A stretch of 64,000 nucleotides of DNA, taken from a virus. Both the position numbers and the translations under genes were made by a program. This document shows positions 1 through 64,000 of the stretch, piece after piece. Location: positions 1-64,000 of the IMG/VR virus record IMGVR_UViG_3300031965_000018; one strand, given 5' to 3'. Under the pieces are notes generated by a model. That model did no database searches. It was not told where the DNA came from and was given only the letters and a program-made list of their open reading frames with translations. Numbering within the stretch: position 1 is the first letter of the stretch; every line of letters starts with the position of its first letter.

Positions 1-383
1 TCGTGGACAATCAACGCCAAAGCTGTCAGTGGCCACACCAGTTGTAAGTCTAGTAACGCACCCGATTCAGAATGGTCTCCATCGACATGCGTCACATCGA
101 ATAGACGCGAGACAGAAGGCAGCTGCTCTTTAGACCGCCCGTCCAGCCACAGAATTGAACCCGTGTAACCAACTCGTAACAACTCTGACTCAACGTATCG
201 ATGATCTCCGCGATTGGTTCCTCCGTGGGGTAACCCCCAAGTGTCGCATAGCGCCAACTTGTTGATAGACCCACTCCGCAACGCCGCTAAGACAGAGTCC
301 CCGTCGCGCACTCCGACCTCAAGATAACTCTTGGCAGCTGTTTGCTCTACCACACTAGCTACAAGTGCTCGATGGGATAACAT
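1..383 (-). CDS. class I SAM-dependent methyltransferase (Methyltransf_24/O-methyltransferase-like), C-terminus cut by window edge
   Basis: Minus frame open from ATG 383..381 to position 1; absent from the ORF track because no stop lies in the window. Translation MLSHRALVASVVEQTAAKSYLEVGVRDGDSVLAALRSG...FDVTHVDGDHSESGALLDL. YLEVGVxxGxS SAM loop and DGDHS motif read by eye. Confidence 0.5.
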   Translation of the reverse strand, partial: MLSHRALVASVVEQTAAKSYLEVGVRDGDSVLAALRSGSINKLALCDTWGLPHGGTNRGDHRYVESELLRVGYTGSILWLDGRSKEQLPSVSRLFDVTHVDGDHSESGALLDLQLVWPLTALALIVH

Positions 384-388
384 AGCTC

Positions 389-1081
389 TCATGACAGCGA
401 CATCTCCCGGCGCCACTTCGGGTGCCACGGGACTCGTCCATCCCCCATATCTACAACGCTAGCCGTTCGATAGACCGCTTCTGGTAATGAGAACGCCGTC
501 ATCCCATTCCGATGCCATTGGCGCGCAATCTGCTCACGCTCGGCTCGGGACTTCACGAGAAACTTGTGATGCTCGATACAGACCGGCGCAGAATCTCCCA
601 TACCGAACGGAGACATCGCATGTAGCGTCGGACGGCCACCCGACATCTCTTTCAAACTCAGTCGAGTCTGATGGTCGGGGAATAGCTGCGACGTCATCAG
701 TGCGCTTGTCTCATCCGGCCACAAGTGCATCCGAGGGAAGTTCCAATGCGGCGATTCGAGATAAGCCTGAGACGCCAGCCAATCGACCATTGCCGGAGAT
801 GCCCGCTCATCGTCATCGAGACGTAGAACGTAACCGTCACGGCAAAACGATACGGCCTCATCAAGCACACTCTCGATGAAACCTTTCGACTCCACTTCCC
901 ATAGGTGAATCGGCTCGTATCCGGTCTCCAAAACCGGAACAGCCACTTGTGAGAATGCGTGCGGGCCATCAGCAACTACTACCAACTCCGCTCGGCACCG
1001 TTCTGCTAACTCCGCAAATGAACGCAGAAACGGGAGCGCATACGGCTGGCCCTGAGTGACGGTAAGAATCGAGAGGCTCAT
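389..1081 (-). CDS. GT-A fold (family 2-like) glycosyltransferase
   Basis: MSLSILTVTQGQPYALPFL opening and a DxD motif (VLRLDDDE), typical of GT2. ATG 1081 overlaps the upstream stop (ATGA coupling). Confidence 0.5.
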   Translation of the reverse strand: MSLSILTVTQGQPYALPFLRSFAELAERCRAELVVVADGPHAFSQVAVPVLETGYEPIHLWEVESKGFIESVLDEAVSFCRDGYVLRLDDDERASPAMVDWLASQAYLESPHWNFPRMHLWPDETSALMTSQLFPDHQTRLSLKEMSGGRPTLHAMSPFGMGDSAPVCIEHHKFLVKSRAEREQIARQWHRNGMTAFSLPEAVYRTASVVDMGDGRVPWHPKWRREMSLS

Positions 1082-1434
1082 CCCAACCACACATCCGTAA
1101 CGAATCCGAGGTCATTGCCAGGATCAACCGGCCCGCCGATCTGGAGAATGGGCCCGGTGCTTCCGTCTGAGAGCGTGAGCTTATCTTTCGTTGAGATAGC
1201 CACGGGCTCCAAGAACGTGATCTGCGCTCGACTCATCGTCAACTCCCCTTCAGGAGTGCGCACTTGCTGCTGGTGGAACGAAACAATCGCTCCACGCTTC
1301 ACGGCAGCCTTATACGTCTGCGCTCCACTCGTGGTCTGCTCTTTCCACGCGGCATGGAGCACCGTTGGCTGCAAGTCCTTTGTAACAGCCTTGGCCGTCT
1401 TGACCGCGCCACGAAGAATATCATCCAGGCCCAT
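1078..1434 (-). CDS. putative head-tail joining / head completion protein
   Basis: 118-aa ORF directly after the connector-like gene in the head module. Called from size and position only. Confidence 0.35.
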   Translation of the reverse strand: MGLDDILRGAVKTAKAVTKDLQPTVLHAAWKEQTTSGAQTYKAAVKRGAIVSFHQQQVRTPEGELTMSRAQITFLEPVAISTKDKLTLSDGSTGPILQIGGPVDPGNDLGFVTDVWLG

Positions 1435-1435
1435 G

Positions 1436-2017
1436 TTAGACCACCGAGAATCGTGCGCCTGTTACGTACTCAATAAGCTCCGACGTAAACCATGACGGAG
1501 GCAACATATTCAATACCGCATCGGGTAAAACCTTAGCCGTCACCATATCCTTGAACGTCAAGGCCACGGAACCTGCCTTGATACTCGTGATTCCCTGGAC
1601 AGAGATGTCGCTATCGAGCGTTCGATCCGTCGTTCCAAGCTGAAATGCAAGTTCGCCCGTACCTTCTTTCAAATCTTGTGGGATAACCGTCGGAGCAATT
1701 AGATTGCCATTACGATCATACATCCCAATGCGCGGCCATGAGAGCCGCTGCGTGGTCGTCGCCGGAGAGCCGGTCCACTGCGGGCGCGTCCGGTAGTGCG
1801 CGCGCTGGTCAAAAGCATTACCAGCCGGCACGTAGTATTTGTATGGCTGCGCCATCATATCCATGACGCGCGTTGCCATGATCAGCGCCACCACCGGGTC
1901 CGCTACGCTATCCCATGCCTCAGCGTGCAGGCGCGTCTCGATATACGCGGTCTGCTCAACCTCGGTCAAATAACTGTTCGCGTTTGCCGCGCCCGGAGTC
2001 GCTATCAAAGTCGCCAT
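1436..2017 (-). CDS. head-tail connector (gp6-like adaptor)
   Basis: The N-terminus ...NANSYLTEVEQTAYIETRL resembles the characteristic opening of gp6-like connector proteins. It lies immediately downstream of the capsid gene. Confidence 0.45.
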   Translation of the reverse strand: MATLIATPGAANANSYLTEVEQTAYIETRLHAEAWDSVADPVVALIMATRVMDMMAQPYKYYVPAGNAFDQRAHYRTRPQWTGSPATTTQRLSWPRIGMYDRNGNLIAPTVIPQDLKEGTGELAFQLGTTDRTLDSDISVQGITSIKAGSVALTFKDMVTAKVLPDAVLNMLPPSWFTSELIEYVTGARFSVV

Positions 2018-2062
2018 AAGGCACTAACCCTCTAGCCACGCGTAAATCACTAACCTCTGGTT

Positions 2063-2088
2063 CACGTGGCGCTCCACAACGCCACGTG
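2063..2088 (-). other. 9-bp GC-rich stem-loop just downstream of the capsid gene
   Basis: cacgtggcg-N8-cgccacgtg is a perfect inverted repeat. There is no clear U-tract, so it is more likely an mRNA-stabilising or attenuating hairpin than a strong terminator. Confidence 0.3.
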
Positions 2089-2101
2089 CCCTATAGAGTT
2101 G

Positions 2102-3169
2102 TTACGCGAGCGTTCCGATGCAGATGCCGCTGTCGCCGTTGGAGTCCGAACGGACGCGCGGGATCATGATCGCCATGACCAGGTTGTGGAACGTGAACCC
2201 GTCAACCGACGTCCACGGGATGACCGTTGGCTGCTGCCCGACGACCATGTCAACCACATCCGAAGTCATCTGGACCACGGCGACCTTCGTCGAGGGCATC
2301 AGATCCGCCGTCTTCACTGCACGGACTCCCTCGATCTGAAGGATACGATCCTTGATCGTATTCTGCCCCTTGCTCGATGAGTAGTCCGAGTCCAGCGACG
2401 CACCGACATCCGTATTCAGATAGATGTTGTACGGGCCGAACTTCTTGTTGGCGCGCAGCTTGGCGAGCATCAGCTGCACTTCCGCGAACACCGTGGACCC
2501 AACTGGAGCGGTCGTCCATGCCGCCAGCGTCAGCGCCTGTGTCTCCGCGTTCGGTGCGTTCAACAGGCCAGGTGCCGAATACCCAGCCACGACCAGATCC
2601 TGGCCGTCGAGGGTCTGTGCACCGTTGATCGCAGCGTCCTCGATCAACTCGTTGACTGAGCGCGTGCCCCACTTGATCTGCGCGGTGTCGATGGGCATCC
2701 CCAGACGCTGCGACTGCCGCAGCGTGCGGATGTCGATCTCGAAACCACTCAGCGTCAGGTAGACGGGCAAACGAGACGGGAGCATCGCCGGGATGAAGTT
2801 CTCGGTGCGAGCCGAGGGCGTCATTGACCGCTGCGCGTTCCCCGTCTTATTCGTGGCGTACCACTCCAGCTGTGTCACGCTGAGCGGATCTGCCAGGTTG
2901 TACGTCAGGCCTGCCGCGAGGATATCCGCAGCAAACGTCAGACGGTCCATCCCGACTTCGACCACCGCGTTGTCCAGCTGGATCTGCGCCCGCTCCGGCA
3001 GCGGTGCCGCCGTGCGGAGTGCCGGGTCCGCCAAAGCGGACTCCATGTTACGGAATCCGGGCGAGCGCATCGCAGCGACCGACCAATGACCCGTCTCCTG
3101 AATAGCCGTCATCACCAGATCCTTCAACGGATTCTGCTTTGAGGCTGCTGTAAATCGAGTTTCCTGCAT
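2102..3169 (-). CDS. major capsid protein (HK97-fold, DUF2184-like)
   Basis: 355-aa ORF in the canonical portal-MuF-scaffold-decoration-capsid order. Strong SD AGGAGGAAG sits 5 nt before ATG 3169. Sequence character matches the DUF2184-type capsid family by eye. Confidence 0.75.
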   Translation of the reverse strand: MQETRFTAASKQNPLKDLVMTAIQETGHWSVAAMRSPGFRNMESALADPALRTAAPLPERAQIQLDNAVVEVGMDRLTFAADILAAGLTYNLADPLSVTQLEWYATNKTGNAQRSMTPSARTENFIPAMLPSRLPVYLTLSGFEIDIRTLRQSQRLGMPIDTAQIKWGTRSVNELIEDAAINGAQTLDGQDLVVAGYSAPGLLNAPNAETQALTLAAWTTAPVGSTVFAEVQLMLAKLRANKKFGPYNIYLNTDVGASLDSDYSSSKGQNTIKDRILQIEGVRAVKTADLMPSTKVAVVQMTSDVVDMVVGQQPTVIPWTSVDGFTFHNLVMAIMIPRVRSDSNGDSGICIGTLA

Positions 3170-3202
3170 GACCACTTCCTCCTAGACGCTTAGCGTCAGA
3201 AT

Positions 3203-3643
3203 CTACACAACCTCAACGCGGATACGGGTGAGCGCCGTGACGGTGGGCTTGTTCTCCAACGCCGAGAACAGCGCCTTGCCGGAAGCCAGGATAGCCAGCG
3301 TTCCATTTCCGGCGGATTCGAGCAAATCACCCGCAGCAATGTCCTGCCCCGAGGCAATGAACATCCAGAAGTGCGCCCCAGCCTGACCGGCCGATACCTC
3401 CACGAGGTCATTGGCCGCGTAGTCATCATCGACGCCACGCCCCACCATGAGCTGCTCGGTTGCCACGAGCCGTGCCGTGTCGCCACCACCTGTCGTGTGC
3501 TTACGGAAGCGAATGACTCCGGCATTGTTGAACCGTTCCACCAAGTGGCCCGGGGTGACCGCCTCTGAGACTGCGAGATCGTTGATCTGAACTCGCTCAC
3601 CTCCCAGATAGATCGTGTTCGGATCGTTCTTTGTTACCGCCAT
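3203..3643 (-). CDS. DUF2190-like head decoration / scaffold-associated protein
   Basis: 146-aa ORF between the DUF2213-like gene and the capsid gene, the usual place for this family. SD GGAGAG precedes the ATG. Confidence 0.4.
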   Translation of the reverse strand: MAVTKNDPNTIYLGGERVQINDLAVSEAVTPGHLVERFNNAGVIRFRKHTTGGGDTARLVATEQLMVGRGVDDDYAANDLVEVSAGQAGAHFWMFIASGQDIAAGDLLESAGNGTLAILASGKALFSALENKPTVTALTRIRVEVV

Positions 3644-3678
3644 GTTTCTACTCTCCTAGCGAATGGGAAATGAATCCC

Positions 3679-5292
3679 TTAGTTAACGGCTGCGGGCTTC
3701 CGAGCCTTCAACGCCGCATCGTAGGGATTCGGCGGGGTGAACGTGTCCTTACCATCAGCGACCCGTGGCACGCCACGACCGCTGTAGTCGGCGGGCTGCT
3801 CGACGTGTGCCAGAGCGGCCACCTTCTCCAGCTGCTCCACGGGCATCGCGGTCAGTTCCGCTTCTGTGTAGACGGTCTGGGCAGTCTTCAGAGACGCGAC
3901 CAGTTCGTTGCGCTTCTTCGTCTCAGCCGCGCGCTGTCGCTCGATCAACGTGCGCAACGACTCGGGAGCCGCCTTCATGAACTCCTCTTCCAACTGCGCC
4001 TCGGTCTTCTGAACCGGCGCAGCGGCCGCTGCCTTTGGCTCATCAACTGGCTCGGGCGTTGCTGCCGGAGTCGCTACCGGCGTGGGGACTGCCGGAGTTG
4101 CTGCGGGCTTGACTTCCGTCGCCGGAACGGGCGTCAGCGCCGCCAATCGATCCGCTGGGACATTCTCCAGCCACGTGGCATCCGCGTCCGTAAACCGACC
4201 AGCCGATCCTTCGATGATCTTCTTCACTTCCTCTTTCATGTTCTCTGCTCCCTTGATGGTCGTGGTCTTACCGCAGCCGCATGCGGTGCTGGGCGCGGGA
4301 GCACCCTCCGCAGTCTTCACGGCTTGATAGCTCACGATTGGTTCAACTTCTTCTGCGTTATCCTTGAGAGTCACTGCGCCGTCTTTGTTTGTGGAATACC
4401 CACGGCGCATGGTCTGCCACTTGTCCGTCGGATTCACCGAGTAGATAACTTGGCTCTCGGCCGGAAATACTTCATCTACACCCATGAACCCTGGCTCGAT
4501 TGCTCGCAACGCGGCATCAAGGGACCGCCGGAGATCGCGATCACTGACACCTTCTGTAGCCTTGTTCTCACGGAATACACCCAGAATCCGGCTGAGGAGC
4601 CCACGCTTCTCCTCCGGGTCTAGGGTGATCCGCAGTTTTTCTGCCATTACGCGATCCTCCCTTGCGATCCCCTCCGCTGTAATTAGATGCCGAACCGCTG
4701 TCCGAGGCGCACCGCACCCCGCAGCAATCGAGCAGGCACCCTCCGTCCCGACTGGCAGAAACGCATTGTGATCGCTCACGAGATTCCGCCAGATACCGTG
4801 AAACTCTTTGCCCTGGAACTCGCCGTCCTTCTGTTCCACTTCAACAAACGTTCCAATACTGACTTCTACTGCTTCCCCGGCCCGAAGCCGACGAATCACA
4901 TCCACAGCATCCGGCCCAACGGCCTCCGCGCGGACAGGATCCAGCCACGCCTCGAACTCCAAGCGCCGGGTTTTCAGAATACGCTCGGATGTCGTTGTAT
5001 TGAAAATGACTCCGAAACTCTTCTCAAGAATGTCCGGTGTATTCGCCGTGACCTGCGAGCCTTTGACCTCCGGGTGCCCGGCAAAGCAGGCACGACCGTT
5101 CCACTGCTGCGGTGTCTCGGCTAACTCCTCTGCTGGGATGAACTCGGGCACCTCGCTATTGATCGCCCAGACGACACCCTCGACCATCGCCACGACGGGC
5201 ACGACCAAGTGCTCCGCATTGTTGAATGTCGAGGTGCGGAGCTTTGAGCCCGTTGCGCCGACGAGGTGGAGGTGGCGATACTCTTGGATCAC
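3679..5292 (-). CDS. DUF2213-like prohead protease/scaffolding protein
   Basis: The N-terminal half (NAEHLVVPVVAMVEGV...GHPE...) resembles DUF2213. The C-terminal half is Ala/Pro/Glu-rich and coiled-coil-like, as scaffolds are. It lies upstream of the capsid gene. Confidence 0.55.
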   Translation of the reverse strand: MIQEYRHLHLVGATGSKLRTSTFNNAEHLVVPVVAMVEGVVWAINSEVPEFIPAEELAETPQQWNGRACFAGHPEVKGSQVTANTPDILEKSFGVIFNTTTSERILKTRRLEFEAWLDPVRAEAVGPDAVDVIRRLRAGEAVEVSIGTFVEVEQKDGEFQGKEFHGIWRNLVSDHNAFLPVGTEGACSIAAGCGAPRTAVRHLITAEGIAREDRVMAEKLRITLDPEEKRGLLSRILGVFRENKATEGVSDRDLRRSLDAALRAIEPGFMGVDEVFPAESQVIYSVNPTDKWQTMRRGYSTNKDGAVTLKDNAEEVEPIVSYQAVKTAEGAPAPSTACGCGKTTTIKGAENMKEEVKKIIEGSAGRFTDADATWLENVPADRLAALTPVPATEVKPAATPAVPTPVATPAATPEPVDEPKAAAAAPVQKTEAQLEEEFMKAAPESLRTLIERQRAAETKKRNELVASLKTAQTVYTEAELTAMPVEQLEKVAALAHVEQPADYSGRGVPRVADGKDTFTPPNPYDAALKARKPAAVN

Positions 5293-5468
5293 TCCAGCTC
5301 CTTCACGCGACGACCAAGGCGGCCGTCTGGATACGTGAGATACTTGCGACCCTTATAGGGACCGTTCTTAATCGTGGTAACCTTGACCTGCCCAATCTGC
5401 GTCGGGTCTTCACCTGCCGCAAGCGCCGCCTCGCGACTTGGATAAACACGCCCGGTTTCCATGTTCAT
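5289..5468 (-). CDS. hypothetical small protein
   Basis: MNMETGRVYPSREAALAAGEDP... ATG 5468 overlaps the MuF stop (ATGA), and its own stop overlaps the next start. Confidence 0.4.
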   Translation of the reverse strand: MNMETGRVYPSREAALAAGEDPTQIGQVKVTTIKNGPYKGRKYLTYPDGRLGRRVKELE

Positions 5469-6034
5469 TGCAACAACCCCACAGTGCATCGGCAGTTCGG
5501 GTGCGCGGGAGGACCGCTAATGCTAAACTCTTCGTTCAGCTTCACCGTCTTCCCTTCCATCGGTGCGCAAATCGGGCAAGGATCGGCCGTGATCCAAACT
5601 TTCTTCTCTTTGCCCGTCAAGTGCCCGGCCTCTTGCGCCTGCTTCCACAGCTGGACTTGCCCTTCATTCGCGGCGGTCATCGTCTCCGTTCGTGCAATGG
5701 CCAAGGCCCGCGAGCGCCTGAGCTTCGCGGCGTATTTCGCTGCGGCCTTATCGGCTGCCGCTTCCGAACTCCCGCGCGCAATCAACTTGGCTCGGTGCTT
5801 CACGACGGCACCGGCGTGCCGCTCGGTGAGGCCAATCGTGTCGTGGATGAGTCGTGCCGTGGCCCGAGGGCCAATGCCCGTCTCGAATCCTTCGACCACG
5901 ACGGCACGAATCGTCGCCCGAGCCTCGGCAGAAATCTGCTGCACGAGACGAGCCGCGTGCTGCTGGGCCCACACCTGCGCCTCAACAGCCGAGGCATCGA
6001 AGCGCATCACAATCTGTCCCCGCCCGCAAGCCAT
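5465..6034 (-). CDS. head morphogenesis protein, SPP1 gp7 / Mu F family
   Basis: Hallmark motifs LAIARTETMTAANEGQ and HPNCRCT near the C-terminus. ATG 6034 shares one nucleotide with the upstream TAA (TAATG). Confidence 0.8.
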   Translation of the reverse strand: MACGRGQIVMRFDASAVEAQVWAQQHAARLVQQISAEARATIRAVVVEGFETGIGPRATARLIHDTIGLTERHAGAVVKHRAKLIARGSSEAAADKAAAKYAAKLRRSRALAIARTETMTAANEGQVQLWKQAQEAGHLTGKEKKVWITADPCPICAPMEGKTVKLNEEFSISGPPAHPNCRCTVGLLQ

Positions 6035-7056
6035 TAGCGCCCCTGAAGTAACGACAGCCATGAATCAGAGTTTCTGATCGTCTTCAAGCGCCCTCGAATC
6101 TGATCCAACTCTGAATTCGACACGCCTGCCCCTCGCAAGTCCTCGAATAACGTCTTGGTATCAATGTCTTTGACCATTTCCTTTGGTTTCAAGAGCCACG
6201 ACGGGCGCGCAATCTCATTAGCTGAGACTTGGTCCTCTAGCTCCGCCATATGTTCGATGAACCCCGCGCGTGCCCGTTGTGCAAATAAAGTGTCATGGTC
6301 GAGTAGCTTGAGGCGACCCGAATCTGTAACAAGCCAATTATTTGCATTACGGTCAGCGTTCCCTAGAAGAAAGTCTAGAGTGGCTGCGCGCTGCTGCCCG
6401 TCTCCAGTACCAAATCGGACCTTGGATACCAAGTCAGCTGCCCGTGTGCCCTCCGCAAGTTCAAACAAAACACCCTTCTGATCATTAATGGTTCGACTCA
6501 CCATCTTAGGAAGTAAGTCGAGGGCTCCCATTTCCTTCGCCACAATCCGTACGGATGTCTCATTCACAAGATTCGAGGCGGGTTTGAAAAACGCTTTTGA
6601 ACCGTCAGCGAACGTAACAACCGAATTTTGTCCAGTAGATGTAACGCTAGCGACTGTCTTCGTTGAGAGCGCCCGATCCTGCGTCGCGCTATTTCCTACG
6701 ACACAAAGCCCTGTCGCATCCGCTCCGGCTGCGAGGGTCGCACCAAAAGCATTAGACAACCCATCCCCGGCTGCAGCCGTGCGCAGCGGAGACTCCAACT
6801 TACGACCCACCAGCTCCACTTCGAGTCGCGCCACGACGTCATCGAGCACAAAGATCGCTGCACCCGGAACACCGAATGCAAGCGCCTGTTCCAACTCATC
6901 AAGCGGCATCGCTGCCTGCGTCTCCGCAATCGCATCGAGGATAATGCGGCGTACGCGTGGGGTCATCCGCTCCGCTGCTCGGGAAATAGGTGTCTCGTTC
7001 CGAGCGAGCCGGACTACGGCCGCAGCGACGACGCGTGGGGAGACGGTGAGCAGCAT
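6034..7056 (-). CDS. head-module protein with C-terminal PI3/PI4-kinase-like (HipA/SCO1664-type) domain
   Basis: FFKPAS...E...LDFLLGNADRNANNWLV...LKLLDHDTLF matches the K / GNxDRxxxN / DHD catalytic-loop pattern of atypical kinases. It sits between portal and MuF and is coupled at both ends. Confidence 0.5.
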   Translation of the reverse strand: MLLTVSPRVVAAAVVRLARNETPISRAAERMTPRVRRIILDAIAETQAAMPLDELEQALAFGVPGAAIFVLDDVVARLEVELVGRKLESPLRTAAAGDGLSNAFGATLAAGADATGLCVVGNSATQDRALSTKTVASVTSTGQNSVVTFADGSKAFFKPASNLVNETSVRIVAKEMGALDLLPKMVSRTINDQKGVLFELAEGTRAADLVSKVRFGTGDGQQRAATLDFLLGNADRNANNWLVTDSGRLKLLDHDTLFAQRARAGFIEHMAELEDQVSANEIARPSWLLKPKEMVKDIDTKTLFEDLRGAGVSNSELDQIRGRLKTIRNSDSWLSLLQGR

Positions 7057-8420
7057 TACTTAACGACCAAGTTCATGACGCCGCCCTTGCGGAGCGCAGC
7101 CGCAAGCTGTTCGATCTGCTCGTCTTCGTCGGGCGCGTCGATGTTATCGGCGTCTAGCTCGGGCAGCGCTTCATAGCCAACCGTCTCGCGTACCTCGTTG
7201 GGCTGGATCACCGTCTGCCCAGGGAAATACGTATTGAGCTTGGCGAGCTTCTCAGCCCGATCAACTTGCTCCGTCTCGGTCATGTCCGTCGTGGGTGGCC
7301 AGTTGACGTTATACGGTGCGGCTGGCTTCGGCAAGTAATTGAACTCAATGAGTCGGTCCACGAACGGACGAACCACATGCTGCTCGGCAAATCCCTGGCG
7401 ACGATCAGCGACTTGCGTATTCCAGTTGTCGCGATCTGTTGACGAAGCCAACTCACCGCGCTCCGAGCCCACCAGCATACGCATTGGAATACCGATAGCG
7501 CCCGCAATCTGCGAGAGGATGGCTTCCGCTGGCCCCTTGAAATCCGCCACCTCAGACCCGAGGGTGTTCACCTCGACGGCACGAGTGCGCATGACGCGGC
7601 GGATGTTATGGGCGTATTCGTCCACCTCATCGCTCAGCGCAGCTTCGTCTTCGGCCGACAAGTCCGCATCCTTATCGACGTTGACATTCAATCCCTGATT
7701 CGCTCGGAGCCAGAACGCTTCAGCCCCGCCACCCGTGACCTTTTCAAGATCGTCCAGTAGATTCCACACACGGTCTAGACGCGGCTGCCCGAACACATCG
7801 TTGTCCGTGATGTTATCCGCCACGTGAATAATGCGCGTCCAGTGCACTGGCTTGGCAAACGAGGACGACGCAACGTCAATACGCTTGAGCGTGTAGAACT
7901 TCGGCCACGCGAATCGCGGGCTCTGGTGGTCGGTCTCCCACTCGTGAACGGCCGCGTCTTCCTCGTTGAAGACGGACAGATACAGTAAGTCTTCGGGCCT
8001 ATTGCCGCGTGGTAATGGCGTGTTCATCTCGCCAGCCGCACCCAAAAGCATGACACCGTATCGGCCTTTTCCAGCCACGATATCGAGGCGCTGGAACATA
8101 TTCCAAATCTTGAGCCGCGCGTCCAAAGCCTGCCACGCGAGTTCCAGTGCCGTATCTACATCAGGACTCTCATCCTCATAGACGTAGCCACCGCCACGCC
8201 ACGTAGCCTTTGGGAAGACCTCAACAACGCGCCCGGCAACCCCGCCACGCATATACCGCTCTCGATAATCGCGTGGGACAAGATTGCGCTCATAGCCAAG
8301 AGCGTTGTACAGATCGCGCTTCCCTAAGAACGTGATACCGGCTTGGTTGAGAAACTGCAGACGTTGGAGCAAGGCGGTGGTCGCTGTGCGTAACGTGCCG
8401 GGTTTCTTCGCGTCAGTCAT
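7056..8420 (-). CDS. portal protein (DUF1073-like)
   Basis: 454-aa ORF directly downstream of the large terminase and upstream of MuF. The N-terminal region (LNQAGITFLGKRDLYNALGY...) resembles DUF1073 portals. Confidence 0.75.
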   Translation of the reverse strand: MTDAKKPGTLRTATTALLQRLQFLNQAGITFLGKRDLYNALGYERNLVPRDYRERYMRGGVAGRVVEVFPKATWRGGGYVYEDESPDVDTALELAWQALDARLKIWNMFQRLDIVAGKGRYGVMLLGAAGEMNTPLPRGNRPEDLLYLSVFNEEDAAVHEWETDHQSPRFAWPKFYTLKRIDVASSSFAKPVHWTRIIHVADNITDNDVFGQPRLDRVWNLLDDLEKVTGGGAEAFWLRANQGLNVNVDKDADLSAEDEAALSDEVDEYAHNIRRVMRTRAVEVNTLGSEVADFKGPAEAILSQIAGAIGIPMRMLVGSERGELASSTDRDNWNTQVADRRQGFAEQHVVRPFVDRLIEFNYLPKPAAPYNVNWPPTTDMTETEQVDRAEKLAKLNTYFPGQTVIQPNEVRETVGYEALPELDADNIDAPDEDEQIEQLAAALRKGGVMNLVVK

Positions 8421-8508
8421 TAGCGAGGCTCACAATGGCATCTAACAGCCATAGGAAGAAGCAGAAGAACGCTAACCACATCGCCGACATAAGGACCCAC
8501 TTGATCAT
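8413..8508 (-). CDS. possible 31-aa hydrophobic peptide between terminase and portal
   Basis: MIKWVLMSAMWLAFFCFFLWLLDAIVSLAND. ATG overlaps the TerL stop (ATGA) and the 3' end overlaps the portal start. Too short for the ORF track. Confidence 0.3.
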   Translation of the reverse strand: MIKWVLMSAMWLAFFCFFLWLLDAIVSLAND

Positions 8509-10025
8509 CGCCGCCCCCACGCTATCGATGAGCGGCCCGGAGGAGTGATCCCTGCTGGTCGCGGTGTTCGACCCCATGTGCCCGCCGAGCTAGGCTTGGG
8601 TTCAAGCAGTACCGCGTTGAACGCGCAACTCGCGGCGTCCACTTGGTTATCCTCTTTGCCCACAGGGAAGTCACACAACTCACGGATAAAGGCTTCGTTC
8701 CAATCGCCACGGACCAGGTAGACGTTCTTAGCTTCTACCTGAGCGCGAAATGGTTTTGAGCGTGTAACTTTGTCGTGGCTGACTATGACTTCCCTGTAAT
8801 CAAAGCCTTTCAGCTGCTTGACCCGAGCGCTGGTGACTGTCTTCCCCGCACTACCACCCTCACGCTCCTCACGCTGCGAAACGGCAATGCCGTCGGCCTG
8901 TGCTGTTTGGAGCATGAGTGCCTCGACTCCAGCTGGGCTCAGATGGTCGAGGACAACATCCTCAACATAAAACAGGTCATCGGCTTCTGCCATGCGGCAG
9001 CCAACCGTTGCGTCCCCACCGCCCTCGGTCGCGCCCGTATCCCAGCCACGCACGCGCCTGGCTTTCACTGGCGCGGCACCAACAAACTGGAACCACTCTC
9101 GCTTAAAGAGCCCACCGCCCTCAGGCGCTGGTCGCTGCTGTAGCTGACCGGCGGTGCCATAGGGACCAAGGTCTAGCTCAAGTCGGCGTACCGTCTCTGG
9201 CGTAAAGATCGAGGGCCACAGCAACTCCCCAACCTCACGTCGGGGATCGCGAGGGTCAGCCGCATGGCCCGCGTCCTGCTCTGTCCGTGGCCGCGAGGGC
9301 TCATAACGCATCGGGAAGCAAATATGCCGATACCCGCCACGAGTGAGAAGATGCCCACTGAGGTCATCCTCATGGAGCCGCTGCATGATAATAATGACGT
9401 TGACACCGCGCACAATACCGCGTGAACTAATCGTACGGTCATACCACGCGTTCGCTTCCGCTCGCTCGGTATCGGATCGTGACTGCGCCTCGGTGAGGGG
9501 GTCGTCTATGAGGATATAGTCGGGGTGCTCGCCGGTGCCTACGCCACCCACTGACGAAGCAATGCACCAGCCACCCTGGTCGGTATTGAACCGCGTCTTG
9601 GCATTCTGGTCGTCAGCAAGAGTTACCGCGTAGTGTTCCTGGTACCAATCCGACTCGACGATGCGGCGCAACTTACTGGCGGCGTCGATAGTGCGGTGGC
9701 TTCCGTAAGACGCGGTAAGAAAACGCAGGCCCGGTTTACTCGCCCAAAGCCACGCAGGAAACATGACGCTAATCAGTAGCGTCTTCATCGTCCCTGGCGG
9801 GACGTTCACGATAGTGCGGCTATCGCTTCCTGCGGCGATGGTCTCTAGCTCGGAGCAAAGAGCATCAATGTGCCAGTTACTACTGAACGCGCGATCCGGC
9901 TCGATGATGGGCCAGACCTTCTCGACAAACAAACGCAATGATCGACGGCAAAGCTCTGCCTCCAGGGCATCGCGCCGCGCTAAGACCGCGCCGAGATCAA
10001 TGCTTTGTGTCTGAGGCTCTAACAC
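8505..10025 (-). CDS. terL: terminase large subunit
   Basis: Walker A-like NVPPGTMKT, Walker B YILIDDP and coupling motif MQRLHEDD, plus a C-terminal nuclease-type region. 506 aa. Confidence 0.9.
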   Translation of the reverse strand: MLEPQTQSIDLGAVLARRDALEAELCRRSLRLFVEKVWPIIEPDRAFSSNWHIDALCSELETIAAGSDSRTIVNVPPGTMKTLLISVMFPAWLWASKPGLRFLTASYGSHRTIDAASKLRRIVESDWYQEHYAVTLADDQNAKTRFNTDQGGWCIASSVGGVGTGEHPDYILIDDPLTEAQSRSDTERAEANAWYDRTISSRGIVRGVNVIIIMQRLHEDDLSGHLLTRGGYRHICFPMRYEPSRPRTEQDAGHAADPRDPRREVGELLWPSIFTPETVRRLELDLGPYGTAGQLQQRPAPEGGGLFKREWFQFVGAAPVKARRVRGWDTGATEGGGDATVGCRMAEADDLFYVEDVVLDHLSPAGVEALMLQTAQADGIAVSQREEREGGSAGKTVTSARVKQLKGFDYREVIVSHDKVTRSKPFRAQVEAKNVYLVRGDWNEAFIRELCDFPVGKEDNQVDAASCAFNAVLLEPKPSSAGTWGRTPRPAGITPPGRSSIAWGRR

Positions 10026-10458
10026 TATTCTTGGTCATCATAGCCTCATTCATACGTCGGCGGTTGAGTTCGTCCTTCGCTCGCTTGGTGAGCCCGTCTA
10101 GCTCTGCGGCGATGGATTCTAGTGGGAGGTCTCTCAAATCGTCTGATTTCTCGACCGTAATAGTGCTCTTGGGCCCGAGGCCCGTGCGATCTAGGATGGC
10201 TACGACTGCCGCGAGGCGCGTCTTATCGTCATAACCACTGACGAGGATGTCCTCTAGCACAGCGACAGACTTCTCTTGTAACGCGACCATGCGCCGCTGT
10301 ACCTGGTCCTTTGCGAGTGCAACTGACGCGCCGTGTAGGACACACGTCTCCTCTCCCTCGACGGGTATGCGAGTGCACGGAGTGCCGGCCTTGGACACGT
10401 AGGCGCAACCAATGGCCTTTGGTGCGTCTGGGTTCAGGCTCTCGTATAAGGAAGGCAT
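9997..10458 (-). CDS. putative terminase small subunit
   Basis: 153-aa ORF immediately upstream of and overlapping terL. First gene after the iteron field. Positional call only. Confidence 0.4.
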   Translation of the reverse strand: MPSLYESLNPDAPKAIGCAYVSKAGTPCTRIPVEGEETCVLHGASVALAKDQVQRRMVALQEKSVAVLEDILVSGYDDKTRLAAVVAILDRTGLGPKSTITVEKSDDLRDLPLESIAAELDGLTKRAKDELNRRRMNEAMMTKNSVRASDTKH

Positions 10459-10525
10459 AGATCGCGTCGGGCGTGACTATACGCGCGGCCCGAGGCGAAA
10501 GTAAAGATGGAAACGGTGCTTCCGA

Positions 10526-10924
10526 GGGTAAGCCCGAGTAAGGTGAGGTAAGGTGGAATTTCCCGAGCCTTTCTTATATACCTTACCTACCTTACCTACC
10601 TTACTCTTGTATATCTTCTAATAGGAGAGGTAGCGGGATTGGACGGTTAAGCGAAGATTAAGGGGAGACGGATTTTCCGTAATTCGGGAAGTGCGTAGGC
10701 AAAATGGGTAATTCCCGGTAAGGCGGTAAGGCGCTCAAATTTCCTAACGATTTTCACCACCCGCCTTACCCAAACTTTCACCTTACCTACCTTACCTACC
10801 TTACCCTTCTTTCTAAACATTTCCGACCTTACCTACCTTACCGACCTTACCCTCGCCGCGAAACATTTCGCCCGCGACCACCTTACCTACCTTACCTACC
10901 TTACCCTTCTTTCTGAACATTTCC
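10526..10924. repeat. iteron field built on GGTAAGG/CCTTACC (9-bp unit CCTTACCTA)
   Basis: Arrays at 10581-10604, 10781-10807, 10827-10852 and 10881-10907. Inverted copies at 10538-10555 and 10717-10733. A 46-bp direct repeat at 10779-10824 and 10879-10924 is spaced exactly 100 bp apart with 1 mismatch. Confidence 0.85.
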
Positions 10925-12997
10925 CGTCTCGCCTTTCGCTTCCCGCTCCTCCGTCTTCGACTCCAGCGGTAACACCCCAGTGGGCGCCGGTCCCTCATAC
11001 CCAACCACTGTCTTCCCTTGAGTACTACCCTCCCATACTCTGGTCCTCGTAAACCCAAATCGTTGCATAATCTCTGAGATACGCATAGAGCCAGACCGTT
11101 CACGTCTAGCCACTTCGATGCCTAGTACATCCCAAATGACATTTGTTGTCACCTTACGCCGCCCATTTAATGAAACAGGCAGATTCTCCACCAATTCCCC
11201 AATAATCTCCTCCCACGCATCCATCTCTCGACGTTCATCTTGCTGCTCACCAGCAATGGCCCACAGTGCCTCAGGGAGTCGTATACTCTCACCTTTGTCT
11301 TCTCTCGCATTAGCCTCGGCCCAAAGCTGGTCACGGAGGGCTCGGATCTTCCCCACGTTAAATCGTTTCACGCGCACCGGCCAGAACCGTCGTGCGCCTG
11401 TCGGGTCGGCCAGATACCCTCCACCAGCTGGATTCGTCGTCCCTATGATGATGAATTGCCTCGCACGCTCCACGGGCAGCCTCGCATAGGCCATACGAGC
11501 GGGTCCATCTACCTGCCTCGATAGCGTGGCCTTGAGTTGCTCAGAGTCGGCCTTGCGTTTCCCGGCCAGGTCTGATGCCTCGACAATCCACTTTCCAATG
11601 GTGCCCTCGATGAGTTGCTGGCTTCGGACGTGCAACGGTAGGTCATCCGAGAACCACTCGGGTTTCGGGCACAGCGCACTGAGCGCACTCGACTTTTCCA
11701 TACCCTGCCCGCTCTCAAGGACAAGCATCTCATCGAACTTACAGCCAGGTGATCGGATACGGCGGACAGCGGCCACCAGCACCATGGCACTGACGGTCCT
11801 CGTATACTCGTTGTCCTCGGCTCCGGCATAGTCAATCAACCACGTATCGATGCGCGGCTCGCCATCCCAGGTCAGTGTATTGAGATACTCCTTGACCGGG
11901 TGGAAGCCATTCTCCCAGGCCAGGTGGCGTATGACCTTATCGAAGAATTCAAAGCTGGGGCGAAAATGAAACTCAGTATCGACGCGCAGCCATAAGGCTG
12001 TGAGCACTCGGTCTTCCAGTGGCTCGCCATTGACGATCAGTTTGTCGGAGAACTCGTTATAGGCCAGACGCACCTCTAGAGCCTCGATGGCGTGCTTGAT
12101 GTTCTCTTGGTCGTCCTTGACGATGTTACCGTCTTTGGTGCGGCGGAAGTCGCTGTCTCGGCCAAGCCACTCGAAGATTCGGGCCAGGACTCGCTTCCCA
12201 TTGTCACCTAAGTACTTGGCTAGTGATGGGCCACCCTTCGACCGCACCTGGGCGTTTTCGAGACGCGCGGCCGTCGATTCGAGCACCAGGCGAATGTCCG
12301 ATACCTCGGTATTCTGGCAATAGATGGAGATCGCTTCGCCCATCAACTGACACTCGTCTTTGGTGAAGCCGAGCTTGAGCATGAAGCCAGCCCAGGCGAG
12401 CCGTGGCTCATGACCAAAGCCGAATACACCGAGGTACTTCGATAGGATCATGGAGATGGCGGATAGAGCGACCGATTGACGTAACTGCCCGGCCTCTAGA
12501 TGGGCTGGGGTGTCGTGACGACGAAACTTGAGTTGCTCCTTATGTCTCGGGTCGTTCTTATCTACCCACATCGATGGCGGGACCATCGACTGGAACCCCA
12601 ATGTGCCATCGTTCTTTGTCCCTCGAATCTCGATGAGGGTCGTGCCGTCGATGTCATCGTAGCGATAAGTGGGTATTGCCTCGTTGGCGGTATAGAGACA
12701 GTGGGAGACGAACTTACTGTCACGGCCATAGACGAATCCGGTGGAGGGGAGGATCTTCTGGGCGACCTTCGTGCCGTCGGCCCAATCAATATCTATGTCG
12801 TGCAGAAACTTGCCCGGCTCTACTTCAATGCCAAGCAGCAGACCCACTCGATGTGTGTCTTCCTTATATTGCCCTGCCGTATAGGTCTTCGTGGGCCAAT
12901 CCTTCTCTTTCGGCCCTTTGCTGCTGCCCTCGGCCTTCCATAGAACAATACGGTAGTGATTGTCAAGATAGCGCTGAACGATGTTAGCGCCCGTCAT
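10901..12997 (-). CDS. bifunctional primase-polymerase / VirE-type (SF3-like) NTPase
   Basis: The N-terminal prim-pol region has LHDIDIDW. The C-terminal VirE-like region has LVLESGQGMEKSSAL (variant Walker A) and FIIIGTTN. The likely start is ATG 12997 (MTGANIVQRYL). Confidence 0.7.
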   Translation of the reverse strand: MTGANIVQRYLDNHYRIVLWKAEGSSKGPKEKDWPTKTYTAGQYKEDTHRVGLLLGIEVEPGKFLHDIDIDWADGTKVAQKILPSTGFVYGRDSKFVSHCLYTANEAIPTYRYDDIDGTTLIEIRGTKNDGTLGFQSMVPPSMWVDKNDPRHKEQLKFRRHDTPAHLEAGQLRQSVALSAISMILSKYLGVFGFGHEPRLAWAGFMLKLGFTKDECQLMGEAISIYCQNTEVSDIRLVLESTAARLENAQVRSKGGPSLAKYLGDNGKRVLARIFEWLGRDSDFRRTKDGNIVKDDQENIKHAIEALEVRLAYNEFSDKLIVNGEPLEDRVLTALWLRVDTEFHFRPSFEFFDKVIRHLAWENGFHPVKEYLNTLTWDGEPRIDTWLIDYAGAEDNEYTRTVSAMVLVAAVRRIRSPGCKFDEMLVLESGQGMEKSSALSALCPKPEWFSDDLPLHVRSQQLIEGTIGKWIVEASDLAGKRKADSEQLKATLSRQVDGPARMAYARLPVERARQFIIIGTTNPAGGGYLADPTGARRFWPVRVKRFNVGKIRALRDQLWAEANAREDKGESIRLPEALWAIAGEQQDERREMDAWEEIIGELVENLPVSLNGRRKVTTNVIWDVLGIEVARRERSGSMRISEIMQRFGFTRTRVWEGSTQGKTVVGYEGPAPTGVLPLESKTEEREAKGETGNVQKEG

Positions 12998-13135
12998 CTC
13001 TTGGCTGTCCACGAAATAGATATAGACACGGCTAGTCCTCCGTTGAAAGATGCTTGGGCCCCACCACCCATTGGGACTAGCAATGAGCAATAGGCGAGGT
13101 GCCTGGCCTTGGCACGCCCAAGCTGCTTGCCTCAT

Positions 13136-13454
13136 TCTGTCGGGGTGGACTGAACGCGGAAGCGCGGGTTAGTATACGCGAAAACCCAGTGGAAATAAAG
13201 GTGTTTCTGGTGAATCGTCGCGTGAATGCGGTGGTGAATTATTTCGCGGCGGAGTAGGAAACGCGCGGCGGAAGTTATTACGGAAGTTAGTAACGCGCGG
13301 GCGCGAGGCGCGGTGGAAATAATTTTGCGGACGCGTGAGATTTGACTTTCGTTTCCGTGCGCGCGGGTTTAGACTTCGGTTCGTTGAGATTTTCGGATTG
13401 AGTCTTTCGGATCGTCGGTATTGGACCGGCGTCCGTTTCCCTCGGAGAGATACG
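13136..13454. promoter_or_regulatory. divergent control region between primase (-) and early (+) genes
   Basis: About 320 bp noncoding, with repeated GTGGAAATAA (13189-13198, 13313-13322), GGTGAAT(C/T) and ACGCGCGG motifs. I could not place promoter hexamers with confidence. Confidence 0.4.
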
Positions 13455-13841
13455 ATGCAATTCAAAAAGTTCAAGCAGACGGCTCACCGCGTCCTGTACC
13501 GGCGCAACGGTTCCACGAAGTCGGTGCGCATGGATGCACGCGAGTTTGAAGGTGGCACCGCACCTGACGTGCTCGATATCGGTGACGCCAGCGTGAAGTT
13601 CGCAGCGGCATCGGCCGGTGCGTCGAGCGTGCCGATGCCTGCCGACGTGGCGGAAGCGAAGGCAAAGCTGGATGCCTTCCGCAAGGCGCAGAAGGATGCC
13701 CGTGAGGCCCGGCTCACCCCGGAGCAGCGTGCGAAGCGTGAGCAGAAGGTGCGCGAGAACAAGGCAGCCAAGGCCGCAACGAAGACCGCGCCTCCGCAAA
13801 AGGCCACGCCTCAGGCTCCGCAGAAGGTGGCTGCGCGGTAA
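13455..13841 (+). CDS. hypothetical protein, Lys/Ala-rich C-terminus
   Basis: SD GGAGAG 6 nt before ATG 13455 (MQFKKFKQTAHRV...). Followed by a strong terminator-like hairpin. Confidence 0.5.
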   Translation: MQFKKFKQTAHRVLYRRNGSTKSVRMDAREFEGGTAPDVLDIGDASVKFAAASAGASSVPMPADVAEAKAKLDAFRKAQKDAREARLTPEQRAKREQKVRENKAAKAATKTAPPQKATPQAPQKVAAR

Positions 13842-13917
13842 CGGGTAACACATCTGTCCGCGTCGCAAGTAGGTTTGGCTTCATCTCCCGCCTAGCGTTG
13901 CGAGCCGACAGCCGCAA

Positions 13918-13962
13918 GGCGACCATCTCTAGCCCACCTGGAGATGGTCGCCGTTTCGTTGT
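13918..13962 (+). terminator. intrinsic terminator-like hairpin
   Basis: Perfect 12-bp stem ggcgaccatctc / gagatggtcgcc with an 11-nt loop, followed by gtttcgttgt. Confidence 0.6.
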
Positions 13963-13986
13963 CCTTAGTGTATGTATGGAGGACAG

Positions 13987-16158
13987 ATGAGTGCAAAGCA
14001 ACCAACTCCCGTCCCACCCGGTGCGGTGAAACCACCGCCACCTCCTGCTCCACCGAAACCAAGAGATGGCACCATGCGCAGCCCTAGTCTCTTTGATGAT
14101 CTCGAAGATGAGCGGCGCGCGACGGAGGGCTGGGTGCCCGACGAACCGCCACAAATTGCGAGTCGTGGCGTCAAGCACATCGTCCTAAACTTTGAGACCA
14201 CTGGCCTGCGATGGTGGGACCGGGATCGGCCACTCGCGGCATCGGTTTGTTTCCCTGACGGCACGGCTCGCTACATCTCATGGGGTCACCGTGGTGGGAA
14301 CATCGCAGAAGAGACGGCCCGCCGATGGGCTCAACGCGAGTTGCGCGATCTGCATATCGAGAACATCAATACGCGCTTCGACGTGCACCAAGGCAAGACC
14401 TGGGGTATTGATCTTGAGGCGCAGAATTGCACCGTCTCAGATATTAGTCATTACGCGGCCCTGCTCGATGACCACCGCAAGACATTCAGCCTGGACCAGT
14501 TGATTCGAGACTTACTGGGTGAAGAGCCGATGGCGAGGCTAGACGAGTCTCGCATGGTAGACTATCACGCAGAGGAGGCCGCGCCTAGAGCGAAATACAA
14601 TGCTCAGATAGTGCGGCGACTGCATGAGGTAATGTGGCCGCGCATAGTGGCGGAGGATTTAGAGCGGGTCGTGGCACTCGAATCCAAGGTCATTTACCCG
14701 GTTTGCGAGATGGAGCGCAATGGCGTGCCCATAGACCTTGAACTCCTCGACCACTATCTCAAGGCATCAAAAGCCGCCTATGAGCGTTGTCTCTATGACC
14801 TCATCAAGCTCGTAGGGTTTCAGGTCGATCCAGGCAGCCCCACACACCGCAAGCGATTGTTCGAGCATCTCAAACTACCGTTGAGCTATTTAGGCTCGGG
14901 TCGCGCGTCCTTCACCGACGCGATCACGAAGGAACACGAGCACATCCCAGCCATCGCCCTACTGCGACAGGCCACGAAGATTGCGAGTATCCGCTCGAAA
15001 TACCTCTTGAAATATCAGAAGAACGCCGACAGCAACGGGATCATTCGCTACGCACTCCACCAGCTACGGGCGCAGAAGGATGAGCTCAGCGACTACGATA
15101 CTGGTGGCACCGTTACGGGCCGGTTCTCGTCTAGTGCCTTGACGACGGACCCGGATGGTGGGATAAACATCCAGCAAGTAATGAAAGCCTCAAAGCAACG
15201 CGTGGCGTTTGGCTATGAGGAAGATGACAACTCGCATGACGATGAGATTTACATTATTCGTCGGCTACACGTCCCGCCAAGCGGGCGTCAGTGGATGGCG
15301 TCGGATGCGATGCAAGAAGAATATCGCATCTTTGCGAGCTACGTCGGTAATCCAGCCATACTGGCAGCGTATCGAGAGAATCCCTTGATGAGCTTCCATA
15401 AGTATATGTGGGCGCGCGTCAAACGGTTCAAGCCGGACCAGACGTATCGGCAGCAGAAGGATCTCAACTTCGCCTACATCTATGGCGCAGGGATGCTCAA
15501 ACAGGCTCTAATGCTCGGGCATATCACGAAGTCCGAGTACGACGACATTAAGAAGACCCGGCGCTACGACCGGCGCTACGACCACCCCAGGTTGGAAGAG
15601 ACGCGGGAGGTTCGCCGCATCTATGAGCAGGAGATTCCCGAGGTCAAGAACCTGCTTGCTCTAGCGGCGCACATTGCGAAACCTGTTTGCGACAAGGACT
15701 GTTTCGACCCGCGCAACGCGGCCCTCATGCGTAGGCTGCACGACTCCGAGGAGCATCGTGGCTATGTGCGCACGATTCTCGGCCGACGCAGTCGGTTCCC
15801 GAATGGGAATCGGTTACACAAAGCCTTCAACTCGATTGATCAAGGCTCGGGCGCGGATATCATGAAGCAGAAGATCATAGAGCTTCACGAGGATCGACAT
15901 CGCACTGGGTTGACGCTTCGCTATACGGTCCATGATGAGCTAGATGGGGATATTCCGCAGGGAGCGGATGGGGAAGAGTCGTTGCGGTTGATTCATACTG
16001 TTTTGAACCAACAGTCGTTCCCACAATTGAAGGTGCCGATCCTGTGGGAAGTGTCGAGTGGGCCGACGTGGGCGGACTGTAAGGAAACGGAGTCGGAGTT
16101 TGCATCGTCGGATGCAGTGAAGTCGCTACTCGGTATTCACGATTCGCAGGATGAGTAA
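13987..16158 (+). CDS. family A DNA polymerase with 3'-5' exonuclease domain
   Basis: Exo I VLNFETTGL; motif A DAMQEEYRIFA; motif B KDLNFAYIYGAG; motif C YTVHDELDGD. SD GGAGGA precedes ATG 13987. Confidence 0.9.
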   Translation: MSAKQPTPVPPGAVKPPPPPAPPKPRDGTMRSPSLFDDLEDERRATEGWVPDEPPQIASRGVKHIVLNFETTGLRWWDRDRPLAASVCFPDGTARYISWGHRGGNIAEETARRWAQRELRDLHIENINTRFDVHQGKTWGIDLEAQNCTVSDISHYAALLDDHRKTFSLDQLIRDLLGEEPMARLDESRMVDYHAEEAAPRAKYNAQIVRRLHEVMWPRIVAEDLERVVALESKVIYPVCEMERNGVPIDLELLDHYLKASKAAYERCLYDLIKLVGFQVDPGSPTHRKRLFEHLKLPLSYLGSGRASFTDAITKEHEHIPAIALLRQATKIASIRSKYLLKYQKNADSNGIIRYALHQLRAQKDELSDYDTGGTVTGRFSSSALTTDPDGGINIQQVMKASKQRVAFGYEEDDNSHDDEIYIIRRLHVPPSGRQWMASDAMQEEYRIFASYVGNPAILAAYRENPLMSFHKYMWARVKRFKPDQTYRQQKDLNFAYIYGAGMLKQALMLGHITKSEYDDIKKTRRYDRRYDHPRLEETREVRRIYEQEIPEVKNLLALAAHIAKPVCDKDCFDPRNAALMRRLHDSEEHRGYVRTILGRRSRFPNGNRLHKAFNSIDQGSGADIMKQKIIELHEDRHRTGLTLRYTVHDELDGDIPQGADGEESLRLIHTVLNQQSFPQLKVPILWEVSSGPTWADCKETESEFASSDAVKSLLGIHDSQDE

Positions 16159-16303
16159 GACATCTTCATTCATATGGTTGCTCATTGGGCTATGGGCTGT
16201 TTGGGCTCTAATCTTTGGTGACGTGGTTCATTGGATGACCGCTGTATTGGCGTTAGTGGTCGTATCGGTTCTATTGTTCGCCTTTTACTTTGAGGAACGA
16301 TGA
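16151..16303 (+). CDS. possible 50-aa two-TM membrane peptide
   Basis: MSKTSSFIWLLIGLWAVWALIFGDVVHWMTAVLALVVVSVLLFAFYFEER. Overlaps the polymerase stop and is ATGA-coupled to the next ORF. Below the ORF-track size cutoff. Confidence 0.35.
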   Translation: MSKTSSFIWLLIGLWAVWALIFGDVVHWMTAVLALVVVSVLLFAFYFEER

Positions 16304-16478
16304 CCAGTACAGCCTTCACTGCACGTAGTCTCGTACTTCGAGCCATACCGCCCGAAGACCGGCCGCGCTGCCCGATCTCATGCCTGATGATCATCGTGGA
16401 CCTCGACCCGCCGACGTGGCGATGTGAACGGTGTCTCCGTTATTACACTGGAAAGCAGAAGCAATGCACACTATTCTG
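16299..16478 (+). CDS. possible 59-aa zinc-ribbon protein
   Basis: MTSTAFTARSLVLRAIPPEDRPRCPISC...WRCERCLRYY has CxxxC...CxxC. ATGA-coupled to the upstream micro-ORF. Confidence 0.35.
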
Positions 16479-16667
16479 ACCCGCGAGCAGATTGAGCAGG
16501 CGTTGACGCCCTTCCGTGAATGGCTGGAGCGTGCCAAGCGATCTCCGTCGCTGGCGGACGAAAGCGACTGGAGTAGAGGCTTCGGGAGCGCCCTGGTTGC
16601 AGTGGAGGTTGAGTTAGACGTGTCCCTCCTGGCGCACGGCGCACCGACCGCCCCCAAGGAGCAGTAG
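16464..16667 (+). CDS. hypothetical protein
   Basis: MHTILTREQIEQALTPFREWLERAK... is the internal ATG of track ORF 16431..16667. Confidence 0.4.
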   Translation: MHTILTREQIEQALTPFREWLERAKRSPSLADESDWSRGFGSALVAVEVELDVSLLAHGAPTAPKEQ

Positions 16668-16671
16668 AGAG

Positions 16672-16953
16672 ATGGCGCGGCGCTTTCAAGCTAGACGCGG
16701 CAATGGCCGATTCACGCGGAACACGGTGGAGAACACGTTCGGCCTGCACGTCCATATCCATGAATGGAAGGCTGATGGTTCGTGGTGCGGCGCGTTCAAT
16801 ACGTGTCCAGTCGGTGAGCCCAAGCCCAATACCTGCCATGCGTGCGGCGAACCGTTGTCTGCCGGATCGGCCGCACCGATTGCCCTCAACCCGCTGTGTG
16901 ACTGCGAGGTCTATCAAACATGCAGCACGTGCCGTCCCAAGGAGCAGCCATGA
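16672..16953 (+). CDS. hypothetical Cys-rich protein
   Basis: 93-aa track ORF with several CxxC-like pairs (CHACG, CDCEVYQTCSTC). Confidence 0.45.
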   Translation: MARRFQARRGNGRFTRNTVENTFGLHVHIHEWKADGSWCGAFNTCPVGEPKPNTCHACGEPLSAGSAAPIALNPLCDCEVYQTCSTCRPKEQP

Positions 16954-17504
16954 CTGACATCCTCACGCCGGAGCAGATTGCGAACCTGGCCCAAAGAGCT
17001 AAGTGGGCAAAGGGCCTCAGCCCCGCAGCGGACAACTTGTGCGCGATTGCCGACTCTCACGAATCTCTCCGCGCCCAAGTGCAGGCGCTCACCGAGGAGC
17101 GGGACCGGGAACGCGAGCACCGAATACAGAACTTGCGTCAGACCGTCACGAACCTTGAGCGTGCCGAAGCCGCCGAACGTCTCGCCGCTGAACTCCATGA
17201 GCGCGTCACCGAGTGGCAACCAATCGTAAACGCCTACAACGCGAACCGCTGCGCCGAAGCCGATCCCGAAGGTGAAGCCCATCAGCAACGCAAGCGGGCT
17301 GAGAAGGCCGAACGTCTCGCCGCCGAGCGGGAGGCTGAGAACACCCGACTGCGCGAAGTGCTGGAGCAGCTCGTGTCGCGCGTTGCGAATGGGCGTGTCT
17401 CTTCGATCGGCTCGCTCGACAATACCCTCACGGTCCAGTTCGGACGAGACGAGCTTGAACGCTTGCGAGCTGCCCTGTCCCCCACCCCCGCTGCCGGCGA
17501 TTGA
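16950..17504 (+). CDS. hypothetical coiled-coil protein
   Basis: MTDILTPEQIANLAQRAK... with repeated AERLAAE heptad-like segments. SD AAGGAG precedes the ATG. Confidence 0.5.
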   Translation: MTDILTPEQIANLAQRAKWAKGLSPAADNLCAIADSHESLRAQVQALTEERDREREHRIQNLRQTVTNLERAEAAERLAAELHERVTEWQPIVNAYNANRCAEADPEGEAHQQRKRAEKAERLAAEREAENTRLREVLEQLVSRVANGRVSSIGSLDNTLTVQFGRDELERLRAALSPTPAAGD

Positions 17505-17737
17505 GCATGAGCTACGACCTTGAAATCGAGCCGTGCGAGAACGGGCGATTCGGTTACGGTCGCGACATGGGCGTCATGAGCGGCAGGTTTTGGGCTGTGT
17601 TCGCGTGGGAATCCTCGTCGCGGTCCTGGCGAGCTGTTGCTCACTATCACGCGATGGAAACGGCTCGAAGCGAAGCGAGGCGACGAGACGCCAAGCGGGC
17701 CACCCCCGCTGCAGGAGAGGAGCCGACCAATGGCTGA
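17501..17737 (+). CDS. hypothetical protein
   Basis: 78-aa track ORF, 4-nt overlap with the upstream gene. Confidence 0.45.
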   Translation: MSMSYDLEIEPCENGRFGYGRDMGVMSGRFWAVFAWESSSRSWRAVAHYHAMETARSEARRRDAKRATPAAGEEPTNG

Positions 17738-17993
17738 CCACGAACGTCACCACGAGCAATGCTCCGCTTCTCGGCCACGCTGGGCCATATGCGGGTGCCC
17801 GCCGGGATGGCCTCAACCGTTATTCACCCGCGCCCAGCTCGCCGCCCGGTTGACGCAACAGAAGTTGCTGGATGCGTATCAGGCTGCGACCCGAGCTTCG
17901 TGGCCGCCGAATAACGTGCAAGCTGCGGTTACGGCATCTATGGACGCCATGCGCCAAAGCCTCCTCGATACCTTGACCGGCGAGGGGGAGTGA
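17730..17993 (+). CDS. hypothetical protein
   Basis: MADHERHHEQCSASRPRWAICGCPPGW... is the internal ATG of track ORF 17637..17993 and overlaps the upstream stop. Confidence 0.4.
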   Translation: MADHERHHEQCSASRPRWAICGCPPGWPQPLFTRAQLAARLTQQKLLDAYQAATRASWPPNNVQAAVTASMDAMRQSLLDTLTGEGE

Positions 17994-18223
17994 TGAGCCG
18001 CTTGCTACTGACGGAGCAGGAACGTCACCGATTTGCGGACTGGCTGGAAATGGAAGCTGCTTCATCCGAAGGGCTGGCGCTGGAGCTGGACAAGCTGTTC
18101 GGTGGATCGGTTGCCGCGATTGCCAAGCAACACCGGATGGAGGCCGCTGCGTCTCGGCTGATCGCGAAGAAGTTGCGGTCGATTGAGTCCATGACGATTG
18201 GGAGAGCCTCAGAGGGCGAGTGA
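17990..18223 (+). CDS. hypothetical protein
   Basis: 77-aa track ORF, ATGA-coupled. Confidence 0.45.
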   Translation: MMSRLLLTEQERHRFADWLEMEAASSEGLALELDKLFGGSVAAIAKQHRMEAAASRLIAKKLRSIESMTIGRASEGE

Positions 18224-18399
18224 TGCGTTTTCGTATCGGCTGGCGTGAGCGCCTGTTCGTCTGCCGTTTGTGTCGTCACCGGATGGTCCGCTTCGCACGA
18301 CACGATGCCGACGACGGCGGCGATCTCTGCTGGGGATGCCAGGAGCGCCAGAAATGGGCATCTCGCGAGGCCCCAGAAGCCAAGGTGAACCGTGGGTGA
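18223..18399 (+). CDS. possible 58-aa zinc-ribbon protein
   Basis: MRFRIGWRERLFVCRLCRHRMV...DLCWGCQERQ has CxxC...CxxC. TGATG-coupled. Below the ORF-track cutoff. Confidence 0.35.
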   Translation: MRFRIGWRERLFVCRLCRHRMVRFARHDADDGGDLCWGCQERQKWASREAPEAKVNRG

Positions 18400-18607
18400 G
18401 TGGCAACCGATTGCGGAGCACGTCGGGCCGGAGATGCGCGTCCTCGTGAGCGATGGCCGCTACGTCGAGGTGGCTGAGGTCTGGGCGGATGAAAACGGCG
18501 AGTATCGGGTGTGGTGCGACGAAGCCGGCCGGAAGATTCACCCCGAGCCCACGCATTTCCAACCCTTGCCACCCGCGCCAGCCGTCACCGCAGGAGAGGA
18601 GGAGTAA
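18392..18607 (+). CDS. DUF551-like phage protein
   Basis: GEWQPIAEHVGPEMRVLVSDGRYVEVAEVW...THFQPLPPAP follows the W-x-P ... W ... PLP pattern of DUF551. GTG start. Confidence 0.4.
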   Translation: MGEWQPIAEHVGPEMRVLVSDGRYVEVAEVWADENGEYRVWCDEAGRKIHPEPTHFQPLPPAPAVTAGEEE

Positions 18608-18610
18608 CCG

Positions 18611-18805
18611 ATGTTCGCAGGAGAAATGGGTAAGCAGATGATGATTCAACAGGGCTACGTGCCGAAGACCTGCACGCTGCCAGCCGAGATCGCCGGCCCG
18701 CTGATCTACGCCGAAGTATCGGCAGGCCGTGACGTGTGCGCCGGGTGCAATGATGACCGCACCGTCTGCCACGGGCGCCCGAGACGCAAGGAGCCCCACC
18801 GATGA
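18611..18805 (+). CDS. hypothetical protein
   Basis: 64-aa track ORF in a coupled gene chain. Confidence 0.4.
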   Translation: MFAGEMGKQMMIQQGYVPKTCTLPAEIAGPLIYAEVSAGRDVCAGCNDDRTVCHGRPRRKEPHR

Positions 18806-19257
18806 CCGATGACCTCCGCGCCCTAGTGGAGCACCTACGCGACTGCGTGGATGTGAAACGTATCGAGGCCAGCGAGCATCCCGATTTGACGCGACGGCAT
18901 TACGTCGATGGGCAGGTGCACGGCCTCACGTATGCCGCCAACGCGCTCGAAGCCCTGCTCGCCACCAGCCCCGTGAGCCCGAGCGAGGAGACGCCCCAGC
19001 CGAGGCGACAGGACTACCCGACTGCTGCGGCCTGGACCAGCGCCTATGGCGTCTGGCTGCGCCGCTACCAGCCCGAGCCCAGCCCCGCGATCCCGAGCGA
19101 GGACGATCTCGGTATTCGAGTTGTGCGGTGGGCCAGGGAGAATGACATCCATTGCACGCTGGGTCAGTTAAAGGATCTGGTTGACAGTCTCACCCTGCGC
19201 CAGCCCGAGCCCCGCCCCGTGAGCGAGCCGCCGCTGCAGGAGGATGTCAATGGGTAG
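18802..19257 (+). CDS. hypothetical protein
   Basis: 151-aa track ORF, ATGA-coupled. Confidence 0.5.
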   Translation: MTDDLRALVEHLRDCVDVKRIEASEHPDLTRRHYVDGQVHGLTYAANALEALLATSPVSPSEETPQPRRQDYPTAAAWTSAYGVWLRRYQPEPSPAIPSEDDLGIRVVRWARENDIHCTLGQLKDLVDSLTLRQPEPRPVSEPPLQEDVNG

Positions 19258-19582
19258 CGAAGCGTCTATTACGGCGACAAAGTGGCCGAAGCAAGGGCGG
19301 TATCTGGGATACCGAGCCCGAGTCATGTTCCACTATGTCGGACCTGAGGTGATGGGCACAATCGTCCGCAACGATGTGGAAGCGCCGCATCAGACGCTGA
19401 TTCAGCTAGATGACGGCCGGATCGTGCGCGCAGCCGAGTGCCAGTATTCGCCGGAGCCCGCCCCTCCCGTACACCGGGACGCGCCCGAGCCGCTGGACTG
19501 TTTCGGAGGGCTCCACCTGTTTCCACTGAACCCGTCACAGGGCGATATGTGCAAGTGCGGGATCGCACGATGGTCGAAATGA
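19244..19582 (+). CDS. hypothetical protein
   Basis: 112-aa track ORF. Confidence 0.45.
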   Translation: MSMGSEASITATKWPKQGRYLGYRARVMFHYVGPEVMGTIVRNDVEAPHQTLIQLDDGRIVRAAECQYSPEPAPPVHRDAPEPLDCFGGLHLFPLNPSQGDMCKCGIARWSK

Positions 19583-19971
19583 CCGAACATGAACTCTTAG
19601 CCGAGTGTCTCAAATCACTAACTCCACTAGTCGAGTCAAACGGTGGGGTAGTGATCAAGCATGCCGACGCTAGCACGGCCGGTATACCAGACGTATCAGT
19701 AACGGTCAATGGCCGCACCTCATGGTGGGAGTTCAAACATGCGAATCCGAGGGTCAAAGGCACCGAGCTACAGCGACTCACGGCCCGACGTTTGGCCAAT
19801 GCGGGTATCTGCTGGTACGTAGTCTATCAGACGCTACCCTCCGGTACCACGACCCATCTCGTGCGTCCATCCGCTGTGGGCGTGAACGGACATTTCCAGT
19901 CCGATCACTCGCACGCCGGGATCGACCACCGTTTTGTCGTTAATTTCATTTTGGAGCGTCATGCCGCCTAA
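19570..19971 (+). CDS. VRR-NUC domain nuclease (PD-(D/E)xK)
   Basis: GIPDVSV...SWWEFKH...ELQRLTARRLANAG matches the VRR-NUC D...ExK...Q pattern. It pairs with the SNF2 helicase further downstream, as in many phages. Confidence 0.6.
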   Translation: MVEMTEHELLAECLKSLTPLVESNGGVVIKHADASTAGIPDVSVTVNGRTSWWEFKHANPRVKGTELQRLTARRLANAGICWYVVYQTLPSGTTTHLVRPSAVGVNGHFQSDHSHAGIDHRFVVNFILERHAA

Positions 19972-20704
19972 AGTCCCATCCTACCTCCCGCGTCCGCTAC
20001 GGCGGGCGACTCCGGCCCGCCCGAGGGTTTACCCTACTCCGGCCGCGAACGGCCCGCCTACGGGCGCTCCGGCCGTTTCTCGGGCCTCTCCGGCTCGGCC
20101 CGTCTCGGCGTTCCGGCCCGCTCCGACGACGGCGGAAACGGGCGGGATCTTTACCTATACCGGCCGGCACATTTCGCCGCTCCGACTGCGCACGGAGGAC
20201 GTCTGTATCGAGGATATTGCCCACGGCCTGGCCTTGATGAATCGGTTCGTCGGTCAGACGCCACGGCCCATCTCCGTCGCACAGCACTCGGTCTACGTCA
20301 GTCGTCTTTGCGAGTCACACGGCCCACGAGTCGCCCTTCAAGCCTTACTCCATGACGCCAGCGAAGCATATCTGGGCGATATGTCGAAGTGGGTGAAGGG
20401 GATGCCGGAGATGGAAGGGTTTCGGAAGGCGGAAGCGCAAGCTCAGATGACTATCTATGAGTCGTTTGGACTATCGTGTCTAGAGCATGAGAGTATCGAG
20501 GAAGCAGACCGGCTCATGGTACGCTATGAGGCGTACGCGAGTTGGGGCGCGAAGATGCCGCTGTTCCTCCGGCCGCGCTATCCGGTGCCGACGAAGGAAG
20601 AATGCGAGCGCGTGGGGATGTGGCGACCGTGGACGTGGCTCATCTCAGAGGAAAGTTTTCTGAACCAGTTCAACGCACTCGTTTCGGACTTAGAAGACCG
20701 ATGA
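19961..20704 (+). CDS. HD-domain phosphohydrolase (YfbR-like 5'-deoxynucleotidase type) with Pro/Ala-rich N-terminal extension
   Basis: VAQHSVYV ... LLHDASEAYLGD is an H...HD...D metal motif. No alternative in-frame start lies between the GC-rich insert and the HD core. Confidence 0.6.
   Translation: MPPKVPSYLPRPLRRATPARPRVYPTPAANGPPTGAPAVSRASPARPVSAFRPAPTTAETGGIFTYTGRHISPLRLRTEDVCIEDIAHGLALMNRFVGQTPRPISVAQHSVYVSRLCESHGPRVALQALLHDASEAYLGDMSKWVKGMPEMEGFRKAEAQAQMTIYESFGLSCLEHESIEEADRLMVRYEAYASWGAKMPLFLRPRYPVPTKEECERVGMWRPWTWLISEESFLNQFNALVSDLEDR
19988..20150. repeat. GC-rich hairpin element, copy C (inside the HD gene 5' region)
   Basis: Shares 17 identical nt cgaacggcccgcctacg (20046-20062) with 62259-62275. 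Also has the same CCGCCTACGGGC-type modules as the 41.2-kb and 62.2-kb loci. Confidence 0.6.
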
Positions 20705-20709
20705 TTGCC

Positions 20710-20739
20710 GTTTATTTGAACGCGGGTTTCGCGTATACT
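20710..20739 (+). promoter_or_regulatory. conserved promoter-like box P1 upstream of the modification operon
   Basis: gtttatttgaacgcgggtttcgcgtatact is nearly the same box as 32791-32821 (gtttatttgacggtcggtttcggtttataat). TTGAAC to TATACT spacing is only 12 nt, so the true -35 may be the TTTATT part. Confidence 0.4.
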
Positions 20740-20765
20740 TTACGTTCGGTTTGCGAGGTGAATGA

Positions 20766-21890
20766 ATGAGAATCGCAGTCCTCTATTGGCCCACGACGTC
20801 TGTCGGCGGGATCGCTTCAGACCTTCTCAATTTGCGGTCGTGCGCTCTACGGAAGGGGCATACGTTCGATGTCTATCGGAGCGGTGACCTCTCGACGATT
20901 GAGCCGAGAAAGTTCAGAGAGCGGAAGCTGATTCGTGGCGGTGACAGCTTCATCCATATCGACGGAGAGGCATCGCACGCCAGTCGGCAGGTGCGCTACT
21001 CGGCCGATATGCTCAACCGTAACTACGACATCGTCATCCTGGGTTTCCTCTGCCCACATCCCAAGAAAGAGATACCTGAGCCGCGATTTTTGGAGTTACT
21101 CACGCGGCTGAAGATGCCGATTGTCGGCCGCGTGACAGATGGCTACTTCGATACGTATGCCGAGTGGGGCAAGCAGACACTCGCCCTATGCCAGCGCTCA
21201 ACGGTCGTCGTCCCGTCCTATGCGAAGCCACTGACGGATCGTGAGATCACGAACTTTGAAATCTACCGCGCGCCATTCGACGCCGAGGCATACGGGATCG
21301 ACTTAGAGGCAAAGCGCTCACCGACTGAGCTTACCATCTGGCCCAGCCAGCAGAAGAACATCAAAGGTTGGAACCCATTCCTGGAGATGCTCGCGGAGAT
21401 ACCCGGTGACGTAGAGATTTACAACTGCGGTATCCGCTACTACCAGACGCGCACATCAGACGAGTGGATTCGCGGCATCGGCAAGAATAACTTCCACCCG
21501 GAGTTCGGCGGCCTTGGGCGCCATACGTATTTCGGCTGGCAGACGCTCGACCATATGCGCAGTGAGGTCTACCCGCGAGCGTGGTTCATGGTAGACTTTC
21601 AAGGCATGGGAAAGCCACGCTATGAGGCGTATCGTCTTGGGTCCTACAACCACACGACGGTCGAAGCTCTTTGGTATGGGATGCTGCCGGTTCTGTATCA
21701 TACGTCGATGAACGCGGGATTGCCGCCTGAGGTATTCTTCGCGGTTGAGGAAGCGAGGGACTTCATCACGGACCATGACCGTGCCCTCGAACAATTCCAC
21801 GACGCGACACGACTAGCCCAGGCCCGTCAGTTCGTGCTCGATCACCACTCGGCCGATCATCAATTGGCCTATCTCTTGGGTGATCTGTGA
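20766..21890 (+). CDS. GT-B fold glycosyltransferase (GT1/GT4-like)
   Basis: The MRIAVLYWPTTSVGGIASDL opening and a C-terminal E...EALWYGMLPV block fit GT4-type enzymes. First gene of the coupled operon. Confidence 0.55.
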   Translation: MRIAVLYWPTTSVGGIASDLLNLRSCALRKGHTFDVYRSGDLSTIEPRKFRERKLIRGGDSFIHIDGEASHASRQVRYSADMLNRNYDIVILGFLCPHPKKEIPEPRFLELLTRLKMPIVGRVTDGYFDTYAEWGKQTLALCQRSTVVVPSYAKPLTDREITNFEIYRAPFDAEAYGIDLEAKRSPTELTIWPSQQKNIKGWNPFLEMLAEIPGDVEIYNCGIRYYQTRTSDEWIRGIGKNNFHPEFGGLGRHTYFGWQTLDHMRSEVYPRAWFMVDFQGMGKPRYEAYRLGSYNHTTVEALWYGMLPVLYHTSMNAGLPPEVFFAVEEARDFITDHDRALEQFHDATRLAQARQFVLDHHSADHQLAYLLGDL

Positions 21891-22618
21891 AAGTCTATAT
21901 CCCAACCATTGGTCGAGTGGACCGACAAGTAACGCTTGCAGCGTTGCCAGAGCGATGGAAAGAACGCACATGGCTCATTCAGCAGAATAGTGAGTCTCAT
22001 ACTCACCAGTATTTTTCTTGCCCAGTAACTCGCATTGCCCAGGTTCGTCAGTGGGTGGTAGAAGAAACTGAAGGCGAGAAGCTCTTGATGCTGGACGATG
22101 ATCTTCAGTTCTTTACACGAACAATCGAAGATCCAAGGCTACGTCGGGCGACTCCCGAGGAAGTAGGGATAGCGCTGGATATGCTCGACTCGTGGTTAGA
22201 TGAACGGGCTATGGTTGGGTTTGGCCCGGTCTTTATGAACCAGCAATATCGAGTGCCGTATATTGAATGCGCGAGAGTAGCGCACTCTTTCGGATTCCAG
22301 CGGAGTGTGTTACGTTCTGAAGGCATTCGTTTCACTGACGTCGTCTTTTCCGAAGACTTCCACGTCACGCTCTCTTTACTAGAGCGAGGTTATGCGAACC
22401 GAATAAGTACACTCAATGTAGTCAAACAGGTGAAGGAAGGTGCAAGTGGTGGCATTTCGACTTACGCTACCACAGAAATCCGAGAGGAAGCTAAGCAACA
22501 ATTTGCCGCTCTCCACCCGAAGACCGTTACACTTTACCATCGAGACGTGCCCGATCAATTCGGGATGACTCTTTCGTGTCGAATTGCTTGGAAGCGAGCG
22601 TTTGGAGTTGAACGATGA
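21887..22618 (+). CDS. GT-A-like glycosyltransferase (DxD)
   Basis: MKVYIPTIGRVDR... then LLMLDDDLQFF (DxD). Any relation to base-J/TET-associated DNA glycosyltransferases needs a profile search. Confidence 0.4.
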   Translation: MKVYIPTIGRVDRQVTLAALPERWKERTWLIQQNSESHTHQYFSCPVTRIAQVRQWVVEETEGEKLLMLDDDLQFFTRTIEDPRLRRATPEEVGIALDMLDSWLDERAMVGFGPVFMNQQYRVPYIECARVAHSFGFQRSVLRSEGIRFTDVVFSEDFHVTLSLLERGYANRISTLNVVKQVKEGASGGISTYATTEIREEAKQQFAALHPKTVTLYHRDVPDQFGMTLSCRIAWKRAFGVER

Positions 22619-23298
22619 TCGACCGTGAACTGTTGGTCTTAGCTTGCGGCCGTTCCGGCACGCTCTATACGTCAAAGGTCTTTCGCGCGGCGGGTTTCGA
22701 CCTACGGCACGAGCAGATCGGCGCATTCGGTTCTTCATCCATGTATATGGTACCGAGGGTCACGGATTGCTCCATTGTCAATGCGGGGCAGAAGGTGCCA
22801 ATTCACGCCGGGGAGAATCGAGCCGACTACCGTTTTAAACACGTCTGGCACCAGACGCGCCACCCGCTTCGCGCCATCGACTCCCTCGCAAAGTCATTCA
22901 CTCGGAAGGTTCGCCTTTGGACCGGGGAGCAGATTCGCTTTGCGATGCCTGGCCGCTCCACTGAACTCCAGTGCCCTATCGAGGATAAGATCCACTGGGC
23001 GATGCGCTATTGGTTCTACAACAATGCGTTTTGTGGGGTACAAGCCGAGTGGCGCTACCAGTTGGAGAACTTTCCATGGGGTGAGATGCTGGAGCGACTC
23101 GGGTATCAGTCAGGTCACCCGCTCCCGGTTATCCCAGCGACGACCAACCGCAACCTCCGCTTCGCATTCAAGAGCGCCGAGCAGGCTGCAATGATTCGAG
23201 AGACGATCTACGACACGACGTGGGAGACACTCGAACGAATCAACCCCTATCTAACAGATACGATTCGTAGGATGGCTCGGAGGTATGGCTATGAGTAA
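22615..23298 (+). CDS. sulfotransferase-like protein (P-loop-kinase-related fold)
   Basis: LVLACGRSGTLYTSKVF resembles the 5'-PSB loop and WHQTRHPLRAIDSL resembles the 3'-PB motif. There is no Walker lysine. A kinase cannot be excluded by eye. Confidence 0.4.
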   Translation: MIDRELLVLACGRSGTLYTSKVFRAAGFDLRHEQIGAFGSSSMYMVPRVTDCSIVNAGQKVPIHAGENRADYRFKHVWHQTRHPLRAIDSLAKSFTRKVRLWTGEQIRFAMPGRSTELQCPIEDKIHWAMRYWFYNNAFCGVQAEWRYQLENFPWGEMLERLGYQSGHPLPVIPATTNRNLRFAFKSAEQAAMIRETIYDTTWETLERINPYLTDTIRRMARRYGYE

Positions 23299-23860
23299 GA
23301 TTCTCGCCATCGAGCCGCACGCCGACGATCTGTTCATCTCGGTCGGATGGACACTTGACGCAATGATTAAGGCCGGGCACGAAGTGACGACCTTGACCGT
23401 CTTTGGAGACGAGCGACGACAGAAGGAGGCGCAAGAATACGCGCGACTGCTTGGGGCCGAGCACCGAGCCTTACAACTGCCGGAGTCTGGGTCCATGGAT
23501 GGCGAAGTTGACAAGCGAGCATTACACGACGCCATAGTCGCACTCGATTCTAGCTTTAGCCAGATCTTTGACCAGGTTTGGTGTCCGCTCGGTATCTACC
23601 ACGAAGAGCATAAAGCTGTACGTCGAGCGGTAGACACCTTATTCAAGAATCCGATCTATTACCTCGACATGCCGTATGCGGTGAAAGAGAAGAACCGCAT
23701 CGAGGCAAATGAAGCCATAAGGAAGCGACACGTGATCTCTCTCATCGCACCCACGCCGCGCAAGTGGAAGGGCGCGGAGTTGATCTTCAAGTCACAATCC
23801 GCGTTCTTTCACTTCGAGCGGGATAACCTATTGCGCTGTTGGGAGATGTTGGTGCGATGA
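23291..23860 (+). CDS. PIG-L / LmbE family N-acetylglucosaminyl deacetylase
   Basis: ILAIEPHADDLFISVGWTL, GHEVTTLTVFGD and YHEEHKAV correspond to the family's AHPDD, G-x-x-V and HxDH motifs. SD GGAGG lies 7 nt before ATG 23291. Confidence 0.6.
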   Translation: MSKILAIEPHADDLFISVGWTLDAMIKAGHEVTTLTVFGDERRQKEAQEYARLLGAEHRALQLPESGSMDGEVDKRALHDAIVALDSSFSQIFDQVWCPLGIYHEEHKAVRRAVDTLFKNPIYYLDMPYAVKEKNRIEANEAIRKRHVISLIAPTPRKWKGAELIFKSQSAFFHFERDNLLRCWEMLVR

Positions 23861-24033
23861 TCAACATCTATCTCCGCTGCCCGAGTTGCGCTTACGTCTG
23901 GCACGCCACGTCGGTTGTTGAGGGCGCGTGGTGGGCGCCGAAATACCCGGAGGTTGACGCGAGATTCCAGTGCTACTGCCCGAAGTGTAGTGCCGCGCCG
24001 CCGATGGAACTTGAACGGACGGAGAATCAATGA
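23857..24033 (+). CDS. small zinc-ribbon protein
   Basis: MINIYLRCPSCAYVW...QCYCPKCSA has CxxC...CxxC. ATGA-coupled at both ends. Confidence 0.4.
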   Translation: MINIYLRCPSCAYVWHATSVVEGAWWAPKYPEVDARFQCYCPKCSAAPPMELERTENQ

Positions 24034-24614
24034 CCGTAGCAGACCGCATCGAGAACTACCATGCCGTGACCGGGTTTCCCGAGTCGTTGTTTGCCTCTGG
24101 TGACGGGCGCATCTGCGGCGTGTGGATCATGGGTAATGACTATCGCGTGAAGTCCACGTTCTATGGAGGATACCCGGCCGGTTACTTGCGGCGCGTTCGC
24201 GCTCTATTCCCTGAGAAGCAGGCCGTCTTGCACTTATTCTCGGGTCGAGTGGACACAGAAACGATGCCTGGCAAGACGGTCGATATCAATAGTGACTTGG
24301 CGCCGGACTACGTCGATGACGCGCAGACGCTCACACAAGTGCCTCTTGAAGATTTTGACCTCGTGTTAGCCGATCCTCCCTATTCGGTCGAGGACGCTGA
24401 TCATTATCAAACGACGATGGTGAAACGGAACGTCGTGATGCGCGTTCTCGGGCAACGGTTGCGACCAGGCTCTCACGTAGTTTGGCTCGACCAAGTACTC
24501 CCGATGTATCGCAAGGACAGTCTTAGCTTATACGGCGTCATTGGAATGGTGAAGTCCACGAATCATCGTTTCCGCGTCGTATCGATTTTTGAGCGAATTG
24601 GAGAGACATGTTAA
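24030..24614 (+). CDS. DNA methyltransferase (N6-adenine/N4-cytosine type, DPPY)
   Basis: Motif IV LVLADPPYS and motif I-like VLHLFSG. Compact, 194 aa. Confidence 0.6.
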   Translation: MTVADRIENYHAVTGFPESLFASGDGRICGVWIMGNDYRVKSTFYGGYPAGYLRRVRALFPEKQAVLHLFSGRVDTETMPGKTVDINSDLAPDYVDDAQTLTQVPLEDFDLVLADPPYSVEDADHYQTTMVKRNVVMRVLGQRLRPGSHVVWLDQVLPMYRKDSLSLYGVIGMVKSTNHRFRVVSIFERIGETC

Positions 24615-25582
24615 CCGAAGCACCAGAGTCACTGTTCTGGTATTGGATAAGTGAGAGACATTCCATCTACCTCCGGCGCGCGGCCGGGTTGCCGAAGCCA
24701 TGGACCGACGATCCGATCTTGCAGCAGTACAAGTTCACCAATCCGTTTCGTGAGAACGACCGAGGGACGGTGTGGTTGCGCGAGAACTTTCTGGAGCCGC
24801 ATCGTATACCCGACGAGACGTGGAGCGAGCTTGTTAAGATCGAAACGATGCAGCACGGTCGATTGAGTCACTACTCGAAATCAGAATGGCTATCCTTACT
24901 TGCCTTCAACATCGCATGGTACAGAATGTTCAACTGGTGGGGCACCGGCCGTCTCCTCGGGTGGCAGACCGATTGGGATCCGGCAGCGGTCATCGAGACA
25001 CTGACCCAAGCAAGTCTTCGCGGCGAGCAGGTTTTCACCGGCGCGCATATCGTCTACAGCCCGCCAGGACGGCCGAAGATCGACGCCATCGTGGACGTCT
25101 GCTCGGCACTCTATGATCTAACAGTTACGCAACGAGAGCTAGTCATCGACCCGCCGCACCATCGCTCGTTTGTCGAAGCGTGTCGCGCGTATCGATCCTT
25201 GGAGCGAGCCTTCTATTGGCTTCAATCCGTCTATTGCGTCGGCGGGTTCATGGCTTATGAGATGGTCACCGATATGCGGCATACGCGGCTCCTTGAGGAC
25301 GCGACGGACATCATGACGTGGGCCAATATGGGGCCGGGTGCGAAGCGTGGCTTGACGAGACTTGGACTCCCGGCGCGGAACCAAGATGAGGGGTGCGAGT
25401 CGATGCGTGGCCTCTTATCGAGGGCAAATACACAGCTTCCGGTGAATCATCCGGCAGCTGATTGGCCTACTCCCGAGATGCGCGATATCGAACACAGCCT
25501 GTGTGAATTCGATAAGTATTGCCGCGTGAAGTTCGGAGAAGGCAAGCCACGGTCAATGTACCCTGGGAGGAAGAATGACTAG
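24608..25582 (+). CDS. aGPT-Pplase-like protein (alpha-glutamyl/putrescinyl thymine pyrophosphorylase family)
   Basis: I recognise WYWISERHSIYLRRAAGLPKPWTDDPILQQYKFTNPFRENDRGTVWL as the characteristic N-terminal signature of this thymidine-hypermodification family. Needs HMM confirmation. Confidence 0.5.
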   Translation: MLTEAPESLFWYWISERHSIYLRRAAGLPKPWTDDPILQQYKFTNPFRENDRGTVWLRENFLEPHRIPDETWSELVKIETMQHGRLSHYSKSEWLSLLAFNIAWYRMFNWWGTGRLLGWQTDWDPAAVIETLTQASLRGEQVFTGAHIVYSPPGRPKIDAIVDVCSALYDLTVTQRELVIDPPHHRSFVEACRAYRSLERAFYWLQSVYCVGGFMAYEMVTDMRHTRLLEDATDIMTWANMGPGAKRGLTRLGLPARNQDEGCESMRGLLSRANTQLPVNHPAADWPTPEMRDIEHSLCEFDKYCRVKFGEGKPRSMYPGRKND

Positions 25583-26651
25583 TCGTATTGTCGCCGTTGA
25601 TGTGAGGGATATTCTCCCTAATCCCTATCGTAATCTTGATAAGTATGTTTTAGACGCCACGAAGATCGATGCGCTTAAGCAGAGTTATGAGACTAGTGGC
25701 TTCTGGGATGGGTCAATTCAAGCACGGCCAAGTCCGACGATTCCAGATAAGTATGAGATTGCCTTTGGACATCACCGTATTGAGGCCGCTCGGATCAAAG
25801 GTATCACTCCAGTTGGGCTCGTCGTGTCTCAACGCTCGAATGCCGATATGCTCCGCATGATGGCCCACGAGAACAGCACCGACTTCCGCAACGACATGCG
25901 CCCGACGATTGAAACCATCCGCGCCGTCATCGAGGCATATGGCCGTGGGGAGATTGAGTTGGAGGTAATTACGGGACACGGAGCTAACCAGCAACAATAT
26001 AGTTTACCGAGCGGTAAACATTACTCCCTCGCAACCGTCGCCCGCTTCCTCAATTGGGTAAAAAATAGTGACAACCAGGCCACCACCGCATGCCGCGTGG
26101 CGTTTGATGCCTATCGGGAGGAAGCGGCGTCGGCGGAGGCGATTGAGCAGTTGGGTGGGAAGGAAGCCACTGAGACCGCGATCCTCGCCATTAACACGGC
26201 CATTCGCGCGGCGCGAGTGTCGGCACATGAGAAGGGATTGACTCCCTCACAAACCCGACAAGCTGAAAAAGCGGCAGCAGAAGCAACAGCGAACGCTATA
26301 CATAACTATGGAGCTGCCCGAGGTCGCGGTGAAGCCGTCTCGGCGGGTAAGGCGGCGGTAGATGCTATCGTTGGAAAGAAGAAACCGAAGACGGTGCCGG
26401 TTGAATTCTACATCGCTACCGTCAATAGTAAGAGTCTCGCCTATAACGCCTATGGAGAATTCTTGAAGCAGTGCGACGTGTTGTTACCCGTGTTAGAGCA
26501 CGTCCGACCGGAGGCCAAAGAAGCCCTAGCAGCGGCACTAGAGAGAATGCTTGAGCGCACGACTCAACCCGTATCTGCCCTCATCCGTGCCCTGCGTGCA
26601 GAAGACGTAGAGCAATTAACAAGGTTGCTTTCCAAGGAGACTTCGTCATGA
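25575..26651 (+). CDS. ParB/sulfiredoxin-like N-terminal domain protein
   Basis: ILPNPYRNL and YEIAFGHHRIEAARIKG form a GxxR-type ParB box. The long helical, Ala-rich C-terminus overlaps both neighbouring genes. Confidence 0.6.
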   Translation: MTSRIVAVDVRDILPNPYRNLDKYVLDATKIDALKQSYETSGFWDGSIQARPSPTIPDKYEIAFGHHRIEAARIKGITPVGLVVSQRSNADMLRMMAHENSTDFRNDMRPTIETIRAVIEAYGRGEIELEVITGHGANQQQYSLPSGKHYSLATVARFLNWVKNSDNQATTACRVAFDAYREEAASAEAIEQLGGKEATETAILAINTAIRAARVSAHEKGLTPSQTRQAEKAAAEATANAIHNYGAARGRGEAVSAGKAAVDAIVGKKKPKTVPVEFYIATVNSKSLAYNAYGEFLKQCDVLLPVLEHVRPEAKEALAAALERMLERTTQPVSALIRALRAEDVEQLTRLLSKETSS

Positions 26652-27283
26652 GAGAATCTATGCGATCGATTGGTGATATTGCTCAGAGAACCAGAGAGAC
26701 ACGAGATATCATCGATTACCCCGACGGTACTATTGCGTGGGGGGAGCTTACTCGTGTAGGTACATACTACTTCCGTACTACGAAAGGTCGAGACAGACTT
26801 TTGCTCCCGCTCGATGACCATAACCCGTGGCGCGACCGTGGAGATCAAGGCCATCGGGTTTCCAATATAGACTTAGCTGTCTTGATTGTAAACTCTCACC
26901 GAAAGTCAGACCACCTGAGTTACGAGGAAGATTTGCGAGTCGTTAAAAAGGTATTACATGACGCTTATAAATCGGTGATTGAAGTCGTTACTAACCTAGG
27001 AAATACCGTCATTGCCGTAGATGCTGAAGGTATGGCGTTAGGAGTCGAGGGCAATACTAACCCACAAGCAGGATTTGACCTAGCAGATTCTCCTGCGGGA
27101 CGGGCGCTTAAAATGCAAAAGATTGCCTCACTCGGAGGATCAGCGAAACGTGTGAATCGCGACATCGAAAGTCTGCGTGCACCAGAACCAAAGCTAGACG
27201 AACTCTATGGGGTAAATCAACTCGTATCGGGGGCAGCAGCTCAAGTATTGTACAACGAGAACAGATATGAGGATGACTTGTGA
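26648..27283 (+). CDS. hypothetical protein within modification operon
   Basis: 211-aa track ORF, ATGA/GTGA-coupled. No motif recognised. Confidence 0.5.
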   Translation: MRESMRSIGDIAQRTRETRDIIDYPDGTIAWGELTRVGTYYFRTTKGRDRLLLPLDDHNPWRDRGDQGHRVSNIDLAVLIVNSHRKSDHLSYEEDLRVVKKVLHDAYKSVIEVVTNLGNTVIAVDAEGMALGVEGNTNPQAGFDLADSPAGRALKMQKIASLGGSAKRVNRDIESLRAPEPKLDELYGVNQLVSGAAAQVLYNENRYEDDL

Positions 27284-28293
27284 TCACCCTCCGCGTCCGC
27301 AACGTCCACGAGGCACTCCCCGTCGCCATCGAGTTACTCCATCGCATCGGCATCCGGCGCGAGTCTCGCAACGGGCCAGTTCTCCAGTCGCCCGAGCCGG
27401 TCGCCACGGTATATGAGCATCCGACTGAGCGCGTCATCTTCTGGCCCGAGCGGGATGCGAATCCATTCTTGCATTTGTACGAGAGCCTGTGGATGCTCGC
27501 CGGGCATAATGACCTCGCACCATTGCTCCGGTATACAAAACGGTTCGCAGAGTTTTCCGACGACGGCGAGACGCTGCACGGAGCGTATGGGTATCGGTGG
27601 CGGAACCATTTTCGTATCCAGGCAGTGAAGAGCGAGTACCATAAGACGGACCAACTCTCCGTCATAGCCGAGCAGCTCAAAGCGAATCCCGAGGATCGCC
27701 GGTGCGTTCTGGGCATGTGGGACCCGGAAGCCGATCTTGGCCGCCAGGGCAAGGATCTGCCCTGTAACGACACCGCCACGTTCCAGATCGGCCCAGACGG
27801 GCGTTTGAACATGGTCGTCTTCTGCCGCTCCAACGACATCGTCTGGGGTGCCTACGGCGCGAATGCCGTCCACTTCAGCTATCTCCTCGAATACATGGCC
27901 GCGTGGATCGGCGTCCCGGTCGGCACGTATACGCAGGTCAGCGTCAACTGGCACGCGTATCTAAAGACGCTAGAGCCGGTGCGGAAGTTGAATCTGGCGT
28001 ATGGTGACCCGTATGGAAGTGGGCGCGTCCTCTCGCACTCGTTACCGTCAGCTGCTTTCGCCGGAGGTATCGAGGTCATCGACCGTGACATCTCCGAGAT
28101 TTTGCGGCAAGCTGATAGCGGTGAATGGAATGAGTGGACGGTGAAACTCAGCTGGTCCGCAAGCGTGATCTACATTCTTCATATGCACCATAACTGGAAA
28201 ACCAGAGGGCGTGCCTGGACTCTCAAATACGCCATACCCGTCGATGATTGGTCACTAGCCGCTATCGAGTGGCTGGAACGGAGGAAGGCGTGA
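27280..28293 (+). CDS. thymidylate synthase (ThyA) family enzyme, candidate deoxypyrimidylate hydroxymethylase
   Basis: ESLWMLAGHNDL, HGAYGYRWRNHF, DQLSVIAEQLKANPEDRRCVLGMWDP, catalytic DLPCN, FCRSNDIVWGAYGAN and NWHAY. There is about 70 aa of extra C-terminal sequence. Confidence 0.8.
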   Translation: MITLRVRNVHEALPVAIELLHRIGIRRESRNGPVLQSPEPVATVYEHPTERVIFWPERDANPFLHLYESLWMLAGHNDLAPLLRYTKRFAEFSDDGETLHGAYGYRWRNHFRIQAVKSEYHKTDQLSVIAEQLKANPEDRRCVLGMWDPEADLGRQGKDLPCNDTATFQIGPDGRLNMVVFCRSNDIVWGAYGANAVHFSYLLEYMAAWIGVPVGTYTQVSVNWHAYLKTLEPVRKLNLAYGDPYGSGRVLSHSLPSAAFAGGIEVIDRDISEILRQADSGEWNEWTVKLSWSASVIYILHMHHNWKTRGRAWTLKYAIPVDDWSLAAIEWLERRKA

Positions 28294-28541
28294 TGGCCAA
28301 GAAACGCGATCCATTCAATGGCACCATCCACGATTGGGCCGCTCGCGCGGCGGAACGGATTGCCGATGACCGAGAGGCATCGGTATCTCGCATCGCCGCG
28401 ATCATCGAGACATACGCCCAGCCCTGGCTCAAGCTACTCCGCGAGTCGCGTCGAGGACACGAGTTCCAGTGCGAGGGCGACGACAACTGTGATTGCGAAG
28501 CCAAAGAGTGGAACGAGAAAGTTGATAAGGCGCTGCGATGA
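28293..28541 (+). CDS. hypothetical protein
   Basis: MAKKRDPFNGTIHDWAARAAE... is the internal ATG of the track ORF, sharing 1 nt with the upstream TGA. Confidence 0.45.
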   Translation: MAKKRDPFNGTIHDWAARAAERIADDREASVSRIAAIIETYAQPWLKLLRESRRGHEFQCEGDDNCDCEAKEWNEKVDKALR

Positions 28542-28621
28542 CTAAGCAAGATGTCTACCGATGGTTATTCGTGTTAGGTGTGCTCTTACTCGTCTGGCTT
28601 ATGCGAGACACGCGCCGATGA
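28538..28621 (+). CDS. possible 27-aa membrane peptide
   Basis: MTKQDVYRWLFVLGVLLLVWLMRDTRR. ATGA-coupled on both sides. Confidence 0.3.
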   Translation: MTKQDVYRWLFVLGVLLLVWLMRDTRR

Positions 28622-28845
28622 CTATCGAAGAACTGGCTGAGAAACTGACGCCCATCACACTCGAAGCGTTAGAGTGTGATCCGGGCACCGACGTCAACGC
28701 CGCGGCGATTGTTCTTTGCGCGCTCATGGGCGCCATCGAACAGAATCGGGAGGCTCTATTCCCGTTGGCATTCATTTGTGGCCAAGTCACTCGGCACTTC
28801 GAGTCCCATGACCCGAACGTGAAAGGCTATAAGGAACCCAATTGA
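28618..28845 (+). CDS. hypothetical protein
   Basis: MTIEELAEKLTPITLEALE... is an internal start of track ORF 28561..28845. Confidence 0.4.
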   Translation: MTIEELAEKLTPITLEALECDPGTDVNAAAIVLCALMGAIEQNREALFPLAFICGQVTRHFESHDPNVKGYKEPN

Positions 28846-29005
28846 GAATCAATCGCGGGCAGCTTCGACGTCAAAGACAGTGGTTGTCCGGGCCAGGCAA
28901 GATGTCACCTTCACGGGCGCGATTTCGACGTAGACACTTATTAGACGCACTGTCTATCCTGATCGCGCGGTTACGCCGTATGGGCAACCTAACGGATCGA
29001 AGACC

Positions 29006-29662
29006 ATGAGAATCTCTTCCAAACGCCAATTCTTCGCCCTTTGGCGCGAGGGAGTCCTGGGGAACCGGACGTTGCTCTGGGATACGGTCGAGGAAGCCCT
29101 TGCCTACCGGCCTTCGGTCGCGCGTATCGGTTTCCGCGAACTGGGGAAGGCGGGCGGTGGGGCGTGGGAACTGGCGGCCCGTAGCGAGGCCCGTAGCGTC
29201 TCGGATCGGTGGCGCGCGGAAGGCCGGACGTTTATCCTGGACGGCTCGGTGCCGAACGATAAGAGCACGATGCAAGGCGAAGTCTGTCGGACGACGCGCG
29301 GGTTGGAAGGCTATCTGTGTTTTCGCAACTTCTTCCGAGTGCAATTCCCAGATCGCGGAGTCTGCGAGTTCAGTGGAGTCTATACGAACTTGAAACCTGG
29401 CGAGGGAGTAACGGTCCAACCGCTCACAGAACCGGGACTCCCGCCTATGCGCCAGACACTAGCACGAGGGCTCCATCGTCACTTCAGCTACGTCATGACG
29501 CGCTATCTCTTGGAGCGATACATGGACCCGTCTAGCCGCGATGACCTCGATATGCTTCTGGAGCAATACCCGGATGCGACCGTCGAGTTCACGTGCTTCA
29601 GCGTCAACGTCGGATTGTTTCCGAGGCGCAATACCATATTTTGGGAAGTGAGATCGTATTGA
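29006..29662 (+). CDS. hypothetical protein
   Basis: 218-aa track ORF after a 160-nt noncoding gap. No motif recognised. Confidence 0.5.
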   Translation: MRISSKRQFFALWREGVLGNRTLLWDTVEEALAYRPSVARIGFRELGKAGGGAWELAARSEARSVSDRWRAEGRTFILDGSVPNDKSTMQGEVCRTTRGLEGYLCFRNFFRVQFPDRGVCEFSGVYTNLKPGEGVTVQPLTEPGLPPMRQTLARGLHRHFSYVMTRYLLERYMDPSSRDDLDMLLEQYPDATVEFTCFSVNVGLFPRRNTIFWEVRSY

Positions 29663-29877
29663 TGACCGGAACAATCATTCGTATCCTCCACGTCAAGGGT
29701 TTCGGATTTCTCCTGGATGAAGAGGGCGCGGAACGATTCATCCACGTGGCCGACCTACTCGATGAGACCGCATGGGCGACGTTGCGCGGCGGGATTCGCG
29801 TCGAGTTCAAACCTATTCATCGACCCAACGGCAGCGGCAACCAGCTGGGTGTTGCGGATTTGAGAGTAACAGAATAA
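29662..29877 (+). CDS. cold-shock domain (CspA-like) protein
   Basis: GTIIRILHVKGFGFLLDEEGAERFIHV carries the RNP1/RNP2-like KGFGF and FxH motifs. Confidence 0.7.
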   Translation: MTGTIIRILHVKGFGFLLDEEGAERFIHVADLLDETAWATLRGGIRVEFKPIHRPNGSGNQLGVADLRVTE

Positions 29878-30677
29878 TGAGCGTCAACCTCGCCCAATCA
29901 CTCCAGCTACTCCGGCCCTTGACGGTTTTCGATGTCGAGACGACGGGCGTCTCGTGGGACAACGACCGCATCATACAGATCAGCGTCACGAAGCATTCTC
30001 CCTCGAAAGATCCGATCCGTTGGACGTCACTCGTCAACCCCAGCATCCCGGTGCCCGTGGAGATACAGCGCATACACGGCATCACGGACGAGGCACTTGC
30101 CGGTGCGCCTACGTTCAAGAGTCTCGCGGCGGATCTGGCGCGCACCGCATTTACGGGCGTGGACTTCGCGGGCCATGGCGTGACGTTCGACTTGAAGATG
30201 TTCCGAGCCGAGTGTCGGCGCGCGGGCGTCGAGTGGGATTGGGAGAAGACGGACGCAAAGGTCATCGATACGTTACGCATCCGCCAGATCACGATGCCCA
30301 ACGACCTATCGACCGTCTATGAGGACATCACCGGCCAGAAGCTCACCAACGCGCACGACGCCGGTGCCGATGTCATAGCGACGGAGATTGTTCTAGCCGG
30401 ACAGTTATCCCGCCACACGAAGCTCCCGCGCACGGTCACGGCCTTGGCGGACTTTTGCTGGCCGAAGAAAACGGACGCGGTAGACGCGGCCGGGAAGTTC
30501 GTATGGCGGAACGGTAAGGCGTGTCTTGCCTTCGGAAAGTTCAGCGGCCGACCACTGGATGACCCGAGCGTGAAGGATTATCTCGCGTGGATGCTGAGGG
30601 GCGACTTCCCGCCCGAGACGAAAGATATTGTGAAACGTGCCCTGTCGGGTGAGATGCCGGTGAAGGAGACTCAATGA
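29877..30677 (+). CDS. DnaQ-like DEDDh 3'-5' exonuclease
   Basis: Exo I VFDVETTG, Exo II HGVTFDLKMF and Exo III NAHDAGADV, plus an extra C-terminal domain of about 90 aa. Confidence 0.75.
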   Translation: MSVNLAQSLQLLRPLTVFDVETTGVSWDNDRIIQISVTKHSPSKDPIRWTSLVNPSIPVPVEIQRIHGITDEALAGAPTFKSLAADLARTAFTGVDFAGHGVTFDLKMFRAECRRAGVEWDWEKTDAKVIDTLRIRQITMPNDLSTVYEDITGQKLTNAHDAGADVIATEIVLAGQLSRHTKLPRTVTALADFCWPKKTDAVDAAGKFVWRNGKACLAFGKFSGRPLDDPSVKDYLAWMLRGDFPPETKDIVKRALSGEMPVKETQ

Positions 30678-30922
30678 ATCTGCGGCCTTTCGGTTCGGTC
30701 AAGAATTGCGCACTTTGTGGTACAAGACTAACGGGTATACCAGGTGTAGTATCAATTCGCGCATGCGTCGCTGAGTGTATGCGGATAGGTAAGAGTGATT
30801 TTACAGACACTACATCGCTTGCAAGCGAGCGAGAGCCTCATAGTCACGTTACGTGCGATAGGTGCGGATTCACGTGGCTAGAGTTACCCTATGACCAATC
30901 ACTAGTGAAAGACCTATGGTAG
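30674..30922 (+). CDS. hypothetical zinc-finger protein
   Basis: CALCG ... CDRCG pairs. ATGA-coupled. Confidence 0.45.
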   Translation: MNLRPFGSVKNCALCGTRLTGIPGVVSIRACVAECMRIGKSDFTDTTSLASEREPHSHVTCDRCGFTWLELPYDQSLVKDLW

Positions 30923-32517
30923 CCATCCCAGAACTCCGCGAGTGGTACGGGTTACATCGATGCCCCGTTCGACCTTACGACCATCAGGTAATCGGCATCG
31001 ACGCGCTCGTCAAGCGCCCATTCTTTCTACTAGCAGACGAAATGGGCGCGGGGAAGACGATTCAAACCATCGTGGCCGCGCAACTCTTATTCGAGGCCGG
31101 GACAATAGATCGTCTGCTCGTCATTGCACCGGCCGGTGTACGTGCCGTATGGTTCGATCAGGAGATGGGCGAACTCCGGCGGCATCTATTTGTCCCCGCT
31201 CGCATTACGGAGTTTCACGCGAGGCTCCGACAGTGGACCGTCCAACCCACCACCACGCCGAGCGACCGGGTGCTCGACATCTACATCACGAACTACGATT
31301 TCATTCGCGCCAAGGCTCGTCTCCACCAGCTGCTCCCATTCTGCTCGCCCAAGACGATGCTTGTTCTCGATGAGTCGAGTGCGGTCAAGAACGCGCAGGC
31401 GCAACAGACCAAAGCCGTATTACAACTACGGCGGGCGTGTGGCCGCGTGGTGCTATTGAACGGAACGCCGATTGCGAATCATCCGGGTGATATGTATAGT
31501 CAGGGCAACATCATGAGCTCTCGAATACTCAACTGCCCGTCCTATACGCAATTCTGCCATCGGTTCGCGTCGATGAAGCCGATTCTGGGGCCTGGCGGAC
31601 GGCCGGTGGTGAGCCCGAGGACGGGACGGCCTATCTTCGCCCCGGACTCGTGGACAGGCATCGAGGTCATTCAAAAGTCATTTGGCCCCTATGTCCTCCG
31701 GCGGCTGAAGAAAGATTGTCTGGACCTGCCCGATAAACTCTCACCCGTCATTTGGACGGTCCCGCTCGATGACCGGACGTGGAAGGTCTACAAGGCAATG
31801 CGAGACGATCTTGTGGCGTGGATCTCGGATGCCTCGATGAGCATGGCGCCACAGATCATTACGAAGATTATGCGCTTGGCGCAAATCACGAGCGGGTTTC
31901 TCGGCGGCATTGAGACACTATCCTTGGACGACGGTGCAGAGAATCCCGTGCTCGATATCGACGCGCCACCCACAGAGACGGCGGTGCAAGAGGTGGGCCG
32001 TGAGAAACTGGATTTACTTTTGGAACGGTTGGATGCGTTCCTTGGTGAAGACCCGAATCTCAAAGTTGTCATTTGGAGTCGCTTCACCCCCGAGCTACAG
32101 CGAGCAGTATCGGAGGCCCGCGCTCGGTGGCCGAGCATCCCCATGGGCGTCGTCGCAGGCGGGCAGAAGAAAGTAGATCGGGAGGAAGCCCTCAGGCTCC
32201 TACATCCAGATACCGCGCCCGCAGGTCCAGCGTTCATCTTCGGTAATCCGCAGAGCGGCGGTCTAGGCGTCAACTTCACCGCTGCCGATAAGATGATCTA
32301 CATCAGTCGTGACTACAGCCTCTATCGTCGGCTCCAGGCAGATGATCGTATCCATCGGCCCGGGCAACGACGCCCGGCCGGATACTTCGACATCCTCGCC
32401 ACGGGACCACGAGGGCAGAAGACGGTTGATCACGACATCTATACGGCGCTGGTCGTGAAAGAGAACCTTGCGGAGCGAACCACGAGTGCATGGGTAAAAT
32501 CACTGCGAACGGAGTGA
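30916..32517 (+). CDS. SNF2/Rad54-family helicase
   Basis: Motif I LADEMGAGKT, motif II LVLDESSAVKN and motif VI DDRIHRPGQ. Confidence 0.8.
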   Translation: MVAIPELREWYGLHRCPVRPYDHQVIGIDALVKRPFFLLADEMGAGKTIQTIVAAQLLFEAGTIDRLLVIAPAGVRAVWFDQEMGELRRHLFVPARITEFHARLRQWTVQPTTTPSDRVLDIYITNYDFIRAKARLHQLLPFCSPKTMLVLDESSAVKNAQAQQTKAVLQLRRACGRVVLLNGTPIANHPGDMYSQGNIMSSRILNCPSYTQFCHRFASMKPILGPGGRPVVSPRTGRPIFAPDSWTGIEVIQKSFGPYVLRRLKKDCLDLPDKLSPVIWTVPLDDRTWKVYKAMRDDLVAWISDASMSMAPQIITKIMRLAQITSGFLGGIETLSLDDGAENPVLDIDAPPTETAVQEVGREKLDLLLERLDAFLGEDPNLKVVIWSRFTPELQRAVSEARARWPSIPMGVVAGGQKKVDREEALRLLHPDTAPAGPAFIFGNPQSGGLGVNFTAADKMIYISRDYSLYRRLQADDRIHRPGQRRPAGYFDILATGPRGQKTVDHDIYTALVVKENLAERTTSAWVKSLRTE

Positions 32518-32528
32518 TAGGTGGCGCG

Positions 32529-32783
32529 ATGAAGCATCCCCGAGAGTTTCGTGTGGTATTCAACGGCTCGTTGTTCCGCGTGCAGTATCGGAGGCGTTTC
32601 TTCATGTTTGGAATTCGGTTCTATGGCCGATGGCACACCCACGGCTACGAGCAAAGCACACCTTACGGTGGCGGGTGTGATGGTCATAATTACGAGACGT
32701 TGGATGAAGCCAAAGAGGAGTCTCGACGGCTATTGTGTCAAGACGTGCGCCATATTGATTCATGGAAACCGTTAGATACATAA
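32529..32783 (+). CDS. hypothetical protein
   Basis: MKHPREFRVVFNGSLFRVQYRR... is an internal ATG of the track ORF. Confidence 0.4.
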   Translation: MKHPREFRVVFNGSLFRVQYRRRFFMFGIRFYGRWHTHGYEQSTPYGGGCDGHNYETLDEAKEESRRLLCQDVRHIDSWKPLDT

Positions 32784-32790
32784 GTTTATC

Positions 32791-32821
32791 GTTTATTTGA
32801 CGGTCGGTTTCGGTTTATAAT
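32791..32821 (+). promoter_or_regulatory. conserved promoter-like box P2
   Basis: gtttatttgacggtcggtttcggtttataat contains TATAAT at 32816-32821 and lies in an AT-rich gap. It is a near-duplicate of box P1 at 20710-20739. Confidence 0.45.
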
Positions 32822-32870
32822 TCTCGTGCTTTCAGCGTCCCGCCGATGAAGCGTTTCCGAAAGGGAAGCA

Positions 32871-33221
32871 ATGGCCCGCCACTTAGTCAAGTCCCTCAGC
32901 CAACTCCGATCCGAGAACCATCCACGTCTCCATTGGCTCACAATCAAGAACAAGCGATTCTGTGAACTGACGATGAGCCCGAGTCCTGAAGAGGCGCAGG
33001 CACTCGATACCTACTTCCATCAGTTCGCATCGGAACAGGCTTACTGCTTGAGGTGTGGCGGCGAGTCGTTTGTGGAATGGGGAATCGCGCACGGCGAGAC
33101 TCAGTGCACCACGTGCGGCTACCCTTCACGACTCTACCACAAGGGACTCCCACTTGCCAATAATTTATGTCTTGTTTTGCAGTATCACCCGGATGAAGTG
33201 AAAGAGGTCATCGATGCGTAA
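32871..33221 (+). CDS. hypothetical zinc-ribbon protein
   Basis: CLRCGG...CTTCGY; 116 aa. Confidence 0.45.
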   Translation: MARHLVKSLSQLRSENHPRLHWLTIKNKRFCELTMSPSPEEAQALDTYFHQFASEQAYCLRCGGESFVEWGIAHGETQCTTCGYPSRLYHKGLPLANNLCLVLQYHPDEVKEVIDA

Positions 33222-33444
33222 AGCCAAGATGGCCGCGCAGCAGCGCGGTCGAAGCAAGCCCAAACGATTCACGAAGACGGAGCGCGAGCGATTGCGACAG
33301 TTGCGGCGGAAGCAAGGACCATCTGCTCAACGGAGAGCCGCCTACCGACACGAGGTCATCGAGACGCTTGCGTGTGGGTGCAAGAAAACGCGAGTGGGAA
33401 TGCTTCTTTGCCTCGAACACGGCTTAGTGGAGGAAACGAAATGA
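33214..33444 (+). CDS. hypothetical basic protein
   Basis: 76-aa Arg/Lys-rich track ORF. Confidence 0.4.
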   Translation: MRKAKMAAQQRGRSKPKRFTKTERERLRQLRRKQGPSAQRRAAYRHEVIETLACGCKKTRVGMLLCLEHGLVEETK

Positions 33445-33656
33445 AACCCACCAAGCGCCAGAAGCCATTCAAAGGCGGTCGCCTCGCACTTCCCTCGTGC
33501 GTCCTGCCAAAGATTCGCGCGGTCGTGGAGCGTGAGGCTCGGTTCTTTGGCGTCTCAAAGTCATTTGTGATTGCTGTTGCGCTGGCAGATATCTTCGGTA
33601 TCTCTGAGCAAGAGCACTATGCAGAGTCGAAGCCGAAGTTGAGGAGGGTGAAGTGA
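33441..33656 (+). CDS. ribbon-helix-helix (CopG/Arc-like) protein
   Basis: The GVSKSFVIAVALADIFG pattern fits a beta-strand plus helix RHH fold. ATGA-coupled. Confidence 0.4.
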   Translation: MKPTKRQKPFKGGRLALPSCVLPKIRAVVEREARFFGVSKSFVIAVALADIFGISEQEHYAESKPKLRRVK

Positions 33657-34129
33657 ATATCTACGGAGAGAACCACATCGAGTATCGTCACGATGAACAC
33701 GAGCGAGCTGAACTGGGACCTGGGCCGTGGCAAGATGAGCCAGACAAGGTTCAGTGGATCGACCGAGAGACGGGGCTGAATTGCCTCATCAAGCGAAATC
33801 CAATCGGAGCGTTGTGCGGCTACGTCGGAGTCGAAGCAACGCACCCACTACACGGCGTGAATTATGGCGATATGGACGACATTGAGGTTCATGGCGGACT
33901 GACCTACTCTAGCGCCTGCGATGGTGACGAGCAAACTGGCATTTGCCATGTTCCGGTTCAGGGTCGCGGCGAGGTCTGGTGGTTTGGCTTTGACTGTGCC
34001 CATGCTTTTGACTTGGCACCGTCAAGGAGATTGCGCAATTGGCTCTCAAAAGATGATATCTACCGCGACATTAACTACGTGAAGAGCGAAGTGGAGAAGC
34101 TCGCGCTCCAGCTGAAAGCGAGGGCATAG
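33653..34129 (+). CDS. conserved phage protein of unknown function
   Basis: GPWQDEPDKVQWIDRETGLNCLIKRNPIGALCGYVGV...HGGLTY...WWFGFDCAH is a pattern I recognise as recurrent in phages. It has no assigned function. Confidence 0.5.
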   Translation: MNIYGENHIEYRHDEHERAELGPGPWQDEPDKVQWIDRETGLNCLIKRNPIGALCGYVGVEATHPLHGVNYGDMDDIEVHGGLTYSSACDGDEQTGICHVPVQGRGEVWWFGFDCAHAFDLAPSRRLRNWLSKDDIYRDINYVKSEVEKLALQLKARA

Positions 34130-34725
34130 TGGCCAGCAAATACGCCAAGCTCAAGGGCAAGCTCCCCGACGCGCCCATCGATGACATCAGCCGGCAGGAG
34201 AAGATCGATGCCATCAAGGACGCCATCCGCAGTGAAGAGACGCATACGCCTGAGTCTCTGGCCCGTGCGTATCACATGGCGAGGTTCGGGCGACAACCCG
34301 GACTCTTTTCAACCATGGAACGGCAAGCCTTCATCTCGGCACTCGGCGTCGAGGGCATCGATGAGTTGCTCTCGGAAGCGCAGCGAATTCTCGAAGCGCA
34401 TGAGCAGCTACTCATCGAGAGTTACGAGACGGACGAACGCGGGTGGGGTGAATACGGCGCATCCGAGTCCACGGTGCGTCTCCCGTCCGGCTCCTCCGTC
34501 TCGGCACAGTGGGAGCCGTATCCGAAGGTGGAAGACAAGGAGCGATTCCGCCAGTGGTGCGTGAAGAACGGTCTGGAGCAATCGCTTCAATTGTGGCCCT
34601 CGACCATGGCCTCCATCACCAAACAGTATCTCATGGCCGGGCAACCGGAACCCGATGGCGTTGTGGCCTATGGGCGCTACAAGATCGTGTACCGGAAGGC
34701 TGGGGCGCGAGCGGCGGATGAATAG
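34129..34725 (+). CDS. hypothetical protein
   Basis: 198-aa track ORF with a non-ATG start. Confidence 0.45.
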   Translation: MASKYAKLKGKLPDAPIDDISRQEKIDAIKDAIRSEETHTPESLARAYHMARFGRQPGLFSTMERQAFISALGVEGIDELLSEAQRILEAHEQLLIESYETDERGWGEYGASESTVRLPSGSSVSAQWEPYPKVEDKERFRQWCVKNGLEQSLQLWPSTMASITKQYLMAGQPEPDGVVAYGRYKIVYRKAGARAADE

Positions 34726-34734
34726 GATGTAATC

Positions 34735-34905
34735 ATGACCGAAGACGAACTCGTGAAACTCTGTCAACGATTGGATCGAATTGAAGCCGAGATGCGGAGA
34801 CATGAGAACGCACTCTATTCGATCCGTGCTCAGTTACGGGCTAAAGTGAGCCCTCACCGACGTGACGAATGCGGGTTTGAAGAACCTGCCGCTGAATCAA
34901 CGTAA
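34735..34905 (+). CDS. possible 56-aa coiled-coil protein
   Basis: MTEDELVKLCQRLDRIEAEMRRHENALYSIRAQLRAKV... Below the ORF-track cutoff. Confidence 0.3.
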   Translation: MTEDELVKLCQRLDRIEAEMRRHENALYSIRAQLRAKVSPHRRDECGFEEPAAEST

Positions 34906-34991
34906 CCAGCTCGACCGCGACCTGTTGGCCCGAGGGTTGCGGCGGTTTCAGCTTCGGGCCATTACCGATCAACGACCAATAGGAGACGATC

Positions 34992-35855
34992 ATGGCAAAA
35001 AGCAAAGTAGAGAAGACAGAAGAGAAGACGGACAACGGCACGACCGAGTTGACCACGCGCAACGAAACGGCGCTAACGTCCGCGCGGGAAGACTTCATTG
35101 AGAAGGGCGACCTCAGCGGCACCGAAGACATCACGGCCGATGACCTGCGACTGCCTCGTCTGGCCTTCGCGCAGGGTCTGTCCGAGCAAATGCAGGAGGG
35201 CAACTCCAATTACATCGCGGAGCTTCGGATGGCGGAGATGTTCAACGATCTGACGAGCGAGATTTACGGCAAAGGGCCGATGACGTTTGTGCCCGTGAAG
35301 CGCGAGGTGCGCTACATCGAGTTCGCGCCGCGTGAGGACGGCGGCGGGCTGCTCGACCCGGACGTGCCGCCTGGCGACCCGAGGACAAAATGGAGCGTGG
35401 TGGACGGGAGACGAGTGCCGCCAGCGGCAACGAAGTTCGTGGAGTTTGTCGTCCTGCTTCTGAAGGGCGAGGACCCGCCCGAGCCCATCGTGCTCTCGAT
35501 CAAGGACACGAATAAGTTCAATCGACGCGCGGCGGAACGCCTCACCGGGTTCATCAAGCTCCGGCAGAAGCCGATCTATGCCGGACTCTACACCATCCAG
35601 TCCAAGAACGAAAAGAACGACAAGGGCACGTTTGCGGTGCCCGTTATTGGCAACGCCGGGAATCTGGACGACAAGAACGTGCCCGATGAGATGTGGGAGC
35701 GGCACAAGAGGCTCTACGCCTACGCGCAGCAGTTCGCCGCGTCCCTCCAGGGCAAGACCATCCACGTCAACCGCGACACGACGGAGGATGACTCGTTTGA
35801 TACGGACGCCTACGATGCCGCAGTGACGGGAGCGGCAACTCGACCGGATATGTAG
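34992..35855 (+). CDS. hypothetical protein (possible ssDNA-binding/recombination-associated)
   Basis: 287-aa ORF with an acidic tail (EDDSFDTDAYD), as SSB-like proteins have, within the replication arm. The functional call is weak. Confidence 0.35.
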   Translation: MAKSKVEKTEEKTDNGTTELTTRNETALTSAREDFIEKGDLSGTEDITADDLRLPRLAFAQGLSEQMQEGNSNYIAELRMAEMFNDLTSEIYGKGPMTFVPVKREVRYIEFAPREDGGGLLDPDVPPGDPRTKWSVVDGRRVPPAATKFVEFVVLLLKGEDPPEPIVLSIKDTNKFNRRAAERLTGFIKLRQKPIYAGLYTIQSKNEKNDKGTFAVPVIGNAGNLDDKNVPDEMWERHKRLYAYAQQFAASLQGKTIHVNRDTTEDDSFDTDAYDAAVTGAATRPDM

Positions 35856-35946
35856 ACTAGCGTGGATGGGAGTCTCTGCTAGTGATGCTGCCGCCCGGAG
35901 TGAGAATGGCGCGCTCCGGGCGGTGTGGTGGTTGGAGTAACGAAAT

Positions 35947-36558
35947 ATGGCAACGCGTAAGCGACCGTTCAAGTTGGCCCCGCCGCTGAAACCTAAACCG
36001 CCATCTCAACTGCAAGAGGGTCGTCTTGTCTGGCGAAATGGATATGCGTACGTATGTAAACCCGGTTATATACGGCACGGGCGAAAACCTTCTGGTTACG
36101 TTAAACGAGCAGATCTCGTACTTGAAGAGAAACTCGGGCGTAAACTTGAAGCCAATGAAATTGCCCATCACAAAAATCATGTACGTTCCGACGATCATCC
36201 GGACAATTTAGAAGCAAAAGACTTTCGTCTGCATACGAGCGACCACTATTTGGAAACTGTCGTATACCGCTCTGATTCAAAGCTGATGGCAGAGATTGCC
36301 TTGCAACTTGGGCGTGCAGGATACGTTCGACGCTATGAAGTTCGTATGCCGAGAGACCGTGGCGGGAAGGCGTTACGCATCGCGTTTGCGCACCCCACTA
36401 AGCAAATCGCTCTATTGACAAACTCGAATACGAGGAAAGCGAAAATCCTGCGCGAAATGGGGTGGACGGTGTACGATCTAGAGACGGGCGATTTTCTTCC
36501 GAAAATCGGCCGTCCTTACGGCTCTAGGCAAGGCGATTCCGAGGTCGATAAAGGGTAA
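35947..36558 (+). mobile_element. HNH homing endonuclease gene
   Basis: IAHHKNHVRSDDHPDNLE is an HNH motif. The segment is visibly more AT-rich than its neighbours and is free-standing between gene blocks. Confidence 0.7.
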
Positions 36559-36656
36559 GTTTGGGCCGTTTCTCAGGCGTATTACAAATAAAGACGGCCG
36601 TAAGTCCTTTAAACGGAGTGAGATGCAAAATATATCGACGAATGGTGATTTAGTGC

Positions 36657-36685
36657 TTTACTTGGTTGGTGCCCTCGCGTAATAT
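36657..36685 (+). promoter_or_regulatory. sigma70-like promoter for the hammerhead operon
   Basis: TTTACT-N17-TAATAT. It is followed by about 250 nt of purine-rich leader with no ORF. Confidence 0.45.
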
Positions 36686-36933
36686 CTCGTTGTTGGTTGT
36701 CGTGGAAACCGACCGGGACGGTGACGAGCCGAGATTACCGAGGCGAGGGAAACTCGCGTAGGGTCGAAGCTAGAAAACTCCGAAACCGAAGATAGGCCGA
36801 TAGGCGCCAGGGATGAAAGTTCAGTCCAAGCCCGGACGTAGGCGCGAATCGAGGATCGACGGGAACGACGGACGGTAGCTGAGGTGTTACGCGGAAGAGG
36901 CCGAGGCTACTCGGAAGTCGGGAAAGTCGAATC

Positions 36934-37017
36934 GAGGAATACGAAACGATATGCGAGCGGTTCACTAGAACGGTTCGCGTATCGTCGCCCGACGAAACGG
37001 GCCTGATGAGGTTCCTC
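36934..37017 (+). ncRNA. type II hammerhead ribozyme motif, copy 1
   Basis: GAGGAAU-AC-GAAA, a 12-bp stem III hairpin, UC, GCCCG-ACGAAA-CGGGC, then CUGAUGAG-GUUCCUC. Predicted cleavage after C36986. Confidence 0.8.
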
Positions 37018-37019
37018 AA

Positions 37020-37364
37020 ATGGCTAACGCACGAACAATGCGACTTCAAGCGGCAGAACGGAAGCAACAGGACGCCGCCAAGAATCTTTCTCACCGCTAC
37101 TCCGTCGTCATTGTTCGGTTGAACGGGATGGTGATCTCGGGCGAAGTCGATGGCTTCTGGAAAGACGCGGTAGCGCGGGCGGAGGAAATGCTGAACGATA
37201 CGTTCTACTTCGACGCCCATGGTTACAAGACGGAAGGCGACCCGCGTGCGAATCCTTTCCGTGTGATCGTGGCGATGAGCGACGGTAGGACGACTGAAAC
37301 CGCGTCGTGCTATGAAGTCGGTTGGGATAACGGCCGGAGGATGTTAATGTCCGGTCGTCGGTAG
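37020..37364 (+). CDS. hypothetical protein (cassette 1)
   Basis: 114-aa track ORF. ATG lies 3 nt after ribozyme copy 1, and the stop TAG is embedded in copy 2. Confidence 0.55.
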   Translation: MANARTMRLQAAERKQQDAAKNLSHRYSVVIVRLNGMVISGEVDGFWKDAVARAEEMLNDTFYFDAHGYKTEGDPRANPFRVIVAMSDGRTTETASCYEVGWDNGRRMLMSGRR

Positions 37365-37433
37365 GCATACGAAACTCCGATGGGCCCTGACGGGATCGGA
37401 GTCGCCGGACTTAACCGGCCTGATGAGGTGCCT
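37363..37433 (+). ncRNA. type II hammerhead ribozyme motif, copy 2
   Basis: AGGCAU-AC-GAAA, CUCCGAU...AUCGGAG, UC, GCCGG-ACUUAA-CCGGC, then CUGAUGAG-GUGCCU. Cleavage after C37403. Confidence 0.85.
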
Positions 37434-37434
37434 T

Positions 37435-37632
37435 ATGTGGAAATGGAAGCTGGTAGTAAAGAAGACCGGACGAACGTGGGGTGTTTTTGACGAAGTGTCT
37501 GGTGACCTCGTTGAGGGCGGTTTCTTTCGACGCAGTGCGGCCGAGCAGTCTTTGCGCGATTGGGAAAAACAACTTTCGCAGGAAACAGCGGAAGACGCCG
37601 AGCGCGCGGCCGGTTGGGACCCCAACCCGTAG
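37435..37632 (+). CDS. hypothetical protein (cassette 2)
   Basis: MWKWKLVVKKTGRTWGVFDE... I take ATG 37435, not the track's ATG 37423, which is the AUG inside CUGAUGAG. Confidence 0.5.
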   Translation: MWKWKLVVKKTGRTWGVFDEVSGDLVEGGFFRRSAAEQSLRDWEKQLSQETAEDAERAAGWDPNP

Positions 37633-37692
37633 GCATACGAAATGGCGGAACAGTCCGCCATCGCCGGACTTAACCGGCCTGATGAGGTGCCT
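37631..37692 (+). ncRNA. type II hammerhead ribozyme motif, copy 3
   Basis: AGGCAU-AC-GAAA, UGGCGGA-ACAG-UCCGCCA, UC, GCCGG-ACUUAA-CCGGC, then CUGAUGAG-GUGCCU. Cleavage after C37662. Confidence 0.85.
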
Positions 37693-37693
37693 T

Positions 37694-37900
37694 ATGACTT
37701 TGATTAACACGACAACTCGCAACGCTTTCTGGCGCATCTCGCGCAAAGGTTCTACCGTCTACGTCATGTGGGGTCGAATCGGAACGCGCGGGCAGACCCG
37801 GCAGATCCGGTTCGCCAACGAGACTTCCGCCCGGACGTTCGTAGAGACTCGGATCGACTCCAAGATCGAGGATCGAGACTACGTGCCCGTGAGCCGGTAG
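37694..37900 (+). CDS. WGR domain protein (cassette 3)
   Basis: MTLINTTTRNAFWRISRKGSTVYVMWGRIGTRGQTRQIRFANETSARTFVETRIDSKIEDRDYVPV contains the WGRIG-x-GQ signature. Confidence 0.6.
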   Translation: MTLINTTTRNAFWRISRKGSTVYVMWGRIGTRGQTRQIRFANETSARTFVETRIDSKIEDRDYVPVSR

Positions 37901-37960
37901 GCATACGAAACTCCGCGATAGCGCGGAGTCGCCCGAATGGACGGGCCTGATGAGGTGCCT
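37899..37960 (+). ncRNA. type II hammerhead ribozyme motif, copy 4
   Basis: AGGCAU-AC-GAAA, CUCCGCG-AUAG-CGCGGAG, UC, GCCCG-AAUGGA-CGGGC, then CUGAUGAG-GUGCCU. Cleavage after C37930. Confidence 0.85.
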
Positions 37961-37961
37961 T

Positions 37962-38171
37962 GTGAATTTGAACTCGATCTCCTCCGATCTCCATCGTTAC
38001 AAGCAGGCGACGTTCCGAGTCGCATCTAGCGTCTACGCCGTAACCGGATCGGTGCGACTCGGTTATTCGCTTTGGCTCCTCTCGGAAGGTCGCTTCGGTC
38101 CAAAGCGTGATTTGATCGCAACATTTTCAACCCTCCACGCACTGGCCGGTTACGTCGAGGATAATTCATAG
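37962..38171 (+). CDS. hypothetical protein (cassette 4)
   Basis: GTG 37962 lies 1 nt after the ribozyme (VNLNSISSDLHRYKQ...). The stop TAG is fused to copy 5. Confidence 0.45.
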   Translation: MNLNSISSDLHRYKQATFRVASSVYAVTGSVRLGYSLWLLSEGRFGPKRDLIATFSTLHALAGYVEDNS

Positions 38172-38229
38172 GAACTAGAAACGGGCCGCTCTGGCCCGTC
38201 GCCGGAATAAACCGGCCTGATGAGGTTCC
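38171..38229 (+). ncRNA. type II hammerhead ribozyme motif, copy 5 (variant subclass)
   Basis: GGAAC-UA-GAAA, CGGGCC-GCUCU-GGCCCG, UC, GCCGG-AAUAAA-CCGGC, then CUGAUGAG-GUUCC. Position 11.1 is not the usual C. Cleavage after C38200. Confidence 0.65.
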
Positions 38230-38232
38230 AGC

Positions 38233-38625
38233 TTGACCCTCTTGAATGAGAGACTCCCAATGAACAAGCAGACGATTCGTTTCAACAACAACGGTGCTTC
38301 CCTCGACGTGCTGGCGCGGAACGGCAAGACCGGGATCAGCGTTTTCCTCCGGGTCAAGTCGCCCGGCCAGCGGGCGGTCATCGGGTGCCGTAACGTCTTC
38401 CTGCCGGCCAATGAGAAAACGGCGCAGGAGACGTTCGACCGTCTCGTGGCGGATGCCGAGTCGAAGGGCTGGACCCGAAAGACGGCCGGCACCGGCGCCA
38501 CCGCGTCGCAGTTCTCGGAAGTGCCCCTGCCGACGGCGCTGCCCGCGTCGGTGCCGCTCGCGCCGAAGGTGGTGAAGGCAAAGGTGGCCGAGGCTCCGAA
38601 GGCGAAGCTGGTGAGCCGGAAGTAA
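38233..38625 (+). CDS. hypothetical protein (cassette 5), Lys/Ala/Pro-rich tail
   Basis: 130-aa track ORF starting at TTG 38233, 7 nt after GAGG. The alternative ATG 38260 has its own GAGAG. Confidence 0.5.
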   Translation: MTLLNERLPMNKQTIRFNNNGASLDVLARNGKTGISVFLRVKSPGQRAVIGCRNVFLPANEKTAQETFDRLVADAESKGWTRKTAGTGATASQFSEVPLPTALPASVPLAPKVVKAKVAEAPKAKLVSRK

Positions 38626-38681
38626 GAGCGGACGGTAGAGCGGACGTGCACGAGTGGCGGTAGCGCACGAGTGGCGTGGGC

Positions 38682-38717
38682 GGTTCCGAGCGCAGGCAGA
38701 TGATCGCGCTCGGAACC
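38682..38717 (+). other. 12-bp perfect stem-loop between cassette 5 and ribozyme 6
   Basis: ggttccgagcgc-N12-gcgctcggaacc. No U-tract follows. Confidence 0.4.
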
Positions 38718-38724
38718 TAACGCC

Positions 38725-38786
38725 AGGCATACGAAATGGCGGACTGTTCCGCCATCGCCGGAATAGACCGGCCTGATGAGGTGCCT
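38725..38786 (+). ncRNA. type II hammerhead ribozyme motif, copy 6
   Basis: AGGCAU-AC-GAAA, UGGCGGA-CUGU-UCCGCCA, UC, GCCGG-AAUAGA-CCGGC, then CUGAUGAG-GUGCCU. Cleavage after C38756. Confidence 0.85.
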
Positions 38787-38789
38787 AGG

Positions 38790-39107
38790 ATGAAAGTCAA
38801 GATTGGATTCGACACCGTCGTGCTCGGAACCGAAGTGTGCATCGAGTTCACCCGCGTCACCGAGGGACACCGCGAAAACTACGGCGCAGATGCGGATGGG
38901 AACCGTGGGATGATGGTTGGGATGATCGACTCCGACGACGCGGAAGACATCGTTGTGACGATGCCGTCAGGAACGGAGCGCCCGTTTGAGACGCTACCGG
39001 ACGCGGCGCAGCGGGCGGTGAGACGTGAAGTGGACCGCTACCTGGAGGAGAATGAGCCGGAAGCGGAAGACGAGCCGGAGCGGGACTGGGATGAGGAGAC
39101 GTCATGA
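38790..39107 (+). CDS. hypothetical acidic protein (cassette 6)
   Basis: MKVKIGFDTVVLGTEVCIEF... starts 3 nt after the ribozyme, at an internal ATG of the track ORF. Confidence 0.5.
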   Translation: MKVKIGFDTVVLGTEVCIEFTRVTEGHRENYGADADGNRGMMVGMIDSDDAEDIVVTMPSGTERPFETLPDAAQRAVRREVDRYLEENEPEAEDEPERDWDEETS

Positions 39108-39277
39108 AACTGACCGTTGAGATTCGACGCGGGCCGGGTAAGAAACCGATGCGGGTAGAGTCGCCGCTGGACCAGGGAGTCACCCTCGCCCAGCTACGCG
39201 GGTTGTTGATGGCGGAGATTGCCCTCAATGAGCTACCCTCGAAACTCCGGTTTCACTTTCACGTGGTGGAGGACTGA
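39104..39277 (+). CDS. possible 57-aa protein
   Basis: MKLTVEIRRGPGKKPMRVESPLDQGVTLAQLRGLL... ATGA-coupled. Below the track cutoff. Confidence 0.35.
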   Translation: MKLTVEIRRGPGKKPMRVESPLDQGVTLAQLRGLLMAEIALNELPSKLRFHFHVVED

Positions 39278-39361
39278 ATGGATTCAATCTGGACATCGTT
39301 TATACTTGGAGGTATCTGGGCACTACTCTTGATGATCTACATTCGACTCGGAAAGCGCTGA
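39278..39361 (+). CDS. possible 27-aa membrane peptide
   Basis: MDSIWTSFILGGIWALLLMIYIRLGKR. The stop TGA is fused to ribozyme copy 7. Confidence 0.3.
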   Translation: MDSIWTSFILGGIWALLLMIYIRLGKR

Positions 39362-39419
39362 GGAACTAGAAACGGGCCGCTGGGCCCGTCGCCAGAATGA
39401 ACTGGCCTGAGGAGGTTCC
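39362..39419 (+). ncRNA. type II hammerhead ribozyme motif, copy 7 (variant subclass)
   Basis: GGAAC-UA-GAAA, CGGGCC-GCUG-GGCCCG, UC, GCCAG-AAUGAA-CUGGC, then CUGAGGAG-GUUCC, where N7 is G. Cleavage after C39390. Confidence 0.65.
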
Positions 39420-39420
39420 C

Positions 39421-39636
39421 GTGAAGTTTTTCGTAACAGCTATTCAACGCAGTCGCTCGACGCGCCGACGATGCGGCAAGGCGCACTCGTTCATCGCAGA
39501 GGCCCGAGGTAACGACTTGAGCGCTATCGAGGGCATCATTGAGCAGCGCTGGGATGACGAGCATCCCGGCTCGCATACCTTTCTGGAGATCATCGATCTG
39601 CGAGAGGCGAGAGAAGCGAGTGAGGTGACGTCATGA
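39421..39636 (+). CDS. hypothetical protein (cassette 7)
   Basis: GTG 39421 lies 1 nt after the ribozyme (VKFFVTAIQRSRSTRRRCGKAH...). Confidence 0.45.
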   Translation: MKFFVTAIQRSRSTRRRCGKAHSFIAEARGNDLSAIEGIIEQRWDDEHPGSHTFLEIIDLREAREASEVTS

Positions 39637-40103
39637 TGCGCGTCAAACTATTCGAGGTTCGGGACCGCGCGACGTTCATCGCGGTCTTGGCGGTGAAGCT
39701 CACCGCAGATGTACAACTCACGACAGACGATCTGGAGTTGGTCGGAGACGAGCGAATCGGGTCTCGCAACCCAGAGCACTTCCTACTCCGTCGCGCAGGC
39801 TATGCGAGTGCAGCCATTGCACCGTCATGGACCGGCGAGCCTTACGTGCTCGTGGCGAAGCTGGAACGCGCGCACTACGATCCCTTCAGCTGGGACTCGA
39901 TGACGATGGTTGGGGCCCACCGACATATCCGCGACAATTGGGACAAGCTATCGAGTGGTGATGTCATTGACGTCGAGTTTCTGCGCGGCGAGACGGACCA
40001 ACCGAAGGCATCCGAGTGGGTCACGGTATGGAACCGCTACACTACAATGCCTGACCCTCGACTCCCTGACCCGAACGACGTCAGAGAAACGGATGGAGAC
40101 TGA
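39633..40103 (+). CDS. hypothetical protein
   Basis: 156-aa track ORF, ATGA-coupled to its neighbours. Confidence 0.5.
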   Translation: MMRVKLFEVRDRATFIAVLAVKLTADVQLTTDDLELVGDERIGSRNPEHFLLRRAGYASAAIAPSWTGEPYVLVAKLERAHYDPFSWDSMTMVGAHRHIRDNWDKLSSGDVIDVEFLRGETDQPKASEWVTVWNRYTTMPDPRLPDPNDVRETDGD

Positions 40104-40993
40104 TGTTCATCACCCCAATGCTCGCGGCATCGATGCCGAAGACGCCCGTCACGATTCACCCGGGCGTCTTCTTGGTCGAAGAAAAGTATGATGGCCACCG
40201 ACTCGTCACTCACGTCGATAGCGACCACAGGGTTGCGGCGTGGAGTCGCTACGGGCTAGAGCGCGTTCTGCCCGTTCACGTCGTCAACGCCATTGCTCGG
40301 CTCTCGCCGGGCATCTACGATGGCGAACTGATCGTGCCGGGCAAACGATCCTACGGCGTCACTGAACTGGTCAATGGCTCCGAACTCGTCTATACCGTAT
40401 TCGACGTTCTGGAACTGCTCGGAACCTCGACCATCGCGAGCACTTACATGCAACGTCGGGCCTACCTAGAGGAGATGTCGAGGCATCGGCTCTTCAACGC
40501 CGACGGGATCCAACTGGCCGAGGTCACACCCGTTGACTCGGCAGACGACGTGCGGCGCTATCTGGATGCCGTCTGGAAGCGGGATGGCGAGGGACTAATC
40601 CTCAAGCGACTCGGGGCGCGCTACGTGCCCGGCAAGCGCCCGAAGGACGCCTGGATCAAGATAAAGGCATTGCGCTCGGCGGTCCTGACCGTCATCGGGT
40701 TCATTCCCTCGAAAGGACAAATCAATAACCGTGGGCCCTATGCGACGGTGGCGCTGCGTGATGACGAGGGCCATGAGACGACCGTCAAGACGCTCAACGA
40801 TGCGGAGTGTCGGAGGTTTGAGGAGGAAGCACCAAGGCTCCCAGAGATTGATGAGTTCTCACTCGGTCGGGTTTGCCCCGATCACCCCGCCATCGGCCGG
40901 AAGCTACGTATCGAGTATCAAGAAAGAACACCGGATGGGAATTATCGCCACCCTAGGTGGGATCGCTGGCACACCACAGATGATGAAGAGTAA
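40103..40993 (+). CDS. ATP-dependent DNA ligase
   Basis: Motif I EEKYDGHR, motif III YDGELIV, motif IV EGLILKRL and motif V AWIKIKA. Confidence 0.85.
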   Translation: MFITPMLAASMPKTPVTIHPGVFLVEEKYDGHRLVTHVDSDHRVAAWSRYGLERVLPVHVVNAIARLSPGIYDGELIVPGKRSYGVTELVNGSELVYTVFDVLELLGTSTIASTYMQRRAYLEEMSRHRLFNADGIQLAEVTPVDSADDVRRYLDAVWKRDGEGLILKRLGARYVPGKRPKDAWIKIKALRSAVLTVIGFIPSKGQINNRGPYATVALRDDEGHETTVKTLNDAECRRFEEEAPRLPEIDEFSLGRVCPDHPAIGRKLRIEYQERTPDGNYRHPRWDRWHTTDDEE

Positions 40994-41105
40994 AGAGTTC
41001 TATGCTTACGTGCCCTCGCCAGAAGAGTTGAGCTTGAACCGCACGGATCGCTTCCTCATCGACCCCGACGACATCACCATCGTCAAGACCGACTCGGAGC
41101 GGTAG
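40980..41105 (+). CDS. possible 41-aa protein
   Basis: MMKSKEFYAYVPSPEELSLNRTDRFLIDPDDITIVKTDSER. It overlaps the ligase stop and is the last + strand ORF before the terminator. Confidence 0.3.
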   Translation: MMKSKEFYAYVPSPEELSLNRTDRFLIDPDDITIVKTDSER

Positions 41106-41118
41106 ACTCCGACCACCT

Positions 41119-41160
41119 AACCCGGCCTGGGCCTACCCGCTCAGCGCCGGGTTTCTTTGT
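41119..41160 (+). terminator. intrinsic terminator of the + strand arm
   Basis: aacccggc-N19-gccgggtt followed by tctttgt. Confidence 0.55.
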
Positions 41161-41195
41161 GCCCGGTGGAACCCTAGGTCGAACGACCTAACCAG

Positions 41196-41413
41196 CCCGC
41201 TACGCGGCCCGTAGGCGGGCGCGGGCGGGCCGGGAGGGTAAAGGGTCTAGGGCGGGTCGGAACGCGCCCGTAGGGCCGTCTAGCCCGGTTCCGGGCGGGT
41301 CCGGGCGCTGCCGCGACTCGCCGGAGGCCGCTACCGGCCCGTAGGCGGGCGCTCGGGAAGGCCCGGAGGGTAACGGGCCGACCGGCCCGGAACGCACCCC
41401 GTAGGGCCTACCG
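41196..41413. repeat. GC-rich hairpin element, locus A (two ~80-bp direct sub-copies)
   Basis: Sub-copies at 41206-41285 and 41335-41413 both open with cggcccgtaggcgggcgc. 41204-41229 is the exact reverse complement of 62197-62222. It lies between the convergent + and - arms. Confidence 0.75.
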
Positions 41414-41818
41414 CGCCGTCGCCCGTTCCGGCCCGAAGTCTCCGTAGGCCAGGATCGTCTCCACGTCGGCGTCCATGCGCTTGAACGAGTAGCGGTAAGG
41501 CTCTGCGAGGACTTTGAACAGGTTGAGCTGATCGTCGGTCAGATCGATGTAGCCGAACTGTTTGTTGAGGGTCGCTGACGCGTTATGCACGCCCTCGAAT
41601 CCGTCGATTGGTTCGTCAATGATCGCATCGCCCGGCGAGCCATCGCGTTTGCGGACGACGAAGTTCACGACCCACGCTTCTGTAGACATATTCGGGACCG
41701 AGTACACCCCGTCAATATCCTCATCCCAATTGCGCGGCGTCCCAAGCTTGAAGCGCAACCGCTTGTCCTCTCCTATGAAGAGGAGTCCGTCACTACCCAA
41801 TGTCGTCTCAATTGCCAT
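41408..41818 (-). CDS. hypothetical protein, last gene of tail arm
   Basis: MAIETTLGSDGLLFIGEDKRLRF... SD GAGGAG lies 6 nt before ATG 41818. Confidence 0.5.
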   Translation of the reverse strand: MAIETTLGSDGLLFIGEDKRLRFKLGTPRNWDEDIDGVYSVPNMSTEAWVVNFVVRKRDGSPGDAIIDEPIDGFEGVHNASATLNKQFGYIDLTDDQLNLFKVLAEPYRYSFKRMDADVETILAYGDFGPERATAR

Positions 41819-41919
41819 CTCAGACTCCTCATAAAGAGCGGACACGGAGCATGCGCCAACTCCGTGCCCGCCCAGCGGCGCATCTAGAGCAGGATTGCTC
41901 TAGCTCTGCGCCACGTCTC

Positions 41920-42063
41920 TTACTTGCGACTACCAACACGCCCGTCGAGTACCATATCCATCCACAGCTCCCGATTGGCGCGGAAGGTCTTGAGAGCTTC
42001 GAGCTGAGCCGCTTTGTCACCCTCATTGACCAGTAGCGTCACATCTGCCTCCAGCTCGTCCAT
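41920..42063 (-). CDS. possible small coiled-coil protein (start uncertain)
   Basis: MDELEADVTLLVNEGDKAAQLEALKTFRANRELWMDMVLDGRVGSRK. The same frame stays open about 40 codons further upstream without ATG, GTG or TTG. Confidence 0.3.
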   Translation of the reverse strand: MDELEADVTLLVNEGDKAAQLEALKTFRANRELWMDMVLDGRVGSRK

Positions 42064-42222
42064 CGCAATAGTCAGTCGAGCGCGCAGATCAGGTGCCGCT
42101 ACGACCTTGTCATGCGTCTCGACAATGCGATCATCGAACCTTCCACGAGCCGGTACACCTTCTAGAAGTTCTTCCCGTGACTGCTTTTACCATTCATACG
42201 TCACTCCATTGTTTGATAGAAA

Positions 42223-42894
42223 CTAGCTCCCAGCCGTCAGCGTCAACTCATACGTCGCCTGCAGCGAGTCCTGACTGGCGACGATATTCACTGCCGCGAA
42301 GACGGTGCGGTCTAGAAGCACGCCGCTTCCAACCGCCGCATCACTCAGTACGCCGTGCTCGGTGACGGCGATGGTGCCGCCAGAGTCAGGTGACAAGGTC
42401 GCAACCGTGCGATAGATGTTCGCGCTCGCACCTTCCGTTGTCGTGCCCGTTGGTCGGACGTTGTCCGATGCGTACTGTGTTGTCAGTTCTGTCTCGATGT
42501 CCGTATCCGCGACGTTCTCCCCCGTTGTGCCCGTGCCGAAGCCGTGGAACTTCATGTCTTCCGGTTCCACGAGTCCCTGGAACGCATCGACAATAAAGCC
42601 CACTCCGACCGTCGTCACGACCTTCCGCCCGACCAACCCGAGGTCAGTGAAAGTGCCGTCTGCATGAAGCACCTTCAGGTACAGGCGCGACTCCAGCCAG
42701 ACGTGTCCTGTGATTCGCCCGAAGAATCGGAAGACCGTGAGCTTGAGGTCTTGACTCCAGCGATTGCGCAGCCAGTTGTGCAGTCGCCACGCTCTTGCCG
42801 GTGACCGCATTGTGAGGACGCCCAGGTCACGCTCGACGCTCATTGCGAGCGCCCCGCTCGGCGCCATCTCTCCTACACTATGTTCCTGCTTCAT
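42223..42894 (-). CDS. hypothetical tail-associated structural protein
   Basis: 223-aa track ORF with SD GAGGAG before the ATG, inside the tail fibre gene block. Confidence 0.5.
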   Translation of the reverse strand: MKQEHSVGEMAPSGALAMSVERDLGVLTMRSPARAWRLHNWLRNRWSQDLKLTVFRFFGRITGHVWLESRLYLKVLHADGTFTDLGLVGRKVVTTVGVGFIVDAFQGLVEPEDMKFHGFGTGTTGENVADTDIETELTTQYASDNVRPTGTTTEGASANIYRTVATLSPDSGGTIAVTEHGVLSDAAVGSGVLLDRTVFAAVNIVASQDSLQATYELTLTAGS

Positions 42895-42928
42895 CTGAAT
42901 CTCCTCTGCCGAATTGTGATGGCGTCAT

Positions 42929-43171
42929 CTACTTTGCGAGACGCGCTTCCAGGTTGTCGAGCAGTTCTGCTCGCGTTGCGCCCACCACGCCGATGCGATC
43001 TTCCGTCTCGGGATTCGTGATGGTGAGGCGCTGCTTCCCGTCCCGCGTCGTTGAGAACGCATAGGGCGCACCCGCCGTTCCCCATTCTCCCGTCTTGATC
43101 TGCTCGGCCTGCTCCGGCAGCGCCTTCTCCAGCAGCGTGTTCAATCTCTCTGCGTTCGTGACCTTAGGCAT
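42929..43171 (-). CDS. hypothetical protein
   Basis: 80-aa track ORF between fibre-like genes. Confidence 0.45.
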   Translation of the reverse strand: MPKVTNAERLNTLLEKALPEQAEQIKTGEWGTAGAPYAFSTTRDGKQRLTITNPETEDRIGVVGATRAELLDNLEARLAK

Positions 43172-43179
43172 GACTTCTC

Positions 43180-44559
43180 CTATTCTCCGTGGTACTCTGC
43201 GTCGATGTCGATGCGAGTGACGTACTCCGCTTCGACGGTGATTCGTGGGGCATACTCGGCGCTCAAGGTGAGGCGCGTGACGTATTCGGCGTCAATATCT
43301 ACGCGTGTCGGAACCGCTGCAAGACCGAGCACCTGCGCCAGCGAGCCCGCGAGGCCAATGACCCCAGCGTAGAACTTCAACGCTATACGCGTGAGTGTGC
43401 CAGATAGTGCGACGGACCCGGAAAATGTTCTATCGAAACTCCGAGTCAACACGCCGCTCGGCACGAGTGCACCGCTGAGTGCTTTTGCGGCTGAACGGCT
43501 GAGTGCACCACTCGGGACGACAGACCCAGTAGCAGTGATAAAGTTGAGTGTGATGGTCGTGAGCACACCCGCAAGGCTAAGTGACCCACTCATTAGCTTC
43601 GCGGTCGTGCGGCTCAGTGCGCCAATGGGCGTTAGAGCGCCGGTGAAAACTCGCTGCGAGCTTCGAGCAAGAGAACCGCTCAACGCAAGGGTGCCCACAA
43701 GACCCTTGTTAGTGAGCCGCGAGATCGAGCCGATAGGCGTAAGCGTTCCCGCCACGTCGAGCAGTCGCGTGCTGATGCTCGTAAAAGCACCAGACGGCGT
43801 GATTGCGCCAGCAAGACTCTTGGAAATAAATCGCGCGACCGTACCGGTGACCGCGAGACTCCCGGTCAGCGTCTTGCTTGAAACCCTCGTGAGAGAGCCA
43901 GCAAGTGCAATGCTGCCGCTTGCAGTCTTAGCTACCGCTCGGGACAATGCACCGGATAGCGCGAGCGCTCCGCTGACATCAAGGATCTTTGTTGCTACGG
44001 ATGAAAATGTTCCGGTAGGTGTAAGACTCCCGGTAAGCGCCTTACTGATAAGACGCGAGACGGACCCGAGTAGAGCTGTAGAGCCGTCAAGAGTCTTGCC
44101 TACTACGCGGCTCAGCACACCCGTAGGTGTGAGCGTACCGCTTACACCAAGGAACTTCGTTGCTACGGAGTCGAGTGTACCTATCGGCGTCAGCTCCCCG
44201 GTAAGTAGCTTGCTGACGAAACGGGAGACAGAGCCAACAGGTGTAATGGACCCTGCGACGGCAAGAGTCTTGAGAACAGATGTAGTGAGTGCTCCGGCTA
44301 ATCCGATACTCCCTACTACGACCTTATCCACCAAACGAATGACTGAACCAATAGGGGTAACACTTCCACTTACAGCTTTAGCCGCAGATTTAGTTAGAAT
44401 ACCTGAGAAGGCGATTAAGCCTGATGGCGTAATCTCAAACGTTGTGCCTCCTCCGGCCACGGCCTCCGTATTTATAAACCCGTAGGTCGTCTGATACTGA
44501 CGCTGGGCGTCGGAGGGCTCGTTGACGAATCCGCCGATAGACTGGTACTGCTTCGCCAC
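43180..44559 (-). CDS. tandem-repeat tail fibre-like protein
   Basis: About 19 consecutive 18-19-aa repeats of the type G(S/T)LTPxGxLSRxxxKxLx. The C-terminus has four xIxxxAEYVTR units. Confidence 0.65.
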   Translation of the reverse strand: MAKQYQSIGGFVNEPSDAQRQYQTTYGFINTEAVAGGGTTFEITPSGLIAFSGILTKSAAKAVSGSVTPIGSVIRLVDKVVVGSIGLAGALTTSVLKTLAVAGSITPVGSVSRFVSKLLTGELTPIGTLDSVATKFLGVSGTLTPTGVLSRVVGKTLDGSTALLGSVSRLISKALTGSLTPTGTFSSVATKILDVSGALALSGALSRAVAKTASGSIALAGSLTRVSSKTLTGSLAVTGTVARFISKSLAGAITPSGAFTSISTRLLDVAGTLTPIGSISRLTNKGLVGTLALSGSLARSSQRVFTGALTPIGALSRTTAKLMSGSLSLAGVLTTITLNFITATGSVVPSGALSRSAAKALSGALVPSGVLTRSFDRTFSGSVALSGTLTRIALKFYAGVIGLAGSLAQVLGLAAVPTRVDIDAEYVTRLTLSAEYAPRITVEAEYVTRIDIDAEYHGE

Positions 44560-44562
44560 GGG

Positions 44563-45891
44563 CTAGCTTACCTCGACCTTGGGACAGTAATAGACCGTCG
44601 TCGAGGCCTTCGCCACGCACACGCGGCACCTGACGATGCCCTTCTCTTGCGGGGTGAAGGTGACCGAGAGCTTCTGCTTGACCGGCGTCGTCAGGCCGGT
44701 GGTGGCCCAGGTCTCACTGCTGCTGGTTTGGTTCGCAGGCGTGCCGAAGATCGAATCGGCCACACGGTCAGAGGCAAGCAGCCCCAGTGGAAAGCCCGAC
44801 GTGCCAAGGTATTCCACTTCCAGCCACGCTTCTGCGTCCGTCAGCGTGACGTTATCGGTCACGCACTCGATGGTAGCCGTGATCGCACTACCTACAGTCT
44901 CGTTCCAGAACTCCACGGGCATCGATTCATAGGGCGCGAAAATGAGTGGCGTCGAGAGGGTCACGATCTTACGAGCGATAGCTGTCGTCCCGTCGGACGC
45001 TCCACCCGTTCGGACGACCGTCGTTTCGTGTACCTCGGAGCCCTGATACCAGAACCGCGCAAAGCGGTAATTCGTGTCGGCCGAATCGCAGTTGACCAAC
45101 ATCACGCGCGTGCCGCCCTGTCCTGGACAGGTACCCGTCGTAAAGGCGACACCCGATCCGAGCTTGCAGGCCCGTATATTGATCTCGTTGAATCCGGCCG
45201 CTGACACGTCCACAAGGGCCGACGACGTAGAGGAGGTCAGGGCGCTTAAGTCCACCCCGACAATGTCTACCACACCTGGGTCACCACCCCTCGCTTCGAT
45301 CAGCGCGTCAGGGAAATTGCTACTCGTCGGATCGAACGACCCACCCTCCCACTTGAACCGCTGCGACACGCCGATGCCGCGCCTGTTCACACTACTCATC
45401 ACGCAATCTAGCCACGACACGATTATGTCATCGGTGTTATTACCAGCCGATCCGATATTGACCAGACTCGATGATCCCAGCTGGAAATGGCATTGCGAAA
45501 GAAACAAGGCTCCAGGGTTCGTCGTGGTGCACAAGGCGATCGCGCCGTTTCCGCTGGCGGTGAACTTGATCCCGTGGACGTACGCAAACCCGTTGATCTG
45601 CACTGCGCCGTTGCCGCCCGGGATCGTGATTGTAGCCGTTGCCGCCCGAGCCGTTGGGGGTTCGGCGCCGTCGTTCACGCAGATCACAGGAATAGGTGAG
45701 GCCGCCGTTCCGCTGATCGTATAGACCAGATGGGTGCCACTCGCTCCTACCTCTGCATGCTGATGAGAGACGTAGACGGTATCGCCCACCGATGCGGCCG
45801 TGATCGCCGCCCCTAGAGTGGTATAGGCGTCGGCCCAGGTGGTGCCGTCAGCCGCGCCAGCCGCGCCGGATTTCACATATCGAATGGCCAC
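44563..45891 (-). CDS. tailspike-like protein with right-handed beta-helix (pectate-lyase-fold) features
   Basis: The opening YVKSGAAGAADGTTWADAYTTLGAAITAASVGDTVYV is typical of pectate-lyase-fold proteins. Confidence 0.55.
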   Translation of the reverse strand: MAIRYVKSGAAGAADGTTWADAYTTLGAAITAASVGDTVYVSHQHAEVGASGTHLVYTISGTAASPIPVICVNDGAEPPTARAATATITIPGGNGAVQINGFAYVHGIKFTASGNGAIALCTTTNPGALFLSQCHFQLGSSSLVNIGSAGNNTDDIIVSWLDCVMSSVNRRGIGVSQRFKWEGGSFDPTSSNFPDALIEARGGDPGVVDIVGVDLSALTSSTSSALVDVSAAGFNEINIRACKLGSGVAFTTGTCPGQGGTRVMLVNCDSADTNYRFARFWYQGSEVHETTVVRTGGASDGTTAIARKIVTLSTPLIFAPYESMPVEFWNETVGSAITATIECVTDNVTLTDAEAWLEVEYLGTSGFPLGLLASDRVADSIFGTPANQTSSSETWATTGLTTPVKQKLSVTFTPQEKGIVRCRVCVAKASTTVYYCPKVEVS

Positions 45892-45892
45892 G

Positions 45893-46360
45893 TCACTCTC
45901 CCGTCATCGTCAGCGACGTGTTCAGCGCATCGAACTTCGCCTGCATCCGTGTCTTTAATTGGTTCACCTGCGCCTGAGTCATGCTGAAGAGGGCGCGGAG
46001 CACGGCGTCCGTCTGGGTCAGTAGGAACCCCGCGAGCCTACCGATGATCTCGCCGCTCTCGGTCTGGTAGAGCGCTCGGATGGTCGCGCGTGCATCAGAG
46101 ACGGTGATGTACTCGGTTGTGATGCGGTCGTATTCGCCGACCACGATGAAGGCGATATTGCGCGTCATCTCGCGGTCGGCCGCCTGCTGCTCCAATCGGG
46201 TGACACGCGTGGCCATCACAGCCGCCGCGTCATCCTCCGCTTCGGCCAGATAGGAAACCTCTTCCACGGCACCCAGATGGTCAGTGTGGCGCTCCCGCAC
46301 AGAGCGCCGTCCGTCCACCTGGGCGCGGTCCTCCGCAATCACTGACGAGACGATGGACAT
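45893..46360 (-). CDS. hypothetical protein
   Basis: 155-aa track ORF, coupled to the upstream gene. Confidence 0.45.
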   Translation of the reverse strand: MSIVSSVIAEDRAQVDGRRSVRERHTDHLGAVEEVSYLAEAEDDAAAVMATRVTRLEQQAADREMTRNIAFIVVGEYDRITTEYITVSDARATIRALYQTESGEIIGRLAGFLLTQTDAVLRALFSMTQAQVNQLKTRMQAKFDALNTSLTMTGE

Positions 46361-49101
46361 TACTCGATGACCTTGAAGGTGCCGTCCGGGCGCACCACTC
46401 GCACCCGGTCATCAGCTGAAAGCTGCACGTTCACGTCATCCCACGGCATCGGCTGCGTTTCGATGGTAGTCTCCGCTTTCTCGGAGGGGCCGCAGGCTGT
46501 GCCACCGGGCTCAGGCTCGGTGAGTGTCACCCGTGCGTAGGTGGTGACAACCTCGCGCTCCTGGTGGTCGCCCACGTTCACCCACGGACCCTCGGACACC
46601 GTCTGGACGTCCCACTCGCCCTGGGCGCAGTGGACCGGCTCGGGGTCGTCAGGGTCAGGCTCAGGGTCAGGATTAGGTATCGCACCGACGCCGAACCGGA
46701 AGGTCATCTCCGACTCGGGAATCTTCACGCCGTCAAGTCCCTCGCGCCACGCGACAACCTCGTGCGTGCCCGGCTCCACGCCCGCCAGCCTGTAGAGGCG
46801 GTCATACGGGCCTTGCTTCTGGCCGCCGCTGAGACGCACCGGAGCCCCTCCGTCCACGGAGATGACAGCCGTGCCGTTGGCTTGGGTATAGTCGCCCGTG
46901 AGCACGAGGCGAAGCGTCACCGACGCCACGCCATTCTTGTCCACGTCCACCTGGGCCGGACTGAGCATGTTCGGATAGGTCATCACCGCACGCGGCACCC
47001 CGAGTGCCGGCGCTTCTCCCGGCTCCACCAGGAACGCCCCGATCCCTTCCAGCGTCTCGCCGGATGCCACGTCTCCGCCGAACGCCATGCCGTACTTGGC
47101 CCACGCCTGCGCCATCGTCAACCCGGCTTCTGGGACAAAGAACCAGTGATCGGCGTCCAATGCGGGCCACGCGGCCAGCGACCCGAGCTGCCACGGATGT
47201 AGCAACCGATAGGACTGGCCGGTCCCTTGCCAATTACGAAGCACCCAGGGTGACCCTCGCTGCGACAGCCATTGACCATTGAACTGCACGTACGGCAACG
47301 GCATCCCCGGCTCCCATGCCGGCTCAGAGAGCCCCGCGTCGAAGTAGCGCGGCGGCAGGCCCGGCATGGGTTCGTGCATCACATCGATGTAGGAGAACTC
47401 TTTGAACAACCGCTCGACTCCTGAGATCGAGATGTCCACGACGTTCTGGAGCACGAGTCCACCGAGGAGCTGCATGATCTTCGCGCCACCATTCGAGACC
47501 GCCTTCGCACAGCCGCGAATCTCGCCGCCGTCGATGATGAGGTGGAACGTATAGGCGATCGATGAACTCACCCCCTCTGCCCGACACGCAGCACCCCCGA
47601 TGATACGAGGGTGCACGAGATGTAGCTTGTTGTTGCCGCTGTTGACCGCCCACGCATTCCGCACGCCGTTGTGGACCGAGACGTGATTCTCAATAGGGAA
47701 AATGTTCTGCGATGACCAAACCGCCAGCCCGATGACCTCGTTGCTGCCGGTCACGTTGCCTTCCACGCGAATCGGGATCATCTCCTTGGCGACGGCCGCT
47801 GTGTAGGGCAGGTCAGGCTCGCCGTTGATGCCTGGAATCGTCACCGCGCCGATCCCGACCTGATCGCGATTAAAGAAGCTGATTCCCTCTTGGTTGTTCC
47901 ACGACTCGTTGCGAATGAAGCTGTTGCCGACACCTCGGAACCAGCAGCCCACGCCCTCACCACCAGGCGCGTTGAATCCGTTCGGGTCGGCGTTCGCGCC
48001 CGCGCTCTTGCCGTTACTGAGTGAGTAAGCTGCGAGGTTGCCGCTGAACGTGTTGCGGACCTCCCAGCCGTCCTCGGTGACGAACGCGCCACCTTGGAAG
48101 TCCACGCCGACGCAGTCCTGCACGAACACGTCATGCGTGCCGTGGACCACCTTGGCCCACTTACTGCCGCCCGTGCCCTGGTAGCTGTTGCCGATCGACT
48201 GACGAGTCAGGTCTGGCCGCGAGCCGCAGTGGTGATCGTGATCCGCGTACTTGCCGATCTGGTTCGTGCCGGGCACGATCACGCCGTTGACAGTCTGTGT
48301 GTTGTTAAGCGACAAGAAGGTCGTGCGGCCGACGCCGACGAACTGGTTGTACTGCACATCCCACGACGCGACGTGCCCTACGTTGGCCGTATGAGCACGG
48401 GTGCCCGCCGGGTTCTCCGATCGGATGACGACGTTGTGGGTCAGGTTCGCCACGCGCGGGAAGTCGGAGATCGAGCCGTCCGGGCGGCGGATGCATTCGT
48501 GCTCAAAGTCGAGCGGCTTCGACAAGGTGACGACGTTGCCGGAGATGGCCGCGATGGTGACGGTCGATTCCCGACGAATACGGATGGGGTCTTTGAATTT
48601 CTGATTCTGCTGCCGCGTGTCCGGGATGAGCAGCTCATCACCAACGTGCCAGCCGATAGGCGCGGGCGACAAGGTGAGGGTAGTCGCCCCAGCTTCGATG
48701 TCACCAACGGACATGACGAAGGGCGTCTTCCCCTGTCCGACGCGCGACTGGTAGCCCAGGTTCAGGAGCCCATTACCCCACTGCCACGGATCACGCGCGA
48801 GGTCCAGTGGTGCTTCGAGAAAAATCACTTCCGCTCGACCAGTGATAGGTGCCTCGGCAGTACCCAACTCGAAGCGCCCTGTCGGAAGATTCAGCAAGTG
48901 AATCGTTTCGAGTACAGTCTGTTGCCCAGGGGGTGCAGTGAGCAAGCCAGCGTTCTCGACGGCATCGAAGCGTTGATGCGGATCGAGCGTCACGGTCTCG
49001 CCCTCCTCGACCACCAGCACATTCGGCAGCAGCCGAGCGAACCGAGGAACGATCTCACCGTTGTGTAAAAGAACGTGGTCGGCATTCACTGTGTCATGCA
49101 T
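46360..49101 (-). CDS. large tailspike / putative polysaccharide depolymerase
   Basis: 913 aa from ATG 49101 (MHDTVNADHVLLHNG). Beta-helix-like segments include NVVIRSENPAGTRAHT and GKYADHDHHCG. Confidence 0.5.
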   Translation of the reverse strand: MHDTVNADHVLLHNGEIVPRFARLLPNVLVVEEGETVTLDPHQRFDAVENAGLLTAPPGQQTVLETIHLLNLPTGRFELGTAEAPITGRAEVIFLEAPLDLARDPWQWGNGLLNLGYQSRVGQGKTPFVMSVGDIEAGATTLTLSPAPIGWHVGDELLIPDTRQQNQKFKDPIRIRRESTVTIAAISGNVVTLSKPLDFEHECIRRPDGSISDFPRVANLTHNVVIRSENPAGTRAHTANVGHVASWDVQYNQFVGVGRTTFLSLNNTQTVNGVIVPGTNQIGKYADHDHHCGSRPDLTRQSIGNSYQGTGGSKWAKVVHGTHDVFVQDCVGVDFQGGAFVTEDGWEVRNTFSGNLAAYSLSNGKSAGANADPNGFNAPGGEGVGCWFRGVGNSFIRNESWNNQEGISFFNRDQVGIGAVTIPGINGEPDLPYTAAVAKEMIPIRVEGNVTGSNEVIGLAVWSSQNIFPIENHVSVHNGVRNAWAVNSGNNKLHLVHPRIIGGAACRAEGVSSSIAYTFHLIIDGGEIRGCAKAVSNGGAKIMQLLGGLVLQNVVDISISGVERLFKEFSYIDVMHEPMPGLPPRYFDAGLSEPAWEPGMPLPYVQFNGQWLSQRGSPWVLRNWQGTGQSYRLLHPWQLGSLAAWPALDADHWFFVPEAGLTMAQAWAKYGMAFGGDVASGETLEGIGAFLVEPGEAPALGVPRAVMTYPNMLSPAQVDVDKNGVASVTLRLVLTGDYTQANGTAVISVDGGAPVRLSGGQKQGPYDRLYRLAGVEPGTHEVVAWREGLDGVKIPESEMTFRFGVGAIPNPDPEPDPDDPEPVHCAQGEWDVQTVSEGPWVNVGDHQEREVVTTYARVTLTEPEPGGTACGPSEKAETTIETQPMPWDDVNVQLSADDRVRVVRPDGTFKVIE

Positions 49102-49103
49102 GA

Positions 49104-49403
49104 CTATTTCCCTTCTGCCATCACCTTCAGTCGGCCGTACCCGTGAAACCACACGGGCGGCATAATCCGACGCCGCTTCGGGGCCGTCGGTTGAAACTCA
49201 CAGAACGACCGCAAGTCTGGGCTCCACAGAAAATGCGGCCCCCACCAGAACTTCGACTTCGTGACGATGACGAAGCCGCCCCTGGTCCACCACAGCCGGA
49301 GTGCGTAGAACAAGCAGTTGCTCATCGAGTGGTCACGCACAGGTGCCAGCGAGTGACCACAGGACAGGAAGACGACTGGCTCCAGGTGGCTGCTCAATCT
49401 CAT
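49104..49403 (-). CDS. hypothetical protein
   Basis: 99-aa track ORF, ATGA-coupled (...NCLFYALRLWWTRGGFVIV...). Confidence 0.4.
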   Translation of the reverse strand: MRLSSHLEPVVFLSCGHSLAPVRDHSMSNCLFYALRLWWTRGGFVIVTKSKFWWGPHFLWSPDLRSFCEFQPTAPKRRRIMPPVWFHGYGRLKVMAEGK

Positions 49404-49615
49404 GGGTTCTTGCTTCCCTTATAGATCCGCGCCCACGTGTAAAACCGTACTTCCACGTCCGCACCATCCGCGCGCAGCTCGTAGGCTTCGATGCCGTGGT
49501 CGTGCACCCGCAGCACGAATACTTGCCTCGTAAACTCACGCGAGCTGTAGCCTGGCTGGTAGACTCTGACGGCGTCTCCAGGCGCGGGCTTCACGCTCAC
49601 CGCCCGATCCTCCAC
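49400..49615 (-). CDS. hypothetical protein
   Basis: 71-aa track ORF. Confidence 0.4.
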   Translation of the reverse strand: MEDRAVSVKPAPGDAVRVYQPGYSSREFTRQVFVLRVHDHGIEAYELRADGADVEVRFYTWARIYKGSKNP

Positions 49616-52461
49616 ACCTTCACTTCCGGTCTATCTACCAAAGTTTCCCGAGGTGACCATCCGTTCTTCCACACGATCTTCGGATCACCCGAGATGCCGA
49701 TGGCGATCGTCAGACCCTCGGTGCCCGACACGCCGCTCGGCACGCGCACCACCTTCTCAAAATCCGCACCACCAACGGGAGAGTCTTCCCAATTAGCATT
49801 CTTCCGTACAAGCACAACATCATCGGGCATGAACCTCGTGCCCCGGATAAACGCCTCTGCACACTCGCGCTGCACGGGGCCGGGAACATCCGACTGCAGG
49901 CCAGCTTGGCAATGAAATGTCATACCCGTAGCCGTGATACGATGCAGCACGCCAAAGGCCAGGGCGTAGTCGGGGTTGTTGAACCGCTGTCGCCCAGTCT
50001 CACGCCCATCGCGCTCATCAAAACCCATCGGCTCATCACTGATCGTAGGCTTATCCGTCTCCTCCTGAACGTAGGCAATATCCCACACGCGTCGAATGTT
50101 CTGCCAACCTTCACGCCCACGATCTAAATGCCGCACAACGTAAGCACCAAGCGGATTGCCATTTGCCTCGTCACTTTCAGCAGGACCGGCGGTCCAGAGC
50201 ATAGAAAGCCCTGATACTGACTCCTCTGCATATCGCTGGACATTGTCTGGATGGTGCAAGTCCTCATGCTGCGTACCATGCAGCGGTTCGTTGGCAAACT
50301 CGTAGATCGCCACAGGCTGATGAGCGGCACAGATACGGGCAACCTCCATCGCGTGATGCTGAAAGTCGTAGTCACGACTGGCCGAGTCCGCAACGGCCAC
50401 AACCTCAGCATATAGCCCATACTCGGCACACAGTTCCAACGCGCGCGGCAGAGCGTCCCGACCGTCCTCGGGCGACAAGTCGAACATGTGGACGACGGTC
50501 GAGAACACGCGCACCAGATTGAAGCCCGTCACCTGCGCCCAGGCGAGGAACTCACGCGCGTGAGCTTCATCACCGCGTGCGACGTCATAGACTAGCCGAA
50601 ATGCCGATACGCCCCGCCAGACAAACGGAGAGCCATCCTCACGTACTAGGCCGCGACCATCCACGTGCAATCTGGTTAACGCGACAGACGTGGGAGGTGG
50701 CATCACCACATCCGGCTCTTGCGGCTGTTCTTCGGCGGTATTAGTCGCCCAGATCGGCACGCCATCCGAGTACAGGACCGCGTTGCCGTCGTCCTGCAGC
50801 GACAAGTCAGGGTTGGTCCCGGCACTGCCCGAGGCCCACACCGCACGCCCCTCAGGGCCATACAGGACGAGATTACCATCAGGATGCAGCACGAGATCCA
50901 CAGTGATCTGGCCTGACGTCTGAGAGGCCCATAGCGGCGTGCCGTCACGACGATACAGAACTACGTTGCCGTCGTGCTGGTGGACGAGGTCGAAGCGGCC
51001 ATTCTGTGATACTAGTCCCTCGCCCGGCAGCAGTCGCTCCTCAGGCACGAGACGATGACGGGGTAGAGACGGTAATGGTGGCATAGGGGGCTCCGGCTCG
51101 TCGGGCTCATCAGGCTCGGGCTGAGGCTTCGAGGCGCGCAGGTCCAGGCGTGGCGAGGCGTCGGCTGCTGCGTACAATCGGCGATGCGATTCGCGTAGTT
51201 CCGGGAGACTCACCATGCCGTCACGGCCGTCGGCTCGCGTGTAGGGCCAGCACCAGACCAGGTCGATCTGCTCTTCGCGCACGAGCTGCCACAGCGCGCC
51301 CTGCTGATCAAGTACATGTTGCCGTGGCCAGTTGTAAGTCAGCAAATCGCCATGGATCTGGCGATAATAGGCCATTACGACCCCGACGCGGCGTGGACGC
51401 AGACGGCGCACCGCTTCCCGAATGCGCACCATGCTGAGAGGAATTGATTCCAATAGGCCATCACGCTTGACCGGATAACCGAAGATCAGCGGGATAACTT
51501 CAATGCCGTCCAGATCCACACCCGCAAAGGCCGTCTCAATATAGGGATACCCTGGCTCATCGTGGTAGGCCGCGAGCGGGACCCCATGCTGCCGACAGAG
51601 TTTCAATGCGGCGGGCAGATCGTCACGACCCAGTGTGTGAAACACAGCCACGATACTGGGATCAACCTGTGCTGCGTTTTCCGACACCTCAACAAGACGA
51701 GCAATCGGATTCGGCTCACCACTCGTGCAGACTAGGACCGGATGCAAGGTTGGCGCGAATGTCGGGACGCGCACCAATGTCATTGGTGCTACGTAAGGCG
51801 TAAAGTCCAATGAGTGAATAAACAACGCGTCTGCGATCCCATGCGGTATCTGCACGGGAATCGTACAGGTCCCATCCGCATGCGCGACCATCTGTGCCGG
51901 TAGTGATGAATAACCCGTCCAGACATGACGACAGGTCTCACCGTGCTTGCGGGCATACAGGCGCGTCACACCATTCGGTGCTGTCACGTCCTCACCCGAA
52001 ACCCAATCCCCGTCACGCACAACGCGTGTAATTATTACTGGCCCAAGATTCTCTCGGGAAAGAGCATCCGGCGACAGCGGGTGCGAGGTATCCCGCGACA
52101 CCCCCACCCGTCCGTCGAGATGCTCAAGTGTGTATGGCGCTTTAGCCGGCACCCAACTAACATCGCCGGCAGATGTCACCCAAACGGCGTATGGACCATG
52201 AACCTTGCCCGTGCCTAGTACCGTCACGCTGCGATCATGCCGCTTGATAAGATACCCACGGTCATCAGCTACACCGATACAAACAGCCCAATGGTCGCCA
52301 TCAGTGGTCTGTCGTGCGGCTACTAAACTGATCCCCTGTCCCGCCTCAACAGGCAGAAAGACCGGTGCGTCTTGCCCAAACGTAATCGGGCAAGGCACGA
52401 CGCGCTCGGGCATCGTGACTTCGAGTCGGTCGTCGGTGATCGAGGTAAAATAGCCCATCAC
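49597..52461 (-). CDS. multidomain tail-associated enzyme: N-terminal domains + bulb-type (B) lectin + GH5-like TIM-barrel
   Basis: Three lectin subdomain motifs (HQHDGNVVLY, LHPDGNLVLY, LQDDGNAVLY) are flanked by Pro/Glu linkers. A downstream YEFANEP resembles the GH5 NEP acid/base motif. Confidence 0.55.
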   Translation of the reverse strand: MMGYFTSITDDRLEVTMPERVVPCPITFGQDAPVFLPVEAGQGISLVAARQTTDGDHWAVCIGVADDRGYLIKRHDRSVTVLGTGKVHGPYAVWVTSAGDVSWVPAKAPYTLEHLDGRVGVSRDTSHPLSPDALSRENLGPVIITRVVRDGDWVSGEDVTAPNGVTRLYARKHGETCRHVWTGYSSLPAQMVAHADGTCTIPVQIPHGIADALFIHSLDFTPYVAPMTLVRVPTFAPTLHPVLVCTSGEPNPIARLVEVSENAAQVDPSIVAVFHTLGRDDLPAALKLCRQHGVPLAAYHDEPGYPYIETAFAGVDLDGIEVIPLIFGYPVKRDGLLESIPLSMVRIREAVRRLRPRRVGVVMAYYRQIHGDLLTYNWPRQHVLDQQGALWQLVREEQIDLVWCWPYTRADGRDGMVSLPELRESHRRLYAAADASPRLDLRASKPQPEPDEPDEPEPPMPPLPSLPRHRLVPEERLLPGEGLVSQNGRFDLVHQHDGNVVLYRRDGTPLWASQTSGQITVDLVLHPDGNLVLYGPEGRAVWASGSAGTNPDLSLQDDGNAVLYSDGVPIWATNTAEEQPQEPDVVMPPPTSVALTRLHVDGRGLVREDGSPFVWRGVSAFRLVYDVARGDEAHAREFLAWAQVTGFNLVRVFSTVVHMFDLSPEDGRDALPRALELCAEYGLYAEVVAVADSASRDYDFQHHAMEVARICAAHQPVAIYEFANEPLHGTQHEDLHHPDNVQRYAEESVSGLSMLWTAGPAESDEANGNPLGAYVVRHLDRGREGWQNIRRVWDIAYVQEETDKPTISDEPMGFDERDGRETGRQRFNNPDYALAFGVLHRITATGMTFHCQAGLQSDVPGPVQRECAEAFIRGTRFMPDDVVLVRKNANWEDSPVGGADFEKVVRVPSGVSGTEGLTIAIGISGDPKIVWKNGWSPRETLVDRPEVKVWRIGR

Positions 52462-52464
52462 AAA

Positions 52465-52749
52465 TCAGTTCTGGTCAGATTCATCCGCGCGTGCGTCGAT
52501 CCGCGCCTGCGCTTCGTCACCAGCGGCAAGAGCTTCAGCCTTTACTGCTTCGACCTTGGCGCGGAACTCTTCAATGGTCACGCCTTCACTGGCGTTCGCA
52601 TTGATATGTGCCTCGACCGCGTTGATAGCCGTCGTAGCCGCCTGCTCAGCCGCAGTAACTACCGCAACCGCGCCGTGCTGCTCACGCGCTCGAAAGACAG
52701 AAGCCAAGAGTTGCCCAATTCCTTGGGCCAAAATGAGTGTCAGGCTCAC
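52465..52749 (-). CDS. hypothetical protein, hydrophobic N-terminus (lysis-cassette neighbour)
   Basis: MSLTLILAQGIGQLLASVF... followed by an Ala/Glu-rich helix. Confidence 0.4.
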   Translation of the reverse strand: MSLTLILAQGIGQLLASVFRAREQHGAVAVVTAAEQAATTAINAVEAHINANASEGVTIEEFRAKVEAVKAEALAAGDEAQARIDARADESDQN

Positions 52750-53240
52750 TGCACACCTCCCTGCTGATTCACATAGTTACGAGCGAATGTCGTCGCTGCC
52801 CGTAGTGAGATACCAAACCCGGCAACACCGACATTCGTGTGCGTCTCTAATTGCACGATCAACGGGTCCACCAACGTGAATACCGTCGTGACCGTAGCGC
52901 GCAGACTAGCCTCGGATGTTACGTTCGCAAGGGCATCAAGTGCCGCCACAAGAGGACCAGGAGCCGCCGTGGTTCCGGTCGCCGCGACGATGGCCGAGTC
53001 GAATGCGTTCTTCTCCGCGTCAGATAACGGTAACGTATCAATGAACCGTCCAGCCGCGCGAGTGATTGCCAACCCGGTTCGTAGACCATCGGCCGCGCGA
53101 GCCGCAGCATCACGCACTTGCTGTTGCTCGGATACTCCAGGCGAGGTTTCAATGGCTGCGCGTGCTGCGCATCCGTACGCGCCTGGAAGGGCCAAGGCCA
53201 CAAGCACAATAGGAATAGCAACGTATCGTGTAAATCGCAT
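52746..53240 (-). CDS. secreted/lipoprotein-like protein (possible spanin component)
   Basis: Signal peptide MRFTRYVAIPIVLVALALPGAYGC with a lipobox-like AYGC. Confidence 0.45.
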   Translation of the reverse strand: MRFTRYVAIPIVLVALALPGAYGCAARAAIETSPGVSEQQQVRDAAARAADGLRTGLAITRAAGRFIDTLPLSDAEKNAFDSAIVAATGTTAAPGPLVAALDALANVTSEASLRATVTTVFTLVDPLIVQLETHTNVGVAGFGISLRAATTFARNYVNQQGGVQ

Positions 53241-53261
53241 GTTAGTCTCCTTGAAATACGG

Positions 53262-53615
53262 TTACTTACTTCCGTCCCCGGTTCCCGTGATGGCTGTGCC
53301 GATTGCGTGTCCCGCTGCCTTTGTGCTGTTGACCATCGCTCGGCCCGCCCCGCCGATATTGGTGATCTGCTGGGCGCCCTGGTTGATGAGTCCGAACACA
53401 CCCGCCGCGCTCGACAAGACCAGTCCGTAAGCCACAAAGTAATTCCAAGTGGTCTCACGCGCAAAATCATTGTGCGAATAAGCCCACAACCCGACACTAA
53501 CCAGCGCGAGCAAACCTGCGAGCGGCAAGGCCAACTTCTGGTTGATGAACCCCTTGAAAATCTGAGCCAGGGTCACGGTAGCCGCGCTCATGGCGGCGAT
53601 AGTCTCGGGTTCCAT
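53262..53615 (-). CDS. holin-like membrane protein
   Basis: Two or three hydrophobic segments (LALPLAGLLALVSVGLWAY; NYFVAYGLVLSSAAGVFGL), adjacent to the endolysin. Confidence 0.45.
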   Translation of the reverse strand: MEPETIAAMSAATVTLAQIFKGFINQKLALPLAGLLALVSVGLWAYSHNDFARETTWNYFVAYGLVLSSAAGVFGLINQGAQQITNIGGAGRAMVNSTKAAGHAIGTAITGTGDGSK

Positions 53616-53626
53616 CGGTTAGGTCC

Positions 53627-54088
53627 TCATCCTTCACACTCGCCTGTTTCCATTATCCGCGACAGCCGCTGCGCCCGTGCCGGTGTCTGCACGCGAGCCC
53701 ATTTCGATTGCAGCATTGCTGCTGCTCCTGCTTCGTACTCACCTCGACGGATTAGCGCCAAGGTGCGCGTGAACTTGGCGAGTCCAGCCACGCCCATCTG
53801 GTAGGCCATCTCGTAAATCACACTACGCCTAGTAGGGTCCAGAGATACCACCCATGGAAAACGCGCATCGGTCTCGACAATCTTCGCGTCCATGCGCGCG
53901 TCGAGCATGCGCCCAGCTTCCGCTTCCAGAATCGGCTCATCGACGCGGCACCCGTAGCCGATAGTCGGAAAACCTTTGACAACACTGCCCTTGGTGATCG
54001 GCTTACCAGTGGCATCGTCATAGACGGTCAAGCGCAGTCCCTCATTCACCTGGAGACGTGCACGAAGTAGTGATCTAGTATTCATCAC
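53627..54088 (-). CDS. endolysin, GH24 (T4 lysozyme-like)
   Basis: NEGLRLTVYDDATGKPI...PTIGYG is the catalytic Glu / D / TIGYG pattern. Confidence 0.8.
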   Translation of the reverse strand: MMNTRSLLRARLQVNEGLRLTVYDDATGKPITKGSVVKGFPTIGYGCRVDEPILEAEAGRMLDARMDAKIVETDARFPWVVSLDPTRRSVIYEMAYQMGVAGLAKFTRTLALIRRGEYEAGAAAMLQSKWARVQTPARAQRLSRIMETGECEG

Positions 54089-54117
54089 TTCGTCTCTTTC
54101 TTCGTATTCTTTGCGGT

Positions 54118-54516
54118 CTACTTGGTGTGTACTTCGATGTTCTCCAAACTTTGCCCAGCTGACTTGCGCTCATGTTGAGCGATTTCATCAGTCCGCAGAT
54201 CGGCCGCTTCCTTGCCCTGGACCCTGCCAGCCGCTTCCCCTTCCGCATAGGCGAGACGAGCCGCTTCACGCGCTGTCTTTTCGAGAGACAACTTAAACTC
54301 ATCCATGCGCGAGTTCACTGTTTTGTGCGTTTCATGCGACTTGGCGTACGTCAAAATGTTGCCTATCCCTAGCGCCACGAATCCGGTAACCAACCCAATC
54401 AAAGCGGTGCTATCCTCATCTGGGAGTAGCCCTACAATCATCACAATGGCCACCACGCCCAGGCCCATAAGCCCGGTGACGTACGCCAAGACAAAGCGGC
54501 CATTGTGCTCTGCCAT
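54118..54516 (-). CDS. membrane protein with two TM segments and coiled-coil tail (holin/spanin-like)
   Basis: FVLAYVTGLMGLGVVAIVMIVGLL and LIGLVTGFVALGIGNIL, followed by a charged helix. Confidence 0.4.
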   Translation of the reverse strand: MAEHNGRFVLAYVTGLMGLGVVAIVMIVGLLPDEDSTALIGLVTGFVALGIGNILTYAKSHETHKTVNSRMDEFKLSLEKTAREAARLAYAEGEAAGRVQGKEAADLRTDEIAQHERKSAGQSLENIEVHTK

Positions 54517-54666
54517 CTAGAGTACCTTCCTCCCTTGCATCAATCGCATAACGACGAGGATGAATACCACGATGAGCAGCACGTGGATGAGCTGACCGCC
54601 TATCGCCACCGAGCCGGTCAGCCAGAGCACTAGCAGTACGATGATCAGTAGAGTCAGAATACTCAT
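54517..54666 (-). CDS. lmo0937-family-like small membrane protein (49 aa)
   Basis: MSILTLLIIVLLVLWLTGSVAIGGQLIHVLLIVVFILVVMRLMQGRKVL. SD AGGAG lies 7 nt upstream. Below the ORF-track cutoff. Confidence 0.45.
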   Translation of the reverse strand: MSILTLLIIVLLVLWLTGSVAIGGQLIHVLLIVVFILVVMRLMQGRKVL

Positions 54667-54676
54667 GCGTTTTCTC

Positions 54677-54805
54677 CTACTGCCAGACCGACATCAACAA
54701 AGTCAAACTCACCAGTAGCAAAGGAATCCATAGTGGAACCTTGCCGGTAGCGGACACGACCGTAACCAGTAGTGCGAGTAGCGCAAGCAGTGGAAGCAAT
54801 CCCAT
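54677..54805 (-). CDS. possible 42-aa membrane peptide
   Basis: MGLLPLLALLALLVTVVSATGKVPLWIPLLLVSLTLLMSVWQ. SD AGGAG lies 6 nt upstream. Confidence 0.4.
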   Translation of the reverse strand: MGLLPLLALLALLVTVVSATGKVPLWIPLLLVSLTLLMSVWQ

Positions 54806-54813
54806 TTCGTCTC

Positions 54814-57513
54814 CTAAAGCGGGTTACAGATCCGAATCTTCGTCATCTGGCCGAACATTCCGAAGTAGCCGTACATCACGCCCGCGACCTTGTTCGCGTT
54901 AGCGAAACCACCGCGCCACTCACCGCTGAAACTGTTGAAGTTATGGACCAGCGCGACCGCACCAGAGTCATAGATTTCGGTGCGTGCACCGGCATCGGTG
55001 ACATTGGTCGCATAGACTCGAAAGTGACCATCAGCCGCGACACTCGTTGGCGCATCTCCCGTACCTGTTACGGTGCCTGGCTTGACTTCCACTTCGATCT
55101 TTATCCACTTATTCTCGCTATTCGCTCGCGTGAACATCGAGGCTGCAATACCGGCAGGGGCGACGACACCAGAAATCGTACGGAAGACAACACTGATGGT
55201 CGGAGACGCTGGCGTGAATAAGTTCAACGACACCGACGTATCAATATTCTCGGTCGTGTGAACCAACTGGACCAATGGATTGAACGAGAACGCTGATGGG
55301 GCATCGTGATAATCCCACGCAGCCGTATTAGGCCGATAGTAAGCCACAAACCTAAGCTCGGTACCCATCATGGTTAGATCGTGCTCAAACCAGAGCCCAG
55401 CAGTGCCATGATCTTCTGAGGTCTCATCTACATCGACGCCGTTCTCACCTCCAGGCCCGATGGCCGATGCAAACTTAATAGCCTCGGTAGACCGTAGCTC
55501 GGGATAGACTGTATCCTCGGGGTCGCTACCGTTGGGTACTTTTTCATAAAAGCCCGGTACAAACGCATCCGACGCATCGCCATCACCGAAGTCCTGCTCA
55601 TACTGCACGGTATCACATCCATCCGGGTCAACAACAGGAGGCAGAACCACGTCTTGCCAGACATACCAAACGTCTAGCCGAACACCGTTGTCGTCATGAC
55701 CACCGGTAAACGCTCCCGCACCGTTATTGTCGATGCTGAGATAGAGACTATCAATGTCCGCAACGTCCATCAACCCAGCGAGAGCCAGTGCCTCGATATC
55801 CGAGGTCACTTCGTCCATCGCCGGAATGGGCAAGTCAACTATCTTATCATGCGCCGTGCCGAACAGGTCATCGAAGCGCGTGCCGTGCACCCCACCGCTC
55901 ATCCGCCAACCGCTGCAGACTAGCTCAAGACGCGCGGCTGCGTCAATGTTCGTCCAAATACCGTCGGTAGACTTGACGCGAATCGCGGCACTCACAACCT
56001 TGATGCGGCGTAGTGCGGCTGGAACCTGCACGACGAGGACTTCAGTATCCGCAGCCGCCATGAACTCAGCGTTTGTCAACGACACCGATGCGTGCTCTAA
56101 GCGACAAAACGAACTTGCAGGACTAGCGGACCCTGGGCCTGTACCTACAGACCCGCCGCCTGTCTTGCCGCCTAGCCATGCGTCATACTTATCTCTGAAC
56201 GTCCCGAGGAATCGAGTGCCTCGAACGAGCACGATAGTGTAGCGAATCTCTGCGCCAGTGCCGCCCGTACCACCGGTTCCAGCCACACTACGGCCACGCA
56301 CTTCCGTGATTAGTAATTCCTCATCTATATTGCGGTCTGAGATCTCGACATTTTGCGTCATGCCGGGGCGCAGACCGGGAGTCCACGTATCATACGTAAC
56401 GCGCAAAACATCCTGCGAGTGCGCATCGAGGAGTGAATCCGCAATCTGCTGCAGGAATGCCTTATTCGTAACGTCTGGGTAGCTCGCTGAAAACTCCCAG
56501 GGACTGGCGTCGTATGCGGTCTGGTCTATTGCGGTGACGACAAACGGGAACTTCGCGTCATAGCGAATACGGAACTCATGCCCGTTACCCGGAGCGCCGC
56601 CAATCTCTCGCGTGATGGTAAGAGCGACGGGATCGTATCGCCAAACCGCCGCCCAAATAGAGTCCGGTCCACCGAGGGACTCGTAACCGTTCACACCAAA
56701 CACAAATGACCCGGTGCCGTCATAGTCTACTACACCGTAGCCTATGGCACTGTCCGCCAAATACGGGTAAATACCGTAGATGTGATGGTCGAGTTGAAAC
56801 GTCGTTGTTGTGCCATCGCCGGTAAAGTACTGCGTGTACTCGGAGACAACCGTATCGGGGCCACCCTTGAGGTAAATCTTATTGTAACGCGGCTGGCTTG
56901 ACGTCAGAACTTTCGCGTCACCGATTGTGATCCTAGGGTTGTCTACATCCGTAATATCGAACGGAGCGGCCACACCCCCAGGCAAAGCCATCGACAAAAC
57001 TTTCGTCGGGCTCATGAGCCACAAATAGCCCTCACTCCAATTCGAGAGATTATTGAGCACCGCTGAACCAAGCATCCCGTCAATCACCAACTCCTCGGTA
57101 AGAGCCGGGCCATCTACCTGCGAGCCACTCAGCGTGACGCCGTAAACGGCGAGGTAGTCATCAACGATCTTCGTCAGGATCTGCTTGAGTGTCGTGCCGG
57201 CCGCAAATGTCTCGGTGATAAAGCGCCGGTCAAGGAGCACGTCGTAACCAACGAATGAGATATGCAAGTGGAGGTTATTCGTAGCCTCTCGACCCGCTCC
57301 AGACTCCTCGACACGCGTAACATACCCACCAAACGCAGGAGTACCATTCTCGGAGAATAACGACTCAGCATCGACAGCAGGACGATACGCTGCAGCGGGA
57401 GAAATGATGTCGCAACTGAACGTGTTTTTCCCGTTCGCCACCCACGCAGGATTCCCCGAGCCGTTCAAGTAGCCAACGGTCACGCCGCCGATAACGAGGG
57501 TATAGGTGGCCAT
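54814..57513 (-). CDS. distal tail / tail-tip protein (Dit-Tal-like)
   Basis: 899-aa ORF starting 2 nt after the tape measure stop (MATYTLVIGGVTVGY...). Positional call. Confidence 0.55.
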   Translation of the reverse strand: MATYTLVIGGVTVGYLNGSGNPAWVANGKNTFSCDIISPAAAYRPAVDAESLFSENGTPAFGGYVTRVEESGAGREATNNLHLHISFVGYDVLLDRRFITETFAAGTTLKQILTKIVDDYLAVYGVTLSGSQVDGPALTEELVIDGMLGSAVLNNLSNWSEGYLWLMSPTKVLSMALPGGVAAPFDITDVDNPRITIGDAKVLTSSQPRYNKIYLKGGPDTVVSEYTQYFTGDGTTTTFQLDHHIYGIYPYLADSAIGYGVVDYDGTGSFVFGVNGYESLGGPDSIWAAVWRYDPVALTITREIGGAPGNGHEFRIRYDAKFPFVVTAIDQTAYDASPWEFSASYPDVTNKAFLQQIADSLLDAHSQDVLRVTYDTWTPGLRPGMTQNVEISDRNIDEELLITEVRGRSVAGTGGTGGTGAEIRYTIVLVRGTRFLGTFRDKYDAWLGGKTGGGSVGTGPGSASPASSFCRLEHASVSLTNAEFMAAADTEVLVVQVPAALRRIKVVSAAIRVKSTDGIWTNIDAAARLELVCSGWRMSGGVHGTRFDDLFGTAHDKIVDLPIPAMDEVTSDIEALALAGLMDVADIDSLYLSIDNNGAGAFTGGHDDNGVRLDVWYVWQDVVLPPVVDPDGCDTVQYEQDFGDGDASDAFVPGFYEKVPNGSDPEDTVYPELRSTEAIKFASAIGPGGENGVDVDETSEDHGTAGLWFEHDLTMMGTELRFVAYYRPNTAAWDYHDAPSAFSFNPLVQLVHTTENIDTSVSLNLFTPASPTISVVFRTISGVVAPAGIAASMFTRANSENKWIKIEVEVKPGTVTGTGDAPTSVAADGHFRVYATNVTDAGARTEIYDSGAVALVHNFNSFSGEWRGGFANANKVAGVMYGYFGMFGQMTKIRICNPL

Positions 57514-57515
57514 GA

Positions 57516-60500
57516 TTAGACGCCAGCGCCCCATCGTTCAAGCTCCTCTGGAATCTCGGGAAGAATGCTGCGTGTGAGTTTTGTCGCTCCTCCGCTATCT
57601 AGCCACTGATCGACGCTATCACCATCCCACGCAATGATCTCGATAGTGTTGTTAGTTGTTCGCGTCCCGCTACCACTGCTACCATTACCATCGGGAGCAG
57701 GAGCCGCCGCATCCGGTTCCGGCGCATCGCCAACGACTGGCTCGCGTGGTTGTGCGGTGCCGGTCGGTGGAATGCCCTCACCGATCTGGCGATAGGTATA
57801 GGGAATGATCACCGGCTTGATCTGAGTCAGACCTATGAGCTTGAACTCCTCGATGAGATCACCAATCTTGAGAATCAAGGCATCGATAGCGTCTACGAGC
57901 GGAGTCTTGAAGTCCAGGCGGCTTGTATCAACAAGCTTTTCGCCAAACTCGTCAGTCAAACCACCGGCGTCTATCAACTTGTCAATAATGGGTTCGAGAT
58001 TAGACGGCAGCGTGAGACCCATCGTCAGTGCGTCGGTCACAAGACCCTGGATCCGCTGCGCCATGCTTAATATCGCATCCTCGACGCCGCTATCTTCTAG
58101 GGCTGGACCCAAATCACCGAAGATCACGCCCAAATCATCGGAGGCACGAGACAGAATGTCGAAGTCTTTTACAATCTGAGCTGCAATTTCGTCAATCTGC
58201 AGCTGCTTGACTTTCGGACCAAGCTCGTCAAGCTTAATTCCGTAGCGGCCCGCCGCATCCTCTACCTCCTGTAGCGAGGGCACACCCACTTCCGCCAACC
58301 CGAGAAGCGCCGCAGCATTATCCTCCGTCAGCTGCTTCGACTCGATTAACGTCGTAAGGATCGGGCCCATCGCCGGTGGAATCTTCCCACCCGCATCGAG
58401 CGTAGCGGCTAGCCACGCATTGACGTCCGTCGCCATCCCGCGTGTAATCGACGAAGCACTGAAACCCGCGTCACGCATCCGCATAAACGAATCGACAATC
58501 GGCTGCGCGCCGTCCGCTGCCGCTTGCATGCGTAGCATCGGGTCTTCGATATCTGACCACGCTAACCCGTACTGTTCAACATCGGCCTTCAACGATTCGA
58601 CAGCCTTCTCTTGCTTCTCCAAAGCTAGCGTGATAGCATCGATAGCCTTCTTGGCGCCTTCCTTATCGCCGCGACCCGTGCGCTGCGTCAGATTGATCCA
58701 CAGCCGCTCGCCCTCATCTCCAAGGTCATTTAGCTTCTGGCGCAACTCGTCAAAGCCACTACCGGCTGCCGCCGTATCGAATGACTCGGCAAACTTTTCC
58801 ACCTCACGACGACCCGCGCTCATCGCTCGGATAAACCCGGTCACCGCTCCAACAACGCTACCAATTGCAATACCCCACGGGCCAAACGCTGCTCCGGCTT
58901 GCGCTCCGGCCATAGCGCCCTGAAACGCTCCGGCAGACTTTGACCCAGCTTCGGACGCAGCTTCCCAAACGTTGATCGCACCTTGATAGATGACAGCAGC
59001 TGCCTGCATTCCAGCCGCAGCCTTTTGCGCAGCTGATGCATCCTTACTCATCAAGACGCTAAGAGATCCGAAGCGCCCACCAATCTCGCGTGGGCCTCCC
59101 TCTTCTGCCGTGCGATTGAGATTCGTTTCGCTTCCACCGATTTGCCGCGTGAGACTCCGAGCCGTCCCCAACTGCACGATCATCTGGCCAATGGCCGACG
59201 CTATGCCGCCAATATTCTCACCCGCGATCTGACCAAGGCGCACAAAGCTATCCGACAGGATATTAAGCGACTCGTCAGCCAGATCGATCTTGAGTTGTTC
59301 GACTAGCGAATCCCGTTTTACTTTTGCCATGCGGTCAACGGAAGCATAATATGCCTCAGCATGCTTCCCGCTCTGCCCGTATGCGGCCTTCGTTGTCAAC
59401 GCCCACTGCTCAATCTCACGCTTCGCAAATCCAATGCTCGTCATCGTACGCTGCGCGACGGACGTTTCCAACTCCATTTCAATTTTGTTAAGCTCAGATG
59501 CGCTCGTGGATAGCCCCGTCCAACCGGGAATCATCCCAAGAGCCTTGCCGAGTTCCTTCGCAGGCGCAACTAGCGAGGCCCACTTAGACATCGCCCGAGC
59601 AATCTTCGTCTGCGTAATATCAACAGCTGGTCCCAAAGCTGCGAATATTGACGTGAGATTTTTCGCCGACGACGCAACCAGCGTAGCGTTAGCTGGCATA
59701 CGGTAGAATGCGGCCAAAACAGAATTGAGTACTGGCGTGAGTTTCGCACCGCTCTCCTGGAGGTCTATGAGTTCCTTGCCGATTTGCTTCAGCTGAATCG
59801 TCGTCAGTGGGCCGATAGCCGTCAGCTGCCGGACAACGGTATCGAGTAGCTTGATCTCCTCGGCAACCTTCTTACCCGACAACTCATCAAACTTACTCTG
59901 AACAATCTCGCTCATCTGCTCGGCAGCAGATTTTGCGTTTTCGTTCAAGACGATTGATGCCGCTACTTGCTTATTGAGTTCGTCGGTAATCTCCCCGAGG
60001 TTCGTCGGAATGGGAAGTGGCTTGACCGTAGCGGCCTGGTCAAACAACGTTGCAGGACCAACAGAATCAATAGGCGCGCCAGCAAGCAACCCAACTGAAC
60101 CGACAAATGATTGGACACGACCTAATTGAACCGAGTTAATCGTCCCAGTTATCAGAAAGAAAGTGCGCCACGCATCAACGCCGGCAAGGACATGCCCCTT
60201 CATTAGCGCTAGAGCGCTATTGATACCGATGAGCCCCATCTCCGTGAACGTTAACTCTGATGGGATATCTGCAAGTGTCCGAACAAAATCACCGACAGCC
60301 TTACCCGCGTCTTTAAACCCGGTAACAAACACAGCCTTCAACGTTGAGCCAGTTTCCCGAGCGACATCCTTGATCGCGGTTAGTCCCTTCGTTACTTCAT
60401 CTTTCGCAACTACTGCCAAGTCTTTCATCTCATCTCGCGCAAGTATGACAATGGATTTAACCCCATTAAGAGCATGCTTTGCGAGATCGCCTACTGCCGT

Positions 60501-62177
60501 CCACTTCAAGAGTGCGGCCCCGACGCCCGTGATTGCAAGAATCGTCGCGCTAATCGGGAGACTCACGCCAGTGGCGGCGACTCCCAGGGTGCGAAGCGCG
60601 TTTGTCGCAATCGATGCGCCAAATCCACGCGAGAACAAAGACCCTAGCGCCGTGCCTGCACGCGAAAGAAGTCCGACCTTTGTGGCTGCGGGTGTCGCGG
60701 CCGCGGCAACCTTATTTATATTGCCGCTAAGCGGCAGGAGCATCTGCGACCCAGACGCGGCCATGAAGTTAAATGCCAATTGTTCGCCAGCCGCGAACTT
60801 CACCGCCTTAGATACTGTTCCAACAGCAGCTGCATTAGCTATAAGAGCGCCAGTATTGATCGTCGCAGCGGTAGTCGACGATGTAAAGCCCTTTATCAAT
60901 AAGCCAAGTAATGGCGTTAATGTCTTGACTCCAGAGCCGATGCCCCCTATCGCCCAAAGAACCGGACCGGCCGCCGCCAATAGACCTAACAATGCAAAAC
61001 CAGTTAACTGGATAGGTAGGGGCAACTTCCCGAATCCTTCAACAAGTCGAAGGACGCCATTGAGCATCGGCTCAACGGCCTTCACAACATCCAAGAGAAT
61101 TGGTAGTAGGATATCGCCTAGCTTCTGGCCGATAACAACGATCTTCTGCTGAAGCTGTGCCCAGGCAAATCCTGCTTTGTTAACACCCTCGGTTTGCTCG
61201 ACAAATGCTTCCGCCGCCGACCCTGAAGCCTCCGACATCGCTGCCAGTTTCGTACTGAAGACATCGGCCTGGCCGCCCGAGAGCGCAAAGATCGCTGGGA
61301 GAGACTCGACGTTCGCAAACAGCTTACCAATAGCCTCGGTGCTACCGTCGGTAGTCCCGATAACCTTCTGAATCGACCCAACGAGACCATCTTGTTCAAT
61401 AGACGCAGCAGCTGACTCGACCCCGAGGGTCTTCAGCGCCTTCTGCATGTCATCGGTAGGCTTCAGTAGCGCAGCCATCGCGCCACGCATCTGCGTCGTG
61501 ACTTCACGAGCACTGCCGGTTACGCCAGTGAGGGTAGCGAAGCTTGCGAACAACTCCTCTTGCGTAACATTGAGCGCGGCTGCGATGGGCGTGACTTTAC
61601 CAATAGCTCCGGCAAGCTCAGGGAACGTCGTCTGGCCGAGCTTCACCGTAGCAAAGGCAAGATCTGCGGCCTTCTGGACGGCCGCTGCCGTCGTATCTCC
61701 GTAGCCCTTCGTGACTGCCGATGTGAGCTCGATAGCTTCCGTTGTTGACGCCAATCCGGCGGCTGCGGCCCGAGCGTTGATATCTACGATCTTGACCGTG
61801 TCTGCCGTATCACCAAACGCAGAGATAACTTGGTACAGACCATCGGCCAAGTCGCCAGTAGACTTCCCGGTCGCAACCGCCATCTCTTGGACAGCGGTCT
61901 TCAATTCATTGACACGATCTATGTTACCCGGGATCAGTGTGGCGACATTCGCCATACTCGCGTTGAATTGCGTCGCCATGACTACGGCCGCAGTTCCGAT
62001 CCCGATCAAAGGCAGCGTAACGCCTACGGTGAGGCTCTTACCGATTGAGGACAGCTGTGGGCCAAGGGTAGCAAAGCGCTGGCCGAAACCATCGAGTTTC
62101 TGCTGAGCAAGGTCCAGCCCGCTCGACAGTCTATCATCGAGTTCAATGGTCCCAAAGAGTGTGCCGATATCTAGCAC
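57516..62177 (-). CDS. tail tape measure protein
   Basis: 1553 aa, Ala/Gly/Leu-rich and helical. It has a TP901-type core (ATGKSTGDLADGLYQVISAFGD) and a GTG start with GGGAG SD. Confidence 0.9.
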   Translation of the reverse strand: MLDIGTLFGTIELDDRLSSGLDLAQQKLDGFGQRFATLGPQLSSIGKSLTVGVTLPLIGIGTAAVVMATQFNASMANVATLIPGNIDRVNELKTAVQEMAVATGKSTGDLADGLYQVISAFGDTADTVKIVDINARAAAAGLASTTEAIELTSAVTKGYGDTTAAAVQKAADLAFATVKLGQTTFPELAGAIGKVTPIAAALNVTQEELFASFATLTGVTGSAREVTTQMRGAMAALLKPTDDMQKALKTLGVESAAASIEQDGLVGSIQKVIGTTDGSTEAIGKLFANVESLPAIFALSGGQADVFSTKLAAMSEASGSAAEAFVEQTEGVNKAGFAWAQLQQKIVVIGQKLGDILLPILLDVVKAVEPMLNGVLRLVEGFGKLPLPIQLTGFALLGLLAAAGPVLWAIGGIGSGVKTLTPLLGLLIKGFTSSTTAATINTGALIANAAAVGTVSKAVKFAAGEQLAFNFMAASGSQMLLPLSGNINKVAAAATPAATKVGLLSRAGTALGSLFSRGFGASIATNALRTLGVAATGVSLPISATILAITGVGAALLKWTAVGDLAKHALNGVKSIVILARDEMKDLAVVAKDEVTKGLTAIKDVARETGSTLKAVFVTGFKDAGKAVGDFVRTLADIPSELTFTEMGLIGINSALALMKGHVLAGVDAWRTFFLITGTINSVQLGRVQSFVGSVGLLAGAPIDSVGPATLFDQAATVKPLPIPTNLGEITDELNKQVAASIVLNENAKSAAEQMSEIVQSKFDELSGKKVAEEIKLLDTVVRQLTAIGPLTTIQLKQIGKELIDLQESGAKLTPVLNSVLAAFYRMPANATLVASSAKNLTSIFAALGPAVDITQTKIARAMSKWASLVAPAKELGKALGMIPGWTGLSTSASELNKIEMELETSVAQRTMTSIGFAKREIEQWALTTKAAYGQSGKHAEAYYASVDRMAKVKRDSLVEQLKIDLADESLNILSDSFVRLGQIAGENIGGIASAIGQMIVQLGTARSLTRQIGGSETNLNRTAEEGGPREIGGRFGSLSVLMSKDASAAQKAAAGMQAAAVIYQGAINVWEAASEAGSKSAGAFQGAMAGAQAGAAFGPWGIAIGSVVGAVTGFIRAMSAGRREVEKFAESFDTAAAGSGFDELRQKLNDLGDEGERLWINLTQRTGRGDKEGAKKAIDAITLALEKQEKAVESLKADVEQYGLAWSDIEDPMLRMQAAADGAQPIVDSFMRMRDAGFSASSITRGMATDVNAWLAATLDAGGKIPPAMGPILTTLIESKQLTEDNAAALLGLAEVGVPSLQEVEDAAGRYGIKLDELGPKVKQLQIDEIAAQIVKDFDILSRASDDLGVIFGDLGPALEDSGVEDAILSMAQRIQGLVTDALTMGLTLPSNLEPIIDKLIDAGGLTDEFGEKLVDTSRLDFKTPLVDAIDALILKIGDLIEEFKLIGLTQIKPVIIPYTYRQIGEGIPPTGTAQPREPVVGDAPEPDAAAPAPDGNGSSGSGTRTTNNTIEIIAWDGDSVDQWLDSGGATKLTRSILPEIPEELERWGAGV

Positions 62178-62390
62178 AATACTCCCGTCCTATCCGCCCG
62201 CCCGCGCCCGCCTACGGGCCGCGAGCCGTCCGGGCGACCCTTACCCGCCCGAGCGACCCGAACGGCCCGCCTACGCCCGCTAGCCGGGCCGGTTCCCGGC
62301 CCGCCGCCGGGCCGGTTCCCGGCCCGCCGCCGAACGACTCCCGCCCACCTACGGCCCGATCCTCCCGGCCCGCGCCGAACCGGGAGGATC
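62178..62390. repeat. GC-rich hairpin element, locus B (between tail chaperone and tape measure)
   Basis: 62197-62222 is the reverse complement of 41204-41229. A 23-bp tandem ccgggccggttcccggcccgccg x2 lies at 62284-62329. An 11-bp stem gatcctcccgg/ccgggaggatc lies at 62358-62390. Confidence 0.75.
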
Positions 62391-63275
62391 ATGGCTTCAG
62401 TGACCCTGTCTTCTGGCCCAGCGAAGCGTTCTGCACGAAGCACCAATCGGTGATTAGCATCTCCATCTCGGCCACCGTCTGCTTCTTCGGTTCCACCTTT
62501 GGTTTCTTTTCCTCTGGGTCGAAGTTCAGTACGAAGTCGCTGATGGGTAGAGCCTCCGGGTGCTTCTTGGTATCTCGGTTGATGTTCCATAGCGTCTGCG
62601 TGATATACGCCAGCTGATACGTATCCCGTTCCAGTGGCTCCAACTCCACAAACGCCATCCATCTAAGAAACTCCTCCCACGAGATACCGCGCAGCATCCG
62701 ATGCACATCTGCTCGACGCATATGTGCCGCCAACCGAAAGGCGAAACGATCTAGGGCGCTTCGCCTGAACCGTTTTTTGCTTCTTCTCTCGCCTCCTCAG
62801 TCTCCGCCTTCTGAACGTCGTCCATGATCGCTTCGAGCTTCCTCTCGTCCACGCCCGCCGCGTCCACGGCATCCGCCAGTTTGCGAAGTTCAGCTGAGAG
62901 CTTCTGCAACTTCACTGGGTCGGTGCCCGCTTCCTTCAACTGCGTGGAAATGTCCACGGACTTCGATCCGAATCCGTTCAGCTTGAGGATGACGTTGTCC
63001 ACACAGTGACGAAGCACTGCCGCGTTTTTCTTCTTGAACGCTTCCAACTGATTCAAGTTCCCGATGCGATTACCGTTCTCGTCCACGAGGCTCTGGATAA
63101 AAATCCGCAGACCCGCCGTGTGCTTGCCCGGACCCTGGTTGTTCTTGATGAACTCCATCATCGTCCCAGCATCCAACGAACCGAAACGAACTGTCCCACC
63201 CCACGCTTCTGCCGTAGCAAATGTTACGTCATCAGCGTCGAGTATTTCCTTGATTGAGAGAATCTTTCCGCTCAC
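62389..63275 (-). CDS. tail assembly chaperone GT fusion (via -1 frameshift at 62772-62778)
   Basis: The -1 frame is open from the slippery site into track ORF 62389..62733 (…KKRFRRSALDRFAFRLAAHMRRADVH…). That ORF otherwise has only a TTG start and no SD. Confidence 0.6.
62751..63275 (-). CDS. tail assembly chaperone G
   Basis: 174-aa ORF between the major tail and tape measure genes. GTG start with SD GGAGGTG. Confidence 0.65.
   Translation of the reverse strand: MSGKILSIKEILDADDVTFATAEAWGGTVRFGSLDAGTMMEFIKNNQGPGKHTAGLRIFIQSLVDENGNRIGNLNQLEAFKKKNAAVLRHCVDNVILKLNGFGSKSVDISTQLKEAGTDPVKLQKLSAELRKLADAVDAAGVDERKLEAIMDDVQKAETEEAREEAKNGSGEAP
62772..62778 (-). promoter_or_regulatory. -1 programmed frameshift heptamer A_AAA_AAC
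   Basis: Minus-strand GCA AAA AAC lies in the G frame 21 nt before the G stop, a canonical X_XXY_YYZ site. Confidence 0.6.
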
Positions 63276-63306
63276 TATCCACCTCCAATAAGTGGTTGGT
63301 TAAATG

Positions 63307-63336
63307 CCCCGGAGTTCGTGTCGCGGGCCTCCGGGG
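63307..63336 (-). terminator. hairpin after major tail gene (attenuator/terminator-like)
   Basis: ccccggag-N14-ctccgggg. On the mRNA strand it is followed by CAUUUAAC, a weak U-tract. Confidence 0.35.
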
Positions 63337-63390
63337 CGATTCGCCCGCTTGGAAATCGGTGACTCGTGGACGGCCACCGACCTGACGTCA

Positions 63391-63810
63391 CTAGCTGGCC
63401 GCTTCCACGACCGCGCCCGCCCACGTAAGAACCACATCAGCGCTCTGCAGCCCGTCCACGGTCGCTTCCGCATACGCAAACTGCTGCACGTAGGCCGGAC
63501 CCGTTCGCGACACACCCGAGGGAAACAGAATCTGCCACTGATTCTTCTCGTTCGCCGCGAGATCCGCGAGCACGGCCACGTGCGTCGCATCCGAGCCAAC
63601 GTAGTTAATGCGAAACGCTGGGTCACTCTTACGAAGAATCCCGAGCACATGGCTCTCAGTTCCCTCGTTGTGTGACGATGTTTCGATCTTGTTCCGGCTC
63701 ATACCACCTGGTGTGACGTTCGTGATCTCACCGACGGTGGTAAACACGGTTGGACTCGCCAACAGCGCGCGCTTGACCAGGATTCCTGTTGCGGTAACTG
63801 CTTCACTCAT
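63391..63810 (-). CDS. major tail protein
   Basis: 139-aa ORF directly upstream of the G/GT chaperones. SD GGGAG precedes the ATG. Confidence 0.65.
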   Translation of the reverse strand: MSEAVTATGILVKRALLASPTVFTTVGEITNVTPGGMSRNKIETSSHNEGTESHVLGILRKSDPAFRINYVGSDATHVAVLADLAANEKNQWQILFPSGVSRTGPAYVQQFAYAEATVDGLQSADVVLTWAGAVVEAAS

Positions 63811-63821
63811 GCTCTTACTCC

Positions 63822-63992
63822 CTATGAGGGCTTCTTCATAGCCCTGATGTTGAACGCCACTCGTTCACGCCCGTTTGCGTCCAGCCCAACTGGATACGGT
63901 TCTTGATCCGGCTCGATATACACATACCGCACACCGTTGATGTCGGTGTCTCGAAGTACAACGGCAGAGTATGACGCTTGTGCCAAGTCCAT
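63822..63992 (-). CDS. possible 56-aa tail-module protein (may extend beyond window)
   Basis: MDLAQASYSAVVLRDTDINGVRYVYIEPDQEPYPVGLDANGRERVAFNIRAMKKPS. The frame is still open upstream at the window edge. Confidence 0.35.
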   Translation of the reverse strand: MDLAQASYSAVVLRDTDINGVRYVYIEPDQEPYPVGLDANGRERVAFNIRAMKKPS

Positions 63993-64000
63993 AGCTCGGT

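Follow-up and report, generated by a model that had tools for sequence, protein, structure and literature searches.

A PI3K/PI4K-like kinase domain carried by a MuF N-terminal domain between the portal and MuF core genes of a viral genome

The gene located between the portal and MuF genes of virus record IMGVR_UViG_3300031965_000018 encodes a 340 aa protein, here termed ORF340, in which the N-terminal domain of a MuF head morphogenesis protein is followed by a kinase domain of the PI3K/PI4K-like type with its conserved catalytic residues in place. The MuF core itself is encoded separately, by the next ORF. We lean, by a modest degree, towards reading ORF340 as a minor head protein, made of a split-MuF N-domain and an intact kinase, that would be packaged in the capsid and delivered to the host. 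All coordinates below refer to the window, i.e. the whole stretch of DNA that was analysed (positions 1–64,000 of the record; 64,000 nt).

Gene anatomy and the split MuF

ORF340 runs from ATG to TAA at 6034–7056 on the minus strand, between the portal and MuF genes as the initial annotation described. The portal gene (7056..8420, minus strand; 454 aa) matches Pfam Phage_portal_3 (E 2.2e-29) and phrog_146 (E 2e-60), and the MuF core gene (5465..6034, minus strand) is an ORF of its own, of 189 aa, matching Pfam Phage_Mu_F (E 3.8e-14), phrog_3517 ‘head morphogenesis’ (E 1e-31) and TIGR01641. On the minus strand the portal stop TAA (7058–7056) has one base in common with the ORF340 ATG (7056–7054), and the ORF340 stop TAA (6036–6034) has one base in common with the ATG of the MuF core (6034–6032). 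Thus TAATG is present at both junctions, where it had also been reported previously and can be read directly in the sequence; these overlaps suggest that ORF340 is translationally coupled to both of its neighbours. The same three genes were predicted by independent gene callers in two separate assemblies. In the window and in these two assemblies the gene order is TerL–portal–ORF340–MuF core–...–major capsid protein, and related loci are syntenic. The genome in the window also encodes a DNA polymerase and a primase of its own and carries genes for DNA modification. Any relation of ORF340 to the 5-hmdU DNA kinase of the window was considered and rejected, as that enzyme is an unrelated P-loop kinase.

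Residues 1–120 of ORF340 (6697..7056, minus strand) are identified by homology as the N-terminal domain of a MuF protein, the MuF gene being split at this locus and the downstream ORF encoding the core alone. A syntenic locus carries, directly after the portal gene, a gene for P0122, in which N-domain and core form a single chain: residues 22–119 of P0122 align with ORF340 residues 23–115 (E 5e-12), and its residues 127–305 align with the MuF core of the window (53 % identity, E 2e-58). An HMM of the N-domain matched approximately 14 unsplit MuFs of 299–323 aa (E 1e-26 to 1e-42), and 13 proteins found with phmmer match the N-domain without the kinase part; a word-indexed homology search with the N-domain profile found only P0041. 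Additionally, PHROG MuF profiles match the window core only from profile position ~90–120 onwards. In phrog_3517 it is positions 93–325 that match the window core, while positions 12–139 are weakly matched by the N-domain of P0089. ORF340 gave no PF04233 match in a Pfam scan, and the MuF core is absent from its polypeptide. The N-domain is all-helical, with five helices in the AF2 model, in which pLDDT falls below 50 at residues 115–122. The initial annotation had taken the protein for an independent effector that precedes a complete MuF; this part of the description had to be revised, since residues 1–120 are the MuF N-domain and the downstream ORF is the core only.

Close homologues of the window MuF core comprise approximately 25 split cores (178–201 aa) and, besides P0122, approximately 14 unsplit forms, so that both are common. 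MuF occurs in two forms in this phage clade, namely an unsplit form with N-domain and core in one chain, and a split form in which the N-domain bears a module and the core is separate. The closest genomic relatives of the MuF core (46 % identity) lie within a 5.8-Mb Acidobacteriota MAG contig, and the phage itself may have a host among the Acidobacteriota.

Other explanations for the arrangement were also examined. Joining of kinase and core by frameshifting was rejected because in L009, L015 and L016 the genes for the N-domain protein and for the core are separated by other ORFs, and it is further disfavoured by the core start M[AST]CG, which is conserved as a start. An intein or HINT element was likewise rejected: a stop and a start codon separate the parts, no terminal His-Asn is present, and the modules are of unrelated folds. 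An apparent portal–N-domain–core fusion in L099 is an artefact of GC-rich DNA, in which a frame stays open over a long distance.

The two termini that result from the split have a feature in common. The linker at residues 115–124 (6685..6714, minus strand) carries a conserved junction motif, GAxAxE[LVF]-C-[VIA][VLT] (alignment A3), downstream of which the variable module begins; the ORF340 version is ATGLCVVGN, with Cys118. Every N-domain-plus-module protein has the junction Cys, and no unsplit MuF does. The window MuF core starts with MACGRGQIVMRFD, with Cys3, and its start motif M[AST]CGPG..MAFD is conserved. Each new chain end therefore carries a conserved Cys, the unsplit MuF is without both, and the positions of Cys118 and core Cys3 are contiguous in the unsplit protein. 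These residues raise the tentative and rather unlikely possibility that the split MuF is a plug-in cargo-loading device whose chains are re-joined via Cys118 and Cys3, with the kinase as one of a family of capsid-delivered PI3K/PI4K-like effectors. Any enzyme module could then be borne by the N-domain, and the Cys118–Cys3 link might consist of a disulfide bond, a metal site formed by both residues or other thiol chemistry. Through such a link the MuF core, bound to the portal, would bring the cargo into the capsid and free it upon ejection, after which the kinase would act on a target in host defence or signalling.

The kinase domain

Residues ~125–340 of ORF340 (125–340 corresponding to 6037..6684, minus strand) form a PI3K/PI4K-like kinase domain, predicted to be active, with a protein-kinase-like fold and an intact catalytic set. 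Searched alone, ORF340 matches Pfam PI3_PI4_kinase (PF00454) over residues 226–261 only (E 3.3e-5, 24.3 bits), short of the gathering cut-off of 27.1 bits. An exhaustive phmmer search gathered 318 relatives, 66 of which were scanned for domains; 65 of these 66 match PF00454 at E<=1e-3, the best at E 6.8e-54. With ORF340 under the Pfam threshold and its homologues above it, membership in PF00454 is assigned through transitive and structural evidence. Likewise, a profile of the kinase family (A2) searched against the PDB matched 4kqa (3e-6) and PI4K2A (8e-6), as well as PI4K2B, Fam20C, PI3K-alpha and Vps34.

The three motifs quoted in the initial annotation are all present on the minus strand. 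AFFKPAS (residues 155–161, 6574..6594) contains the ATP-anchoring Lys158 and is followed by the helix-C Glu166 (6559–6561). The catalytic loop LDFLLGNADRNANNWLV (residues 227–243, 6328..6378) includes D228, D235, R236, N240 and W241, and LLDHDTLF (residues 251–258, 6283..6306) includes the metal-binding, DFG-equivalent Asp253. In a 30-sequence family alignment the A2 columns K34 and E42, equal to Lys158 and Glu166, are invariant in 30/30 sequences, as are D104, D111, R112, N116 and W117 of the catalytic loop and D129, which equals Asp253. K158, E166, D235, R236, N240 and D253 of ORF340 thus all fall in invariant family columns. Judged by these columns and by PF00454 in the relatives, the motifs exceed what chance would give. 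LLDHDTLF, formerly described as DxD/DFG-like, is better understood through D253 alone, as the DFG equivalent: the family consensus is LIDHGLxFP, and most members of the kinase family have Gly at position 255.

The AF2 model of the kinase domain (pLDDT 93.2, pTM 0.88) has a bilobal kinase fold, with a β-sheet and helix C in the N-lobe and a helical C-lobe. The best Foldseek match of this model is Vps34 (5dfz_C; E 8e-7, TM 0.58), followed by PI3K alpha/beta/delta/C2alpha at TM 0.50–0.56; PI4K-III beta is also matched, all of these at probability 1.00, and other protein-kinase-like enzymes score lower. Structural matches in BFVD are tailed-virus proteins that bear the names portal, head morphogenesis or PI3K/PI4K. 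At ~215 aa the domain is minimal and lacks both helical (PIK) and C2 accessory domains. Profile and structure comparisons, the latter with models of the domain and of the full-length protein, both give a PI3K/PI4K-like fold, so that the kinase-like domain proposed initially holds, and the objection that no kinase-fold match would exist falls away.

Single-sequence searches reached less far. The LDFLLGNADRNANNWLV stretch carries both the PF00454 match and a match to a ‘kinase’ of Myxococcus phage Mx1 (54 % identity over 37 aa). Across 50,697 cultured phage records, tblastn with ORF340 and a central family member found only the catalytic loop of this Mx1 ‘kinase’ and a weak pMLP1 match. A PDB search with ORF340 as a single sequence returned noise only (e.g. 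citrate synthase, E 0.2), a word-indexed homology search with ORF340 found no match beyond itself, and PADLOC gave no significant match. A NUDIX gene adjoins the Mx1 kinase gene, and NUDIX also names one of the BFVD matches.

Exchangeable modules and possible roles

The kinase is one of several modules found on this N-domain in sister phages. ORF340-type N-domains also precede ADPrib_exo_Tox (P0009, P0124, L015) in fusions and, besides kinase and ADP-ribosyltransferase (ART), no fewer than seven further unrelated C-terminal modules. For most of these others, Pfam and PHROG scans gave no name; GNAT-like, HExxH or PD-(D/E)xK-like identities were read by eye from motifs only. The layout [N-domain + X] ... 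[MuF core] is kept in the window, L006, L012, L009/10, L015 and L016, and the kinase-bearing N-domains are not mutual nearest relatives. Small acidic, immunity-like ORFs occur downstream of the ART and nuclease-like cassettes only. No candidate immunity ORF was found at the kinase cassettes; in the window the start codon of the core shares a base with the stop of the kinase ORF, and L012 shows an equally close pairing. At the level of sequence, this is a polymorphic effector system with a constant N-domain carrier and swappable C-terminal modules.

The kinase domain is also found on other phage proteins. Among the 66 relatives scanned it co-occurs with Phage_Mu_F (5), portal (3) and Peptidase_S78_2 domains, and elsewhere it is located C-terminally on MuF, portal or polyvalent proteins, which bears out the likeness to MuF-borne effectors drawn in the initial annotation. 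P0024, P0086 and L123 are fusions of a MuF core followed by the kinase. Polyvalent proteins with the kinase domain also carry Zeta toxin, ART, 2H/Acb1-like and InPase domains, and the fusion partners in homologues are 2_5_RNA_ligase2/LigT/Acb1-like, InPase, AAA_33, Zeta toxin and CTP_transf_like domains.

In the favoured reading of ORF340 as a packaged and delivered head protein, the N-domain would still dock on the MuF core/portal assembly, and in this way the kinase would enter the procapsid in a few copies. It would then exit the capsid along with the DNA and phosphorylate a host target early in infection, in takeover of the cell or in counter-defence.

Two alternatives concern where and against whom the enzyme would act. 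The kinase could work in the producing cell or procapsid, phosphorylating the portal, MuF core, scaffold/protease or capsid and thereby regulating assembly or maturation. Its gene lies between those for portal and MuF and overlaps both, and the N-domain would put the enzyme beside these proteins. However, the position is polymorphic, being occupied by ADP-ribosyltransferase, nuclease-like or other modules and by nothing in unsplit MuFs, and a position that can be exchanged or left empty implies that no essential assembly step needs the kinase. The same domain also occurs in polyvalent proteins with conflict domains (Zeta toxin, ART, 2H/Acb1-like, InPase), and a role in assembly is regarded as improbable. 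Similarly improbable is that ORF340 is a MuF-type polymorphic toxin (Jamet et al. 2017), in which case a growth-inhibiting kinase would serve interbacterial competition and the producer would be protected by an immunity protein. The constant N-terminal part, conserved junction motif and variable C-terminal modules fit such a toxin, as do the immunity-like small acidic ORFs after ART and nuclease-like cassettes and the prophage-like relatives in Acidobacteriota chromosomes. Against it are the lack of a candidate immunity ORF at the kinase cassettes of the window and L012, the replication and DNA-modification genes (DNA polymerase, primase) that the genome carries itself, and the location of the Pfam MuF domain in another polypeptide.

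The remaining alternatives concern the chemistry of the domain. The sequence does not tell whether its substrate would be a protein, a lipid, a nucleotide or a cell-wall precursor, and no sign of phosphoinositide specificity is apparent. A small-molecule or lipid kinase, delivered or expressed, might blunt host defence by acting on a signalling nucleotide, an NAD-derived messenger, a cell-wall precursor or a membrane lipid. Such a proposal is about the substrate, not about delivery. In sequence and structure the nearest solved relatives are lipid and atypical kinases (PI4K-II, PI3K/Vps34, the xylosylkinase Fam20B and aminoglycoside phosphotransferase), the domains fused to it in homologues are enzymes acting on nucleotides or RNA ends, and NUDIX appears beside the Mx1 kinase and in one BFVD match name. 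Fam20C and many other fold matches are, however, protein kinases, and no substrate-binding feature is fixed by sequence; an enzyme of this type is considered possible but on the unlikely side. Loss of catalysis, leaving a pseudokinase with a structural or binding role only, is thought very improbable. The ORF340 subclade (P0001–P0004) has neither the Gly-rich loop (LGGG) nor the ~17-residue insert found in the main family, and DRN replaces the DRH of most family members, so that activity could be altered. All four members, at ~40 % identity, nevertheless keep every invariant catalytic residue, and PI4K-II is likewise without the His of DRH in the A2–PDB alignment.

Comparison with known systems

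Capsid-delivered effectors precede any phage gene expression and are therefore the earliest step that a phage takes against the defences of its host. The idea of MuF-borne cargo is recognized, but very few examples have been tested. The compact PI3K/PI4K-like kinase, found repeatedly on MuF, portal and polyvalent proteins, represents an uncharacterized effector family. The split MuF separates a carrier domain of ~120 residues from the core. If the N-domain suffices for packaging, it would constitute a minimal capsid-targeting tag and a natural cargo-swapping system, and such a tag could help to engineer protein-delivering phages.

The HipA/SCO1664-type assignment made initially is retained at the level of the broad kinase superfamily, within which HipA and SCO1664 (TIGR03843) have a similar catalytic-loop motif, and is not retained at the level of family: ORF340 scores 14 bits (E 0.023) against TIGR03843, the cut-off of which is 172.4, no HipA model was matched in the Pfam scan of ORF340, and HipA_2 is found in 6 of the 66 scanned relatives. 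Unlike HipA, ORF340 has no HipB-like partner beside it, its neighbours being the portal and MuF genes. PI3K/PI4K enzymes (PF00454; Vps34, p110, PI4K-II alpha/beta) and Fam20 share with ORF340 the bilobal fold, the FK(P) Lys, the helix-C Glu, the GNxDRxxxNW loop and the metal-binding Asp of (I/L)D(H/F/N)G. ORF340 differs from PI3K/PI4K in its minimal domain of ~215 aa, in the absence of PIK/C2 domains and in DRN rather than DRH.

Functional analogues, with no sequence relationship, are T4 Alt and the T4 internal proteins, enzymes that travel in the head and are injected along with the DNA, and T7 gp0.7, a kinase with which the phage modifies proteins of its host early in infection (PMC5512222). 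In T4 a short capsid-targeting sequence is used, which is cut by the prohead protease, and T7 gp0.7 is made after entry and is not packaged. SPP1 gp7 enters the procapsid in few copies via portal binding and supports the start of infection (PMC6316719). Its gene is likewise located just after that of the portal, and the window core matches TIGR01641 ‘phageSPP1_gp7’; however, gp7 is a single chain with no enzymatic cargo.

MuF proteins are known carriers of effector or toxin domains (Zhang et al. 2012, PMC3482391; Jamet et al. 2017, PMC5576092; Iyer et al. 2017, PMC5512222). Cargo kinases in these three papers are Zeta-toxin kinases and a truncated Ser/Thr/Tyr kinase; a PI3K/PI4K-like kinase cargo is not mentioned in them and was not found in a literature search. 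As in the present system, the published carrier is a portal-adjacent head-morphogenesis protein, C-terminal modules are exchanged between phages, ADP-ribosyltransferase is among the cargo and some small candidate immunity ORFs occur. Packaging and injection of the cargo are proposed in both cases. Published cargo follows the MuF core on a single polypeptide. Attachment to the N-domain alone, as in ORF340, departs from this and counts against the favoured reading; the PF04233 core is encoded as a separate downstream ORF, and a Cys is conserved at each new chain end.

Gene layout and the MuF N-terminal domain

ORF340 (340 aa; 6034–7056, minus strand, ATG start) is located between a portal gene (7056–8420, minus strand; Phage_portal_3, E 2e-29) and a 189-aa MuF-domain ORF (5465–6034, minus strand; Phage_Mu_F, E 3.8e-14), and these matches of its neighbours bear out its placement within the head module by the initial annotation. 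The portal TAA and the ORF340 ATG have one base in common, as do the ORF340 TAA (6036–6034) and the MuF ATG (6034–6032), so that the TAATG reported for both ends is indeed present at each junction. These overlaps suggest that ORF340 is translationally coupled to its neighbours. The identical ORF340 gene occurs in two independent metagenome assemblies, with the same three genes called in both.

When 1.8 billion cluster representatives were searched exhaustively with phmmer, ORF340 matched 318 relatives, of which 35 reached E≤1e-10. Among the matches listed, 13 proteins align only to ORF340 residues ~3–140, their C-terminal parts being unrelated. One relative, P0122 (307 aa), is decisive for the identity of this N-terminal region. 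Residues 22–119 of P0122 align to ORF340 residues 23–115 (E 5e-12), its residues 127–305 are 53 % identical to the window MuF ORF (E 2e-58), and its gene lies immediately 3′ of portal, the locus being syntenic with the window. Because P0122 joins both parts on one chain after portal, the N-terminal domain of ORF340 is that of MuF. PHROG MuF profiles match the window MuF ORF only from profile position ~90–120 on. Likewise, its close homologues (≥47 % identity) in a search with the MuF core fall into two length classes: cores of ~178–201 aa without the N-domain, and proteins of ~299–323 aa in which the core is preceded by the N-domain (E 1e-26 to 1e-42). Thus, from the P0122 alignment, profile coverage and length classes, the MuF gene of this phage is split, with N-domain and kinase on one polypeptide and the MuF core on the next. 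The downstream MuF, previously taken as complete, is accordingly corrected to a core only, the N-terminal domain being the part that carries the kinase.

In the C-terminal part of the MuF core (5465–5700), a conserved CPxC...HPNCRC motif gives rise to a sub-threshold match to a model of MafB19-like deaminases (20.9 bits vs a cut-off of 27, E 3.5e-4), which probably reflects a common zinc-binding motif.

Exchangeable modules and junction cysteines

At the end of the MuF N-domain is a conserved junction, GAxAxE[LVF]-C-[VIA][VLT], behind which differing modules are found. ADP-ribosyltransferase (ART) modules are present in P0009, P0124 and a 421-aa protein of locus L015 (Pfam ADPrib_exo_Tox, down to E 1.5e-21), P0046, P0066, P0136 and L016 have a module in common that is nuclease-like by eye, and at least six further modules have no Pfam or PHROG name. 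Wherever the flanking DNA recovered was sufficient, the N-domain with its module precedes the MuF core, i.e. in the window, L006 (P0041), L012 (P0002, a kinase orthologue), L009/L010 and L015 (both ART) and L016. The four kinase-bearing N-domains are not one another's nearest relatives, and split and unsplit cores are intermixed by identity (one split core is 82 % identical to an unsplit one), which argues that modules and split states have been swapped repeatedly. Accessory genes have a second hot spot in the portal–MuF interval, since in some relatives (L012 1053–6029, L006 5046–5997) portal and the N-domain gene are separated by three to ten additional small genes. In L015, five extra small genes, including one for a PAS-like membrane protein, lie between cassette and MuF core.

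A Cys directly follows the N-domain in every N-domain-plus-module protein examined (15–16). In ORF340 this is Cys118 (6700–6702; context ELC|VV in split forms), within a linker that is disordered in the model (pLDDT <50, residues 115–122). Separately encoded cores with a complete N-terminus (~25/~25) start M[AST]-C-G-P-G...MAFD; the window core starts MACGRG, with Cys3 at 6026–6028. Cys is also found at the split ends in L006, L009, L012, L015 and L016, and at the corresponding junction in none of ~15 unsplit MuFs examined. Both chain ends made by the split are therefore marked by Cys, although by identity the split forms are scattered among the unsplit ones. A disulfide or metal site common to both chains, which would re-tether them, is an attractive idea from these sequences; alternatively, the Cys could belong to a processing site or to a stretch of junction sequence that moves along with the cassettes. 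An intein was considered for the junction Cys and rejected.

The kinase domain and its proposed role

Residues ~125–340 of ORF340 form a single domain of ~215–230 aa found in about 130 proteins among the matches listed, and C-terminal in nearly all of them. ORF340 alone scores below the cut-off against Pfam PI3_PI4_kinase (24.3 vs 27.1 bits, catalytic loop only); PF00454 is matched at E≤1e-3 by 65 of 66 scanned kinase-domain proteins (best E 7e-54). The kinase motifs quoted in the initial annotation were located at residues 155–161, 227–243 and 251–258. Invariant columns of a 30-sequence alignment (in ORF340 numbering K158, E166, A173, D228, D235, R236, N240, W241 and D253) include the ATP-anchoring Lys, helix-C Glu, catalytic-loop Asp and Asn and metal-binding Asp of protein-kinase-like enzymes. 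Against PDB, the 30-sequence profile matches a Fam20C-like kinase (4kqa, 3e-6) and PI4K-II alpha (8e-6) and beta (2e-5), as well as Fam20C, PI3K-alpha, Vps34 and PI4KA. AlphaFold2 gives a confident domain model (pLDDT 93.2, pTM 0.88), with Vps34 as top PDB match (E 8e-7, TM 0.58), class I/II PI3Ks at TM 0.50–0.56 and other protein-kinase-like enzymes ranking lower; the full-length model agrees on fold matches. Taken together, homologue matches, invariant residues, profile matches and model make the predicted kinase fold well supported, and the kinase-like domain first proposed does find its matches among PI4K-II, Fam20C, PI3K and Vps34. The label 'HipA/SCO1664-type' holds at superfamily level and no further, the SCO1664 match being negligible (14 bits vs a cut-off of 172). 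The ORF340 subclade (P0001–P0004, mutually 38–42 % identical over full length) lacks the LGGG loop and the ~17-residue insert after the Lys found in the main family, and has DRN where the latter has DRH. As it retains all invariant residues of the family, its kinase is predicted to be active.

A few copies of the MuF-family protein gp7 of SPP1 enter the procapsid by portal binding, and gp7 aids the start of infection (PMC6316719); toxins fused to gp7-like proteins are thought to exploit this route (PMC6316719; PMC5576092). By analogy, the most likely reading is that the N-domain would retain its place in the MuF/portal assembly and bring the kinase into the capsid, from which it would enter the host together with the DNA and modify a host target. 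A requirement for the kinase in assembly is unlikely, because unrelated enzymes, or nothing, occupy its position in close relatives. A toxin with an immunity partner is a better reading for the ART cassettes than for the kinase. Conserved acidic ORFs of ~70 aa (motif F.Q.IEDIEI.SR) follow ART cassettes (L009 1439–1651, L015 3402–3623) and one of 100 aa follows the nuclease-like cassette (L016 4702–5004), all candidate inhibitor or immunity genes, whereas the kinase has no such partner; no small acidic ORF separates kinase and MuF core in kinase cassettes, as the core start overlaps the kinase stop. As to substrate class, lipid and atypical kinases are the closest solved relatives and homologues are fused to enzymes directed at nucleotides or RNA ends, which would suit a lipid or small-molecule substrate, yet protein kinases are represented by Fam20C and many further fold matches.

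Genomic setting and relation to known systems

A gene cluster resembling thymidine hypermodification is located at 21887–28293 on the plus strand, encoding a TET-associated glycosyltransferase (21887–22618), a PIG-L deacetylase (23285–23860), a 5-hmdU DNA kinase helical domain (24608–25582, E 5.5e-48), a ParB_N-like protein (25575–26651) and a thymidylate-synthase homologue (27280–28293). The phage DNA is probably hypermodified and possibly glycosylated. Several genes for methyltransferases, and one for a glycosyltransferase, are located directly 3′ of the capsid/head-completion genes (window 1–1100 and past its left edge, L001 16600–21023), an unusual position that could indicate virion-protein modification. 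The closest MuF-core relatives in reference genomes (46 % identity) are at two sites (L018, L019) in a 5.76-Mb contig of an Acidobacteriota chromosome (MAG CBDFKD010000002.1), followed by relatives in Vicinamibacterales; these hint at prophage kin and at the host phylum.

Among cultured phage genomes, BLAST detected the kinase domain only in Myxococcus phage Mx1 (L003; OR576727.2, 28851–30710; 619 aa, annotated 'kinase'), where the gene adjoins that of a 1480-aa 'NUDIX hydrolase' protein. Some of the structural matches in the viral library come from tailed viruses of haloarchaea and from uncultured tailed phages, under the names 'PI3K/PI4K catalytic domain-containing', 'portal' or 'head morphogenesis'. 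Given such names, the domain is already auto-annotated in databases; no discussion of it was found in the main comparative papers or by full-text search. Among the 66 scanned kinase-domain proteins, Phage_Mu_F is present in five, a portal domain in three and an XkdF-type prohead protease in one, other partners being Zeta toxin, ART, 2H phosphoesterase/Acb1-like, InPase and AAA_33. The 'polyvalent proteins' of Iyer et al. (PMC5512222) have this set of partners. The canonical MuF-effector architecture, in which the MuF core comes before the kinase, is seen in P0024, P0086 and the IMG/VR locus L123. The overall theme of MuF-borne effectors is already known; new to it are an undescribed, recurrent cargo, the PI3K/PI4K-like kinase, and a split-carrier architecture with a Cys pair.

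Follow-up and report, generated by a model that had tools for sequence, protein, structure and literature searches.

In phage T4 and in base J, a sugar is carried on a hydroxymethyl oxygen, which is the mode of linkage favoured here. The DNA of phage M6 carries bases derived from 5-hmdU, the gp55-type clade of proteins is dispensable in M6 for in vitro synthesis and group transfer, and a Cys and a Glu have a catalytic role in the gp51-type transferase (PMC8989533). Phage PhiJL001 combines a PF18723 protein, a GT-A glycosyltransferase and a ThyA homologue in a simpler layout than that of the present cassette. Further, MshA/MshB, BshA/BshB and PIG-A/PIG-L share a two-step logic of glycosyl transfer and then de-N-acetylation, which is proposed below for P1 and P4, and N-sulfation by heparan N-deacetylase/N-sulfotransferase is the model for one P3 option. 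Glycosyltransferases beside ThyA homologues have been reported at the survey level (bioRxiv 10.1101/2023.12.21.572611); the notion of sugar-bearing thymine derivatives is itself not new, whereas the logic of amino sugar plus sulfation is.

The window (the whole 64,000-nt stretch of viral DNA that was analysed) contains ten + strand ORFs between positions 20766 and 28293 (P1 to P10, Table 1), whose consecutive junctions overlap by 4, 4, 14, 22, 4, 7, 8, 4 and 4 nt. When the zinc-ribbon gene is started at ATG 23857 instead of TTG 23839, its 22-nt overlap becomes 4 nt and the junctions agree with the 1-14 nt given in an earlier note on this DNA. That note had described a ten-gene operon, and the identities that it proposed hold for nine of the ten genes, the exception being P9, which has no detectable relatives. 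We read the locus as a hypermodification cassette in which 5-hydroxymethyluracil takes the place of thymine and is afterwards linked to an amino sugar that may be sulfated. This reading is probable without being assured, and its only support comes from homology, fold prediction and gene neighbourhood, with no measured chemistry.

Table 1. Features of the cassette and its flanks, with the basis of each assignment.
Feature	Coordinates	Strand	Basis
Phage family A DNA polymerase (PolA)	13972..16158	+	PF00476 98 bits; context, outside cassette
HD-domain deoxynucleoside 5'-monophosphate phosphatase	19934..20704	+	phrog_318 2.6e-42; weak YfbR-like and HD_3 matches
P1, GT-B glycosyltransferase, T4 alpha-glucosyltransferase-like fold	20766..21890	+	Predicted structure and synteny
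P2, TAGT-family GT-A DNA glycosyltransferase	21887..22618	+	PF20691, phrog_842, motifs
P3, sulfotransferase-like protein	22615..23298	+	PAPS motifs, weak fold matches
P4, LmbE/PIG-L metal-dependent de-N-acetylase	23285..23860	+	PF02585, fold neighbours, invariant residues
P5, small Cys-rich protein (CxxC ... CxCxxC), possible zinc ribbon	23857..24033	+	Sequence read directly
P6, small DPPY amino-methyltransferase	24030..24614	+	phrog_3816 4.7e-43, DPPY motif
P7, PF18723 protein, M6 gp55 type, aGPT-Pplase clade 1	24608..25582	+	PF18723 164 bits, 5.5e-48
P8, ParB/Srx N-terminal-domain protein, GHHR motif, long helical C-terminal part	25575..26651	+	Weak ParB match
P9, function unknown	26648..27283	+	No detectable relatives
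P10, dUMP hydroxymethylase (5-hmdUMP synthase), ThyA family	27280..28293	+	PF00303, phrog_5131, diagnostic residues
Conserved protein, function unknown, after hydroxymethylase	29006..29662	+	Synteny

Homologues of P1 number 30 in 5.8 billion proteins searched, and its gene is found in 17 phage lineages, this one and at least 16 other, metagenomic ones. The P4 deacetylase accompanies P1 in 16 of the 17, usually immediately adjacent, and both P7 and P10 lie within 8-10 kb of P1 in 15 of them; two P1 and P4 loci on large contigs (L018 and L019) have no P7 or P10 within 8 kb. P3 is present in five P1-bearing lineages, all of which also have P4, TAGT in two (homologues in L015/L016) and a 5-HMUDK-like kinase in one. 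Because the core set recurs in syntenic order in the 16 other lineages, the association reflects more than chance, and the carbohydrate tailoring set noticed earlier is real and evolutionarily linked to the PF18723 and ThyA genes. By sequence comparison, the conserved module is limited to five or six of the ten, namely the GT-B enzyme, deacetylase, PF18723 protein and hydroxymethylase, with the sulfotransferase-like protein and TAGT as facultative members. The genes for the ParB-like, unknown, zinc-ribbon and DPPY methylase proteins are lineage-specific.

P1 has no match in profile searches, including Pfam. Its AlphaFold (AF2) model (pLDDT 95, pTM 0.92) has a GT-B fold whose best Foldseek match is T4 AGT (1y6f, E 7e-13, TM 0.70), followed by BshA, PimA and MshA. 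On the evidence of its fold and synteny, P1 would attach an N-acetylhexosamine to the 5-hmdU hydroxymethyl group in DNA; its sugar donor cannot be read from the sequence, and the inference of HexNAc has no basis other than the pairing of P1 with an enzyme of the LmbE family. That enzyme, P4, matches PF02585 (PIG-L) with 34.9 bits (cut-off 28.2) and BshB1 weakly. Its best PDB matches are all GlcNAc deacetylases (Dbv21, Orf2*, BshB and diacetylchitobiose deacetylase), and its metal and catalytic residues E10, H12, D14, D15 and H109 are invariant in 16/16 homologues. Its predicted action is deacetylation of HexNAc to HexN once the sugar is linked to DNA.

P7 belongs to a family named 'HMUDK_hel' in current Pfam and known only from thymidine-hypermodifying phages, as judged from its relatives and the named phages compared. 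It is 34-38% identical to M6 gp55 (34%), PhiJL001 gp19 and Bhz59 gp41, and the homologue from phage AN14 carries a clade 1 annotation. The sequence has no P-loop; the motifs PWT, GPGxxRG and E-x-x-L-C-E-x-x-K are kept in 11 homologues, and E-x-x-L-C is similar to a motif in M6 gp51. P7 is the constant partner of the hydroxymethylase in both amino-acid-type and sugar-type cassettes, with its biochemical step unassigned; 5-hmdU within DNA is its probable target, whether P7 recognises and flips the base or carries out a Cys-dependent reaction.

Within the window, M6 gp51 (transferase), gp52 (PLP), gp53 (radical SAM) and gp54 (kinase) have no homologue. A P-loop 5-hmdU DNA kinase, a genuine Walker A kinase and a clade-2 amino-acid:DNA transferase all went undetected, and there was no TET/JBP among roughly 50 ORFs scanned. 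The lack of a detected P-loop kinase and clade-2 transferase makes M6/ViI-type chemistry unlikely here. Taken together with the dispensability of the gp55-type clade in M6, it also makes it more likely, by analogy with T4 and base J, that the sugar would sit directly on the hydroxymethyl oxygen than that it is attached by phosphate-leaving-group chemistry.

The assignment of P3 as a sulfotransferase is marginal. Profile searches matched PF18723, Thymidylat_synt, PIG-L and TAGT, and returned nothing for P1 or for P3, in Pfam or elsewhere. What stands of the sulfotransferase-like identity is that P3 carries both PAPS-binding motifs, with an R13-S14-G15-T16 loop that has no Walker lysine, and that 16 close and ~150 wider relatives keep H32-E33 and R82/P84/S90 (spacing 8) with little or no variation. 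Its profile matches are weak, as are its fold matches: the best real PDB match of a wide P3 profile is the CurM sulfotransferase (E 0.014), where the alignment covers the second motif (HQVRHPLxxIxS vs LVRHPYSVIES), while the first-loop segment (GcgRSGT vs SPRSGS) alone scores -3.2 bits and is a motif resemblance only; the best Foldseek PDB match is 4gbm (E 0.026, TM 0.41), and weak fold matches include nucleotide kinases. Distant relatives show weak Sulfotransfer_3/4 matches or are fusions to glycosyltransferase domains. P2 matches PF20691 with 40.8 bits (cut-off 27.5) and phrog_842 at 2.5e-28; it has R10, DDD70-72 and EDF156-158, all the elements of the R...DDD...EDF motif that defines TAGT, a family in which the members assayed so far put sugars on 5hmC in DNA (bioRxiv 10.1101/2023.12.21.572611), and is 27% identical to PhiJL001 gp22.

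Universal retention of P7 with its Cys/Glu motif is not explained by simple O-glycosylation and may indicate a different chemistry. In such a scheme, P1 and P4 would make a free small-molecule hexosaminide in the style of BshA/BshB or MshA/MshB, sulfation by P3 or a kinase would activate the 5-hydroxymethyl group, and the P7 Cys/Glu would form an exocyclic methylene and couple the amine to the C5-methylene, as clade-2 amino-acid:DNA transferases do. The resemblance of E-x-x-L-C to the catalytic Cys/Glu region of M6 gp51 (PMC8989533) fits this N-linkage, as do BshA and MshA among the nearest P1 folds, and L021 has its 5-HMUDK-like kinase alongside P1, P4 and P7. The nearest solved relative of P3 fits as well: CurM ST is an activating sulfotransferase, and the hydroxyl that it sulfates becomes a leaving group. 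However, P1, P4, P7 and P10 persist in most lineages without an activating enzyme (P3 in 5/17, the kinase in 1/17), the best fold match of P1 acts on DNA and is closer than BshA (TM about 0.60), in vitro group transfer proceeds without the M6 homologue of P7 (PMC8989533), and genes making an acceptor for a small-molecule glycoside were not found; we consider an N-linked amino sugar unlikely.

Still less credible is that the sugar enzymes act on a host envelope glycan (for superinfection exclusion or seroconversion) or on a virion protein, leaving the adjoining module to produce 5-hmdU DNA or an unknown P7-dependent base. The usual targets of GT4 enzymes, LmbE deacetylases and sulfotransferases are indeed lipids, small molecules and polysaccharides, the wider P3 family is fused to capsule-synthesis and glycosyltransferase domains, and in BFVD P3 is best matched by a capsular polysaccharide synthesis protein of a giant virus (E 6e-10, TM 0.67), with many viral sulfotransferases after it. 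Yet the sugar genes sit, translationally coupled, between PolA/HD on one side and PF18723/ThyA on the other, a linkage found in 15 of the 17 lineages, with contigs of 17 to 170 kb; the top fold match of P1 is a DNA glucosyltransferase and P2 belongs to a family with tested members active on 5hmC in DNA; and no signal peptide or membrane segment was seen in the sugar-cassette proteins, whose sequences were read by eye only.

P10 matches Thymidylat_synt (PF00303) with 79 bits and phrog_5131 at 4.9e-107, and is 47% identical to M6 gp58. In E. coli numbering, it has Cys146, Asp in place of Leu143, Asp169 and Asn177, and the same holds for each of the 11 ThyA homologues from related modules; Leu143Asp with Asn177 and Asp169 is diagnostic of dUMP hydroxymethylases (PMC13326640). 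Its predicted role as the dUMP hydroxymethylase of the base-supply step is well supported. The earlier note had proposed thymidine hypermodification through 5-hmdU from a ThyA homologue beside an aGPT-Pplase, to be abandoned if P7 were no aGPT-Pplase relative and P10 an ordinary thymidylate synthase; neither is so, and the proposal is supported. Glycosylated 5hmC or 5-hydroxycytosine, as in T-even, RB69 or DLP3-type phages, can be very nearly set aside: ThyA homologues beside GT-B and GT-A enzymes characteristically occur in phages that glycosylate cytosine (PMC13326640) and phrog_842 is annotated as HMC glucosyltransferase, but in P10 and all module homologues position 177 is the uracil-specifying Asn, not Asp, and position 169 is Asp, not the hydroxylase signature, the nearest characterised relatives of P10 are dUMP hydroxymethylases of M6-like phages, and PF18723 has no known occurrence outside thymidine hypermodifiers.

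The HD phosphohydrolase and phage PolA reported upstream are both confirmed. Homologues of the HD gene align only from residue ~72, and its true start probably lies ~210 nt downstream of the TTG; its likely role is to control nucleotide pools, for instance by depleting dTMP. In M6, L006 and L007 the ThyA homologue is flanked by HD genes, and a PolA gene adjoins the module in L005, L006, L007, L009, L011, L013 and L015. Homologues of the protein at 29006..29662, which has no Pfam or PHROG match, directly follow the ThyA homologue in L005 (44%), L013 and L015, making it a possible additional module member.

P5, P6, P8 and P9 are not demonstrably in the pathway. P5 has only sub-threshold zinc-finger matches, and neither it nor P6 has a homologue at other module loci. 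P6 has no Pfam match and aligns weakly to M.RsrI in its DPPY region; it is most likely a DNA N6-adenine or N4-cytosine methylase, and the sugar amine remains a possible substrate for it. Four other modules (L005, L011, L015 and L009) hold MT-A70 or Methyltransf_23 genes or domains unrelated to P6. P8 scores 20.3 bits against PF02195 (ParB_N), below the 26.3 cut-off, and 1.7e-7 against TIGR00180; among 71 homologues with PF02195, those examined sit in unrelated contexts. It appears to be a lineage-specific insertion and may be a DNA-loading helper. P9 has no Pfam, PHROG or NCBIfam match and no tblastn match in any fetched locus, and is not homologous to M6 gp56 or PhiJL001 gp23 in the equivalent slot.

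Overall, in the favoured O-linked pathway, P10 would make 5-hmdUMP from dUMP while the HD phosphatase trims the competing pool; kinases of the cell or the virus, and the phage PolA, which would incorporate 5-hmdUTP, would then place 5-hmdU in new DNA, replacing some or all thymidine. This first step is well supported. P1, shaped like the T4 DNA alpha-glucosyltransferase and the GT4 GlcNAc transferases BshA and MshA, is inferred to put an N-acetylhexosamine, most simply from host UDP-GlcNAc, on the hydroxymethyl oxygen within the DNA polymer. P4 is then inferred to strip the N-acetyl group, giving 5-(hexosaminyl-oxymethyl)-dU, whose amine is free and positively charged. More weakly, in this lineage P3 may add a PAPS-dependent sulfate to the amino sugar, on N or on O, and P2 a second sugar, or P2 may supply an alternative first sugar as a mono-glycoside. 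The predicted base chemistry has not yet been described in any studied phage; its purpose would be to block restriction and other nuclease-based defences by means of an adduct in the major groove that is bulky and charged.

The ten + strand ORFs at 20766-28293 uphold the earlier note's claim of ten back-to-back genes: their junctions overlap by 4-14 nt, except for one overlap of 22 nt, which shrinks to 4 nt when the Cys-rich protein P5 starts at the ATG at 23857 instead of the TTG at 23839. Most of the functions claimed for them also hold on the evidence in the table and below, namely a GT-B (P1) and a GT-A/DxD glycosyltransferase (P2), a PIG-L/LmbE deacetylase (P4), a DPPY DNA methylase (P6), an aGPT-Pplase relative (P7), a ParB/Srx-like protein (P8, on a weak match) and a ThyA-family enzyme of the 5-hmdU pathway (P10). 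The number of promoter and terminator sites predicted did not exceed that of shuffled sequence, which leaves the operon without defined boundaries.

The window belongs to a tailed phage, with terminase, portal protein and major capsid protein genes, and also encodes a VapE-type primase/helicase, an SNF2 helicase, an exonuclease and a ligase. A 69-kb metagenome contig, from the sample ENA ERZ27256875, is the only source of the phage. No DNA-level relatives were found among 50,697 deposited phage genomes; by protein, its nearest relatives are Mesyanzhinovviridae, including M6/YuA-like Pseudomonas phages, Bordetella and Stenotrophomonas phages, and PhiJL001. Upstream of the ten genes, the HD phosphatase ORF has a TTG start and begins with about 70 Pro/Ala-rich residues absent from every homologue, and its true start is probably near residue 72; the protein matches dNMP phosphatases, which would fit manipulation of the nucleotide pool. 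Elsewhere in the window, a gene just downstream of the portal gene has a weak, sub-threshold PI3_PI4_kinase-type match, unusual in a head module, and the replication region includes a WGR-domain protein and a phrog_2164 protein.

Features of the window, with their best profile matches and the number of lineages (of 17) that carry a homologue
Feature	Coordinates	Strand	Assignment	Profile match	Lineages
Head-module gene	6034-7056	-		PI3_PI4_kinase, weak, E 3e-5 (below cut-off)	
PolA	13972-16158		family A polymerase		
HD phosphatase	19934-20704	+	HD phosphatase	phrog_318, 2.6e-42	
P1	20766-21890	+	GT-B glycosyltransferase		
P2	21887-22618	+	TAGT GT-A glycosyltransferase	PF20691, 40.8 bits (cut-off 27.5)	2 (window and L015/L016)
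P3	22615-23298	+	sulfotransferase-like, not secure		5
P4	23285-23860	+	PIG-L/LmbE deacetylase	PF02585, 34.9 bits (cut-off 28.2)	16
P5	23857-24033	+	small Cys-rich protein		
P6	24030-24614	+	DPPY methyltransferase	phrog_3816, 4.7e-43	
P7	24608-25582	+	M6 gp55-type protein	PF18723, 164 bits	15 (in flanks fetched)
P8	25575-26651	+	ParB N-terminal domain	PF02195, 20.3 bits (below cut-off 26.3); TIGR00180, 1.7e-7	
P9	26648-27283	+	unknown		
P10	27280-28293	+	predicted dUMP hydroxymethylase	thymidylate synthase family, 79 bits	15 (in flanks fetched)
218-aa protein	29006-29662	+		no Pfam or PHROG match	
Replication-region gene	33653-34129	+		phrog_2164, weak MazG-like match	
Replication-region gene	37481-37900	+	WGR-domain protein	1e-12	

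The thymidylate synthase homologue P10 indicates which base is modified. In ThyA homologues, Asn at position 177 denotes uracil and Asp cytosine, Leu at position 143 denotes methyl and an acidic residue hydroxymethyl, and Asn at position 169 is a mark of cytosine hydroxylases (PMC13326640). P10 and 11/11 homologues from related clusters carry Cys146, Asp143, Asp169 and Asn177, and P10 is 47% identical to gp58 of phage M6. By this signature and identity, and thus as a reading of sequence alone, P10 is a dUMP hydroxymethylase, and the pathway is accordingly predicted to begin at 5-hmdU and not at a cytosine derivative.

The strongest evidence comes from comparative genomics across 17 lineages, which are the neighbourhoods of P1 homologues (the window included) from public assemblies and IMG/VR, on contigs of 17-170 kb; gene presence was scored by tblastn of the window proteins against the fetched neighbourhoods. 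P1 occurs together with a dUMP hydroxymethylase in 15 of these lineages, the PIG-L gene is usually the next gene after P1, and all five lineages with the P3 gene also have PIG-L. L015/L016 contains the full set in another order (PF18723, TAGT, GT-B, PIG-L, sulfotransferase-like, ThyA). An M6-type kinase is present in a single lineage, L021, and tblastn of the neighbourhoods found a clade-2 transferase, PLP enzyme or radical-SAM enzyme in none of the 17. The L021 locus (IMGVR_UViG_3300044904_000056, 104 kb; 8001-14451) combines GT-B, PIG-L, PF18723 and ThyA genes with an M6 gp54-like P-loop 5-hmdU DNA kinase (29% identity, E 2e-13), no clade-2 transferase being found, and may be a hybrid of two chemistries. 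In the deposited phage collection, tblastn found no match to P1, P3 or P6 and one marginal match to P4, leaving no cultured reference. Single-protein scans of IMG/VR with P1 and P3 returned nothing, but an alignment-based scan did recover P1 homologues.

The same comparison qualifies the reading of the ten genes as a hypermodification operon: about half of them form a conserved module, but P5, P6, P8 and P9 have no counterparts in other P1 modules. P8 homologues carry a precomputed PF02195 annotation and lie elsewhere in bacterial loci or the early regions of prophages, where P9 is missing, so that P8-P9 was rejected as a conserved two-gene cassette. No relatives of P9 were detectable, and it has no similarity to the genes in the same slot in M6 (gp56) and PhiJL001 (gp23). 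ParB-type activators of DNA-modifying enzymes are known (5mYOX-associated ParB, PMC13229309); P8, however, lacks a conserved pairing with a cognate enzyme, and the ORFs scanned gave no TET/JBP match. Unrelated methyltransferases recur in the module, as MT-A70 genes in L005, L011 and L015 (to which P6 has no detectable similarity) and as a Methyltransf_23 domain fused to GT-B in L009, so a methylation step is possible in some variants. The fusion, found at 10001-11770 of L009 and in L010, joins an N-terminal class I SAM methyltransferase domain (30.9 bits) to a P1-family GT-B, a hint that the sugar made in that lineage may be methylated. Further, the 218-aa protein encoded downstream of P10 in the window has homologues directly 3' of the dUMP hydroxymethylase gene in L005, L013 and L015, and may be an unrecognised module member.

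P1 matched nothing in the profile libraries, a search of 5.8 billion proteins gave only 30 relatives, and sequence searches against the PDB were uninformative for it, as they were for P3. The AlphaFold model built on the alignment of these 30 relatives is a confident GT-B fold (pLDDT 95), whose best solved-structure match by Foldseek is T4 DNA alpha-glucosyltransferase (AGT; E 7e-13, TM 0.70). The GT4 enzymes BshA, PimA and MshA rank next; the fold resembles theirs, and the sequence does not give the donor specificity. P2 contains the R...DDD...EDF motifs described in phage DNA GT-A enzymes (bioRxiv 10.1101/2023.12.21.572611). In L029 (JGI 3300039444 contig; 11543-13774), an ORF of at least 1188 aa with both TAGT and DNA_pol_A Pfam matches appears to be a glycosyltransferase fused to a replicative polymerase.

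LmbE-family proteins carry (A/E)PHxDD and HxxH metal/catalytic motifs, and P4 fits this pattern. The metal and catalytic residues of P4 (E10, H12, D14, D15 and H109) are invariant in 16/16 homologues, and its closest solved relatives (Dbv21, Orf2*, BshB and chitobiose deacetylase) are all GlcNAc de-N-acetylases.

The assignment of P3 is weaker. It has 16 close relatives, and the wider family to which it belongs numbers about 3,600 proteins, mostly of about 200 aa, and lacks a Pfam model; Pfam searches with 16 family members gave no match. Residues R13-S14-G15-T16, H32-E33, H79, R82, P84, S90, N137 and E151 are invariant or near-invariant in the wider family, the first loop and R82/P84/S90 being conserved in about 150 relatives. 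Sulfotransferases have a 5'-phosphosulfate loop, (P/G)(K/R)(S/T)G(S/T), and a 3'-phosphate motif, R-x-P-x5-S. The P3 loop, GxRSGT, has no Walker lysine, and its R82-x-P84-x5-S90 has the spacing of the second motif. The best genuine PDB match of the wide P3 profile is the CurM sulfotransferase (E 0.014), where the scoring alignment spans the second motif and the first loop pairs with CurM SPRSGS only in a separate non-scoring segment (-3.2 bits). CurM is also the top Foldseek match (E 0.026, TM 0.41), with nucleotide kinases in the same list. When predicted viral structures were searched, a capsular polysaccharide synthesis protein from a giant virus came first (E 6e-10, TM 0.67), and many annotated sulfotransferases came after it; moreover, some distant relatives have weak Sulfotransfer_3/4 matches (about 2e-3) and some are fused to glycosyltransferase (GT92, GT2) or Capsule_synth domains. 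The sulfotransferase-like claim therefore stands as far as its two PAPS motifs and weak fold and profile matches reach; membership of that family is not secure, because of the missing Pfam match and the nucleotide kinases among the fold matches. The best reading is a sulfotransferase-like, glycan-associated protein, and the wider family appears to be an undescribed glycan-associated one. P3 was also considered as the missing 5-hmdU kinase and rejected, as it has no Walker lysine, has the sulfotransferase 3'-phosphate motif and occurs in so few lineages.

The kinase and the transferase that typify the M6, ViI, SP10 and PhiW-14 kind of thymidine hypermodification were not detected in the window. 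Searches by tblastn with the P-loop 5-hmdU DNA kinases (M6 gp54, Bhz59 gp40), the clade-2 aGPT-Pplases (M6 gp51, Bhz59 gp37) and the PLP and radical-SAM enzymes of M6 and Bhz59 gave no match in the window; no plausible window gene has a Walker A motif, and about 50 window ORFs gave no Pfam match to a kinase or TET/JBP dioxygenase, although a very divergent kinase is not excluded. The only aGPT-Pplase-type family found is PF18723, in P7, for which BLASTP against M6 gp51 gives E 0.71. P7 is of the M6 gp55 type, annotated as clade 1 in the phage AN14 homologue, and the M6 gp55-type protein is dispensable in vitro for the first transfer product (PMC8989533). Eleven P7 homologues have PWT, GPGxxRG and E-x-x-L-C-E-x-x-K motifs in common. 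By eye, E-x-x-L-C, which in P7 comprises Glu295 and Cys299, corresponds to E-T-V-L-C in M6 gp51, whose conserved Cys and nearby Glu are catalytic (PMC8989533), and for this likeness P7 may do more than bind DNA and act as an enzyme, with its reaction unidentified. The absence of kinase and transferase makes direct O-glycosylation more likely. If P7 instead attached an amino sugar through nitrogen, after activation by sulfate or phosphate, its conservation would be accounted for, as would the resemblance of P3 to CurM, an 'activating' sulfotransferase; the activating enzyme is, however, missing in most lineages, and we consider this N-linked product doubtful.

For O-glycosylation, the proposed sequence of steps would be as follows. 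P10 would make 5-hmdUMP, to be incorporated at replication, which is well supported. P1 would then transfer an N-acetylhexosamine onto the hydroxymethyl oxygen of 5-hmdU in DNA, as inferred from its AGT-like fold and genomic linkage. A GT4-like enzyme paired with an LmbE protein elsewhere always means GlcNAc transfer followed by de-N-acetylation (MshA/MshB, BshA/BshB, PIG-A/PIG-L), and because the pairing here is near-obligate, P4 is inferred to remove the acetyl group and expose the amine. On weaker grounds, P3 would sulfate the sugar in some lineages, and P2 would add or substitute another sugar. The nested distribution of the genes (P1, then P4 in nearly all, and P3 only with P4) fits this order. 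The final adduct would be bulky, would sit in the major groove and would be either cationic or zwitterionic, with a function resembling that of the amine-bearing thymidines of M6, ViI and PhiW-14. The neutral monoisotopic masses calculated for the predicted nucleosides are 258.085 for 5-hmdU, 461.165 with HexNAc, 419.154 with HexN, 499.111 once sulfated and 581.207 for HexN plus Hex. A tentative, and rather unlikely, extension is that an amino-sugar adduct bearing sulfate takes the place of thymine, formed through GlcNAc transfer, de-N-acetylation and N-/O-sulfation, with PF18723 as a 5-hmdU-handling subunit common to amino-acid-type and sugar-type pathways; heparan sulfate N-deacetylase/N-sulfotransferase follows this logic, which would here be carried over to a nucleobase. 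That the sugar genes act on targets other than DNA is improbable, being hard to square with the conserved linkage and the affinities to DNA glycosyltransferases. A cytosine-based modification is scarcely credible, as the P10 residue signature excludes it.

Known systems share parts of this cassette. The M6/PaMx11/ViI-type clusters (PMC5889632, PMC8989533) have the same Mesyanzhinovviridae-like backbone, a dUMP hydroxymethylase (47% identity), a gp55-type PF18723 protein (34%), an HD phosphatase and PolA nearby, and a variable 'tailoring' slot upstream of the PF18723 gene. Unlike them, the window lacks P-loop kinase, clade-2 amino-acid:DNA transferase, PLP, radical-SAM, FAD and acetyltransferase enzymes, and has instead two glycosyltransferases, a deacetylase and a sulfotransferase-like protein. 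The nearest deposited arrangement is that of the Alphaproteobacteria phage PhiJL001 (AY576273), whose gp19 (PF18723 type), gp22 (GT-A 'glucosyl transferase') and gp24 (ThyA homologue) are 37%, 27% and 40% identical to P7, P2 and P10. It is the only deposited phage found in which a PF18723-type gene, a TAGT-like GT-A and a dUMP hydroxymethylase adjoin without a kinase, but it has no GT-B, deacetylase or sulfotransferase-like gene. Its DNA, the chemistry of which is to our knowledge uncharacterised, is predicted to contain plain hexosyl-hmdU.

The transfer proposed here, from a nucleotide sugar to the hydroxymethyl of a 5-hydroxymethylpyrimidine in DNA, is that of the T4 AGT, TAGT and base J glycosyltransferases. 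P2 is a TAGT family member, and P1 has the fold of T4 AGT but only about 13% identity to it. The acceptor would be 5-hmU as opposed to the 5-hmC of the T4/TAGT class; base J is also built on 5-hmU, but is kinetoplastid and dioxygenase-made. An N-acetylhexosamine that is then deacetylated would be a step without precedent in known DNA glycosylation systems, and in its two amino-sugar steps it resembles the thiol and GPI pathways (MshA/MshB, BshA/BshB, PIG-A/PIG-L), whose enzyme-family pairing is kept in 16 of the 17 lineages; BshA, MshA and PimA are among the best P1 folds and BshB among the best P4 matches. The acceptors there are inositol, malate and phosphatidylinositol, in contrast to the predicted DNA nucleobase, and sequence identity is at background level. 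Sugar-bearing thymidine derivatives, as predicted here, occur in phages SP-15, YerA41 and Carin-5 (PMC5977210, PMC12686479), and the Carin-5 cluster likewise has glycosyltransferases and a GlcNAc-deacetylase-like gene. These are, however, large myoviruses whose modified bases have a dihydroxypentyl linker and sugars joined by phosphodiester bonds, without a reported PF18723 gene, and the SP-15/Carin-5 type makes its oligosaccharide-modified thymidines by a different route (PMC12686479). In surveys, ThyA homologues have been described with GT-A and GT-B genes close by and ParB, methyltransferase and sugar-modifying genes in the vicinity (bioRxiv 10.1101/2023.12.21.572611). Within the incomplete coverage of our search, no literature was found on 5-hmdU bearing hexosamine or sulfate, or on a pathway of DNA modification that includes a deacetylase or sulfotransferase.

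Overall, the finding is real, and the earlier note's reading of the locus as a thymidine hypermodification operon with sugar tailoring is supported by the hydroxymethylase, the Pplase relative and the sugar set, with three refinements: the Pplase gene belongs to the gp55-type clade, the lack of kinase and transferase favours direct O-glycosylation, and only about half of the operon's genes form the conserved module. The cassette is defined well enough for reconstitution, with a minimal testable gene set of P10, P1 and P4, with or without P3, P2 and P7. Because the module recurs in metagenomes but is missing from the roughly 50,700 phage genomes deposited, metagenome-guided reconstitution is the only way in. 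All 5-hmdU-derived thymidine hypermodifications known to us rely on a kinase together with a transferase for amino acids or polyamines, and in the DNA glycosylation we know of the sugar on the cytosine derivative is a neutral hexose or pentose or a rare acidic sugar. The cassette predicts a third route, in which an amino sugar is placed on thymine by the logic of lipid and thiol pathways, with sulfation optional. If true, it would provide reagents for DNA labelling and restriction-resistant DNA, and a means to study what the PF18723 (M6 gp55-type) protein does, a question left open since 2013-2022. LmbE deacetylases and sulfotransferases would then be new enzyme classes working on DNA and, if the sulfated reading is also true, sulfation would be new among DNA modifications, and neither an LmbE deacetylase nor a PAPS sulfotransferase would have been used on DNA before.
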